From assembly GCA_964252035.1 (NCBI GenBank), contig OZ176202.1: DNA of 64,000 nt; one strand, 5' to 3'. This DNA comes from Podarcis erhardii (lineage: Eukaryota). Below the pieces are notes generated by a model, which did no database searches, was not told the origin of the DNA, and saw only the letters and a program-made list of their open reading frames with translations. This document shows positions 1 to 64,000 of the stretch, one piece after another. Each line of letters starts with the position of its first letter. Within the stretch, counting starts at the first letter, position 1. A program made the translations under genes and the position numbers.

Positions 1-86
1 CCTACAAATGTGCAAGGAACATCAAAATGCAATGTTGCAGCTTGTCCTCCTAGCAGATTATTTCTATAAATAGCAATGTCACTTAC

Positions 87-277
87 TTTTGAGATCTAAG
101 TTTCTTGCTCCTGCTGTGCTCTGTGTTGTGATTTTTGTGTCAATCTTCACTGTGTGGAGGTTATTGGTGTCCCGCGATATCATCACATTGTGCCACTGGT
201 TGTCATTCAGGGGTTTATTGGAACTTCCCTTGATAAGATTTGCACCATTTCCCAGATCAAACACGTAATGTAAATAC
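87..277 (-). CDS. NRXN1: NRXN1 exon G (191 nt; LNS5): (G)[63 protein letters not shown](S)
   Basis: Acceptor ctgttttcag|GTATTTAC, donor CTCAAAA|gtaagt; phase 2 to 1. Confidence 0.97.
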
Positions 278-294
278 CTGAAAACAGGGAGCAA

Positions 295-297
295 AAA

Positions 298-336
<39 letters not shown>

Positions 337-338
337 AT
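295..338. repeat. (AAAT)11 microsatellite next to the exon G acceptor
   Basis: Directly visible tetranucleotide run. Confidence 0.95.
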
Positions 339-736
339 AGCCAAATGATTTCATTCCCCCCTGGAAGAAGTAAATGAATGAAACTGACAGCTCTTCATTC
401 TCATGCCTCACTTCGTTTAAACTTTTTGAAAATTCAGAAGGTCTTCAGCAAGCCGGTGTCTTCCTAGTTGTAACTTGCAACAGCAGGAACATTTTTATAA
501 GGCTGGTTTGGGAATGGTATAACAACATTCCATACAAAACTCCCTATAAGTAAACATACACCAAAAATGAAAGACTGTCTATCTTGTAAGACAGTGGAGG
601 GTGGTGCCCATTGGGACTGGCAGGGCAGAAGGAACAGGGGCCAACAGTAGGTTGTGTCAGATCCAATGATACACCTTGATGGGTTGTAAGTAAAAAGGCA
701 GGCAGGTAGGGCTGGATAAGTGCAGATAGGTAAGTA

Positions 737-1077
737 AGGTAAATGGTTAAGGACCCCTGGATGGTTAAGTCCAGTCAAAGGTGACTATGGGGTTGCATCG
801 CTCATCTTGCCTTCAGGCCGAGGGAGCCGGTGTTTGTCCACAGACAACTTTCTGGGTCATGTGGTCAGCATGACTAAACTGCTTCTGGCACAACAGGACA
901 CCATGATGGAAACCGGAGTGGACAGAAACACCATTTGCCTTCCCACTGCAGCGGTACCTATTTATCTACTTGCACCACTGTGCTTTCGAACCGCTAGGTT
1001 GGCAGAAGCTCAGCCCGTTACGGGGATTTGAACCGTTGACCTTCCAATCAGCAAGCCCACAGCACCACCCACATCCC
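737..1077 (-). mobile_element. Sauria SINE, internally deleted and diverged
   Basis: Reverse complement of the family: (AAGGTAAA) tail end, ggtacctatttatctacttgcac core, ends at ccacatccc. Confidence 0.85.
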
Positions 1078-1173
1078 TAGAGAGATAAGTGCAGTTGGTG
1101 GAGTGCCCCATTTGCCCCAGTGGACCAACCCCCAATCCTCTAAGACCATACTGATGCTACCTCTCTATTTTAT

Positions 1174-1527
1174 GGGATGCGGGTGGCGCTGTGGGTTAAA
1201 CCACAGAGCCTAGGACTTGCCAATCAAAAGGTTGGTGGTTTGAATCCCCGCGATGGGGTGAGCTCCCATTGCTCGGTCCCTGCTCCTGCCAACCTAGCAG
1301 TTCGAAAGCACGTCAAAGTGCAAGTAGATAAATAGGTACCGCTCCAGCGGGAAGGTTAACGGTGTTTCCGTGCGCTGCTCTGGTTCGCCAGAAGCAGCTT
1401 AGTCATGCTGGCCACATGACCCGGAAGCTGTACGCCGGCTCCCTTGGACAATAAAGCGAGATGAGCGCCACAACCCCAGAGTCGGTCACGACTGGACCTA
1501 ATGGTCAGGGGTCCCTTTACCTTTACC
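1174..1527 (+). mobile_element. Sauria SINE, full length
   Basis: gggatgcgggtggcgctgtgggttaaacc head, gcaagtagataaataggtacc core, cctttacctttacct tail. Confidence 0.92.
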
Positions 1528-2390
1528 TCCATTTTATACTAGTTCATGGCTTCCTCCTGAATGTAGGGAGTTGTTTGCTGGAGTTCCAGCCCTCTTGAAG
1601 AAATAGCTTATTCAGGGTTCTTTGGGGAAGGAGAGTGGTAGTAACTTCTAAATTCTTAAATCTATAAACCTGAGTTTTTGAGGAGTGCAGCCCTTCCTAA
1701 TTCTATGGTTGTTATTTGTTTTAACTGGGGGGTTTTTTAATACTGATATTTAAATTATTGTAACAAGCCCTGGGATTTGCTGCTAAAGAGCAGGTAATAA
1801 ATTTTGTGATGGGGATGATTATGCATGGCAATATTGAACAAGAGCTCTTTTCTTCCTCACTGCCCACTGCACAGAAATTGCACCTCTTAGAGCCTTCTGA
1901 GACAATATCCTTCACAACCTTTCTAGGTTGTGAAGGGCCCAATTTGCCACGGCACTTTGGGCAGCCGACTTTAGTTTCAGAAGTAATACATACAACCTTT
2001 TGAGCAATGTTCTTTCGTTCATGGGGACAAATATGTCTCCATCCACCAAACTTGGGCCTTGCTTTGAGCAAGAGATATTAAGATGAGAATGGGGAATATA
2101 CAGGGGATCTGGTCTTAGCTAAATGTTGAGAGAGGAAAAATGTTGAGAGAGAGGTATGAGAAGCACTATAGCTCTCTTTCAAAATATATACAATCTGCCA
2201 TGAAGAAGCCTGAGTTTGTAAAGTAGGCAAGGCATTAGTTGGGTGCTGACACCCATCTATCGTGGGTTTTTGCAAGTGTCAAGCACAACTCACTTGGCTT
2301 TTGTAACTTGAGATGTGTATTTTCATGACCACCTTCTTTCTGTGATTATAAGTTGTTTTTAACAACCCAGCCAGGTGTAGTATAAATAAA

Positions 2391-2470
2391 TTATTATTAA
2401 TTATTATTATTATTATTATTATTATTATTTGTAACCTTGGCCTAAGGGTGAAGAGTGCAATAATTATTAT

Positions 2471-2512
<42 letters not shown>
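2391..2512. repeat. (TTA)n and (TAA)n tracts in inverted orientation separated by about 40 bp
   Basis: (tta)n at 2401-2429 and (taa)n at 2472-2512. Confidence 0.9.
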
Positions 2513-2666
2513 GCTGTCTGATTTTAAGGGAAATAAGAGCAGTCAATTTGCTTGATCATACCAGAGGTCAGTCTAGTCTAACACCCTGTCCCCTGAATCT
2601 GGAAGCTCCATTCAGCTTTCATGGTTAATATAATCTGTATAGTTGTGTTGTGAGTTTTGTACGCAC

Positions 2667-3048
2667 CCTTTCACTAACTCAACCACGATAAAGTCATTTC
2701 CATCTCCGCTGTTGTAGAGTATTAACCCATCCAACGACGTTGTTTTGAACTGGAAAAACAGGTGCATAGAGGTATAAGCTTGCAATGTGGCCAGGGCAAC
2801 ATAGCTGGCTTTTGTCTTAAAGGTGACCGGGTCTGCGATGATGTTCCTGAAGCCAAAGCGGGCATTGAGCTCACAGTAATCAATGTCCCCATTTTTACAC
2901 AAGTCAATGTACGCCATGCCATTAAAGGTGAGGCTTTGTAGGTGGCCAATGAAGTTGGAGGGGACTGAGGACAAGTAGCGGCGCTCTGTTATGATCCCCG
3001 TCTCTATGTTATGGAATTCGAGTCTTGTGTGATCTCCAGCCATTTGAC
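2667..3048 (-). CDS. NRXN1: NRXN1 exon F (382 nt; end of LNS4 and start of LNS5): (G)[17 protein letters not shown]...[13 protein letters not shown](G)
   Basis: Acceptor cattcaaag|GTCAAATG, donor GTGAAAGG|gtgcgt; phase 1 to 2; matches ORF 2612..3043(-). Confidence 0.97.
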
Positions 3049-3761
3049 CTTTGAATGAAAATGAATTTTAAGAAGTTAGTGTCAGAAACAGAAAAGTCAG
3101 CATTGAGTCGATGCTCAGTTCCCAGGGTCTCGGTCAAGGAGCATGAGCCAACCAAAATGTATACCACCAGGAGAGAGACAATAGCTTCCCATGGTTCACA
3201 CCGAAAGGGGTTGAGCTTTGGTGAACATTCAGTCTGAGCATTCAAAAGCAAGACATTGGGTGGTATTCAATGAGATCACCCCTTCAGTGCAGAGGCATCT
3301 GCCTAAGTAATGGGGAATCCTTTTTCACTCCCTTCCCTGCATGCCCCAATCTGTTTTGGTGGTTACCCCAATGCTCTGGGGCAGATTTGTGCTCCTGGGG
3401 CAGAAGTCCTTGTGCTAATGGGACAACTTTGTTGGATAAAACCCACTGGGACGAACAATGTTTGGAGATACGGTGTCACGAAGTGTGGGTGCAGGAGCTG
3501 ACCCAAAAGGTCGGAGCAATGCACAGGGGCACTACCATGGTGACTCCAACACTGTGTGGAGTAGCTTCATTACCTTTACTGCAACATAACTGAGACCACC
3601 TTCAACACATGAGAATCCATGGATCAAATCTTTGGCCTCTCTGAAAGTGGCTTATGTAATATTGACTTTCTTGATAGTTGCTGATGTTATGTTTGCAAAG
3701 CAAACCCCCTCCTCAAAATTCTTGCCATTCCCACCTCCACCATCTCTTTGTCTGTTGATAT

Positions 3762-3836
3762 CTACCTACCTACCTACCTACCTACCTACCTACCTACCTA
3801 TCATCTATCTATCTATCATCTATATCATCTATCATC
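3762..3836. repeat. Compound (CCTA)n/(ATCT)n microsatellite
   Basis: Directly visible. Confidence 0.9.
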
Positions 3837-4099
3837 TTGCTGGTCCCCCCCTTCCTCAGATCTTCCACCTTTAACCATAGCCCTCTTTAGGATCAGAGCA
3901 ATAAGCAGTGATCCTCAGAATTAGAGGGCATGGAAGCCACTGGCCTGTTAGATCAGTGCAGTTCAACCAGAAGCAGACGAAGACTCTTCTGATCGTTGTG
4001 TCAGGTAGGCAAATGAGACAATCTGGGTCACAGCCAACATCGCCAAATCTGTACTGAATGGTGATATCTGATAAATAAGCAACCATTATTCATTATTAC

Positions 4100-4222
4100 C
4101 TGTCATGGCTTGTTGATCATCCACCATTAACTTTAAACTTTTTCCTCTTCGAACTACACGTACTGTGTGCCATTCATTGTCATTGAGGTTATAGCCAGCA
4201 AAAAGGGTTTCTGGACCTTTGC
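4100..4222 (-). CDS. NRXN1: NRXN1 exon E (123 nt; LNS4): (S/G)[40 protein letters not shown](G)
   Basis: Found by reading; absent from the ORF track. Acceptor ccctacag|GCAAAGGT, donor ATGACAG|gtaata; phase 1-1. Confidence 0.96.
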
Positions 4223-4282
4223 CTGTAGGGTATGCCAAACAGTTATTATGGAATCTTTAAATTAGTCAACATGTGAACCTCA

Positions 4283-4345
4283 CAGAGAGAAAGAAAGAGA
4301 GAGAGAGAGAGAGAAACAAAGAGAAAGAGAAGAGAAAGAAAGAAA
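4283..4345. repeat. GA-rich tract, which is a (CT)-rich polypyrimidine tract on the gene strand upstream of exon E
   Basis: agagagaaagaaagagagagag... Confidence 0.85.
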
Positions 4346-5847
4346 CTGGCTGGAGCAAACATTTTATAAAACATATTCCAAAGACAAGCTGGAAGAGTGT
4401 CAAAGGCTCTGCAGACTTCAAACAACAGACATGTCATCTTGCAACACTTGTGGGCTATATTTTCAAAATGGCAAAGTTGGCCAACTGGGTTTTCATAAAT
4501 GGGCACAGTCAATACAGAGATGGTGGATACCAGTATCAAAAGTTAATGTAAGCTGCAGCTTTTCAATAAAGGTGCTAAAAGAATGATAACCTGAATTTTA
4601 GGCTGCAGATGTGCAATAATGTCTTTCAGTGTGTTGAAAGTTGCATCCTGGCTCATGTTGCATATGCTTTGTTGTGTTAATAAATGTGCTTAATACAACT
4701 GTATATGGCAGGAGTTTCAATAAAATGCATTCAGAATCTCTAAACTGAAAGGATCACAGAAGAGATTGGAACAACATAACTTGGACTTTCTTTTATAAGT
4801 CAAAGTGCTAGGGAGGACCTCTCAGAAGTCAAGAGACGCACAGGCTGTTTCCAGTTGTTGAAGCCCCTATCCATAATAAAACCCACAGAAAGAATATAAG
4901 GCACAAAAAAGAGTGAGTGGTATGTTTATATAATCAGTTGATCTGAAAGGGCACCTTCATCACAGTCTAATCTTGTGTCATCAGAATGAATATATTTATA
5001 TTAATATTTATGAACATTTAAAACTCTTCAACACGACAAAATCTATTCTCAGTTAACAGTTCCTTGCTGCCTTGAGATGTGGAATGGCACCTGGAAGCCA
5101 GGGACACAGCAAGTGTGATGGCATGAACAGCAAGCTGGGCTGTCCTCTCTGTCTTCTCCTTCTTGCTTACCATCAAGCAACAGTGGTACATGTTAAGGAG
5201 TGGCCTTTGCTATCACTGAGTGGCAAGTAAGATGGAGAGGGAGGGGCGGTAGGGTTGCTATTTTCTCCCCAGCCTCTTAACACTCATCAATGCAAGAACA
5301 GGCCTGAAGTCAAAGACCCTAGATCAGCAAGAAGCATTTATGGCAGGTTTGCTGAAGACCTGGCTGCAGACAACACTGTGCTATCCAAACCATGTACCGT
5401 ATCTGCAAATCAATCACACTGAGTCACTATAACTGCAGAGAACAATTGACTGTTTAACAGCTGAGACAATTTGACTCCAGTGCCTACCCTGGTGAGAATT
5501 CATGTCTGTCTGCCCTTAACTTCACTAGTGTTTGGAAAGAAATCCAATGGACAACTTCAAGAGTTACAAAAACACTTTCAAAAATTGATCCTGATGTACG
5601 TGCAATTAGTTGGAAACCCCAAATGTTGAGTGCAGCATCCTGCTTATCCATCGACCAAGTTGCATAGATCCTTCTCATTCAAAATGGCTGTCCAACAAGA
5701 CAGAACAATGTGAAAAAGGCAGGCTTCTGTTCACACAGCTGGAGAGGATGCCCCCCAAAAAACCAACAACAACACAAACATCTAGGGGCACATCTGCATA
5801 TGCAATGCTCATCCCAGACACACTGAAATGCCCAGAGGAGACTCTCT

Positions 5848-5850
<3 letters not shown>

Positions 5851-5910
<60 letters not shown>
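5851..5910. repeat. (CT)n(GT)n compound microsatellite
   Basis: Directly visible. Confidence 0.95.
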
Positions 5911-7766
5911 TAATGCAGATAAGCACTTAGTTGCTTGTGACCTCAGTTGTACTGGGGCCATCATTTCTAAACAGACACAATGCTGAAAGACTCTAGGAAT
6001 GATTGAGTTGAGAATTAATATAAAGCTTGCTAGCTTTCAGTGCCCCTATGGAATTGCAGTAACTATGTTGGCTCTGCATTTATAAGGGTGCTGTTGAATT
6101 CATGAAAATGTGAATCTTCTATCACTATCTTTGTTCTAGCATATTTCAGAAATAAGCTTCTTTATTCTAATTCAGTTTACCTTTTCTTTGTGCTTAAAGG
6201 GAGATATTGGCTGTGTGCCAGAGACCACAAAGAAGTCCTAGGCTCCTTCGGGAGGATAAATAGGAGCTGACTTAAGACTCAACTTTTAACTTTAACATTT
6301 TTCATATATTCTGACCTTTAATGAATCAATCTTTTTTAAAGAAAAAAAACATGAACACGGAGATTATGTATATTGACCATGCAATGCATTTAAAAAAAAA
6401 CCAAAAAACTTTATGTCAATGTGCATGCCCTCTCCAAGATGTATGAAATTTCCTTTTCACACTATTTGCACATGTTATGTATGTGAATGTGCATGCTTAC
6501 AAGTGTTTGTGCACATTCATCCTACATCAGGGCTGGCCCAAGACATTTTTCTTCCTGAGATGGAGCAGAAAAGATTGCTTCTGTTCTCCCAAGGTGCATA
6601 GTACCCAAGGTATCCTGGTACCATCTCAGGAAGCAGAAATGTACTGAGACAGAAATTCTCATAACTAACATTTCACTGCCCTTTCATAATACTCAAATGC
6701 TTTTCACTCTGCCCAATGGTAGAGCTGGCTCTTGCATATATTAACTGCAATATTTATTTTATTTTTAACCTTAGCGAAAATTTGTCTAGTAACACGCACT
6801 TTTTAGCCACTGCAAAAAACATCAAGCAGAGAAACATGTTAAAATTATGGACTTAACCTTCTTGGATTCCTTAAAAGGATGCCTCTGTGGTAATGATTTG
6901 CTCATTTAATTTTACAGTAGTTGTCTGGTAATGTACACTTTTGTGACTAATGAGCGAGATAAAATAAGTATACAAGAAAAAACCTATCCTCGCCCTGACA
7001 AAGAGGGAATTTCGCACCTGTTCGTTTTCATTTACTTGGATTTCTGATGTATTCATTGGCACAGAATTGCCAGGACTTGTAGGAATATTGTATAATTTCT
7101 AAATGTCATCTGTGTTTATCTTTCTGATATTTATTTATTTACAAATGGAACTCCTTTCAAATAACTTTTGCCCCCCCCCCCCGCCCGACCTGTTTCTCCA
7201 TTAGGGCCCTGGTTTTAAAGCTGGTTTTAAAACTTAATGAAACCTTTTCCATTAAGACTACAATAAATTGGACATTGAGAATACAATAAATTGGGCAGCG
7301 GTGCCCACATAGGAAAATGTCCCTGCTCTATTCCTGAGAACAGAATCAGGCTTGCAGCAGGGTCCATTTGGAGTGGGCTGCCTGCCCTAATCGTGCTTCT
7401 GAACTCCCACCCTCCCAAGGCAGAAAGGTTTACTTCCTAAATAGTTACAGGCAGCACCAGCAGATCCTGCAGTGTGATAGCGCCTTCTGAGTACCACTAG
7501 GCCCTTCCGATATTATAAAAAGAATGAATATTTGGCACATAAGGACATATTGCATCCAAAGTGACCGCTGTATACTACAGTGTTGGTTCTGAAGCACTCT
7601 GTTGCAAACAGTAATTCCAGAACTAACCCAAGATGTTTTGCTGCCTGAGGAAAAGGTCAAGATGGAGCCAGATCAGAACATCAGTTGTACAAGACTGGTA
7701 ATGAGACAGCCTTCTCCCTGCTGCTCCTGGGGATATCAGGTTAATTTAAGCATCTTAGGGCACTTA

Positions 7767-7996
7767 CAGTGGTACCTCGGGTTACATACGGTTCAGGTTA
7801 CAGACTCCGCTAACCCTGAAATAGTACTTCAGGTTAAGAAATTTGCTTCAGGATGAGAACAGAAATTGTGCTCCGGCAGTGCAGCAGCAGCAAGTGGGGG
7901 GCCCCATTAGCTAAAGTGGTGCTTCAGGTTAAGAACAGTTTCAGGTTAAGAACGGACCTCCGGAACGAATTAAGTACTTAACCTGAGGTACCACTG
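7767..7996. mobile_element. Tc1/mariner (Tigger-like) MITE, family 1
   Basis: TA|cagtggtacctcgggtt ... aacctgaggtaccactg|TA; TIRs and TA target duplication. Confidence 0.9.
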
Positions 7997-8481
7997 TATT
8001 CCCATTCAGTAAAGTTCTGTACACACTATACTAAGGTAGGCAATGTGCTGCAATCCAAATGTTGTTGGGCTACATCTCCCACCATCCCTGACCACTAGCC
8101 ATGAGAGCAGGGGCTCATGCGAGTCATAATCCAGCAGTGTCAACATATTGGTTACCCCTATACTATACCTTTCATCTTCCCCTTAAGAATTCTGGGCACT
8201 GTAGTTTGATAAGCATTGCTGGAAATGGTAATTTGGTGATGGGCAAACTACAGGGCCCAGAATTCTTTGTGGGAAAGAATGTGTTCCAATGTGCTTTAAA
8301 GGTCTAGTGTGCACACAGCCTAAGTCACAGTGATTTCCTCGGTCACATCTTCTTGACTTCATCCAAAACTTAATTATGCCATTGACAACTCGATGTGGGC
8401 CACTTCCAGGTTGTTTTTAACATTCCCTCTCAAATTCAATTATATTCCAAAACGTCACTTTGAGCTCTCCTAGTTTTAATA

Positions 8482-8517
<36 letters not shown>

Positions 8518-8730
8518 AAGTACTAGTGACAAAACTAACATATTTTTGTATGAGGTGGGGAAAGTAGACAATTAGGAAATGAGGGGATGAGCATTTGGAT
8601 AATTTTTGTCATATACTGGAATGATAGAAAACAAAACGATGTTGAATCATAGTCATTATTTTACTGTATTAATGCCAAACTTCTTAATAAAAGGAAAAAC
8701 ACACACACACATGTGGTCTTTGTTCAACAA

Positions 8731-8762
<32 letters not shown>

Positions 8763-10867
8763 TCCTGAAGTTGCAAAAGCTGGCATGATACAAACTCTTC
8801 TCATAACCAGTGAAGGCTTCAAAACCCTTCACAATCACAGTGATTTCCCGGGTCACATCTTGACTTCTTGACCTTAACTATGCCACTGGCAACTCAATGT
8901 GGGCCACTTAGAAATTTGGTGGCATTTGGTGCTCTGTAGAAGAGTACAATTTTTTGAAGCTGGAACTACTTTTTTGAAGCTGGAAACATAATCTTTAGTT
9001 AAGTTGCAAGACAGAGAAAAACACCTGGAAAATTTGATAGTGCTGAGGTAGAACGTTCTCTAGACTGACTCTTTATAAATCACTTCCTTATGTGCTATTA
9101 TCTACTGTAAGTTACAGTGTAGCGTTTGAATCCTCCGATTCTATGTTCAGAGAAATCGTGCACCAAATATTCCTCTAACTTAGAATACAGTTAGTTTTAT
9201 AGAAGCAAAGGTTCTAGATTCAGGAGGAAAGCGACCCCTTCTTTTTATTGTGAAGAGATGAAGAAGAACTGTTCTCACGCACATTTTCTGGATGTGTAGG
9301 TCAATTCATAGGCCAGGGATTCTGGAAGAGCTCAAAAATGCAGAAGGTGGGGCAGAAATGAGAGCAAGGCTGGACCAGCCTTGATGAAAAGGTGGTGAAG
9401 ATGGCTAAAACTGAGAAGACGGGATAATTTTCTATCCACTGTCTCTGGTATCAGTGTATCACTAATATATTTCAAGGAACTATATGTAGCTTCCCACATT
9501 ACAAATCTATACAAACAAATCCATGGGTGCATGTGAAGACTTGAATACATTTTTTAAAAATGTGAGAATGTCCCTTTCCAATCTGCATTTTTTTTTGGGG
9601 GGGGGGGAGAGGTATCTCATAAAAAACATTCTGGCTTCAGACATGTTTACAAAATAATACATTTGGCCATCCTCACATTGCAAAATATGCAGCGCAAAAT
9701 ATTTATGCACAAGCTGCACAAGCTGGCCCTGCATATATAAGCTCAGAATCATGGTTACCAACCATAATGTTTTGACTGTGTCAATTTATGTCATACCACC
9801 ATCATTCCAACTTGGGCTGAAAAAAGCATACGGATATTATTAACACTGTTCATCCAGATTGATCAACACACTTAAAAGTTAAGAACATGGAGGGGGGGAA
9901 ACTAGCAAAGCATTCTAAAAATTTCCTTTTAGTAACATTTCATCACTGTATATTAAGAACAAGCAGATTGGGAAAAATTACGTAATTCAGAAAGGAAGAA
10001 ATTTGGACTGTGAGTTTATGATGAGGTAAATAAACTCCCTTTAATTTGTAGGTGCCTTCATTCCAAGTGGCAGCTAACAGCATAGAAAATAAGCAACTGA
10101 TCTTTTTCAGCTTCTGATTTGGAATGATTTTAAACCCTTTGTTTTGTGAGAGGGTGGGTTTCATTTTTGTTTTTGCAAATCAAAAAACAAAGATAGGATT
10201 ACAGCAATTTGCCTACCCAGAGTTATCAAGAGAAGACATTTAGAGCTTTGCAATCACTCGTTACTGCCCATAATTAAAAACAAACAAACAAACTCTCGTT
10301 TCATTCTTAATGCAGCTTCTTGCACAGACACACAGAATTTAGAAAAAGGATGCTGATTTTCCCAGGAGCCTGAATCTGCAACAGCCATATGGCTATTCCT
10401 AAACCTGAGATGTTTTGTGTGTTTTTAACTCTTTACAATTTTAAACCATCTTTCGCACCTCTGATCTTTTGCTGAGAAATGCAATTGTCCCACTGAGTTC
10501 AGTGGGAGTAGGTTTGGGGTGGTCAACACATAAACTTTCGTGTCTGAACCCATGGGGACTGAAAGAGAAGTGACCCATCCTGTTCTCAGCACTGACCTGT
10601 GGAGCTAATGGCAGCTAGGGCTGGACATCAAAGAAAGAGCAGAGGGCCCTGAAGCCCAGGTACCCACACCAGATGTCCATCTAGACAGCTGGCAGAGGAT
10701 GTGTTGGTGGCAAATAGGTCTGCATGGGCATGCCATGGCCTATACAGCCTGATGCCAGCCACCACAGCACCCTCTCGTTCTTTCTTCTTCTTCTTAAACA
10801 TATCATAGTCCAAGGTGTCCACCTGGGTAAGTATCGTTCTCTACAACAAAACACTGCTTATTTCCAA

Positions 10868-12350
10868 GCAAATTTGTTTAGCGTCATCAGGGGGAGTCCA
10901 ATACATTTTGGCACCAAGGTGAACCACACAATGGTGCCTCCCACCCCCACCAGGGGAGAAGGGGGGAGTGAAGATCTACATCAGGAACAAGGAGGGGATG
11001 AATATAATAATAATAATAGTAATAGTAATAGTAATAGTAATAATAATAATTTATTATTTATACCCCGCCCTTCCTGGTTCAGAAAACTGGGCTCAGGGTG
11101 GCTAACAACAAATTTAAAACACTTAATTGATGCAACAAAAACAGCATAAAATACCATATAAAACATGAATAATAATAAATTCAGAACTCAAAAGTCAATT
11201 TAGGGGGGAAATCCATCCAATAAACATTAGATGATCACCAGGGCTAGCTGGGTAAATTAGTCCTATTTAGGCCAGCGTGGAGACCAGGGGAGAATTAGCT
11301 GTGGGATCCCAGAGCAGGTAATCTTCATAAAAAGGGGAGGGGGAGGGAAGGAAGGAAGGAAGGAAGGAAGGAAGGGGAATAAAGGATCAGGCTAAGTTCA
11401 AATTGAAAGCCAGGCAGAATAGCTCTGTCTTACAGGCCCTGCGGAAGGAAGTTAAATCCTGCAGGGCCCTGGTTACATAGGACAGAGCATTCCACCAGGT
11501 CGTGGCCATCACTGAGAAGGCCCTGGCCCTGGTGGAGGATAATCTGACTTCCTTAGGGCCCGGGACTTCTAAACTATGATTATTCATGGACCTTAAGGTC
11601 CTTTGTGGGGCATACCAGGAGAGACGGTCACATAAATACAAGGGCCCTAAGCCACAAAGGGCTTTAAATGTCAAGACCAGCACCTTGAAACTGACCCTAT
11701 ACTCCACTGGGAGCCAGTGCAACTGGTAAAGCACTGAGTGAATATGCTCCCATGGCAGAGACCCTGTGAGGAGCCTCGCTGCAGCATTCTGCACCCACTG
11801 GAGGTTCTGGGACAGATTCAAGGGCAGCCCCGCATAGAGCAAATTACAGTAGTCAAGCCTGGAGTGACCGTCGCATGGATCACTGTGGCCAGGTCAGGGC
11901 GGGAAAGGTAAGGGACCAACTGCTACATAGGGAATGGGGGGGGGTCAAATCAACCTCACCCAATGGTTGAAGTGGGAATCAAAGGCCGTTGTGGGTGGGG
12001 GAGAAGGAACCCAGTCTGAATAATGCCAGGCAGGTGCAAAGTCCAGGATACCCCAGAAGGAAGCCCTCACCATTTTCTTCCTAGGAACAGGAGGAGCCCA
12101 GAAGCATCTCCTGTTCACCAAGAGGCAGCTGTAGCAGTGGCCCTGGGGGTGGACTGTCAAGGAAGCAGCAGAGCTGGTCTCCAAGGTGTATGCTGAAGTT
12201 GTTTCTGCCATCATGGTGGCAACAGCAGCAACAACAGGCAGTGCATTCATCGGAGGCCAGATCTGCTACCCCGTGGATCCCAAGTCCCCTCACTTTGCCT
12301 CGGGGGGGGGGCACCATGGCAGCACCTTCCAAATTCATCTTATTCCCGTA
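10868..12350. mobile_element. Eroded non-autonomous DNA-transposon-like element, family with a cagggctggcccaa.acattttggca end, interrupted by an L2 insertion; class unresolved
   Basis: Segments align by eye with 33967-34800 and 29028-29120, e.g. gaagatctaca(t/c)caggaacaag and ctcct(g/a)ttcaccaagaggc; the outer boundaries are approximate. Confidence 0.45.
11004..11920 (-). mobile_element. L2-clade LINE, 3' fragment with (AAT)n-type tail
   Basis: Translates LYAGLPL...QNAAARLLTG...LHWLPV, typical of the C-terminal L2 ORF2; related to 37564-38192. Confidence 0.88.
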
Positions 12351-12375
12351 GCCACAATGGTGCTATGATTTATGT

Positions 12376-12615
12376 GAGAGCCAGTGTGGTGTAGTGGTTA
12401 AGAGCGGTAGTCTCGTAATCTGGGGAACCGGGTTCGCGTCTCCGCTCCTCCACATGCAGCTGCTGGGTGACCTTGGGCCAGTCACACTTCTCTGAAGTCT
12501 CCCAGCCCCACTCACCCCACAGAGTGTTTGTTGTGGGGGAGGAAGGGAAAGGAGAATGTTAGCCGCTTTGAGACTCCTTAAAGGAAGTGAAAGGCGGGAT
12601 ATCAAATCCAAACTC
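12376..12615 (+). mobile_element. tRNA-derived SINE (Squam3-like)
   Basis: gagccagtgtggtgtagtggttaagagc A-box head, gggttcgcgtctcc B-box; near-identical to 45003-45258. Confidence 0.8.
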
Positions 12616-12740
12616 TATTTGTTTTGTTTTAAAAAAGAAAAAAAATCAGGATTGGCAAACTGTTTTTCTCTTCGATTTTCTACTACATCGGGAAAGCAGT
12701 GGCAGCTGTAAAAAATGGAATGAGTGTTCACACTTTATAA

Positions 12741-13894
12741 TGTGGGTTCCCTTTGCGGGATCGTGTGTGGCGCTACAGTTCCCAGGGAACTTTCCAGTAG
12801 GGAGAGGGCTGGCTTGCCTCTCAGTGTTATTATTTGGAGGTTCACGCCCAGCCTCAGTAATCAAGTTTCTTGCTGGGAGGTGGGACCAGCCCCATTTATA
12901 AAAAGGGAGTGGAGCCGACGATAGCCAGGCAGTCGGCTCTGGAGATTCACCCTCCCTTTGTTTAACGTTTTCTTGTTTGCAGGTTAACCTTTTCTTCCGG
13001 TTTAGCGGGCGCTGCTACGGTCTTTGACTGGTTGTTGTTGAAGGACGGGGAAGAAATTTTCGTGCATTGGCAGGTTTTGTCTTCCCCGTAGCAATTCGCC
13101 ACAACTTTGGTGGTTATGGCCTTGGGTGGAATCCTTTAGTCTTTTCTTCCCTATAATGGGGGGACGAGGCAGCGTGAAGTGGTGAGTCACCCCCCTGAGG
13201 CGGCGATTCCAAGGTCCCCTCTTAAAAGGGGTTATACAGTGGTGCCTCGCAAGACGAAATTAATCCGTTCCGTGAGGCTCTTCGTCTAGCGGTTTTTTCG
13301 TCTTGCGAAGCAAGCCCATTGACAGCTTAGCGGATTAGCGCTATTAGTGGTTTAGCGGCTTTTAGCGGATCAGCTAATAAGCGGCTTATCAGCGGATCAG
13401 CTGATAAGCAGCTTAGGGCTTAGGAAAAGGGGGAAAAAAGGGGGGAAACCCGCAGGAACTCGCAAGACATTTTCGTCTTGCGAAGCAAGCCCATAGGGAA
13501 ATTCGTTTTGCGAAGCGCCTCCAAAACGAAAAACCCTTTCATCTAGCGGGTTTTCCGTCTTGCGAGGCGTTCGTCTTGCGGGGCACCACTGTATAATGGG
13601 TGTCACTGGCCATACACTGAAAGGTTGTCAGTGAACTACCCAGCATGAGGGGATATGGGCTGGGCTGCTTGCTATACTTATGTCTCGTAGAGCACCCCCA
13701 TATCCCATTTACCCTGATGTGCCCAGTTCCCCCAGCTGGGGGGCTGGGAGGGATACACACCCAAGGCCTAAGCCAAGGTCTTCCTACATTCGGATGTTTA
13801 ATAAAGTTGTGGCCTAATTTTAATTCCATAACATTGTCAGAGTCTTTTTTCCTTTCTTATGATCCCTGGGGGCTGGGGCTGTCGCGCCTGGTCA
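12741..13894 (+). mobile_element. Putative solo LTR, interrupted by a MITE
   Basis: Starts TG; TATA-like tttataaaaaggg at about 12895; aataaagttgtggcc at about 13800; GC/CpG-rich; no clean TSD found, so boundaries are tentative. Confidence 0.5.
13237..13591. mobile_element. Tc1/mariner MITE, family 2
   Basis: TA|cagtggtgcctcgcaagacg ... cgtcttgcggggcaccactg|TA. Confidence 0.9.
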
Positions 13895-16721
13895 CGAAAT
13901 GGCTTTGCAATATTTGCAATAATAACAATAGTATTGTTGTTGTTGCTATTTATTCAGTTTTATCTACTGGTTCCACACTTTCATCTCACAACTTTCTCGC
14001 ATTAGCAGTTTCATTCTAAGGCCCGATCAGAAGTTTTTTTTTTTTAAAAAAAAAATAATCATCATTGACCACTTGGAAATTGCTGAGAGATACTTAATAC
14101 TTAATGTTTGTATAGCGCACTAAGTTTTCCAAAAGCTTCATATGGATTATCCAGTTGTAACAGCAATTTGGAGGGAGCAGGGGACAAGCCCTGGCTGTCT
14201 ATATGCTACCAAGTCTGCTTCAAGGTCCTTGTATTTATGTCCAATCGGACTTGGAGCCAAGATACACCTTTTGCTGTACAGACCTGCCCCCCCTTTTAAA
14301 GGATTCACCAGGTAGGTTCTTTTGATTGTATCATTTTTAGCTGGAGCCCACTATATGACAGTGTAGGGGAGAGCCTTCTTGGTGATGGCACCCCATCACC
14401 AAGGTTTGTGGCCGAATTACACAACAGCAGCTGTTTACTGAGCATTCGTTCTAATTTGGTTGGGGTGGGCATATATGACATTGCACGAAACAATTGCCAT
14501 TTCACCTTTTCCACTGCAGTCTCCAATCACTTCCCTTCCTGCAAAAAGTTTGAGGATTAAAAAATAAATAAAAATGGAAGGGAAACACATTTGCACCAAA
14601 GTGACTTTAATTGTGCAACCTGAATTTTCTAGCATTTGCAATTTGTTTTATTTATTTCATAAAGTGTACGCATCATCCCCACAAAAGAGTGACAGTCTGG
14701 AAGCACCCTTAGTTATTTGAGCGGAATCTGATGTCAGGATTGATGCTTTTGGTCGTACTTTCTTGCCTTGTTTTTAGTAACAGCATTGGCAAACAAGGTG
14801 TTTGCCAGATATTGTTGGACTCCAACACCCATCACCCTTGACCGCTGGTCAAGTTCCTTGGGGCTGATAGGAGTTGTAGTTGCTATATTTGCTACCCCTG
14901 CTATAAGGTAAGGAGACACTAAGTGAATAATATTTCTACATTATTTTCCATCCTTTTCTTTTAAGTTATTGCTCAGACATAATCTTCCTCTTCTCTAGTT
15001 TTGTGATCTCCAAGGAGCAAATGCCAGCAAATATATGTAGAAGGTGAGTTATAAAAACTTACCTGATTTGTGCTCTCAAACAGTTTTGAATGTAGAAATT
15101 GAAATAATGTTATTGCTCACATTTTAGACAGAAATGGCTTCAAACTTTACGTTTGTATCATGCCTTTCTCATTTGAAATACTGCTGACAGGAAGATTAAT
15201 ACATTTTAAAACAGGAAATACCCTTACTTAGTAGTAAAGTTATGAAGGTAGTCAGGTAAGTACTGGGGTTCAAGCATATTTTGTATGTGTCAGTGACTCC
15301 TAGCTGAAGTCTTCATCTTGCATTTTATTCCATCAAAAGCTGAAAATGACAGTGGAAATTCCAAAGACATAATACTTTGCAATGTGGGTCACTGTCCAGC
15401 CACCCTGATAAATCAACCAATGTCTCAAATGTAGGTTATCTGTTCAAAAAAAACCAAGGCTTGCATTTTGAATTATTATCACACTTATTTATACCCATTT
15501 CAGGATACAAATAATTTCTCTGTATTGCACAGAGCTTGATTTGCTGTTATACGAATCTCATGGAAATATCAACCTCCACTGTGAGTGTAACAGACAACAG
15601 AGGAGAAAATCCATTTCACTCCACATGTTAATGTAAACCTATACAATTCACATTTACCAAATCAAAATGCAGCAAGCCATCAAAATTCATGTATGAGTGG
15701 AAAGGTTGCATAAGACTGGTGAAACCTGCTTCAATAAATTATTATTCAATTATTGCTGTTGCACTTTTATCCCACCCTTTCTCCTAAAGGAACATGCTTT
15801 GTTTTATAAATATAAAATGCATTGTATTACAGGGAAATTGCTTTCAGAAATGTTTGTATTAGAATAAATGTGAAGTAAAATGCTGAGAATATTTTTATGA
15901 GAACTTTCCCCTTCCTCAGCTGCTTTGGAAATTTGTGACAAGCTGAATTTAAGACTGGAAAAGTGAGAAGCTGAGAGAAAGCAAAACTAGCAGAACCGCC
16001 ATTCCTTGGTGCATCTAAATCAGTACATTAAGCAGGAAATAGTCTTCTGAAGACTTTCAAGAAGGCCTTCAGAAATGCTGAAAAATTAAATGGACAGCAT
16101 TCTGTGCCCAGCTTGCAATGGGAGCCGTGCCTGGATGGCAATTCTAACTATCTTGTCAAGCGTGATTTGTTACACTCATTGTGAAGTACCAGATATTAAG
16201 GAAACCGTTTACAAGGTTTCAGTAATAAGCTGCTGAATGCCTAATGGAGATAAGAAGAGATATTTCATGCATTTTAATAGGCACAAATGTAAAACATACT
16301 AGACACCGAAAAGTCATTTTAATAGAAGATTTTTTTTTTGTTGTTGGTGGCGACACACAGTTCCAACAAACTTTTTAATGCCATTACCTCTTCAGCAAAC
16401 ATATTTCCAATTGAGCTACTGATCTTATTTTCATAATGATAATGGAGAGTAACAGCTTAAAGAGCACAGGAACTAAGTGCCCGCTGGGATCTTTTTATCT
16501 AGGAAAAATTCATGAAGCAGGGAATGAATTCACATATAACAAACTGTTGATGGCAACACTGAACTTTTTTTCCGCTGTGCATGACTAATGCATATTTATT
16601 TCTATATGGAAATATATTCCACGCAAAAAACCCCAAAAGAATTAATTAAAGTAAACCCCTAAAAAGCCTATACTCTGAAAATACATTAAGTAGGGCGCAG
16701 CCTGACTCCCTCCTTTGGCAA

Positions 16722-16884
16722 TCTTTTCAAGACTTTAGCTTATGGCTGCCATTAATTTTGTTTTTAACTCATTTTTATAATGTTTTATAATGTTGTATTG
16801 TTTTAGTGTTGTTAGCCGCCCTGAGCCCGGCTTCGGCTGGGGAGGGCGGGATATAAATAAAATTTATTATTATTATTATTATTA
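16722..16884 (+). mobile_element. L2 3' end with (TTA)n tail
   Basis: gttagccgccctgagcccggcttcggctggggagggcgggatataaataaaatttattatt. Confidence 0.8.
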
Positions 16885-17318
16885 CCAACAGTGGAAGATT
16901 GGCAGATGAAGGTGATGGATTTCTCAGAGCTAGTCGACCTGACTGGAAGAGTCCGCGACCAGAAGGAGGAGGAGTACCAGGAAGAATGGGAAAAAATTAA
17001 AGACTACTAAGCCAAATATGTTAAGATAACTTAATTGAAAAAGCCTGCAAATAGGCCTAGGATTTAAATATGCAATGTGATAAATTAAAATGTTGAAATG
17101 CCGAATGGAAAGTTAGAAAGATGTTAAGTGACTAAGTTAATTTTATGAGAATATTGGTTTTGGAAAACCATTAAAATGATATACACTGAAATTCAACCAA
17201 GGGGATGCGAGGAAGTCGCTTAACAATGTTAATTAGATTAGTTACAATAAGGTTAGGATTTATGTTTGTTTGTTTGTTTGTGTGTTTAAAATTTTTGTGG
17301 AAAACTAATAAAAAAAAA
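16885..17318 (+). mobile_element. L1-clade LINE 3' end (ORF2 C-terminus, 3'UTR, A-tail)
   Basis: Reads EDWQMKVMDFSELVDLTGRVRDQKEEEYQEEWEKIKDY* and ends aataaaaaaaaa. Confidence 0.7.
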
Positions 17319-17519
17319 TTGGAGGAAAAAAGTCTATAATCTGAGAGCAAAGTAGCAGCTAGGAAAGAGAATGTCTTATTGCATTCATGCTAACTGCCAC
17401 AGATTAAATGGATGGAATGGTAGGCACAATCATGCATAGAAGTTCCAAAGGAGATATCAACTGCTCATTCAGGGAATCTACTTGGTTTAGATCAATCTTT
17501 TTTCTTTTCTTTTTTCTTT

Positions 17520-17714
17520 TTGATGTTGGGAAAGATTGAGGGCACAAGAAGAAGGGGACGACAGAGGACAAGATGGTTAGACAGCGTTCTCGAAGCTACC
17601 AACATGAGTCTGACCAAACTGCGGGAGGCAGTGGAAGATAGAAATGCCTGGCGTGCTCTGGTCCATGGGGTCACGAAGAGTCGGACACGACTAAACGACT
17701 AAACAACAACAACA
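17520..17714 (+). mobile_element. BovB-type RTE LINE 3' fragment
   Basis: MLGKIEGTRRRGRQRTRWLD...ALVHGVTKSRTRLND*; (CAA)n tail; TSD acttggttta at 17480-17489 and 17715-17724. Confidence 0.9.
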
Positions 17715-17753
17715 ACTTGGTTTAAACATTGTTTGCAAAGTTTAACCGGTATA

Positions 17754-17995
17754 CAGTGGTACCTCGGGTTACATACGCTTCAGGTTACATACGCTTCAGG
17801 TTACAGACTCCGCAAACCCAGAAATATTACCTCAGGTTAAGAACTTTGCTTCAGGGTGAGAACAGAAATCGTGTTCTGGCGGCGTGGCAGCAGCAGAAGG
17901 CCCCATTAGCTAAAATGGTACTTTAGGTTAAAAACAGTTTCAGGTTAAGTACGGACCTCCGGAACGAATTAAGTACTTAACCCGAGGTACCACTG
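17754..17995. mobile_element. Tigger-like MITE, family 1
   Basis: TA|cagtggtacctcggg ... cccgaggtaccactg; same family as 7767-7996. Confidence 0.9.
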
Positions 17996-18599
17996 GATAG
18001 TATATAAGACACCTCACGTCTGTGACAAGCCATGACTCTCTCTTTCTCCCAAGAAAGCATGTGGATTCTCCAGAACACACAGTGTTTTGTGATTTGGCAA
18101 ACAAATACACAAGGAACACCCAAACTCTACGTAAGTGAAATGATGACTGGACAAACTACTATGGATGGTACAGAGTAGGGGTGGGAAACCTCCAGCTCAT
18201 GGCGAAACCAGCAAGACTCCCAATCTGACCCACAAGGCTTTCCCCCCTCCCAACTATGTCTGATGTGGTTGGGCCGGCTCTGGGCCCGAGTTCCCCATGG
18301 GAAAGTAGGTTGCACAGCCAATCCCTGCAGACAGCAGCCTTGAAGGCATATATTGGCAGTACAGTCCATCAGCAGAAAACAGAAGGGAGCAGTGACCAGA
18401 AGCATAGCAGCTTTGGATTTACTTACACTTCCTCCCAGGGAACATTTGTTAATTTGCAACAGCTGGTAGGAAAAGAAGCTTGAGAAAATGGAAGAGAACG
18501 GATGCCAGGAAGGGTGGGACTGATCAACAGAGGCATTAAAAGTGAATAATAGAGAAGGAAGGGAGCAAGGAAAGGAGGCAGTGAGCTATCAGCCAAGAA

Positions 18600-19330
18600 T
18601 TCTCAGTGATTATAGACTCTGAAATTACATCTGCAAGCTCCTTTATAACCCTTGGGTGCAGCTCATCAGGCCCTGGAGATTTGAATTCATTTAAAGTAGC
18701 TAGGTGTTCCCTATCCACCTCTTTTCCTGTCTTGGGCCCTGCATCATTTAACCTGTTATTACTAGGTTGGGCAATGCTTTCCTTTTGGGAGAAGACTCCC
18801 ACTTTTCTTTCTCGTTGCAATTGTTTGCATTTGTGCCTGCAGTATTTCACCTCTAGGAAACTCTCATTCATCTTGAACTCATCTTTGAGTATTTCTGACC
18901 AGCAGTTCCTTAAGCTTTTTGACATCAGCATTTTTAAAATCCAAAGTACATATGTATGACTGCACTCAGCTTTCCCTTGTCTCTGTATCACGAAACCCAA
19001 GAGGACAAGATCACATCCTCCAAGTTTTGCAGTACTTCCACCTCATTTATCAGTACTCCCCTGTTAGTGAGGCCCAAGTCCAAGATAGATTATCCCCTTG
19101 TTGCTTCTGCCAGCTTCTGGGAAATGAAACTGTCAATGAGGCTATTGAAGAATTTGTTGTACCTTACATTCTTGGCAGAGTTTCAGTTGCAGCAGATATC
19201 AGAGTAACAGAAGTCTCCCATGACTACAATATCTCTCCTTTTTAAATGTTTCACAATCAGCTCTAGGAAGGCATCACACAAGTCTTTGGTCAGGCTTGAG
19301 GTCTGTAGCAGAAACCTGCAGTAAGGTCAC
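18600..19330 (-). mobile_element. Old CR1 LINE ORF2 fragment (endonuclease to RT linker), decayed
   Basis: Minus strand reads RDIVVMGDF...EATRG.SILDL and KSPGPDELHPRVIKELADVISE with stops and frameshifts. Confidence 0.75.
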
Positions 19331-20075
19331 TTACTGATGATTTGAAAAATGCATGAGGCCTAAAAAAAATACCCATTTTGTCCTTTGTCATTTCACCTTT
19401 GTCCTAATGTATCCTCGTTCTTACTAATGCAATCTTTCTTTTTTTCTTCCAATTAGCATCTGCTTAGATTTCAGGTCCCATAAATGCTTATTATGCAGTC
19501 ATATTTTCTGTTGAAGCTTCTGGTGGGATTAATGGCCTTTAAAAAAGAGAATTAATCCAATAATTCTCTGACCCAATGTTCCACATGTCCCCTGATGTAT
19601 CCCAAAAGGAAGAGGAAGAACCCTGTTCGTTCTATTATTGGACATCTCCCTGTTATTGTAAACAAGTGCCTACAGGAAATGCATTCTGAAACTTTTTGTA
19701 ATTGTGTAGAAGACAACTGGCATCTTTTCTCACCCTTTGGGAAAAGCTGCATGTGTACAGGAACCTTCACTGCACCTGATGGGGTTTTGTTTCTTTGAAA
19801 AAGAGTGTTGACAGACCTGAGAAAGCTCTTTGAATGTTCAACTTAATGCTCAAAGAGCACAAATGCAAGCTGTACTCCAGTTTATACCTGCCTGCCTCCC
19901 CAAGATTAAACAAAACCAAAACCATATCACCTTGGGGCAGTTCCAACACAGGTCCAAAGATCTCACGAGGCCACCTAACCAATGTCTTTTTCCCTGTCTG
20001 GGAATCATGAGTCTAGCCAATCATTCCCCGGCTGGGGGGGTGGGGGGAAGGTTGGTGTGTCATTTGACACTAGAG

Positions 20076-20263
20076 CAGAGCTTCCCCAACTTTTCATGTT
20101 GGTGACACAGTTTTTAGACATGCATCATTTTGCAACACAGCAATTTAGTTTTACTAGCAAACTGGAGGTGGAACTACTAACCCCTTTCCAGCGTTTGCGT
20201 GACACACCCAAACGTTGCAGCCAACACACCAGCATGTCACGACACACAGTTTGGAAAGCTCTG
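20076..20263. mobile_element. hAT-type MITE
   Basis: TIRs cagagcttccccaact / agtttggaaagctctg; degenerate 8-bp CTAGA-containing target sites. Confidence 0.75.
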
Positions 20264-20533
20264 CCCTAGAAAATAAGAATAAGAATGTTCTTATTTTTAT
20301 GCCGCCCATCTGACTGGGTTACCCCAGCCACTCTGGGTGGCTTCTAGCAAAATAAGAAACACAGATGGGCTACATGTCAGGATTCTGCCATCTTTCCTGG
20401 GGTACACCAATAACTACTTTTCCATCCATTTCCACAAGGTTGAAATATTTTTGAGCCTTGGATGTTGGGAGTGGGGTAGCACCCCACATAGAGCTGTGAG
20501 ATGCAAGAATTTGAACAGGTGTGCTCGAGTTTC

Positions 20534-20967
20534 CAAAATGGTCAAAGGTCAAAGGCCTGGAAACGATGCCTTATGAAGAACGGCTAAGGGAGCTGGGCAT
20601 GTTTAGCCTGGAGAAGAGGAGGTTAAGGGGTGATATGATAGCCATGTTCAAATATATAAAAGGATGTCACATAGAGGAGGGAGAAAGGTTGTTTTCTGCT
20701 GCTCCAGAGAAGCGGACACGGAGCAATGGATCCAAACTACAAGAAAGAAGATTCCACCTAAACATTAGGAAGAACTTCCTGACAGTAAGAGCTGTTTGAC
20801 AGTGGAATTTGCTGCCAAGGAGTGTGGTGGAGTCTCCTTCTTTGGAGGTCTTTAAGCAGAGGCTTGACAACCATATGTCAGGAGTGCTCTGATGGTGTTT
20901 CCTGCTTGGCAGGGGGTTGGACTCGATGGCCCTTGTGGTCTCTTCCAACTCTATGATTCTATGATTC
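20534..20967 (+). mobile_element. Young CR1 LINE 3' fragment
   Basis: [30 protein letters not shown]; (ATTCTATG)n tail. Confidence 0.93.
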
Positions 20968-21144
20968 CACCTCATTCCTATTCCATTTTGTAAGAAAGCA
21001 GCATCTCCTGCCAAATATTAAGTGTTTTTCACCTTTGGGTGTCTAGATAATAATTGTTGCTTTCCCTGAACCATTCATTCTTGCTTCTGTGCCGTCTTGA
21101 AAATGCATTCCATGTACACCAGCAGAATAAAGCTATGCATGGGA

Positions 21145-21300
21145 GCATAGGAACATAAACAGTTGCCTCATACTAAATCAGACTGAATTCTTTACATTGA
21201 CTAGCTGTGACTCCCAAGGAGCTTCAGGTAGAATCTGGAGATGTTGGAGATTGAATTTGGGACCTTTGGTAGGCAAAGCAGATGCTCTGCCACTGAGCTA
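21145..21300 (-). mobile_element. Older tRNA-derived SINE, eroded
   Basis: Reverse complement gives gtagctcagtggcagagcatctgctttg head and cagttg/ttcctatg-type tail; related to 36018-36188. Confidence 0.6.
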
Positions 21301-21334
21301 CAGATGGTTTTTTATACCCGAGTAGAGATTTTAT

Positions 21335-21655
21335 GGGATGCGGGTGGCGCTGTGGGTTAAACCACAGAGCCTAGGACTTGCTGATCAGAATGTTGGCGGG
21401 GTGAGCTCCCGTTGCTCATTCCCAGCTCCTGCCAACCTAGCAGTTTGTCAAAGTGCAAGTAGATAAATAGGTACCACTCTGGCAGAAAGGTAAACGGCGT
21501 TTCCATGCGCTGCTCTGGTTCGCCAGAAGCGGCTTAGTCATGCTGGCCACATGACCTGTACACTGGCTCCCTCAGCCAATAAAGCGAGATGAGTGCCGCA
21601 AACCCAGAGTTGGCCACGACTGGACCTAATGCTCAGGGGTCCCTTTACCTTTACC
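21335..21655 (+). mobile_element. Sauria SINE with 13-bp TSD tagagattttatg
   Basis: TSD at 21323-21335 and 21656-21668. Confidence 0.93.
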
Positions 21656-24600
21656 TAGAGATTTTATGACCGTGTTTCTGGCAAAAAAAGAGAGAAACTA
21701 GTGATCTTTGAATTTGGTTGGCGTCCCCTTCCTTGTGTTCTCTTACTTTGATACCGATATCTGAGCAGTGGTAGCAAGATCTGAACTTGTAGCTTGCATG
21801 AACCGGAGCTGGTTTTAATGATATGATCTTTTACGCTTATATCAGACACAACAGGAAAATCAAAACTGCAGCTTTTGAATATAGTAAAGTCCTGTAAGGT
21901 GCCCATATCTACCAACCAAGCATGTAACGTAATTTGCTGCATTCTGAGGCTTTTTATTTACTTGGGGGGGGGCAGATACTTTTATTCTGCCCAATCCATG
22001 CAGTAAATCCTATAAGGATAACACATGGATAATGTATTAGTCAATTTGATCATCAAATGAGATTTTGCAGTTTCCGCAGGAGAATGGATGGCAGTCTCTT
22101 ATGTGCCCAGTGCATTACTGAAAGCTTGAGATATCAGGGAGATGAATGGTCTTTATTAAGTTTCTGCCTCTCTCAGAGATGCAAGCTGAGAAATGTGTTG
22201 CGTCTGAACTGCGTGTCTGATCTTCCATCCACTTATCTTTCCCTAGCATTTGCCAATAAGATAATAGAAGTGGAAACTGCTTGGGTTGCCTGAGGACTGC
22301 AGAAATTCCTGCAAGTGAAAATTGCAAGGCACTTGCAAAGGGGTATGCCATATGAGCGAATCAGGCCTCCTCACAGCGCCTTCCCAATGCCCTGTCACCA
22401 TGGCCACTGCCCAGCCCTAGACCATATGACCAGCTGCAACTGGGCTGCAATTAGGGAGCTATGACTTGTGAAGCAAGACAGTAACTAAATTTTGCATGGA
22501 ATGGCTGAGCCTGCACCGATTTGGAAGGAAACAAGCAAATGGCATTATCCATTTATAAATCTCAGCAAGCTTTGGTTACTTAGAATTCCTGAGCTGGGTA
22601 TCTTCTGCTAGTGAGTCAATAACAGTTGATTAAGCATGCAGGCCTGCTCAGCAATCTAGGAAATGGAGCATGGAGCAGACTCAAAGCACTGAAATCACTC
22701 TTGGGGAAACACTTCCACTGATCAGTGCTACTGTCTTGAAAGTGAAGAAATGGGTCCAGTAATTTCAAACACTGACATCTGGTACTGTTGATCAACGTTG
22801 ATGTGGCTCCCTCCATTGATTAGGCCCTGGGTAATCCCCTACTCACCCAAGTAAAGTTCCTGCACCTGTTTTTGGGCCTTCCCTTCCTTGCTTCCTTTTG
22901 TAGAGGGCAGAACTTCAGGTGTGCCATTGCAGCATGGAGGAGGCATGAAAGGAAGGGCAACAGAAGACGCAGCTTGTCTTCTGCTTCAGTAGCCAACCTA
23001 AGAACTAGGGTGATTTGATGGAGGGAGTGCTAGTTTTGGTTTGGCAAGACCTAGTTTTGACTCCCCTCTCAACCATCACACACACTGGGTATCTTGGTAT
23101 CACTGTCAGCCTCAACTGGCATTTCTGATGATGGGATGGTCTCCCTGAAGTGAAGGTGTGATAAAAAGATAAGAGCAATGGCATAAAGGTATGGAAAGAA
23201 TCTCCTGGCTGCAACCTGGAAGACCTTCTTGTCTATCTTCTCCGAAACCTCAGCTGAAATCAACCACTGCATTCAGAAGGGACCGAACACGTCAGTATAA
23301 CCAATCTCTAAATTAAGCCACCTGGGAGACTGATTTAGGGTTTCTCATGATGGCATTTTAGCAGTGGCCGTTTCGGACTGACATGTCTGTGCTTAAATGT
23401 AGATAAGATCACATTCCAAACAATGCAAAAAGTGAAAGATCAGAGTTTGACATTTATTGCTGGCCATTCGTCACTTTAAAAGTAGCACAAAAGTTGAAAA
23501 GCTTGACTGCCGTATAGAAAATAGACTCTCAGTTTCATGACAGTGATATATATCAAAATGCCTTGCTACGCACCATTAATCTCTCATGACTAAGAATGGG
23601 CATCGCTCCATACCAGTGGCCCCTTCAAGTTCTAACAAGCCAGCTGAAGAAGACTTGAGCCACATGAGAGAAACACATAGTATTATTCCAGTGGTGCAAG
23701 AAGCAGAGGAACTGCAGAAACTAATGCAACACTGCAGGAAGCACTCAAATTAGTAGCCTAAAGTGAATGCCCACCATTAGAAGCGACACAGTGCTGACAT
23801 ACAAATCAAGCACACATGAACGGAAGCATAACAAATGAAAAGAAAAACATGCAATGCTTCCTTCCATCACCCAAAAGTGCCTATTAAAAAAACAAAACAA
23901 AAACAGATCCAGTAATGAAGGGGGGGGGGGAGCAGCAAAGTGGATGCAAAAAATATCTCTGAGTATCAGCTGAGGCCTACTGAGACCTGACAATTATGGA
24001 AGAGAGCTTTTTAGTCAGCAAGAGGCAGAGGAAGTGGGATAATAGGCAAAATATCTGCCTGTGTGCGCTTTTTAATTGAAAGTGCAATCTTCAAGTACAA
24101 CCCATTAAGTATTGCTCCATTTCAAGTCCCATCAAAGAAAGGTAGCTGTAAAGGAGAGTAACGAACACATGGGTCGCTTGAGTACTGCTGTCCGCAGGGA
24201 AGGAAGTGATGGGAGAATGGAAAGGAAACAAAGAGGTTTGTTGCATAGAGGAAGAGGTGGGCGGATGTCGTCAGCCACCTTGGCTACATGTGCAGAAGGC
24301 CAGTCAAGGGAACAATGTCTGGCACTGAGTCATGCCTCAGTTCTAAGGTAGACCATTGAAAGGGAGGAGAACACGGCAGCGTATGTGTTTTAAGGCCTGT
24401 AGTACAAATTGGCCTTGCATAACAACAGCAACAAAAGACTGTATTCCTTTCTTAAATTTCTTCCTTTGCCATATTTGTTCTCCCATCATCTTATAACAAG
24501 GGAGCTGTTTCCAGAAGAGAAGTGGGAGAGATTCTGTGGTTGCCACCAGGAGATGTTTGGTGTCACCTGCATTGACCTGGGTAGTCCTAGGAGCCTTCAT

Positions 24601-27600
24601 ACGGGAGTTGCTTAATGGATATTCTTTGTCTTGATCTGTTTATAGGTTGTGGGCTTACTTAAATGTTTATATATGTTAAATGAACTGTAAATGGTTGAGT
24701 CATTGTCTTTTCCCAGTGTTATGTTGCACTGATACTGTATGTTTGATTATGAATTGTCACTGAATTACAGTATTTAGACTTTGATATTATTATTATTTTG
24801 TGAACCGCTTTGAGCACAGATTTACTTGTGGAAAAATGGGGTATGTAAATAAATTGGCAAAGGTAAAGACATTCAGCTGTATTTTCCAACGTGGCTTTCC
24901 AGTCTAAATGATTTTGGGGCTCTGTTTTTCTTGCAATAGTCATGTTCCCTTTACAGCTGAAAAGCATTTTCACAGAATTATTGCATACAATGTGATAGGC
25001 ATGGATACAGTGAAGGAAAACCAACCTAACAGCCACAATGTAGGGGCAAATGTTTGCATTGTATTTTATTCCATTGGCTGATACATTACCTGCTTGAATC
25101 TCCATGACACACTCTGGTCCAGTCTTGCTGTTCATTTCATTAATTCTCTTTCAATGGCAGTTCCACTGTTCAGCCATGTTCCAGGTGATCCCATGTAGCT
25201 ACTTCCATCTTGGTACCTGTAGTTCTATCTGGGTGTCCCTAAGCTACAGGAACATGGAGTTTACTGGAAGGACCAATGTTGGGAATGCTGTGAATGACTT
25301 CGGTGTATTCACAACAAAGCTCCAACATTTGGTGCTGGAAATGGCCGTAATTATTTACGCCTTCTTGACAACTGGTGGTAGTGTTTACATGACCTGAGAA
25401 ACGCATAGTAATAGTCATTGACAGTAGATTTGTTTCCTGTATTTAATAATGCTTGAGTGATAACCTGGTCACTGAAATTGTAGATTCCTAAGTATGCATT
25501 GCTTACCTAAAATTCAACATACTTAACTGAAGCAGACAGTCAGCATGGTTTTATCATAAGAGGAAATCTATGGTGGAGCTGAAATAAATGTATTCACCAG
25601 AATTCTGTATGTATACTGATCTCAAAGAGTCTGTAGATATTCTTACAATATTTCCCGAAATATTCACTGGAGATTTGCTATCAACACTTGTCATACTAGT
25701 ACATTTGATGACAGTATTTGATGCCTGACAGTACAAACAAAATTATATTTAGCATGTGACAGCATACTGAAGATAAAATGCAATGGTATTTGGTATTTTA
25801 TATTATTTGACAGCTGACAGTTTTTGATGCCTGCTAAAATGAAAACATTTAAGAGACGTCGGAAAGTTCTGAGGTAAAATGATTTTAATTCTGAATTTAA
25901 AACATTTCAAATTCGGGGTGGATTTCAAATATTTGCAAACGATCATTTCAGCTCCTGTTTATAATGATTTGCTTCTATCAAAACATGGAAAGAAGAAACT
26001 GCAAAGGAGTCTGAAATGAAGGTGTGGCAAAAGAGAGACCACTACATGAAAACCAACGATGTCCCTTAGCTTGTTTTATGTCTGGGGACTCACGATAACA
26101 GTTTCAGAGTTTAACTGCAACTTACTTACGTTCACCTTTTGACTCAGTGCTCTAATTGTGGGACGAAAAAAGACACAACTGCCATAGCAGCCATGACTAA
26201 AACACACCATCAAAACCTTATTCTCCCCACCTTACATGCAGTTAACAGATGAACGGCCAATGTGCATCTAGCGTCAACATGCTTGTTGCACACCTACCAG
26301 GCCTACTGATTCCTAGCATCCATATTCCATAGATGAATAGAATCATTCACGTAGCGCACACAGAACATGAAAGCACTTTGCCACTTAAGTTCCAGCTCTT
26401 AAGCAAGTGCTGTATGCTACTAAGTCAGGTGTGGGGAACATATGGCTCTCTAGGATTTGCTGAAATACAATTCCCATCATCCCTGGCAATTGTCCATACT
26501 TGCCAGGACTGCTGGAAGTTGTAGTTCACCAACAATTGGTGGTCAAAAAGTTCCACAACCAAGTCATATTCAGAATAAAACCATTGAAAGTAAACACAGC
26601 TGAAGTCTGTTGTTTTCAATGGGTCTACCTCAGTATACGACTTTGTTGGATGTAACCCATATTACTGGTGTTATTCGCAATTGTTCTCCACAGTGGTGTT
26701 TTTTTTTTTTTTTTGCTCATAGAAAGGCATTATGGGTATTCCACAGGAAATCTAAGTCTCCTATACCACCTGCCATTAGCTCCACAGAACAAATGCACTT
26801 CTCAGCAATAACAAAAGTCATTTATTGTGCTTGTGGTGAACTGTTGCTTTTCGTTATACCTGTGACTTTACGCTTGCATTGAGGTTTGTTTGCAATGCCA
26901 GAGACATTTTTATTTTTTTAAAATATCAACAATATGCTCTTTTTCTCTTGAATGATTACGATTCTGACACAAATTTTGAAACCTTTCTTGCAGGAGAGCA
27001 ATTACTGATTTAAATAGTGTTTTCCACCTTCTTGGTACATCACTGTTTAAATTGTCACTATGTAATTCTGTGCTTTGGAAAATATTAAGCATACTTCTTA
27101 TACAATGCATGTGTTATATTTGAATGTGAACTACAAGAATGCTTGAGATTGAGAACTGCGGTCAATATTTCAATGATGATAATTAATAATACTTCTGTTC
27201 CCATTAGCTATTTTTCTCCACTCTAGTTTCTATTTTGTTGTATCACATACAGAAAGACCTGTAATTCAGTTTGCCCCACCGAAAGAAGGCAACTGGGTGA
27301 AAGGCGCAAATTTTTTTTTTGTTTTGCGCTGCAAACAAGTAATTTCACATTCCAAGTGTTTCCAAACCAACCAGCCAACCAACCTGAAACTAGAAAACCC
27401 AAAGAGAATGATGTTTTTGGCAGTAATCCATCAAATGTTCGCCTGCTGTCAAATGCAGCAAGTAAACACCATTGCAGTGAACTGGAATTGAATAGCAGTA
27501 TGTTTCCTGAATGGAAATTCAAATCATGTTCCAGCCAAAGTTAACTACTTTTAAGCCCACTTACCTTCCATGGGAGAGATAAGGTTATATTTAAGTCTCT

Positions 27601-29919
27601 CCCACGGAAATCAATGGGGAAAAGAAGCATTTAGCTTTGACTCAATCATGCCTCAGTCACTTGGTTTAAAACAAGGGCATGATAGCTACTTTTGTCACAC
27701 AATGTCTGCAACATTTAAAACTCTCTCCCCACACCTCTGCCCACCACAAAAGGAAAACTAGAACGTACTGTACTTACTATAGAAAGTTTGGGAGGTCCAC
27801 AGACTCAAAATAAAATCACAGTCCACAATCCTCTTTCAGAACATAGCATCTTAATCCAAATAATATCAGAAAGGTTAAAAATTTATCAAGCATGATGTAA
27901 GACACATAGGAAAAAACCAATTCAGTCTAAGAGGTCTTATATATTTAGTGTGTAAAAGAAGCCATCACACAAATATAATCTTGCGGGACATAAAAAATAT
28001 CATCGACTGCACACCCTCTTTATTTGGAATAGGGAGTTCAACTCTTGGTTTGTAAGAATATCAACAATGGAAGAAGATTGTGGGGAAAAACATTGCAAGT
28101 GGTGGCAGTGGCAAAAATCTTCCAAAGAAATACATATGCAGAGGCAGATGTGGGCAGGGGTTCTTATATTCTTTCCAATGATCAAGATAATATTCCTTGG
28201 ATTTCCCATAGCAGAAGTAGAGCGTGCCATGCCGCAGAAAGAGAAGGAGGCTGTCTTTCATACATGGAGCTCAGTGGGTGCATTATTCTCCCACAAGCAC
28301 ATCGGGATAATGAGGGATCCAAAAAGCATGGCCTGTGAGGAACGGGCAAAAGCCTAGCCTGAGGAAGAGACAGTTAAGCAGGGAATTAATGCTGTCTTCA
28401 AATATCTGAAGGGGTGTCTAGAAGATGATGGGACAGGCTTGCCCTCTGTTGCTCCAGAGGGCAGGACTGCCTTATCTTGGAGCAAGAGGTCACCAACTCC
28501 TGGCGCTGTTCCCGGACTAAGTCTGTGTGTCAGAGTGTGGTCAGGATGTAAGATAAGATAGACAGAGTGCCATCCCTGCTCCACTGGAACAGCCAAGGCC
28601 ATCCATTGCCGTCACGGACTGATAAAGGAGAGCACTTTGAGCACTTGTTAATACCGCTGGCTTTCTGTTTATACATTGACTCAAAAGCTCAAGTTATGGA
28701 TTTTAGAAATGCTCCCTTGGAGAAGGAAAAATGTGGATTTTGGAGCCCGTTTCAGACTGACTGCCCAGTCAGGTTTCAGGTTTTGGGAACCCATTCCTTC
28801 AGTTGAACACTGCATAAACAGATTTTGATATATCACACTGTGAAAGTTGATTTCAATATGTATATATTTGGAGGACTGGGGGGAAGGAAACCCGTGTACA
28901 GCGCAATCCAATACATATCCACTCGGAAGTAAGTTCCACTGAGCTCAGCGGAATTTACTCCCAGTGTACAAGACTGCAGACTTATGGAGCAATTGTAACT
29001 TCTGACTGGAAAAAGAAGTGGGACTGACAGGGCTGGCCCAAAACGTTTTGGCATCTGAGGCGAGCCACAAAAAGGTGCCGCCGCTGCTGCCAGGGAAGAA
29101 AGGGTGAGTGAAGATACCTTAAAAATGTATGAAGTACTTCCTTTGGCCTTCTAGATTGCTGTTTCTTCTCTATGATTGTGGCCTCTTCAATCCTCCCACT
29201 GCACAACAACAGGCAGAACCAGACATAGGTGCCATCTTGTGCCAAATATTGTGGGTGCCAACGACAAAGGGCTTCAACTTTGCCCATTGACTTTGTGGGT
29301 ACCCAGCATCCACGGCCTACTGGAGTTGGCTCCAGTGGAACCAGGACTACATTCACAGTCAAGTTCTGTTGTGTGTGTTGTGTTGTTTTTTATTATGTGT
29401 TTCTAATTTGTTTGAGAAAATTTTGATATAAATCTTTTTTAAAAAAACAAAACAAAAAGGCAGATAATTCCTCAGTAATTGAGAAATATTAGGGGTATAC
29501 AGTCATCCTTTCCTCATACACAAGACATATTTAGTCTTACTGGAACACGGGGGCAGAACCTCCACAATTGCTTTGACTTTTAGAGAAATTGAAGGATGTT
29601 CTGCAGATGCTAGAAGACTCTGTGGCATTCCTATGTGTGATTCTTTAAACTGTCCTTGAAACTCCTCAGATGTTTGGCCTGAAATTTCAGGGGGTGGGGT
29701 GGGGGTGGGGACAAGGCAACTCTAGGGCAGGCTAAGCAAGCCATGTGCGATGATTTCTTTTCACACCCATGGAATTTGCTACGTCTTTTTCAAATGCAAG
29801 TCATTTTAAGTATGCAAACAGAAACAAAAAAAGGATGCACACTATGTCTTAATCTAAAGTTTGTGAATATTGCATAAATGGAGGAACAATAAGTTTAAAA
29901 ATTTTGAATAGGCACTTAC

Positions 29920-29946
29920 TGGAATTACAGTTAATCCTGATACAGT
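29920..29946 (-). CDS. NRXN1: NRXN1 alternative splice site 3 (SS3) microexon, 27 nt, ACTGTATCAGGATTAACTGTAATTCCA, encoding (D)CIRINCNS(S)
   Basis: Found by reading; absent from the ORF track. Acceptor ttcttccccatctag|, donor |gtaagtgcc; symmetric phase 1-1; peptide matches the known neurexin SS3 insert DCIRINCNS. Confidence 0.95.
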
Positions 29947-31994
29947 CTAGATGGGGAAGAATAGATGAGAAATGAAAATTTATCCTTCAAAGTAATAGCT
30001 GCAGACATCCAATAAAATCACAGTCCACCCTTCCGGGGACAGACACATGCAAACATGGCCACTGCGTGTTCAGATTCTTTCAGTATTGCCATAGAACGCA
30101 GATATATGGTGATAAAAAACTTTATAAATAGAAGTGAGTAGAAATAGAGGATAAAAAAAATATGGCCAATTTCAAACAAAGCTACATGGTGACAAATCTA
30201 AGTGGGGAATAAAGGCTTGTGGAGAAACTGGTCCAGATACTGGATTTAAGCTGGCTGCCACTTTCTCCCCCATATATGAAAGAACAGATTAATCTTCTCA
30301 ATTTTAATTTAAAAAATAATAAAAGTGCTCCGTCACAATGGGGAATAGTACAAGCCAAGCCAATAATCACACATTCTGGATCACAGTTAATACCTCAAAG
30401 GAGGATGCAACTTTAAAAGCTTAAAATTGTAATTGCAACATTCCAACCACCTTAGATGGTCTCTCAATCCTCGGAAATACCCTTAGCTTTTACTGAAGTC
30501 GTTCAGTAAACATAGGAAAAGTGACTTCGCCATCTCCTCTAGAAATCTCCTATTAGATTAAAGCGAACCAATATCATAATTTGCTTTTTGACTTTTGAGA
30601 GGATGCTTTTCGACATCTTCTCTCTTGTGGGCGTTAGCAAATTTATTTCCGCCTTCACGGTGAATAACAGGCGGGGCAATGCTTTTATTTTATTCATAAT
30701 GTAAGGGGAATGTGCACTTTGTATGGGCAAATTGAAACACCCTTCTCGAATTAGCAGCATACTCATTTGTTCCTCTACATGGTCTTTGAGGATCATCAAT
30801 ATTATTGCTTTTATTTCTTAAAAAAATAACAACCTAGATTTTGTTTCCATGTAGCTGAGTTTGTCATGTGTCGTCAACCGCATCAGAAAAGTGGTGGCAA
30901 ACAGCCAAGGCACATTACCTACATGCCTCTGTCTACAGAAAGCTTTCTTGAAAGAGCCCTCTCCTGGCCACTATCCTACAACCATCAAGACTATTAAAAT
31001 AATGCATCAGCTTGCAGGAACTCCAAAATGTCACTAGAGGGCTCTATCTGAAGCTAAAGAAGAGTGTCCTCCCTATTGCAGAATCGAATTAATATAATCA
31101 AAATTCAATTATCTCACATTCCTATACAAAAAAATGGATTTTGAATATATCACTCTGCCCTGCCAACTTTCGCAATTTAAAAGCGAAATCACACCGAAGG
31201 GAAGGGTTTTGTTTTGTTTTGTTTTTATCGCTGTACAAAAAGTCCTGAAAATAATCTCTCTCTCACACACACAAAAAAGGAAGTTGTTCTGGTAAACTTG
31301 CATTTGGTTCCTCGGTGAATAAAGCAACGATCAATTATTTCTAAATGCTATAAAAAAAAAACCTAGGAAAGCATGATATTATTTCTGCAGGAGAGCTTAT
31401 GTGGTTTGTGTTCACATGGCTGTTTGCTGAGGGCCGCAGACTTTGGGCATTGAAGGGTCGTGTTATTTGTGACACACACACACACACAAGATCACTATGA
31501 AGGTGTAGCGGGGGGAGTTCTAAAATAAAATAAAATAAAATCAAAGGAGGGAGGGAGATGGATTTGAAAGGATGTAATGTCAGGCTGCTCTATAGAGAAG
31601 ACCAGAAACAAACAAAAATGTGGCCTGCAATCAGGTTTCTCTTGCTTGCGTATATTTTATGTGTTCTAACACATTAAGCCAAAATCAAGTACAACATGCC
31701 AGAAAGGGCTAAATAGCTTGCTGGTTTTTAACAGAGAAGGTTCTGATTATATGCTGGGGCAAACTCAGTTCGCATGAGCAAACTGTTCAGGACAACAGTG
31801 TGATTTTGGGCTGTGCACACATCACCGGCTTAAAACGCAGCAAGTTTGTTTTCCCTACAGCTGAGCTTCAAATCACATTTGCAAGACACTGTACACATCA
31901 TTACGGCCAGATGTGTTTGGAAGTCGCTCGTTGTGTGTCGACTCCAGGATCCTCTTTGTGTGTGTGCATTTCCCCACTCATGTGTGTGTGTGTG

Positions 31995-32510
31995 CCGCGG
32001 CGTAGCGTGGGTTGTCAGCACCCGGGGCAAGGCAAGTAATTTGCGCCGCCTAACCCGGGGCAAGGCAAGTAATTTGCGCCGCCTAACCCGGGGCAAGGCA
32101 AGTAATTTGCGCCGCCTAACCCGGGGCAAGGCAAGTAATTTGCGCCCCTAACCCCTAACCTGCCGTCGCTGCCAGCGTCTTCTTGCTGCTGCCTGGGCTG
32201 GTCGGGTGTGGTTCTCTCCTGCGCTCAGCGCTGCGCTGGGCGGCCGCTGCACTGTCCCTCCCCCAGATAGTCCCTCCCTCGCTCTCTCTCCGCTCCGCAC
32301 CGCACCGCACCGCACCGCACACCTGGCACCCTACCCCTCCACAGTGGGCGGCGATCCGGCAGCTCGGATCGGATTTGCACAGCCAGCACTGCAGTGAGAG
32401 AGAGTGAGTGAGCCAGGTAGGGGCAGAGAGCTGCTAGTGCGAGCGCGCCCCCCCCAAATGTTGCGCCCAGTGTGGCTGGCCCCCCCTGCACCCCCCACGC
32501 TACGCCACTG
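31995..32510. mobile_element. CpG-rich MITE with TIRs c(a/c)g(t/c)ggcgtagcgtggg ... cccacgctacgccactg, inserted into a (TG)n tract; superfamily unresolved
   Basis: 17-bp TIR with 2 mismatches; TG repeats on both flanks. Confidence 0.8.
32021..32151. repeat. 33-bp tandem repeat cccggggcaaggcaagtaatttgcgccgcctaa: 3 perfect units plus 1 variant
   Basis: Units start at 32021, 32054, 32087 and 32120; no spacers. Confidence 0.95.
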
Positions 32511-33658
32511 TGTGTGTGTTTGTGTGATTAGGGCTAGTCTGCTAATAACTCAAATTCCCTTTTCTAGAGCTTCTTTTCAGAAGGAATAGAAAAATCTGAA
32601 GCTGTATACTGTGTCATATTGGTATTAGGCTACAGTCTCTTGTAAAGGTAGACCCCCAGGTTGTGGGTTGTTCATCCTCACATTTCCTTTTGCAAAGAAA
32701 GATTCCCAGGCTGTGTGTCTCAGGCTTGATCAACCTGGTGCACACAGCTAGACTGTTGTTGAAAGTTCACTATCCAGTTCCAAACCGGCTTGTAAAAAGG
32801 GCATGGAGATCTTCGCATTCCTTCTGTTCTCAAATTGGATTAAAGCAGGTCTGGGGTGGGAAACTAATCAAAACACACTACTTCTCAAGAAACTACAGGG
32901 CAGATGTGAATTGTGGCTAACACCATGTGTACACGGCTTCATAAACCAGCAGTGTGAACACACTGGATGCAGAGTCAACCAGAGTGTGTACACAGCCTTA
33001 GAGCCCCAAATGTACATGAGCACCACTTATTATGAAAAGACCGGAATGGCAGCTCTGACTTTAAACTGCTTGTGTGCGTGGACTGCCTGGTTGGGGCAGC
33101 GGAATTTTTCCCAGTTGCCACCCTGCACCCCCTTGGCATCAGAAGAACTGACTCTCTGGAAACCCAAATCCAGTGCTCCACAGAAGCTGCATGAAACATG
33201 AAGCTTGCATGCACAATGCCGACACACCGACCGAGCTTCCCCAGCACCCAGGGGCATGTGTTTTGGACTAGGATTTACTTGTGTAAAGCAGCAATATGGG
33301 AAATCCTGGGCTGAGAAACCCACCTTGTTGGGTAAGATGCAACAAAAAAGACACAAAACAAACAGGTTGCCCTCTAATGCTGGTGGTCTTCTCTTTTTAG
33401 AACAGACTGCGGTTCAGAATTAATAATGGTGGGTTATGGTGGAGTGTGTAAAGATGAAATTAAACTCAACGAATAATGAACTTATGTATGTTGCAAATAT
33501 ATGTATATGCATGAGAACTGCATATATATATATTTCTGTTTCATTTGATTTTTCAGTGGCCAACAGGCTGTTGAATAGGTGTTTGCAGGCAAAGACGCAC
33601 ACCAAAAAAGGATGTTTGAGATGTTAACTTCAGGGTGGGAGTCGGGGAGGGACGTTAC

Positions 33659-33862
33659 CTAGGTTGACTGTTAGCTTAACTCGTCCTGCATCCAGTTCCA
33701 AGCGCAGAGTGTCAGCAGATTCCCTCGAAGTGGTGGCCATTAGAATGCCATAAGCTCGCTGTGACCTGAAGCGCAGGGACACGTCTTCTGCCTCGGTGTG
33801 CATTACCACGGGGAGTTGTATTTTCATAAACATGCTTCCGTCGTAGCTTAAAACGGTTGCCT
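33659..33862 (-). CDS. NRXN1: NRXN1 exon C (204 nt; start of LNS4): (E)[67 protein letters not shown]
   Basis: Acceptor ccttttccag|AGGCAACC, donor AACCTAG|gtaacg; phase 1-1. Confidence 0.97.
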
Positions 33863-34139
33863 CTGGAAAAGGACAAGCGGGAAGATTGAGAGGGAATTAC
33901 AAGGCTGCGTTTCTGCATGCAAGTGAATGCCACGAGTCGCATCATCAAAAAAACTGCTGAGTCAAGCAGGGCTGGCCCAATACATTTTGGCATCTGAGGT
34001 ATTAAGTTGTGAGTGGACATAGCAGACGACACAGAGATTTCTCCAAGTGGTTCTTTATAGTAAGCTGGAACTGAACTGAACTGCAAACAGCTGAACTGAA
34101 CTGGTTTTATAGGCAGCCGGCTGTCAACATTGTAACATC

Positions 34140-34140
<1 letters not shown>

Positions 34141-34189
<49 letters not shown>

Positions 34190-34380
34190 TTATTATTTGT
34201 ACCCCGCCCATCTGGCTGGGTTTCCCCAGCCACTCTGGGCAGCTTCCAACAAAGATGAAAGATACACTAAAATGTCACATATTGAAAACTTCCCTGAACA
34301 GGGCTGCCTTCAGATGTCTTCTGAATGTCAGGTAGATGTTTATCGCTTTGACATCTGATGGGAGGGCGTTCCACATAACA
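34141..34380 (-). mobile_element. L2 (second family) 3' end with (AAT)n tail
   Basis: accccgcccatctggctgggtttccccagccactctggg; same family at 41431-41702, 54587-55044 and 51019-51543. Confidence 0.75.
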
Positions 34381-34671
34381 ACAACAACCCAGGGTTTCCC
34401 GCCTAAATTGGTAACTTAAGTGGACCTGAGTGAAAACTATATACACAATACCCCCTGGTGAGAACTTCAATACATAGCATGAGGCACTCCTCCCTCCCTG
34501 CCAGGGAAGAAGGGGTGAGCGAAGATCTACACCAGGAACAAGTACAGAATACACACCAGGAAGTAGGGTGAGAGGATACCTAGCAGTGCCTCCTATTCAC
34601 CAAGAGGCGACTGTAGAGGCATTGGGAGGGTTGCAGAAGAAACAACAGATCCAGCCTCCAAGGAAAACATG

Positions 34672-34737
34672 GCGGCGGCGGCAGCGGCAGCGGCAGCGGC
34701 AGCGGCAGCGGCAGCGGCGGCGGCAGCAGCAGCAGCA
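34672..34737. repeat. (GCG/GCA)22 trinucleotide tract, including a (GCAGCG)n hexamer run
   Basis: Directly visible; reads as 22 Ala after an ATG at 34669 on the + strand. Confidence 0.95.
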
Positions 34738-34830
34738 GGCAATGCATTCCTTGGAGGTTGGATCTACTACCCCTGTGGATTCTGCTGTCCAAGACGAACA
34801 CTGTACCACATTGCATCTTATAGTGTAGGA

Positions 34831-34966
34831 CAGGCTTCCTCAACCTCAGCCCTCCAAATGTTTTGAGACTACAGTTCCCATCATCCCTGACCACTGGTCC
34901 TGCGAGCTAGGGATCATGGGAGTTGTAGGCTGAAAACATCTGGAGGGCCAAGGTTGAGGAAGCCTG
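34831..34966. mobile_element. hAT MITE, 136 bp, with 8-bp TSD gtgtagga
   Basis: TIRs caggcttcctcaacct / aggttgaggaagcctg; TSD at 34823-34830 and 34967-34974. Confidence 0.92.
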
Positions 34967-34980
34967 GTGTAGGACAAGTA

Positions 34981-35338
34981 AGATAAAGGTAAAGGACCCC
35001 TGGACAGTTAAGTCCAGTCAAAGGCGACTTTCAGGCCAAGGGAGCTGGCATTTGTCTACAGACTGCTTTCCGGGTCATGTGGCCAGCATGACAAAGCTGC
35101 TTCTGGTGCAACGAAACACCGTGATGGAACCCCAGAGCGCACAGACATGCCGTTTACCTTCCCGCCATAGTGGTACCTATTTATCTACTTGCACTCGGAT
35201 ACTTTCGAACTGCTAGGCTGGCAGGAGCTGGGACAGAGCAACAGGAGCTCACTCTGTCGTGGGGATTCAAATCGCCAATCTTCCGATCGGCAAGCCCAAG
35301 AGGCTCAGTGGTTTAGTCCACAGCGTCACCCGCGTCCC
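34981..35338 (-). mobile_element. Sauria SINE with 13-bp TSD tgtaggacaagta
   Basis: TSD at 34968-34980 and 35340-35352. Confidence 0.92.
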
Positions 35339-36017
35339 TTGTAGGACAAGTATTGTATTCCAGTATGGCCACTGAAGCTGGGGCAACACAATACATGTTG
35401 AGCATTTTGGTGCAGCCATCGTTGGACTTCTGAACATTTATTTCTTGGGGTAGCATCTCTTCTGATTGGGTTGCCTATTGTGGAATGTACATTAGAAGCA
35501 TCTTTTTTTCTTTTTTTCCTGCCCTCCCCTGCAGTCTGGTTACTGTTCCAAGGAGACTGGTATACACTAAACACTGCTGGAGCAGAAGTTTATGCTCCAA
35601 ACAACTGGAAGAAATGCTTAATAATACGCTGCTCATTAAACAGAATCACGGCCTCTAGGGCAAGGAATTATACTATCGTTTCTGCACAGGGAATGCAACC
35701 GTGCGCAGGGAGGAAATGGCTTTATTAAACAACACCAGGGAGCAGCTGTATCTAGGGGGCCGCAGAAGGGGGCAGGTGGAGAGAGCCAGGACAATAAGTT
35801 TTAGGGCGGTCCCTCTGGAAAGTAAATAATAAAGGGGTTATCTTTAATAATACAAGCAATACCCACAATCCTGTGCATTTATGCACAACATTAAATTCAC
35901 GAATTGGCCAGGATGACCCAGCAGGCTCTCTCTCTCACTCACACACACAACCCCCTCCTGGTTTTTCTGTTTTGCAAAGTTTGTCACGCCAGGCCCCCTG
36001 GAACACACACAAGGGGA

Positions 36018-36188
36018 AGGGCCATAGCTCAGCGGGAGAGCATCTGTTTTGCAAGCAAAACGTTCCATATTGACTCCCTTGTGAAAAGAATCCTGCCTGA
36101 AATCCTTGAGAGCCACTGCCAGCCAGTGTGGGCAAAACTAAGCTAGATGGAACAATAAGCTAACTCAGTATAAGGCAGCTTCCTATGG
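36018..36188 (+). mobile_element. Older tRNA-derived SINE
   Basis: gggccatagctcagcgggagagcatctgttttgc head; cagtataaggcagcttcctatg tail. Confidence 0.65.
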
Positions 36189-36245
36189 GTGTTGGATTGC
36201 ATTGAGCTTGGCCGGTAACAAGCTTTTGCAGGCTCCTACTGAGAT

Positions 36246-36561
36246 CTTGCAAGAAGATCAAACCTATCCATTCTTAAAGAAATCAGCCCTGAGTACTCAC
36301 TGGAAGGACAGATCCTGAAGCTGAGGCTCCAATACTTTGGCCACCTCATGAGAAGAGAAGACTCCCTGGAAAAGACCCAGATGTTGGGAAAGATGGAGGG
36401 CACAAGAAGAACGAGGACGACAGAGGACGAGATGGTTGGACAGTGTTCTCGAAGCTACCAACATGAGTCTGACCAAACTGCGGGAGGCAGTGGAAGACAG
36501 GAGTTCCTGGCGTGCTCTGGTCCATGGGGTCAGGAAGAGTCGGACACGACTAAACAACAAC
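36246..36561 (+). mobile_element. BovB-type RTE 3' fragment with TSD actgagat
   Basis: MRREDSLEKT.MLGK.EG...; (CAA)n tail; TSD at 36238-36245 and 36562-36569. Confidence 0.9.
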
Positions 36562-36904
36562 ACTGAGATTTAATTCTGTGCAGTAGGGGTTGCCGCCTAA
36601 AGCTTTGGGATCAGCTTTAATTGATGAAGGCATGTTTTAATAATAATAAGGCTATTGTCCAATGGGAAATGGGAAGCAAAACATAATCACAGTCTGTCGT
36701 AACAATGAAGGATCGTTTTTGCTTACTAACAATATAAGGCATTTTCTATCACCCAATTTAACACTTTAAGATTACCCAGAAGAGTTTGTGTACGTTGTCT
36801 TAATCAGTGCTTTTTTGGAGGGGGGAAAGTGCTGGTACTCCTCATGACGTTGTTACAGAAGTGCCACACTTTTAACATTTGGAAAAGAAAAAAAAGTGCC
36901 AGTA

Positions 36905-37158
36905 TAGTGGTACCTCGGGATGCAAACAGGATCCATTCCAGAGCCCCATTCCCATCCCGAATGGAACGCAAGACGCGACGGCGCGTCTGTGCGTGCGCGG
37001 GTCACGTTTCGCAGCTACCGCGCATGCGTGTGATGTCATTTTGAGCGCCTGCACATGCGCGAGCGGCGAAACCCGGAAGTAATGCGCTCCGTTACTTCCA
37101 GGTTGCCGCGGACCGCAACTTGAACACGCACAACCCGAAGCAGATTCAGGTATGACTG
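36905..37158. mobile_element. Tc1/mariner MITE, family 3, CpG-rich
   Basis: TA|tagtggtacctcggg ... aggtatgactg|TA. Confidence 0.75.
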
Positions 37159-37562
37159 TACTGCGTATCCTTGAGTACCCCCAGAAGAAACACATAAACA
37201 CTGGTCTTAATAATCCTTACAATGGTCCTATAAGGTTGGCTTTTCAAAAAGGCACAGGGAGGTACAGATAGGGTCTACCGGAGACCTTTAGGCAGCCAAG
37301 GCAAAGCACGCCACTCATGCCCCCAGCCCAGATCCAGACCCATGCCCCGGGAGACCAACAGCAATGCAGGAGCTTTGCAGAAATGCCATGTTTTTCACTA
37401 AGAGGTATAGCAAAAAGAGGGTGTTCTGCAAGGCATTGCTGCTGCTGTCCTTGGCTTTGGGCTGTGTCTTTACCCTGCCCGAAGGAAAGCCAGAAGCCAG
37501 TGGCACCAAGGCCAGATCAGAATCTCCCACCCACTGTGGGTTGCCTCACATTGCCTCTTTGG

Positions 37563-37563
<1 letters not shown>

Positions 37564-37608
<45 letters not shown>

Positions 37609-38192
37609 TTATACCCCATCCTTCCCAGTTCAAAAACCGGGCTCAGGGTGGCTAACAACAAATTTAAACCACTTTAAAACACTTAATTATAATAGCAGCA
37701 TAAAATACAGTATAAGAACATGAATACCAATAAAATTCAAAAATAAAAAATCAATTAGATAATCTCCAGGGCTAGCTGGCTGCATTAGTCCTACTTGGGC
37801 CAGCAAGAAAGCCAGGGGAGAATTAGCTGTGGGGTCTCAGAGCGGGTAATCTTCATAAAAGGGAAGGGGGAGGGAAGAGAAGGGAAATAAAAGTTCAGGC
37901 TGAATTCAAATTAAAGGCCAGGCGGAATAGCTCTGTCTTACAGGCCTGACGGATGGAGGTTGAATCTTGAAGGGCCCTAGTCTCATGGGACAGAGCATTC
38001 CACCAGGTCGGAGCCATCCCTGAAAAGGCCCTGGCCCTGGTGGAGGATGGTTTGACTTCCTTAGGGCCTGGGACCTCTAAACTATGGTTATTCATGGACC
38101 TTAAGGTCCTCTGCGGGGCATACCAGGAGAGGCGGTCCCGTAGATACGAGGGCCCTAAGCCACAAAGGGCTTTAAAGGTCAAGACCAGCACC
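37564..38192 (-). mobile_element. L2 LINE 3' fragment
   Basis: VLVLTFKALCGLGPSYLRDRLSWYAPQRTLRS; closely related to 11004-11920. Confidence 0.88.
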
Positions 38193-38498
38193 AACCATGC
38201 TAGGGCAGCAAGCTAGCTTAGGGAGTGGTTTGCAGACCACATGCCCCTTTTCCACGCCTCAGAATCTGTCACCTGAGGCAGCTGCCTCATTCTGTCTCAT
38301 GGTAGAGCCGGCCCTGAGAGCATAAAGCAGTGGCTTGCTCAAAGCAACCGGGTGAGTTCAGTGGTAGCGTTTGAGCCGGGCATATTCCAACTCACAGCTC
38401 TGGCACTACCTGAGGAAGGCAATGCTGCAATGTGTTGAATGTTCCATCAGCCCAGGCATTTCAGCCTGCCAGAGGGAGTAATCCCCACTCTTCCACAG

Positions 38499-39634
38499 TG
38501 TTATGGACTGGTTGGATGTAGAAGAATGGTGGGAGGAACCAGTTGTGGAACTGCCAAGGGAAGAAGGCTCAGAGCCTGGGGAGTGGTGGTGGGACAACGA
38601 TGAGTGTTCAGAGGGAGAAGACTGGGAGGAGAAGGTGTCGGAAGCTGAAGAAGCAACAGGACTTAGTGAGCTGGGGGAGTCTGTGGCAGACAGAAGTCCA
38701 GAATCAGAGACAGAAGCCGAAGCAGGGGAGGGAGGGGAGGGAGGTCAAGAGGCAGAGATGAGACAGGCTGTGTCCAGTTCTGGGCACCACAGTTCAAGAA
38801 GGACACTGACAAACTGGAACGTGTCCAGAGGAGGGCAACCAAAATGGTCAAAGGCCTGGAAACGATGCCTTATGAGGAACGGCTAAGGGAGCTGGGCATG
38901 TTTAGCCTGGAGAAGAGGAGGTTAAGGGGTGATATGATAGCCATGTTCAAATATATAAAAGGATGTCACATACAGGAGGGAGAAAGGTTGTTTTCTGCTG
39001 CTCCAGAGAAGCGGACACGGAGCAGTGGTTCCAAACTACAAGAAAGAAGATTCCACCTAAACATTAGGAAGAACTTCCTGACAGTAAGAGCTGTTCGACA
39101 GTGGAATTTGCTGCCAAGGAGTGCGGTGGAGTCTCCTTCTTTGGAGGTCCTTAAGCAGAGGCTTGACAACCATATGTCAGGAGTGCTCTGATGGTGTTTC
39201 CTGCTTGGCAGGGAGTTGGACTCGATGGCCCTTGTGGTCTCTTCCAACTCTATGATTCTATGATTCTATGATTCTATGATTCTATGCTGGTGAAGAGTCG
39301 CAAGTGTCTCCCTTTCCTGCTGCAACAAGCTCCTCTCCCCCTTGTCTCCCAGAACCAGTAGAAGCATGAAAAGGGTGGAGGAGGGGTTGGCTGCGAGGCA
39401 CAGTCTCTGATTGCTTGGGAAAGCCCTGGAGAGGAGGAGACTTAAGATGGCTGTGAGGAGGCGGGGACTTTCAGTCTTGGCAACTGATCCATGGGGCCAG
39501 TCGTCATTAGGCCTGGCATTCAGCCAAGTCTGTGGAGATTGTTTTGTTTGCCAACAAAGCATTAACTCAAACTTTGAACTGTGCTCTGGCTGGGTGTCGC
39601 CCAATCCCCAGGAGCCAATTTCATGGGCCGTACA
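38499..39634 (+). mobile_element. Putative solo LTR (tgttatggac ... gggccgtaca), split by a CR1 insertion
   Basis: TG...CA ends; purine-rich sequence reads continuously across the CR1 (gacaggctg | gctggtgaagag); TSD not clean. Confidence 0.55.
38771..39285 (+). mobile_element. Young CR1 LINE 3' fragment
   Basis: Same ORF2 C-terminus as 20534-20967; longer (ATTCTATG)n tail; 4-nt duplication gctg. Confidence 0.93.
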
Positions 39635-40074
39635 GGCAGGGGAGCCCCATTGTTCATATGGCAGTCCATGTGCGGGCTTCTGCTGATGGGACTTTTTAGC
39701 CAAATCCCAATAGGCTATGCAATCTCTGCTCAAGAGGAGGAGACTCTTCTGTGAGGAAGCTCTATCTTAAAGCACATGAAGAAAACTCTCTGTTCAATCC
39801 TGGTCTACTCCAGGTTGTTGTTGCTGTTTTTAAAAAAGGTTGGGTAGGAGATAATAGGAAAGACTGCCAGCCCAAGACACTGCCAGCCAGAGTAGTCAGT
39901 ACTGGACTACATGCAGAAACAGGATGTGCCAGTATAAGACTGCTTCCTCTGTATATTTACAGATGGCGAGTGTTAATATGCAGTACCTTTAATCAATGAT
40001 TTTTTTTTTAACTTGCTGAAATATAACTAAGTGGTCCAGCTTAAAACATTTGGACTTTATATTCTTAGCTGGAA

Positions 40075-40119
<45 letters not shown>

Positions 40120-41427
40120 CTGCCCTATACCCGCAGGTCTCAGGGCGGTTTACAGGATAAAATCAGAATATAAAACCACAAAATACATAATCAAAACAAA
40201 AAAAACCCCCAATAACCCCCACCCCTGAGCATCTCTGCTTACTGACAGTAAATGCAAGATATGAAACCCTGAAAAATCATGCATCCTAGCATCTCCGCCT
40301 CCCCCCCCCCCATATAATTTCTGTTGATAAATGTCATCTTGCACATTTATCTTTTTTGCTGTTGTTGTTGTTGCCTGGCTGAAAACATACACCTGCAAAA
40401 GGCACCGCCAAAAGGCAATCACGTACCACAAGCCCCAATAAAAATCAAAGAGAAAAGCCAAATTATATTGCCATGACATCTGTCCTGCCATCTGCTACAG
40501 CTCCCACAAACAAATTAAACCCATCCAGCGATTATCCTGATGTTTTTTTACTTTTGGCATAATCAGCTCCGGCTTACAGTGGCAAAATAAGCATGGAACA
40601 CTTCAGGTTCAAAGACTATTAAGCCTGCAATCCTGTTCATGTTTTCCTGGAAGAAAGCTCCACTGATCTCAATGGGACTATTTCTGAATAGTTGTGCATA
40701 GGGTGACACTGCTGCTATTCAACCCACCAATGAATTTGGGGGCATGAGTGACCCCAAAGATACAGAACTATGAGACATAACCCCACCCCACCCCAACCCT
40801 TTGCTATTTCACGCTCCTTGTATTCTTGTACGATGAAGGAATGCTAGCTCCCTCCCCATCTCCATTAAAAACAAAGGAGAGAGCAATCCGAGAGTTGAAT
40901 CTTTGAAAAGGGGGAGATCCCTGTGGCACCACTTCGGGTCATGAGCAAATGAGTGTGAGAATGAACACACATTTCATTTTCTGTATTTCATTTCAGCTGA
41001 AATGAAAGCACAGGTGGCAAAGTTACGGTGACTAAATTGGGCCTCGGTGTTTAAAGGTTGCATTTGCGGCTCAGGACCCCAATGCCTCACATGTCGTCTC
41101 TCCCCACATTAACTCACCCAAACCCAGTGTTCATCATCTGACGACCTTCTCTGTGTGCTCTCTCCAAGGGAGGTTCACAGAACAGGCCTTTTCAGTGGTG
41201 GCTCCTCACTTACGGAATGCTCTCCCCAGGGAAGCACACCAGGTGCCACCAATGCCTACTTTTAGGTGCCATGCCATTTTTTTTTATTTTTAATCATTTT
41301 CAGGTTTTTTGGCCTTTTACTTGTGGTGTTTCAGATCCTGCAGCCTCCTTTACTGGGTAGGATGTGTCAGACCTCCTTTTATTTGTAGATGGATGTTTTC
41401 TGTTTTGTTTTAGTTTCATGTTGCTTT

Positions 41428-41430
<3 letters not shown>

Positions 41431-41492
<62 letters not shown>

Positions 41493-41702
41493 TTATTTAT
41501 ACCCCACCCATCTGGCTGGGCTAGCTCAGCCACTATGGGAGGCTTCCAACAAAATATTAAACATTAAAAGCTTCCCTAAACAGGGCTGCCTTCAGATGTC
41601 TTCTAAAAGTCTGGTAGTTGTTGTTCTCTTTGACATCTGGTGGGAGGGAGTTCCACAGGGTGGGTGCCACTACCGCCCTCTGCCTGGTTCCCTGTAACTT
41701 GG
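41431..41702 (-). mobile_element. L2 (second family) 3' end with a long (AAT)n tail
   Basis: Same motif as 34141-34380. Confidence 0.75.
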
Positions 41703-41992
41703 CTTTTAAATTTTTTTTAAGTTGCTTTGAATTTATCTTTATTTTATTCTTTTTTAAAAAATGAATAACTTTAATTAATAAAGCCCTTCACAACTTGAGA
41801 CCAGTTTACCTACAAGGTCATCTTACCCCAAATGTTCCCACTTGGCCGCTTCGATTGGCGGATTTGTCACTACTATTGCCTTCATCCCTTCTTGGAACAT
41901 CAGGCCAGTGTTGGGAACAGAATGCTGGAATAGGTTCTAATGCACGCAACTGGCTGTAGTTCAGATATGAGCACTGGCTACCATCTACTGTA

Positions 41993-42348
41993 AAGGTAAA
42001 GGTAAAGGAACCCCTGACCATTAGGTCCAGTCGCAGACAACTCTGGGGTTGCAGCGCTCATCTCGCTTTATTGGCCTTGGGAGCCGGTGTACAACTTCCA
42101 GGTCATGTGGCCAGCATGACTAAGCCACTTCCGGCAAACCAGAGCAGCACACGGAAACGCCGTTAACCTTCCCGCCAGAGTGGTACCTATTTATCTACTT
42201 GCACTTTGATGTGCTTTCGAACTGCTAGGTTGGCAGGAGCAGGGACCGAGCAACAGGAGCTCACCCCATCGCAGGGATTCAAACCATTGACCTTCTGATC
42301 TGCAAGCCCTAGGCTCTGTGGTTTAACCCACAGTGCCACCTGCGTCCC
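41993..42348 (-). mobile_element. Sauria SINE with 13-bp TSD accatctactgta
   Basis: TSD at 41980-41992 and 42353-42365. Confidence 0.93.
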
Positions 42349-42414
42349 AATCACCATCTACTGTAGTTCTCCCTAAATCAGGAGTTGCCAAGGTGTCGCC
42401 TTCCAAATGGGTGA

Positions 42415-42556
42415 CACTCAGTTCGAAGAGCATGAGGCTCCTATTCTCTGGGTTGTGGGTTCAAGCCCTATGTTGGGCAAAAGATTCCTGCATTGCAGGG
42501 GGTTGGACTAGATGACTCTTGTGATCCCTTCCAACCCTACAATTCCACGAATCTAT
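42415..42556 (+). mobile_element. tRNA-Lys-like-headed SINE with CR1-type 3' tail, eroded
   Basis: ctcagttcgaagagcatgaggctc...gggttcaagccctatgttgggc followed by gcagggggttggactagatgac...ccttccaaccctacaattc. Confidence 0.6.
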
Positions 42557-44210
42557 AAAATGCTCTTGAGCTACAGCTCCCAGCAGCTGTTATGGCCAAC
42601 AGTCAGGTACAATGGGAATTGGAGTCCAACAGCATCTTGAGTGCTCTGCGTTGTGCTATCTCCATCCTGCACTACCTGACAAACTATTTCAGACCCTAGT
42701 TCTTAGCTACATTGTTCTAAAATTTGTGATTCAAACCAGCATAGTCCCCCACACCCCTCATGCTCCCTGAAGTGGCTTTGCTTGCTTATGTGAACATATT
42801 TTCTTTACAACCCCCCCCCCCAAAAAAAATTTGCTTCCTTTTTGAATGGCACGAACAACATTTTAATTGTCGTGTCTACTGGCAAACGAGAACGGTTTAT
42901 CAGCAACCGCACATGGGTAGGAGCGATAATAGTTCTGTGTGGCAAGCACTGCCTTTGCTGTAGCTTACGGAATCCCAAACACTGTAATCATATTAATGCA
43001 TGACCGTTTGGGATTCAACTATTACTGGAAGGAGGCGAAGCAATGCTTTGAAAAGCTGTTCCTTTCCCTCCCCACCCCACCCCCCAAGATAGGGAAAACC
43101 CTTGGGTAGCGTATAATACTCCAGAAGCTGAATAAACACACAACTGATTTCTGTAGGACAAGCAGCCAGATAACACTGTGAGTACATCATATTAGTATCG
43201 GTCCCAGCAGAGGAGGGTCCGTGTTCCAGAAAATTATATTGGGGGAAATGCCCAAACCATACGTTGTGAGGGATGACAAACAACGTAAACAGAAAGAAAT
43301 TCCATGCCCTGTCAAAGATACTTACTGAAAATCCTTTTGCTGAAGCATGCCATTAAACTTGCAAAGAATGGTGGTGGGGTTTGTGGGGTTTTTTTAGTAG
43401 ATTTGCATATGCTTGTTCCTTTCTCCAGTGGCTGGGATATGTAAAAATATTCCCTAGTTCTATTTTATTTCAAAAACTGTAGGTTTCTATCTCTCCCTCC
43501 TTCTCTTTCTCTTTCATAATGCTGCACTCTTTAAGAAGATGGGGAGGGGAGCAGTGAGGAGAAAAATGTCCCATATGTAATAGCAGGATTTTGCCACAGG
43601 GTGGTACACCATGCATATTTAACTGAAGAGTTTTGTAATTCATCTGACAGTCTAGTTAGGCCCCCTCTGCCAGCCGCAGTCCACCAGTAATAGGAACAAT
43701 CTGGAGGCATCAAAAATAACTTGATTTCTGCCAAAGGCTTGCATCTTCTAAAATAAGAAACAAGGACTCCCTTCTCAGAATAACGTTTCATTTACAGCAG
43801 CACAAATGGAAGGCTCGGTCTTAACTAGTGCTAAGCTTATAAGGAAGGTGGGTTGTTGTTGTTTTGACAAAGCTTTTGTTAAGGGACTGAAATTAAAACT
43901 GCTGATATTGCAATGACATGTGTGGTCTGACCATATTTGGATTGCTGTGTATAAATTTGGTCACCTCACCTCAAAAAGGATATTGTAGGATGTGGGGAAA
44001 GGATCAGAAAAGAGCGAAATTGAACGTTCTGATTCATTCCTCGGTTTCTTAGTCATTATGCCAGGGGTCACCAACATGGTACTTGTGGGTTCCAACATCA
44101 ACTTCATTGGACTGGTCAAGTTGTTCAGATGCCTGATTATTCTCTTCCAAAACAACTACCCTATTCCAAACTTTAAAATGGAAAGCATAATGCTGATGGT
44201 CAACAAAAGA

Positions 44211-44562
44211 GGTTTAAAGACTCTCTCAAGGCAAATCTTAAAAAGTGTAGTCTAAACACTGACAACTGGGAAACACTGGCCTGTGAGTGCTCCAGTTGGA
44301 GAACAGCCTTTACCAAAGGTGTCATGGGCTCTGAAGATGCTCGAACGCAGGATGAAAGGGAGAAACGTGCTAAGAGGAAGGCACGCTTGGCAAACCCTCA
44401 CAGTGATCAACTCCTGCCCGGAAACCAGTGTCCCTACTGTGGAAGGAGGTGTGGATCCAGAATTGGCCTTCGCAGTCACTTACGGACTCGCTGCTAAGAC
44501 CATGTTCATGGAAGACAATCTTACATGGCTATGAGTGATCGCCAGAGAATAAGAATAAGAAT
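44211..44562 (+). mobile_element. RTE-clade LINE 3' end with C-terminal CxxC..HxxxH-like motif and (AAGAAT)n tail
   Basis: Reads FKDSLKANLKKCSLNTDNWETLA...QCPYCGRRCGSRIGLRSHLRT. Confidence 0.75.
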
Positions 44563-44656
44563 TGTGGGTACAGATAGGTAGCCGTGTTGGTCTGCCATAG
44601 TCAAAACAAAAAATTCCTTCCAGTAGCACCTTAAAGACCAACTAAGTTAGTTCTAG

Positions 44657-44694
44657 GTATGAGCTTTCGTGTGCATGCACACTTCTTCAGATAC
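44657..44694 (-). ncRNA. Minimal type-I hammerhead ribozyme motif on the NRXN1 sense strand
   Basis: GUAU-CUGAAGA-A-GUGUG(CAUG)CACAC-GAA-AGCU-C^AUAC: 4-bp stem I, 5-bp stem II, palindromic AGCU in place of stem III, CUC cleavage triplet. Confidence 0.75.
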
Positions 44695-44700
44695 GAAGAA

Positions 44701-44738
44701 GTGTCTGAAGAAGTGTGCATGCACACGAAAGCTCATAC
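44701..44738 (+). ncRNA. Mirror-image hammerhead ribozyme motif on the antisense strand
   Basis: GUGU-CUGAAGA-A-GUGUG(CAUG)CACAC-GAAAGCUC^AUAC; stem I contains one G-U pair. Confidence 0.7.
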
Positions 44739-45002
44739 CTAGAACTAACTTAGTTGGTCTTTAAGGTGCTACTGGAAGGAATTTTTTGTTTTAAGAATTG
44801 TGGGTTCCATTCTGCCTGCTCCTATGGTGCCCATGAAAGGTCTAAGCAAAGATTCCTCAAAAAAATCCACAGTACGTGAGAGGCTATTTCTTCTTCCTGC
44901 TCAGCTCCTATTTGCACCGGCTCAGCCGCTCATACACCAAACACATCCCTGTAAATATGCCCACATTTCACAAGATGCCAGGATTGGGCACCCACCTTCC
45001 TG

Positions 45003-45258
45003 GAGCCAGTGTGGTGTAGTGGTTAAGAGCGGTAGTCTCCTAATCTGGGGAACCGGGTTCGCGTCTCCGCTCCTCCACATGCAGCTGCTGGGTGACCTTG
45101 GGCCAGTCACACTTCTGTGAAGTCTCTCAGCCCCACTCACCTCACAGAGTGTTTGTTGTGGGGGAGGAAGGGAAAGGAGAATGTTAGCCACTTTGAGACT
45201 CCTTAAAGGGAGTGAAAGGCGGGATATCAAATCCAAACTCTTCTTCTTCTTCTTCTTC
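45003..45258 (+). mobile_element. tRNA-derived SINE (Squam3-like) with (TTC)n tail
   Basis: Near-identical to 12376-12615. Confidence 0.8.
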
Positions 45259-45353
45259 CTATCTGTTCTGAGCACAGAAGAGCTTCTCTCTGTGGGTGAC
45301 TGCCAGCCAGCATGGTGAAGGTTGATGTAAGTGCCTTTTACTCATGGATCAGG

Positions 45354-46544
45354 TGCAGGGGCATAGGAAGGGAGGGCGGTGGGGGTGGCACACCACGTGG
45401 GGCTCACCCTGCTGCCCCGGGTGCACAGCATGGCCACCACTCTGGGAGCCCATGCAGCTAACTCCACCCTTTCACAAGGGCTGCACTGGTTGGTTGAAAA
45501 GGCAGTGGGTTGTTGGGGGAGAAGTCTTTGGGGCTGCCACAAATCATGCTTCTTGGCTGTTGGATGACCAGCTTGTCCCCAACTCCTAACTTGGGATTGA
45601 GGAGAGGGATGGGGTTTGCCCTCCGGAATCCTTTCAGCTTAGCCTGGCAAGGTTGAGCTTCCTATAGGGACAGAGCCACAGCAAAGAATGACAACAGATC
45701 CCTGGGAGAGGGCAAAAAAGTCCTCGATTCCCCAACTTATTTTGCATCCAGAGGTGGCACGTGCTCTCCAGGATGCAATGAGTGGATCCGGGCTGGATCA
45801 GTACTTTAGATGCGGTTGAGAAAGAAAGACGAAGGAAGAGGAGGAGTTTGTTTTGTTTTGCCATGGGAAAAGAGGGTGCCAGCATGGAGTAAGGCAGAGA
45901 GAAGGGACTTGGGCAGGTGGGCAGGGAAATGGAAGAACGGGGACCTCGGCCTTCGTATTCCCAGAGACTCCATTGCACCAGAGACAGGGTGTTCTTTCCG
46001 GCGCTGGACAGGGTCTCCAAAGAGACCACGTGCAACCCAGCAAGTGGGGCATGTTTAGGGTGATGTTGCTTCTCTGCCTTTCTTTGGCTGCTGTAGGGAT
46101 GATTGCTGGGTCCGGAGGGAGGACACTCCCCACCCGCAGGCAGCCTCAGTCTGCCTGCACACGTGACCTTGGGGTGCGGGGCACCCCCCCTCACAGACAA
46201 AGCCACAGCTGTCTGAACATCGTGCCCTCTGTCTAACCTTTTGCCGTCTCAGTCGTCTGCGGTGCCCTGTCTGTAACCTTTGTCTCTGAGACCTTTTGTC
46301 TCCTTCGTCATACACTGTACAAGGGGAAAATGACGGAGTGGAAACAGGTGCCAAAATAACTTTGTACCACCCCACGATCTTGGGACTGGAAGATGCGTAA
46401 AGGTCACAGCCCAAAATGTATCTGCCTGGGTTTGAATATTTGTGTCAATAAAAGGAGCCTCCACAGAGCTGGCTGGCAGCTTGCTTGCAGCTCACCTGTG
46501 CGCAGCTCACCTGCATTATCAACTCCTGCCTCATGTCTGTCACA
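45354..46544 (+). mobile_element. Putative solo LTR, 1191 bp, TG...CA, with 5-bp TSD tcagg
   Basis: tcagg at 45349-45353 and 46545-46549; aataaa at about 46447 near the 3' end; the 5' boundary rests on the TSD only. Confidence 0.45.
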
Positions 46545-47095
46545 TCAGGCTGCAAACCCATTTAAAGTGCACACACCCCAAGAATCCTGTGAGGTGTCTC
46601 TTCCAAGCCTACCCTGAGCTGTCGATGTCTGTGGGGAGGGTGTGACAAAAAAAAAAAAAAAATTGTGCTGGGTACCACCTGACCTTGCTACATATCTGAT
46701 CAGGTGAAAGAAGTGACCAAACCATTGTGCAGCTGTCCTTTTCTGTGTTTTGAGCTGTGCCAGTCATTACGCCATTCCCCCAGAGCAGCCATTGTGTGAC
46801 TGGCACCCATGGCATCCTCAACATTCCAAACGTGCCCACTGGGCCGGAGAAGGTTGTCAACCCCTGGTATGCATGTTGGTTCTCTGAGATGTAAACCAGG
46901 GCCTTCCCACCCATTCCCTTAACCTCAATTCTACATTAGCCTTCACAACACAACACAGTAGTGGTAGCTGCTGCTACATCACACTGCTAGTTTCTCACCT
47001 GCCAATCAGTATCAAGACCCTCAGCAGTTTTGAAGTCATCTGTGAAAGAAAAGGGAATCTGTGTTCTAACCAAATGGGTAAATGAATGGGCCTAC

Positions 47096-47479
47096 CTCTC
47101 TCACACGATCTGCCCAGATAGCCTGTACCGGAACAATCACAGACGTATCTATTCCAGCCGTCCCTACAAGCTCCACTGTTCCTGCAGGGATTACTCAAGC
47201 ACGGCTTTGCTGTTTCTCTCGAACACGAGGGTTTCACCCCAGAGGTGCTCTGGATTTCTGCCATTTGGCGGATGTCTTTGCTTTGGCCATCGATAAACAG
47301 GTCCCGAATGCAGCCCACATAACCATAATTGAGAAGCGCTGTCCAGACCTCTGTTGGAAAGACGAGGCCTGCTTTGTTTTCCGGCAAGCCTCCAAGGTAC
47401 AAGTCGTCGTCCAGGTCCAAGATCTCACTCTCTCCAGGTGCAGTATATGGCGTGCGCATAGTGTTGACGGAAATGGTAC
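47096..47479 (-). CDS. NRXN1: NRXN1 exon B (384 nt; second half of LNS3 plus EGF2): (G)[30 protein letters not shown]...[15 protein letters not shown](E)
   Basis: Acceptor cctaaacag|GTACCATT, donor GAGAGAG|gtaggc; phase 1-1; EGF cysteine pattern [12 protein letters not shown]...C-D-C...C. Confidence 0.97.
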
Positions 47480-47589
47480 CTGTTTAGGAATAAAACACAA
47501 GGTGTTCAGGTTTTTTTTTGTTAACAATGGAGAAAAAATGCACAACTGTCACTAACAACCTTCTTCTATGCCCTATGCAGCCTAGGACC

Positions 47590-48030
47590 CACGTACCTAT
47601 GGTGCCACCTCTCCTGGTATGCCCTGCGGAGGACCTTAAGGTCCACACATGACAACATTTTGGAGATTGCTGGTCGCAAGGTTAGATTGGTCGCAACTAG
47701 GGCCAGGGCCTTTTCAGTACTGGCCCTGACTTGGTGGAACACTCTGTCACAAGAAACTAGGGCCCTGTGGGACTTGACATCTTTCCACAGAGCTGTTCTG
47801 CCTGGCTTTTGGTTTGGACTCAGTCTGACCCTTATGTTTCCCTCCCCTTATGGTTTTGATCTATGGGCCACTTTTAAAATGAGGCTGCATTTTAAATTGC
47901 ATTTTAACCTGTATTTTAAATTGTTTTGTTTTTTTCCTATTACGTTTTTACTGTAAATTTATTGGTGTTAACCACCCTGAGCCCGGCTCTGGCTGGGGAG
48001 GGTGGGGTATAAATAAAAATATTATTATAA
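47590..48030 (+). mobile_element. L2 LINE 3' fragment about 110 bp upstream of the exon B acceptor
   Basis: ctagggccagggccttttcagt...ccaccctgagcccggctctggctggggagggtggggtataaataaaa. Confidence 0.8.
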
Positions 48031-51018
48031 GCTTTTATATCCTGCTTGTAGGACAGATCCATGTTCCCAAAATTACTTTTAATCACAGAAGGAAAAATGA
48101 TTACAAGAAAATAAAAAGGTTTAATAACAGTGCAGACTTTTCAAAAGCACAACATATGGGGGGGGGAATGGAGACTTCTTCAATCATCGTTATAGAAATC
48201 AATTAAAGGGAATTTGCATTAAAGATGAATGTGTTGTATAAAGTTTTCCCATTATGTTTGTTTGCTTATAAAACTAGACCTGAAACTGGGCATATCTGAT
48301 GATCCAGAGTGCTGCTGATACCATGCCTTTACACTCCATGCCATTGCTTTGGGAAAATAACACACAGAGGAATGACTGAGTCTCCTGCTTCAATCAATGG
48401 ATCTGGGGAAACCAATCAACTAATGACTGAATGTGTGAATGCAATTTCAAGAAATGGAAACAAAACAAATGGAACTTTTTAAAAAGCAGAAAAATAAAAT
48501 AAAATGGGTTTCTTGCACACCCCTACAACCTGCGAAAACAGTAGTGGCACAGAAGGGAACAACTGCATAAATAAAGCAAGGGTAACCAATATACATTTCA
48601 AGGGAGCCAATGGAGGTAGGTTTTCACCCTCCTCCTGTGCACAGAGAGGGAAAGGATTAACTTGACCTCTCTGAAAGAGGTTCTTCCAAAGAATGTGTCA
48701 CTGTGGAGAAGACTCTGAATCCATTAGCCACCATTTGCATCTTGGGTGGTGGGGCTGCCCATAACAAGTCCATTATAACAGATTTAAGTCCGAAGCATCA
48801 GAGGACTACCTGGCAGCAGTCCAAACCCAGTCCACCAGGGTCTCTTTAAGCCTGGGACACCCAAGGCAGGACCTGTGGAGCCCATACCCACTGATGAGCC
48901 AGGCCCTTCTACACCAGGCACCTGCATCTAATAGCAGCTGGTGACACAGTGTGCATAGGGCTCTGTTGCCCCCTTGGCATCGCAACACTTCAGGTCATTG
49001 CCTGAGAGGAAGAGGTGGAGGTGTGGAGAGCTTGGAACATTGTGGTACATGGCATCACAGCCACTCTGATGCTTCTGCCACTATACACCACACAACACTG
49101 TGCTCCCCACCATCCTGCCTGTTGCTAATGTCCGCACCCTCATGCCAACCTGGCAATTTTGCAGGTAACACACCTGGAAGAACTCTCAGAAATGGGAAGT
49201 CCAGTGGCCAGTTTCTCAAACGGGGATGTGAGAAGAGCCTGACCCTGGTGCAACATGGTGTCAGATGCATAAAGCCTTCAGTTTACCCTGAGCTGCTTGC
49301 TTGTAGCTGTCCATGGTGCTGCAACCACTAGCTTGTCTTCCTCCCTATCGCCATCCTGCCCCTTTGCCCAATCGTGGGATCCTTGTTGAGAGCAGGCCAG
49401 GCCAGGCCAATGGAGCAGCAAGAAAGGGAATGGCTGATCGCCACATGTAAAGCACAGCTTGAAAACTGTGTAAATATTAAATAAACACTAACATACACGC
49501 AAGACTGGGTATTCATCTGCTCTGTGTAAGCACATTTCCATAATGCATCTGTTCTGTGCTTGGGGGTACACTATGATCAATATTGCATGGTTCAGCTATA
49601 GGGCACTGGTGGACGGACAGTCTTTGCCTTCGATTGCCTTTTGGCTCCTTTCATTTAAAATTTATAACCCTGCCTGCTCATCCTACAGACTAGGCACACA
49701 TGACAACAGATTAAAAATATAAAAAAGACATCAAAATTTTAAACCACATCCACACTTTGCTTATCATGTGCACAGTTTAAACAATGTTGTTGCCAGTTAA
49801 AACATGCTTCCTAAAAGCATAGGTTCCTGCCTGTACTAGAACCAAGTATGTTTGCAAGACCTCACAAGACCTAAGATTAGATCACAAATTACGAAAAACA
49901 GGGCTATCAGCTGCTACTAGCAACAGTGGTTAGGTTCGACAGCCACTGCTGGAGGCAATATGCTTCTGAGCATCAGTTGCTAGGATTCACAAGTAGAAAG
50001 AGCGCTCTTGTGCTCAGGTCCTGCTCTTGTGTTTGCCACAGGCATCTGGCTGGCCACTGTGAGAACAGAATGCAGAACCAGACGGACCACTGGCCTGATC
50101 CAGCAGGGTCTTCTTATGTTCCTATCATTCTGCTAAGCCAAAGCGCCACAAAGCTCAGTTCTAAGGTCCTGCAAACTGCCAAGCTGCCACTGCAAAACAT
50201 TAAATCATATAATTCTAGAGCCCCAGGTTTCACATTTTAATTAACTCTGAATTGGCGACTCAGCTTCTTGCCAGCAGACTATGACAGATCAGCATTATTT
50301 ACAAAGGAGAGGGAAATGTAAAGGGCAGGCAGAAGGTCTTAGATATCCTTGGTTTTCAGAAACATGGTTTTCCTTCACAGGTACATCCAATTAAATATTT
50401 TCTTCCAGTGTTTAAACAGGGATGTTTAACCTTTGATGTTATGAAACACAGCAGTGCCAGGTGGAGCCTCTGATCTAATTTACAGTTAATTTACTGATCC
50501 ACACACTGCCCATATGGCCTGAACCATATATGTTCTTTGTATGTTCTTATATGCAACACACTCCCCGGGGAATGCTGTACATTTTGCACTCATGTAACAT
50601 CTGCTATTTTTTTATGTTGCTAAGAAAGCGCAGAGCAATAAAATGAAAACAAAGCAGCCTTTCCCACAACATATTGTGCATGCTGCGGACTGCAGAACAC
50701 AAAAATATACTGCAGTTTTCAGGGAGGAGGTGGTAAGACTAGTTTCTACCTTAGCCTTGCTGCCACCTTTTAAAACCTCAAGATGCCCAGGAACTGGACC
50801 TGACAGAGTAAACATTCTGCTATGCAGTGGCTTTCCTTCTGAACAGGATCTGTTTCCCCTCTATGAAAGAGTCCATGGGATTCAAACCCATAATCCTCTC
50901 AGCACAGATCTAGCAAACCTGCATGGTCTAAACCCGGGGTTGTCAACCTGGTCCCTACCGCCCACTAGTGGGTGATTCAGGATTCAGGATTCTAGGTGGG
51001 CGGTAGGGGGTTCTACGG

Positions 51019-51543
51019 CTCAAGCAGGCTGGTACACAGGCTGAGACCCTACCTGCCCACTGACTGTCTCACTAGAGTGGTGCATGCTCTGGTTATCTCC
51101 CACTTGGACTACTGCAATGCACTCTATGTGGGGCTACCTTTGAAGGTGACCCGGAAACTACAACTAATCCAGAATGCGGCAGCTAGACTGGTGACTGAGG
51201 GCGGCCGCCAAGACCACAGAACACCGGTCTTGAAAGACCTACACGGGCTTCCAGTATGTTTCTGAGCACAATTCAAAGTGTTGGAGCTGATCTTTAAAGC
51301 CCTAAACGGCCTTGGCCCAGTATACCTGAAGGAGTGTTTCCACCCCCATCATTCTGCCCGGACACTGAGGTCCAGTGCCAAGGGCCTTCTGGTGGTTCCC
51401 TTGCTGTGAGAAGCCAAGTTACAGGGAACCAGGCAGAGGGCCTTCTCGGTAGTGGCACCCGCCCTGTGGAACTCCCTCCCACAAGATGAAAAAGAGAACA
51501 ACAACTAGCAGACTTTTAGAAGACATCTGAAGGCAGCCCTGTT
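51019..51543 (+). mobile_element. L2 LINE fragment (second family)
   Basis: RLRPYLPTDCLTRVVHALVISHLDYCNALYVGLPLKVTRKLQLIQNAAARLVT. Confidence 0.85.
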
Positions 51544-51707
51544 TGTTGTTGTTGTTTAGTCGTTTAGTCGTGTCCGACTCTTCGTGACCCCATGGATCAG
51601 AGCACGCCAGCCACGCCTGTCTTCCACTGCCTCCCGCAGTTTGGTCAAACTCATGCTGGTAGCTTCGAGAACATTGTCCAACTATCTTGTTCTCTGTCGT
51701 CCCCTTA
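51544..51707 (-). mobile_element. BovB-type RTE 3' fragment
   Basis: gttgttgttgtttagtcgtttagtcgtgtccgactcttcgtgacccc. Confidence 0.88.
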
Positions 51708-54164
51708 TCCTGGTGTTTGTGTGTATGTGTAATGTGGCCCTCCAGGACTCCCCCCAGCCACACACCCTATCACCATGCCACATTCTTCACGGGCCCTGCC
51801 TTCCCTCATGGGTACCTTCCTTGAGAGTTTTTTGCCTGTCTGTAATGTGTCCTTCAATTCTAGTAATAGTCCTTGATTGCCTGGATGGAGGTTAGAGAGA
51901 AATGTGTGTCAAAAGTAGCTTCACTGCATGAAGGTAACATTCACATGCCTCACTCTGCCTACTTTAATCTGTGGCCTTGTCCACCACTGTGTATCCTCCA
52001 ACATGCCTCCAATGGAAATAGGGACTGTGGCCTGGGCTATGAGGTGCAGCTTCTTCTCCCATTCCAGATGGCTCTGGCAGGCACCCAGCTCTGCCTCCAG
52101 CACAGACCTCAGTGCCTTGTGGTCCTGGGGCTTCGGCCATCCTTCAACTTCCAGTGCCCTCTCTCCCAGTGCCTATTCCTCTTCCGAGGCCAGGACAGGC
52201 CAGGACAGATGCAGCAACCAACTGACTGAAGAGCAGCAAAATGGTGAAACATTTTCTTAGGGACTTTCTTAGGACCCAGATCTACAGGAAGTGGGGCCAT
52301 ATTGAGTGGGCAAGGCGGAGGGAGTGGGAGGCATAGGTCTAAGATATGTGTTAGAGGAATGTGTGGATCTGAACTTCCAGTAACTCGCTGAAACACTGCT
52401 GAAGAGCCACTTCAGAATTAATGACTCTGCATGACACAGTGAGAAGCCGTGATGGTTTAAGGGTTTTCGTGACAGTCCCTCCGTTTTCAGGGAAGTTGGA
52501 GACTATGCCACTGGCGTTTGGCTTCCAGTAGGTTGCTTAGAAGGTTAATGTGGTCTTCAGGGTGAAAAGGGTTCTCCTATCCCTGGTCTAAATCACTGAA
52601 CAATGCTTCCTCAAGCCAAACACTTGTATGACAGCAGGAGCCTTGAACTGGGGGAACTGGAGTGGGAGCCCAGTCGCTTCTCTCTCCCTCTGGTAGCTCA
52701 GCCATGCTGGCTACATCCCTTGCACAAAACATCTCTCCAGAGGTGTCTTTGGATTCTATGGGACAGATTTGACCAAGCAGTTGCACTAGTGGGAGCCAGC
52801 ACTGCTAACGCAGTGGAGCTTCAACTTTCCCTCTTTTGTGCCCCCCATCAGCTCTTGGTGGGGGTCAGGTGAACCCCTAGAGCAGCACACAGGGGAGAAG
52901 AGGGGATACCATCCCCATCAGGCAAGCAGAAATGTTTTTTGCTGACAGAATAAGCATAATCGCATGACATTGCATTCCCTCCCGAGGACTTTCCACTCTA
53001 AGAGGCGTGGAGCTAGCCTGGAAACCACTCAAAGGGTTGTTTATCCCTAGAAAGCAAAGGCAATCCATTAAACGTCTTTCGTTACTTAAAACTGCAGTGA
53101 ATAACTACAGCGACTCCTAGATAGCATAAGGGACGGTGGGGAGGGGGACACGCTCCACCCCAGTGGCTTGAAATGGATATCTGCAAAGTGCTGCTCCGAG
53201 TGAGAGTGTGATTACTCTAAACCTCTAATTATATACTCTGGAGACAGGCATGTGCCTTTTCCTACCCCTGTAATTTCCAGCGCTTATACTGGAACTCTGA
53301 CTTTAATTCAAAATCTCAATGACTCCTTAGCCCTTAAATGCTGGCTTAGCCGCAAAAAACTGCTGATACAATCTGGTTTACACTGCCATGCACAACTGGA
53401 GTTTGACAAGAATAATAACTTTCCCCTCCTGTTCCGATGTGTAACAGTGGTTTTCCAAAAGGGGGTGAACGGTAGCTGGTTTAGGGGGAAAACCCTTGCA
53501 TGGTTGTTTCTCCAATATGCCCACGAGATTAACTAAACATTCAAATGACATGCCGGCCCCTCAACACTGTTATTAATGCAGACGTGGCGTGTTGCAAAAC
53601 CCGCAGAGAGCAAAATGCCTTTGCAGTTTGCTTTTGCTGGGATTCCAGCCGCCTGCCTTTGCCTCCTCCCTCTTCTTTCACTGCAAGGTTGGTAGTACTG
53701 CAACAGCAGAACAGCAGAACATTTCCCATAGGTATGTGTTAATGAGCATCTTGAATCATGTTCATTATCTCAGCAATTTAGTTTTCAAAAGTCTCCTTAC
53801 TACAGCCAAGACATCCCTGCCTAAATGTACTTCTGAAGCTCCTCTCCTCGGTTGTGATCTGTTTCAAAAGCAGAGATAGGAGACAGGGCGCAGCTGCCAC
53901 GCCCCTCCCCCTTATTCTCTGTACTTATTCTCTTTATTAAGCACTGCTGCAAAATTCTCTAAACTGCTGATCTGCAAATGGAGGATTCTTCCTAGTGGTT
54001 TGAATTTGGCCCAGATGTACTACCTAGTGGTAAGCAAATACAAGAAATCTGTATGCAATTGCTCTACAATAAACATGCACAGCTCCTGTCTGGTGTGCAG
54101 TGTTAGATTTTATCAGTATTTGGGTTTGTCTGTTTATTTGCCAGTGCCACCACAACTTTTAGGG

Positions 54165-54585
54165 CAGAGATTCTGGGCACATCAGGTTAAGAAGGATATT
54201 GACAAGTGTGTGAAGAGGAGGGCAACCGAGAAAATCAAGGGTCTGGAAACCAAGCCTTATGAGGAACAGTTGAGGGAGCTGGGCATGTTTAGCCTGGAGA
54301 AGAGGAGACTGAGAGGTGATATGATATCCATCTGGATATCTGGAAGATAGAGAAAGCCCTGTTTTCTGCTTCTCCCGAGGGTAGGTTCTGATCCGATGGA
54401 TTCACGTTACAAGACATGAGATTCCAACTAAACATCAGGAAGAACATGACATGAAGAGCAGAGACAGTGGAATGGACCACCTTGAAAAGTGGTGGGTGCT
54501 CCATTTTGGAAGTTTTAATCTCCATGGCCATCTCTCTGGGATTCTGTAGCTGCGATTCCTGCATTACAGGGGGCTGGACTAGATG

Positions 54586-54633
<48 letters not shown>

Positions 54634-55085
54634 TAATTCATTATTTATACCGTGCCCATCTGGCTGGGCCTCCCCAGCCACTCTGGGAGGCCTCCAACAA
54701 AATATTAAAATCAAACATTAAAAGCTTCCCTAAAAAAGGGCTGCCTTCAGATGATTTCTAAAAGTCTGGTAGTTGTTGTTCTCTTTGACATCTGGTGGGA
54801 GGGCGTTTCACAGGGTGGGCGCCACTACTGAGAAGGCCCTCTGCCTGGTTCCCTGTAACCTCACTTCTCACAGTGAGGGAACCACTAGAAAGCCTTCGAT
54901 GCTGGACCTCAGTGTCCGGGCTGAACGATGGGGCTGGAGACACTCCTTCAGGTATACTGGGCTGAGGCCGTTTAGGGCTTTAAAGGTCAGCACCAACACT
55001 TTGAATTGTGCTCAGAAACGTACCAATCTAGGTCTTTCAAGACCGATGACCCTTGGGGTCCCTTTCAACTCTACAATTCTGTGAT
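54165..55085 (+). mobile_element. Older CR1 3' fragment interrupted by an L2 insertion
   Basis: [30 protein letters not shown]; the CR1 3'UTR resumes at 55045 (gatgacccttggggtccctttcaactctacaattct). Confidence 0.75.
54587..55044 (-). mobile_element. L2 (second family) nested in CR1, with gatga duplication
   Basis: gatga at 54582-54586 and 55045-55049. Confidence 0.8.
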
Positions 55086-57868
55086 GTGGAACCTCAGGCT
55101 GGGGGTTGAATGTGGCCTTCCAGCCCTCTTTATATGAGCCTCAGAAGTCTCTCCAGGCCCTTGTGGTCTCTTCCAACTCTATGATTCTATGATTCCACCT
55201 GGGACTCTTCCCAGCCCTGATATCTATTCCTTGGAAGGTTTTCAGAAAAGAATGCAGCTTTCAACTGAAAATATTTATTGCCCCTGATGATTTAATCATG
55301 TAGTCCAAACTGACTGGCTATGCAAACTATGACACAGTCATGTGACTGTGATTCCTGCATTTCAGGCAATTGGACTAGACGACCCTCAGAATCCATTCTA
55401 ACCTTACAACTGGGGCTTTTTTCAGCTGGAACTCAGTTCCAGCCCCTCTCAGGTGGGTGCCGTTGCCATTATAAGAGAACAAGGGAGGCATTCATGATGA
55501 GTTCCAGTGCTGCTTTTTCTAGAAAAATAGCACTGCCTACAATTCTATGATTCTGTTTTCATTATGGACTCTACAGCTGAGGACCATGCAATGAGGACAC
55601 TAGTTTTCAAAAGGGGGGGGGGGATGGCACTCAAGCAGATCACGGGAACTGTAAATAGGCAAGGGAAAATTAGCAGATGAGCAGTTTTTTTGCTTTGTTT
55701 AAGAACCTTTCATCCTCCAAAAAGCGGCAGCTTTCAGATCAAAAATTGCAAACTTCATGAACATTTGGAACAACTCTGGTGTTGCCCTTCTGGGGACCTG
55801 TAGCAACAGTGGTGATGTAAGAAACCATGTTACAGACTTGGAGCTTCTGCCATTGCCTGAGTGGTATCAGACTGAGCAATTCTGCAGCAGTTTGTGTGCC
55901 CTGAGGTGACATTTAAAGGTTGCCGAAGAATATTCAGCTGTGCTCTGAGTTATTCTAGTATTGAAGTAAATAAGATTTAAGTGTTTGGCTAAAATGGATC
56001 AAATTTCAAGCAGAGGAGAACAGCCGTCCCTTCATCCTGTAACGTGGAACAATGTTACAAATTACTGGAATGGTCAGAAAGACGGAAACGATTGCAAAAT
56101 GGGGAGGGGAAAAAATAATTCAACATGCTTGCTGACCTAGCAACCAAGAGTTAAGGAAATTAAGAAATCTTATTTAGACATGTCACAGCTTTTTCTTATC
56201 TATGGGCACCACTCCGTAGTGGATTTTCAGGCTAGCTAGAGATATGCAAGAGTAAAACGTCACAAGAGACACAGCACGTAGATCAGCAAGAAACAGATTG
56301 CTAATTCATAACAGGGTTCAGGGAAGTACGCAGTTAGGTGCAAACATTGAGCCTGCGACAGCTCTTGTGGATACTCTTAACTGAAGCCTGACAAATTTCA
56401 GAAAAGTAACTGTGTTTGTTCATTTTGCTGTAAAAGACTAAATAAATTTTTGGACATTACTAACACTTTGTGATGGCCCAAACTTCCCTTAGTCTTTTTC
56501 AACAAAAGCAGAACTAACACAAAACCAAAGTGTTTTAGTGTTGCATACTATAATTCTTCTTCCATCCCTTGTTAAACCTAACCTCGGTTTCTAGGTAGGG
56601 TGAGTGGAGTGAAACAACCCTGTGGTTTGGTTGAAAAGAGCCATGCCAGGAGATGACAAAGGGAGAAGCAAGCTTATGCATGCAACACTAAACTACGGTT
56701 TACATCTAAAATTGCCAGGGTGCTTTAAAGAATATTGGCTCTCTCCCACAACAGCTCATGCCATAACATCCTTTTAAAAACCAGTCTTTAAAGGCGCTAT
56801 AATGCTCTTTGTAGTTTTGGAGTTCATGTGGGGTTTATCAATGCTTTATTAACAGAAAGCAAACAAACAACAGCAGCACCCATCCTCCCAAAACCTAACT
56901 CAGCATCCTGCCATGACCCAAACTCAGAAGAAGTAGCAGCTGGGAGGAATTAGAAGCACAGTAAGAGAGAAATAGAGAGTAAGAGAGAAGAAAATGCAAA
57001 AGTAGAAGAAAAAATAGGGACGAAGAGACGGTGTGGTGAGCCAATTGAGATGCCTGGAAATACAAAACAAATGAACAAACATGCTCCGAGAATTTTGGTC
57101 AGATCCCGCTGAAATTGGTGCTAGCCTCACAGCAATTAAAAGCTATATGCTATTTCGCTGTAAGCCACAGAAGGTTCCCTGTCAAGGTTTTGAAATGTGT
57201 GGCGTTGATGATTTCCAGTGCTAGAGGGCAAAGTGTTTAGCTTTCAAAGCAGCTTGCAACAGCTACTGTTTTTGACATATATCCCCATATAGAGGCGATG
57301 TGTTCTTTCCAAATTAGGGGAAGAGATGAACATATGATGGCTGTATCGGTAACAAAGCTTGTTCGCTATTCTACTATCCAGGGATTCAGCTACATTAGTC
57401 AAAATGCAGCGTTATAAATGCGTTATAACACTGTGACACCGAATGGCACTGTAGAGCTGAATTCGTAACTCGGTGGTATTTTCAACTGTGAGCTTTACAA
57501 CGGTTTTCTGCACAGCGTTTTCAGAGAGTTTTTTTTTTTTTTTTTTTGTAGCTGTGTAGATTTAGCCTAAATTGTGTCATTATATAGTTTAGCCACTTGA
57601 TGGCACTGGACTCAGTTGTATGCCAGGGGCGGGGGGGGGGGCATGGAGAGTCAGGAGTTTCCCGTTGCCATTCTGTTCTTGTTGGAAGGAGACAATAAAG
57701 TTATTGTCTAACTTCCTGGCTACTCATCTAAGCCTTCCAAAGCATTTGCAGAGTGGAATTCTGATAGGACAAGCCTATAGCATATGATCTGAAGTTTCTT
57801 CAGGCTCAGCACATCTCCAGCAGAAGATGCAGGCCCTCGATTTCTCTGTAATCTATCAGGTATAAATA

Positions 57869-58094
57869 CAGTGGTACCTCAGGTTACATATGCTTCAGGT
57901 TACAGACTCTGCTAACCCAGAAATAGTGCTTCAGGTTAAGAACTTTGTTTCAGGATGAGAACAGAAATCGTGCTCCGGCAGCACGGCGGCAGCGGGAGGC
58001 CCCATTAGCTAAAGTGGTGCTTTAGGTTAAGAACAGTTTTAGGTTAAGAACAGACCTCCGGAACGAATTGCGTACTTAACCTGAGGTACCATTG
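57869..58094. mobile_element. Tigger-like MITE, family 1
   Basis: TA|cagtggtacctcaggtt ... aacctgaggtaccattg|TA. Confidence 0.9.
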
Positions 58095-58246
58095 TATGGT
58101 CAAAATGCTGAGGAAGGCTGTCAAAATCCTTATTCTAGGTTCCCACTAGCACAACAAGGCCTCATAAAACCCCAGTCTGCTCCAGGAGATCAGTCAGGCA
58201 AGGAAGCAGAAATGCTTGCACCCACTCCTTAGCACTGTGTTGAATA

Positions 58247-58609
58247 AAGATAAAGGTAAAGGGACCCCTGACCATTAGGTCCAGTCGTGACCGACTCTGG
58301 GGTTGCGTGCTCATCTCGCTCTATAGGCCGAGGGAGCCAGCGTTTGTCCGCAGACAGCTTCCGGGTCATGTGGCCAGCATGACTAAGCCGCTTCTGGCGA
58401 ACCAGAGCAGCACACAGAAAAGCCGTTTACCTTCCTGCCAGAGTGGTACCTATTTATCTACTTGACCTTTGATGTGCTTTTGAACTGCTAGGTTGGCAGG
58501 AGCAGAGACCGAACAACGGGAGCTCACCCCGTCGTGGGGATTCAAACCGCCGACCTTCTGATCGGCAAGCCCTAGGCTTTGTGGTTTAACCCACAGTGCC
58601 ACCCGCATC
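58247..58609 (-). mobile_element. Sauria SINE with 13-bp TSD actgtgttgaata
   Basis: TSD at 58234-58246 and 58615-58627. Confidence 0.93.
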
Positions 58610-59617
58610 GATTTACTGTGTTGAATACAACACATTAATTTCAATGGGTCTGCTCTGAGCATAATTTAGTCATATACAAGCCAGTGCTGCTGTTGCCCAA
58701 AAATTCCAGGTACTGTATAAAAAACTGAAGAACATGGGTTCTAGCTGCAGACATACAATCTAAGATATGCAGAGTGGCAGGAAAAAGTAAAGTAAAAGAA
58801 GAGAAGGGTAAATCAAGGAGCCCAAGTGTTTTCTCCTAGGAGTGGAAAAGCCATTTGGGGAGGCAATCTTAAGTGGGAATAAAATATCAAGAAGGGAAGA
58901 TTAAGACACCTCTCCTGCCTGCCTGTCATTCACTCTTTATTTCATCCTCTCTTGTTTATTTCAGCCACTCTTTATTAAAGCCTTTTCTTTAACATTCTGC
59001 CAGGGAGGAGAACCTTGGATCTGTCCATCACACACAATTTGGCCTTCGCACTATAAATTCCAAGAACACCATGATGTCATAAATTGCAGTCCTATTATGC
59101 AGCACAATGGTTATATATCACCACATTCCATTTTACACTTAGCAGAAACTTGGCTTGAAAGCGCACTGTCGTTGTTAGGAGAAATATTGCAACACAGACT
59201 AACATATTCTTCTAACTAATAGCTTTTTGGATTAATTGCCAAAGCCAAATCAATTGCAAGCGGGGTGAGAGAAAAAGGCTCCACAGCAAACAAATGGCTG
59301 TCGCTGGAAAGAGGAGTTCTATCTCTTGTCTTCCTCCTTTTAGCCAATGACTAGTGCTACAAAATCTTGGTTCCAAGTCTCCCTGGCCATCTTCCATTGC
59401 ACTAGGTGCTGCCTGCAGGGACAAGGAAATGTGGGAATACAGTAAGACATTACCAAGGAGAGAGAGAGACTGAGATTCAGGGGTGCTGTTTTTTGATGCA
59501 GCACCTGCACCTGTCATAATGACTTCAAAGGATGTCATTATATTGCAATAGCAATTGCAACACACAACACCCTTGCTATTTTGTCTACAATACACAGAAG
59601 GGTAAACCCAAACTTAC

Positions 59618-60056
59618 CAGATCGTCCGTCTCTTTGAAAGTCAACGTGGTACCATTCACCGTCATTCACCTTCTTTTGCAAAGCTTTTGTTTTAATCGTA
59701 CCAGAACCCATGTCCAGCAGCAGGTAGAGGTGGCCATCAAGCATCTCAATGGCAAAGAAGTCAACTTTGACCATTTGTGGGTGTTTAGCATCTTTCTGAT
59801 GCCGCGGTTTGCCGTGGCTAAAAAGTATCAGCCCATTTGGCTCGGTGGTGCGGAAATCAAACGATATCGAGCCCGTTTTCTTGGCGTTCCACTTTGGCAA
59901 AGAGATAAAAGATTCTGGTGTTTCAAAAGTGATTGGATCCAAGGTTGCCACATTTTCACATTTAAATGCTACCACACCATGGATCTTCATCTTAGGATCT
60001 CCTTGTTTGGCAAGTCGAGAAAGTTCCAGCCTTACATCGTTGTTTTTGTATACAAC
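59618..60056 (-). CDS. NRXN1: NRXN1 exon A (439 nt; end of LNS2 and first half of LNS3): [23 protein letters not shown]...[12 protein letters not shown](G)
   Basis: Acceptor ttgcttgcag|GTTGTATAC, donor CGATCTG|gtaagt; starts in phase 0, ends in phase 1; lies within ORF 59538..60158(-). Confidence 0.97.
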
Positions 60057-60443
60057 CTGCAAGCAAAGAACAGCAGTTACCAGAATGAATTTAACTGTAC
60101 AAGCAAGAATGAATGTTAACTTCTGTAATTCCATTTTTGAAATTAATAAAAGCTGCACACATTTTACAAAACCTCATGTTATCAGGACCAGCCACACTCT
60201 TATGAAGATCCATGTTAAATATCCACGTTGCGCTCTCCCCAATCCTCAAGTTGTGCCCTGCATCCAGACTTTAAAAGTCTGTATGCAGCTCAGACGTTCT
60301 CGCTACAGTTTTGATGCTGCAGTTTGGTGTCAAACCTCAGGAAAGTTTCACTGAGTCTTCCAATCCTTTGGCCATCATCCAACCATCCACTGAGGTATAT
60401 TTCAGCTCCCATCTCTTTCCTCCATCCTGCAATGATGGAAGTA

Positions 60444-60615
60444 TAGTAGGTACCTTGGTTTTTGAATGCCTCCATAATCGAACGTTTCGGAACTTGAACG
60501 CCAAAAACCCAGAAGTAAATGCCTTGGTTTCTGAACGTGCCTTGGAAGTCGGACAGGTTTGGGAAATCGAATGGACTTCCAGAACGGATTATGTTCGAAA
60601 ACCAAAGTACCACTG
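60444..60615. mobile_element. Tc1/mariner MITE, eroded
   Basis: TA|tagtaggtaccttgg ... ccaaagtaccactg|TA. Confidence 0.65.
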
Positions 60616-61952
60616 TATGTACTGGTTTCACTCCCTTATTCCCACCCCCTATAAAAGACTGCAATTTCTTATACAACAGCTATGTTGAGAGTATTTCACC
60701 CTCAACACCCCATTAGCACAGGAGCCCTTTGTGCATTTGTTGTTCTGTATACATAGGTTCTCTCTGCCTCAGGCAAATGGTCCCAATAACTATCCAAAAG
60801 CCTTGGTAGCCATTTTGAAGTATATAAAATGCTTGTGCATTGGTAGAACATCACCCTGAAAGAAGCTTGATGTAGTAAAATCTCTTCCTACCCTGCCATT
60901 GCCCAGAGTTTGTGGGCACTGGGGGGAAAGCATACAGACAAACAGAAGCAAATTAAGACAACCTCAATGGGATTTCAGAGGAAGACTGCATATGATTGGG
61001 TCATGGGCATTTTTCAAAATTGATTAAAAATATTGTAATGAGTTGTTTTACTTATGTTTTAACTTTGTTCTCTATAAGCTATGCTAATACCTTGAATGCC
61101 GTGGTAATAATTTATTCCAAATTATCATGCATAACAAAAATAAATAGGCATTTTGGCAGCTTGGGGGGGAAAGCCCCACAAGTAAAAAGAATGGCTTTGT
61201 AACATAAAATCTGAGTAATCTGAATAAGTCCCCTGCACATCTACATTTAAGCTCACCCTTTGCTCAATACACATAATCCATACCTATGAGAAGCTTGAGC
61301 CCTATTAGAAGGTAAGTGACCTGACACATCATCCACTTTGGGTTATTTTAAAACATGTATATATCGCCTTCCCAAATGAGAATTCTTTTAAAGCACCTTA
61401 TATATTAAAGGCAGAGCATATCAACTGCAGCAAAATAAAATAGTGGCTCCCGAAACTGCATTTAAATGGATAGTTTGATAAAATGTAGAATATAAAAACA
61501 GCAGCAAATCATTCCCTACAAAGCCACTAGAAGCAGCTTTCTAAAAATACTGGCATTATGGTGTACTTGTGGGTGACAACAGGCAAGGAGTTCCATGGAT
61601 GTGGGGCCACCCACAAAAAAATAATGTCCTGCAATTCACAGCACTATTGTAGGGCTGGTGAACATAGAATGTCCCTTCATATAGACTGCTGAGAAGCTGT
61701 CACTAATGGGGTTTGATTATGGTGTAACTTTATGCCTGCTTCTCGTGCACATGATTGCTCTCTGAATATAATGCTGTGGTCCTTCGCTTGTGGAGAACAT
61801 GGGTTGGGGAGGGCCATTGCTTTGGGGAAGGGTCATTCACTTTATATTACTTATTGTATGTCTTGTTAGACTTGTGACTCAAGTACTCTGGAACACTGGT
61901 ACACACATCCATTTAAAAATGAAACTCTCTAACAATAAAGTGGGTATATTGA

Positions 61953-62173
61953 TAGTAGAACCTCGGTTGTTGAATGTAATCCATTCCGGAAGACTGTTCG
62001 ACTTCTGAAACATTCGACAACTGAGGCACAATTGCCGGCCGGCAAAATCCATTGAAAAAAATGAAGAAACACGCCTTGGAAGCCATTCAACTTCCAAGGT
62101 GCGTTTGAAAAGCATTCACTTCCAGGTTGCTGACATTCGACTTCCGAAGCGTTCGACAACCAAGGTTCCACTG
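61953..62173. mobile_element. Tc1/mariner MITE, eroded
   Basis: tagtagaacctcggttgt ... acaaccaaggttccactg|TA. Confidence 0.65.
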
Positions 62174-62594
62174 TACTATCAATTACACATATCAGTCCGT
62201 TTAGCCAAAAGAAAAAGCCTCAAAGAGTCTCGACAAGGTGAAATACAACAAATAAAGCAATGAAAAATAAAACAGCGAAAAAACAGAATGGATGCAATGC
62301 CATCCAACCATTGTATATACTAATTCACACTGAGAGCCACAGCTCAGTGATAAAGATGCTATCCTTTCTCTCCAAAACAATCCCTGGCATCTCTAGGTAA
62401 GGCTGAGAAGGAACCCTATTTGAAAACTTGGGCACCCATACCTGAAGAGATTCAATTTACTAAGATCCTATGCATCCTAGAACCCTCTCACCACCCCTGA
62501 AACTAAGAGGAAGGACAGGATCTCTCCACAACTTCAACACCTATCAACCCTTTAGCTAGAATGCAATAAAAGTGGCTTTGTTATTCACCCACTT

Positions 62595-62945
62595 AATGGC
62601 AGACCAACTCTGTATTACAAATACGTCTGCGAATGTGACATGAAGGCTGGCAACCCTGACATATAGATGACAGCAGTGCCTGGAGGCAGTCAGGTCATGT
62701 ATCCCCAACAGTGACCAGAGAAGGAATGGCTGCTAGGAGAAGTGCAGAGAGAAGAAACACTGTGATGCATTTGCAGCAGCACAACTGGACTCCTTCATCT
62801 GCCCCAGCTGCAATAAAACATGTCTCTCCTGCAGTGGTCTGCACTGCCACAGCAAGCGCGGAAACTCTCCAACTGTTTGACTTTACCTGCAAAGGAGAAC
62901 TCTTCCATCGTTTCCTTGATACAGATGGAAGCCAACAACAACAAG
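62595..62945 (+). mobile_element. Old RTE-clade LINE 3' end
   Basis: Fragmented RPTL..K.VC..DMKAG...FICPSCNKTCLS..GL..H; gccaacaacaacaag tail. Confidence 0.65.
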
Positions 62946-64000
62946 TGTTTGCTCCAAAATTGTTCTTTTTAGCTAGTTCACCAATATAATCTTGCGGGGG
63001 GAGGGACAGAAATTGAGCTTATCACTCCGGAATTAAACTGTGTGGTTTTAAACTTGCTTGCTTAGAAAATTTCTGCACAGGGCTTTCTTCTTCTTCTTCT
63101 TTTGCTGATTTAACAAAGTATTAGATTTCTTGCTCCTCTAAACCCTTTATCGCTTTTTCAAGCCTTCCACTTGCCGATATGAAACACACCAAGGTCAGAT
63201 TCTACATGTTAACCTCATTTTAAGCACCGCTTTGGCTCTGTGTCCTTGAAACTAGGACTTAATGGCAACCTTGTTAGCTATGAAGCAATGCCGTTGGGAA
63301 GCCAATAGGACTGATATCAAGCGAGAGTGAAGCCAGCCCAACAGAAGTAGAGAGAAATTAACAGGATGCAAATCAGTCTACTTAATTCTTTCCAACATCA
63401 AAGACCGACTGAAGATTATTTTGATAAAACTGAAAGGCAGTATTGGATAAAGATTTAATCAGCCAGCCTTACAAGTGTTCGTTCTCCAGTGCAGACATTC
63501 ATTTTCCTACTGCATTTTTTAAAAGAAAACTGGTCACACTATACATACCTTGGGGCAAATTGCTTTGCAAAAGTGTGTATATAGGGAGAAATTGGTACTA
63601 TGATGTAGGCCAATTTTCATGAGCCCCACCCCCTGCAATAAACTAGCAAACTGATATGAATATGTCAGGAAAAGAACTTTAGATTGTAAAAATGGAAAAA
63701 TTAGGGAAGCTGAAATTGACAAGATTGGCCCATCTGTGTACTTTACAACACTGTATTCCTTTCTTGCCAAGAATGGTACTTGGCTATAATTCTGGAGTTC
63801 TAACAAGTTATTGTTAGTTTCATCCCAGCCCCTGTTTCCCAGGAGCCCTCAGTACCCCAGGTCAGGGGGTCTCTCAGTCAGGGGCAGACCTAGGTAATAT
63901 GCCACCCTGTGAGAGGCCAACATTTGACACTCTCTCCACAGCCCTTGCAGCGTCAGCTTAAGTTGGGTAAACAAGGTAAGGTCCTAGAGCCTTCACGCCT

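What the first reader, a model, noticed from the sequence alone, without database searches (positions are those of the whole stretch)
44657..44738. Paired hammerhead ribozyme cores, one per strand, each locked by its own upstream antisense copy inside a NRXN1 intron
Seen: the gene strand (44694 to 44657) reads GUAU CUGAAGA A GUGUG-CAUG-CACAC GAA AGCU C^AUAC. All catalytic core nucleotides are present, with perfect stem I (GUAU/AUAC), stem II, a self-complementary AGCU replacing stem III, and predicted cleavage between 44661 and 44660. The mirror motif is on the + strand at 44701-44738. Established: Penelope-like elements carry such minimal type-I hammerheads, which work as dimers via the palindromic stem III. 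Inference: on either strand the complement is transcribed first, so the ribozyme should be sequestered in the hairpin. That would explain why a self-cleaving motif is tolerated in an essential neuronal pre-mRNA, and would make it a latent cleavage site if the hairpin is opened by editing, helicases or loss of one arm.
Basis: partly seen in the sequence, partly recalled or inferred. Interest (0 to 1): 0.85.

Follow-up and report, generated by a model that had tools for sequence, protein, structure and literature searches.

The report
Penelope retroelement fold-back with hammerhead motifs
The two hammerhead ribozyme motifs are real, but they are the two arms of one short, head-to-head insertion of a Penelope-like retroelement in a neurexin-1 intron, a well-described and common kind of repeat in reptile genomes and most likely an inert passenger.

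Summary
Observation confirmed. An identical 34-nt minimal type-I hammerhead core lies at 44657-44690 (-) and 44705-44738 (+). None is expected by chance. The predicted cut follows C at 44661 (-) and at 44734 (+).

Both cores lie in one discrete insertion:
- a 14-bp target-site duplication (44556-44569 and 44792-44805);
- a one-sided 33-nt 'tail' (44570-44602);
- two 92-nt arms, 99% complementary, around a 6-nt spacer.

Target duplication, one-sided tail, an inverted 5'-truncated copy and a minimal hammerhead near the 3' end are the published hallmarks of Penelope-like element (PLE) integration.

The window does carry NRXN1-alpha exons on the minus strand. The element lies about 2.3 kb into a roughly 13-kb intron.

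The 'lock' holds thermodynamically: forcing the ribozyme helices costs about 60 kcal/mol. But it is a by-product of the insertion architecture and is not needed to explain tolerance. Each transcript carries only one sense core, published PLE hammerheads do not cleave as monomers, and the Anolis one needs its element's protein.

No Rfam hammerhead model matches. Unchecked notes from this scan describe similar palindromes in at least six other introns of this genome.

Verdict: an already known kind of repeat, of low interest.

The parts
44556..44569 (.). Left copy of the target-site duplication, TAAGAATTGTGGGT. It lies in an (AGAATA)n-like tail of an older LINE-like remnant.
   Evidence: Perfect 14-nt direct repeat exactly flanking the insertion; sequence read.
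44570..44602 (-). One-sided 33-nt 'tail' extension. Its sense strand reads GACTATGGCAGACCAACACGGCTACCTATCTGT. It continues the left arm outward and has no counterpart on the right side.
   Evidence: It lies between the target duplication and the inverted repeat. It matches the optional 30-40-bp PLE tail (PMC8557442; PMC11167929). The outer end is 91 nt past the cut site. No significant fold of its own.
44603..44694 (-). Left arm: a 5'-truncated copy of the element's 3' end, sense on the minus strand, which is the NRXN1 pre-mRNA strand.
   Evidence: Inverted-repeat arm, 92 nt, 99% complementary to the right arm.
44657..44694 (-). Minimal type-I hammerhead motif on the gene strand. Predicted cut after C at 44661.
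   Evidence: HHR-competent fold -6.0 kcal/mol when isolated.
44695..44700 (.). 6-nt spacer (GAAGAA) at the head-to-head junction. One arm mismatch lies next to it (GUAU versus GUGU).
44701..44792 (+). Right arm: a 5'-truncated copy of the element's 3' end, sense on the plus strand. It ends without a tail, 58 nt past the cut site.
44701..44738 (+). Minimal type-I hammerhead motif on the plus strand. Predicted cut after C at 44734.
44792..44805 (.). Right copy of the target-site duplication, TAAGAATTGTGGGT. Its first T is shared with the end of the right arm.
46995..47459 (-). Open segment holding the upstream NRXN1-alpha exon (end of a laminin-G domain plus an EGF domain). Context only; splice sites were not mapped.
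   Evidence: phmmer against PDB: neurexin-1-alpha 3qcw/3r05 residues 536-658, E 4e-93.
33633..33896 (-). Open segment holding the next NRXN1-alpha exon downstream ([10 protein letters not shown]...VKLTVNL). Context only.
   Evidence: Found in the minus-strand translation. It fills the gap between residues 658 and 723 left.

Best explanation
The finding is one retrotransposition event of a Penelope-like element (PLE), or of a short non-coding element mobilised by PLE machinery. The insertion is about 223 bp (44570-44792) and landed in an AT-rich, microsatellite-like stretch of an NRXN1 intron.

Shown directly:
- a 14-bp target-site duplication;
- two severely 5'-truncated copies of the element's 3' end, joined head to head;
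- a 33-nt tail on one side only;
- a complete minimal type-I hammerhead core in each arm.

Inferred from published PLE biochemistry: the element's GIY-YIG endonuclease nicks both DNA strands. Reverse transcription starts at one of two internal sites on the template RNA, which gives ends with or without the tail. Either priming from both nicks or a template switch then produces the inverted pair.

Inferred for the NRXN1 pre-mRNA: the antisense arm is transcribed first, so the RNA folds into a near-perfect 92-bp hairpin and the single sense hammerhead never adopts its catalytic fold. Even unfolded it would be a monomer of a ribozyme type that needs a second copy, and probably the element's protein, to cut. 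The ribozyme motif is therefore carried baggage of the repeat, and the insertion is most likely neutral. The long double-stranded stem would be an obvious substrate for RNA editing. It is also a young DNA palindrome.
For: Motif. Exact cores on both strands with 0 expected by chance. [quoted passage not shown] It also has a 4-bp helix I and a longer helix II (PMC4209133).

Insertion anatomy. Inverted repeat plus perfect 14-bp flanking direct repeat. A 33-nt extension on one side only. Craig et al. 2021 describe exactly this: high 5' truncation, an inverted 5'-truncated copy adjacent, and a 30-40-bp tail at one end (PMC8557442).

Geometry. Frangieh et al. 2024 (PMC11167929) found that the Anolis Poseidon protein cleaves and extends both strands, prefers AT-rich sites with ATT, and starts reverse transcription 111-118 nt into the ORF with the cut site at +26. 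That is 85-92 nt past the cut, and the tail is the stretch between the two start sites. Here the ends lie 91 and 58 nt past the cut, 33 nt apart.

Energetics. Hairpin -167.8 kcal/mol, z = -27.9. Ribozyme helices have about 0 probability in that context, and enforcing them costs about 60 kcal/mol.

Gene context. NRXN1-alpha exons on the minus strand.

Recurrence. Unchecked notes from this scan report similar Penelope palindromes with twin hammerheads in other introns of the same genome.
Against: - No hammerhead family of Rfam 15 matches, either at gathering score or at E <= 10 on the 261-nt stretch. Classification as a hammerhead rests on the descriptor and published consensus features, not on a curated model.
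- No PLE reverse transcriptase or endonuclease ORF is nearby, and no PLE consensus library was available, so homology of the arms to a named PLE family was not shown.
- The sense arm has stops in all three frames downstream of the core (my reading of the sequence). In the characterised Anolis Poseidon the ORF starts in stem II.
- The tail has no significant stem-loop.
- No other copy lies in the window, and none was retrievable from the public collections offered.
- Cleavage activity, transcription of the hairpin and editing are all untested.
Confidence: 0.9

Rival explanations
1. The fold-back is a functional or selected safety lock. It is what allows a self-cleaving motif to persist in an essential neuronal pre-mRNA, and it leaves a latent, conditionally activated cleavage site that editing, helicases or loss of an arm could expose.
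For: The hairpin does abolish the ribozyme fold thermodynamically. The antisense arm is transcribed first on either strand. A preprint reports modest depletion of retrozyme copies from introns in Xenopus, so some selection against genic copies may exist.
Against: The arrangement arises automatically from PLE integration (PMC8557442, PMC11167929). Only one sense core is present per transcript, and monomers of this ribozyme type are inactive. Dimers are weak, and the Anolis one needs protein. Some 42-44% of the related Xenopus copies sit in introns anyway. Notes from the same genome also list solo sense-strand copies in introns (unchecked). There is no conservation or expression evidence.
Confidence: 0.05
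2. The arms do not come from an autonomous PLE. They come from a short non-coding, PLE-dependent element: a reptile 'non-LTR retrozyme' or mini-Penelope unit of about 180-200 nt, inserted as a fold-back. This is a sub-variant of the main explanation.
For: All three frames of the sense arm are closed downstream of the core (sequence), unlike Poseidon of Anolis. Li et al. report retrozyme consensus lengths averaging 176 bp in Reptilia and derive them from PLE terminal repeats. Unchecked scan notes mention tandem hammerheads 184-202 nt apart in this genome.
Against: In other PLE clades the hammerhead lies in non-coding sequence near the 3' end (PMC8557442), so closed frames do not exclude an autonomous parent. 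No family consensus was available to compare.
Confidence: 0.4
3. The hairpin is a functional RNA gene in its own right, such as a microRNA or endo-siRNA precursor hosted in the intron.
For: A long, near-perfect hairpin. Sub-threshold covariance-model matches to several microRNA precursor families: MIR1222 61 bits against a threshold of 90, mir-559 61 against 95, mir-466 44 against 85.
Against: All matches fall well below the gathering scores and occur on both strands, as expected for any long palindrome. A 92-bp perfect stem is not microRNA-like. The object is a young repeat insertion with a target duplication.
Confidence: 0.03
4. The palindrome is an assembly or library artefact, for example a fold-back chimera of reads, and the real locus holds a single arm.
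For: PLE inverted structures are known to trouble assemblies (PMC8557442).
Against: A perfect target-site duplication flanks the whole two-arm unit. The tail is asymmetric. The arms differ by one mismatch and are separated by a unique 6-nt spacer. A chimeric fold-back would not create these.
Confidence: 0.02

Closest known systems
Minimal type-I hammerhead ribozymes of Penelope-like elements (Cervera & de la Pena 2014, PMC4209133; Lunse, Weinberg & Breaker, RNA Biol, as cited in PMC6765202)
   Same: Complete catalytic core, an extra nucleotide between A9 and G10.1, a G10.1-C11.1 pair, and no real helix III but a palindromic AGCU. Helix I is short (4 bp) and helix II longer. Such motifs are reported in reptiles and also as pairs on opposite strands 100-700 bp apart.
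   Different: Here the two cores are only 10 nt apart (end of one to start of the other) in a tight palindrome. This particular sequence variant was not found in the texts I could read. Activity is untested.
Canonical PLE insertion architecture: pseudo-LTRs, an inverted 5'-truncated copy, and a 30-40-bp tail (Craig et al. 2021, PMC8557442; Frangieh et al. 2024, PMC11167929, Poseidon of Anolis carolinensis)
   Same: Target duplication at an AT-rich site containing ATT, a one-sided 33-nt tail, inverted 5'-truncated copies, and insertion ends at 58 and 91 nt past the hammerhead cut site. The Poseidon reverse-transcription start lies 85-92 nt past the cut.
   Different: Extremely short: no ORF and no direct pseudo-LTR. 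The region downstream of the core is non-coding, whereas in Poseidon the ORF starts in stem II.
Animal non-LTR retrozymes: tandem type-I hammerhead units giving circular RNAs (de la Pena et al. 2020, PMC7229834; Li et al. 2026 preprint, 10.64898/2026.07.22.740005)
   Same: Short non-coding sequence carrying a type-I hammerhead and related to PLE terminal repeats. Reptile units average about 176 bp.
   Different: Retrozymes are direct tandem repeats, so two sense ribozymes bracket a unit and can dimerise. Here the copies are inverted, so no unit can be excised or circularised.
Conserved intronic self-cleaving ribozymes of amniotes: HH9/HH10 hammerheads and the CPEB3 HDV-like ribozyme (cited in PMC7229834; PMC10274809)
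   Same: A self-cleaving ribozyme motif on the sense strand of an intron of a neuronal or essential gene.
   Different: Those are single-copy, deeply conserved, canonical and fast enough to compete with splicing. This one is a young repeat copy of a minimal, monomer-inactive type, it gave no match to any Rfam family including HH9 and HH10, and it is buried in a hairpin.

Membership tests
PLE minimal type-I hammerhead (min-HHR) | Conserved core: C3 U4 G5 A6 N7 G8 A9 ... G12 A13 A14, A15.1/U16.1, and a non-G at position 17 | tested here: met
   CUGAAGA ... GAA A..U C on both strands. The descriptor hits only these two sites, with 0 in 200 shuffles.
PLE minimal type-I hammerhead (min-HHR) | [quoted passage not shown] | tested here: met
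   An extra A follows CUGAAGA. Helix II is GUGUG/CACAC, starting with G and ending with C. The feature list comes from PMC4209133.
PLE minimal type-I hammerhead (min-HHR) | No stable helix III; palindromic 15.2-16.2 that allows dimerisation | tested here: met
   A15.1 G C U16.1 = AGCU, which is self-complementary.
PLE minimal type-I hammerhead (min-HHR) | Short open helix I (4-5 bp) and a longer helix II | tested here: met
   Helix I is GUAU/AUAC (minus strand) and GUGU/AUAC (plus strand). Helix II has 5 bp with a 4-nt loop, within a 14-nt palindrome.
PLE minimal type-I hammerhead (min-HHR) | Self-cleavage, as a dimer | not testable with these tools
   Needs in vitro transcription. Published relatives are inactive as monomers and weak as dimers, or depend on the element's protein.
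Rfam hammerhead families (Hammerhead_1, Hammerhead_3, Hammerhead_II, HH9, HH10) | Covariance-model score at or above the family's gathering threshold | tested here: not met
   No Rfam match in the window at gathering score. No hammerhead family is listed even at E <= 10 on 44550-44810.
Penelope-like element insertion | Target-site duplication flanking the unit | tested here: met
   TAAGAATTGTGGGT at 44556-44569 and 44792-44805, 14/14 identical.
Penelope-like element insertion | Optional 30-40-bp tail at one end only | tested here: met
   33 nt at 44570-44602, on the left side only. Definition in PMC8557442 and PMC11167929.
Penelope-like element insertion | An inverted 5'-truncated copy adjacent, forming inverted repeats | tested here: met
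   92-nt arms, 99% complementary, 6-nt spacer.
Penelope-like element insertion | Sequence homology to a PLE with a reverse transcriptase / GIY-YIG endonuclease ORF | not testable with these tools
   No repeat library was available, and no other copy lies in the window or in the collections offered. The supplements of PMC11167929 do not hold the sequence.
Non-LTR retrozyme | Two or more hammerheads in direct (tandem) orientation bracketing a unit | tested here: not met
   The only two cores in the 64 kb lie on opposite strands.
microRNA precursor families (MIR1222, mir-559, mir-466 and others) | Score at or above the gathering threshold | tested here: not met
   Best scores are 61 bits against a threshold of 90 or 95, and matches occur on both strands.

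The most novel reading that the evidence does not exclude
Fold-back PLE insertions might be preferentially retained in introns over solo sense-strand copies because the antisense arm silences the ribozyme. If so, the hairpin would be a built-in safety that shapes which insertions survive in long neuronal genes. A-to-I hyper-editing or unwinding of the stem in neurons could then expose a weak, condition-dependent cleavage site, or simply a strong editing and dsRNA-sensing site, in NRXN1 pre-mRNA.
Probability: 0.04. Interest if true: 0.55.

Novelty: already known. Interest (0 to 1): 0.12.

Why it matters
It matters little as a discovery. Minimal hammerheads in Penelope-like elements, their dimer requirement, and the inverted, tailed insertion architecture are all published. 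The same object recurs across this genome.

It is useful as annotation:
- it explains both this finding and the separate 'perfect palindrome' note on the same stretch as one young retroelement insertion;
- it shows that the end geometry measured in vitro for the Anolis Poseidon element (two reverse-transcription start sites about 33 nt apart, 85-92 nt past the ribozyme cut site) is mirrored in a genomic copy.

One question remains open and could be answered genome-wide: whether intact sense-strand PLE hammerheads in introns are under any selection.

Tried and rejected
- Rfam at gathering score on the whole window and at E <= 10 on 44550-44810. No hammerhead family appeared, only sub-threshold hairpin-type microRNA and sRNA matches on both strands. 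I rejected these as generic palindrome hits.
- blastn of the element against the window. No further copy, so no family alignment or covariation test was possible.
- Exact and degenerate pattern scans of metagenome contigs and viral contigs. Zero hits, and the collections offered do not hold vertebrate genomes.
- Supplements of PMC11167929 and PMC4209133, searched for the core sequence. Nothing is held there.
- Lunse et al. (PMC5785218) is not held, so I cite it only through PMC6765202.
- Fold of the tail as an 'AC-rich stem-loop'. Not significant (z = +0.7), so I do not claim that structure.
- Look-up of the scan's own index by sequence. Blank.
- A snap-back origin through GAAGAAG/CTTCTTC microhomology at the junction. 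I could not distinguish it from priming at both nicks, and left it open.
- Assembly artefact. Rejected because of the target duplication, the asymmetric tail and the spacer.

Full report

Yes. The minus strand from 44694 to 44657 reads GUAU-CUGAAGA-A-GUGUG-CAUG-CACAC-GAA-AGCU-C-AUAC. The plus strand carries the same 34-nt core at 44705-44738, preceded by GUGU instead of GUAU. Its stem I therefore has one G.U wobble.

The 34-mer occurs exactly twice in the window, once per strand, against 0 expected in dinucleotide shuffles.

I also wrote a relaxed minimal-hammerhead descriptor. It asks for a 4-bp helix I, CUGANGA, an optional extra base, a helix II of at least 4 bp, GAA, A15.1...U16.1 with a palindromic inner pair, and a non-G at position 17. 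It found only these two sites in 64 kb on both strands, and none in 200 shuffles.

The predicted cut sites follow C17 at 44661 (minus) and 44734 (plus).

**2. What the motifs sit in**

The repeat finder shows a 92-nt inverted repeat, 44603-44694 / 44701-44792, 99% complementary with a 6-nt spacer. A perfect 14-nt direct repeat, TAAGAATTGTGGGT, lies at 44556-44569 and 44792-44805.

Between the left direct repeat and the left arm lie 33 extra bases (44570-44602). They have no partner on the right.

The object is therefore a discrete insertion of about 223 bp with this layout:
- target-site duplication;
- one-sided tail;
- arm;
- 6-nt junction;
- arm;
- target-site duplication.

In each arm the ribozyme-sense strand points outward. 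The arms are thus two 5'-truncated copies of the same 3' end, joined head to head. No other copy of the element lies in the window.

**3. Identification**

*The ribozyme.* Cervera & de la Pena (PMC4209133) defined minimal hammerheads in Penelope-like elements (PLEs). They listed traits that emerged beyond their search descriptor:
- a conserved G10.1-C11.1 pair;
- palindromic 15.2-16.2 positions;
- a short helix I of 4-5 bp and a longer helix II.

All of these are present here. The authors also report such motifs in reptiles, and pairs of them on opposite strands close together.

*The insertion.* Craig et al. (PMC8557442) describe the PLE insertion architecture. It shows strong 5' truncation, often an inverted 5'-truncated copy adjacent that forms inverted repeats, and a 30-40-bp tail at one end only.

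*The mechanism.* Frangieh et al. (PMC11167929) reconstituted the Poseidon element of Anolis carolinensis.
- The protein cleaves and extends both DNA strands.
- It prefers AT-rich sites with ATT.
- Reverse transcription starts internally, 111-118 nt into the ORF, while the hammerhead cut site is at +26. The start is therefore 85-92 nt past the cut.
- The tail is the stretch between two start sites.

In this window the insertion ends lie 91 nt (tail side) and 58 nt (other side) past the cut sites, 33 nt apart. The target duplication contains AATT. This quantitative match is the strongest argument that PLE machinery made the insertion.

*Limits.* No Rfam hammerhead model matches, even at E <= 10. 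No repeat library or second copy was available to show homology to a named PLE family. The sense arm is closed in all three frames downstream of the core, unlike Poseidon, whose ORF begins in stem II. The parent may therefore be another PLE clade, or a short non-coding PLE-dependent unit. A recent preprint derives vertebrate non-LTR retrozymes from PLE terminal repeats and gives an average unit of 176 bp in reptiles.

**4. Gene context**

Stop-free segments on the minus strand match neurexin-1-alpha structures:

| Segment (minus strand) | 3qcw residues | E-value |
|---|---|---|
| 59541-60173 | 379-533 | 2e-118 |
| 46995-47459 | 536-658 | 4e-93 |
| 4089-4256 | 723-767 | 3e-37 |
| 2615-3067 | 764-895 | 2e-93 |

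The missing stretch ([10 protein letters not shown]...VKLTVNL) lies at 33633-33896.

PDB neurexin entries are almost all NRXN1, so paralogue assignment rests on the near-identity of the matches, not on a comparison with NRXN2 or NRXN3.

**5. The 'lock'**

As RNA, the full element folds into one hairpin of -167.8 kcal/mol. Shuffles average -48 kcal/mol, giving z = -27.9.

The isolated 38-nt motif can take the ribozyme-competent fold (helices I and II) at -6.0 kcal/mol, close to its optimum of -6.8 kcal/mol.

In the 250-nt context the pair probabilities of helices I and II are about 0. Enforcing those helices raises the energy from -170.1 to -110.0 kcal/mol. On the pre-mRNA the antisense arm (44792->44701) is made first.

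The sequestration inference is therefore sound. Three points argue that it is incidental.

1. The architecture is the ordinary product of PLE integration. According to unchecked notes of this scan, it recurs in other introns of the same genome (HTT, ARID5B, SLC6A13, ZBTB20, MAPK14 and a V2R gene), with different palindrome lengths. That suggests independent events.
2. A transcript contains one sense core and one antisense copy. The dimer needed by this ribozyme type cannot form in cis.
3. Published relatives argue against activity.
   - Monomers show no detectable cleavage and dimers cleave poorly.
   - The Anolis Poseidon hammerhead cut only with its protein present, and RNA-seq showed no ends at its site.
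   - In Xenopus, 42-44% of related copies are intronic, though modestly depleted after normalisation.

**6. Most likely mechanism and rivals**

*Best explanation (0.9).* A young, neutral, 5'-truncated fold-back PLE-type insertion whose hammerhead cores are inherited baggage. In the pre-mRNA it forms a long dsRNA stem. It may be edited, and as DNA it is a palindrome.

*Open sub-question (about 0.4).* The parent was a non-autonomous retrozyme-like unit.

*Rivals:*
- a selected lock or latent cleavage site (0.05);
- a hairpin RNA gene (0.03; all microRNA model matches are far below threshold and symmetrical on both strands);
- an assembly artefact (0.02; contradicted by the target duplication, the asymmetric tail and the spacer).

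How the two arms were joined, by priming from both nicks or by a template switch, cannot be decided from one copy.

**7. Verdict**

However, the object is an ordinary copy of a published class of repeat, and the proposed regulatory meaning is unsupported.

The scan has noted this kind of element many times elsewhere in this genome: 110 notes mention hammerhead, Penelope and ribozyme together.

Interest is low. The only part worth pursuing is a genome-wide test of orientation and architecture bias of intact cores in introns.

Noticed in passing
window 59541-60173, 46995-47459, 33633-33896, 4089-4256, 2615-3067, 82-444 (all minus strand): Successive NRXN1-alpha coding exons covering laminin-G and EGF domains (3qcw residues about 379-895 and beyond). 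They are separated by introns of about 12, 13, 29, 1 and 2 kb. Exact splice sites were not mapped.
   Followed up: partly
window 29852-29986 (-): An open segment encoding ...DCIRINCNSSK..., which resembles the small alternatively spliced insert of neurexin-1 at splice site 3. I recognised it from memory of the protein, and it was not verified against a reference.
   Followed up: no
window 44183-44555 (+): A decayed LINE-like ORF tail ending in a C2H2-like zinc finger (CPYCGRRCGSRIGLRSHLRTRC, then a stop at 44495-44497). The Pfam zinc-finger matches are below threshold. An (AGAATA)n-like tail follows, and the PLE inserted into it.
   Followed up: partly
window 44922-45275 (-) and 12366-12614 (-): Two copies of another interspersed repeat. 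Their translations are nearly identical (SLDLISRLSLPLRSLK..NILLSLPPPQQTLC...). One copy lies immediately right of the PLE insertion.
   Followed up: no
window 11390-11893 (-), 47660-47956 (+), 50996-51262 (+), 54773-55081 (+): Several copies of a repeat whose translation carries LDYCN..Y.GLP...LQ.VQNAAARL-like motifs. There was no Pfam match for the copy tested. This is probably a decayed retroelement family.
   Followed up: partly
window about 41400-41560, 54560-54640, 10900-11100, 2290-2440: Long (AAT)n/(ATT)n-type microsatellites, seen as poly-N, poly-I, poly-L or poly-Y runs in translation. They often abut the repeats above.
   Followed up: no
window 44669-44682 and 44713-44726: Helix II plus its loop is a perfect 14-nt palindrome (GTGTGCATGCACAC). 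Two sense copies are predicted to pair as a domain-swapped duplex (-30.6 kcal/mol) rather than through the 4-bp AGCU contact. This could compete with the productive dimer.
   Followed up: partly
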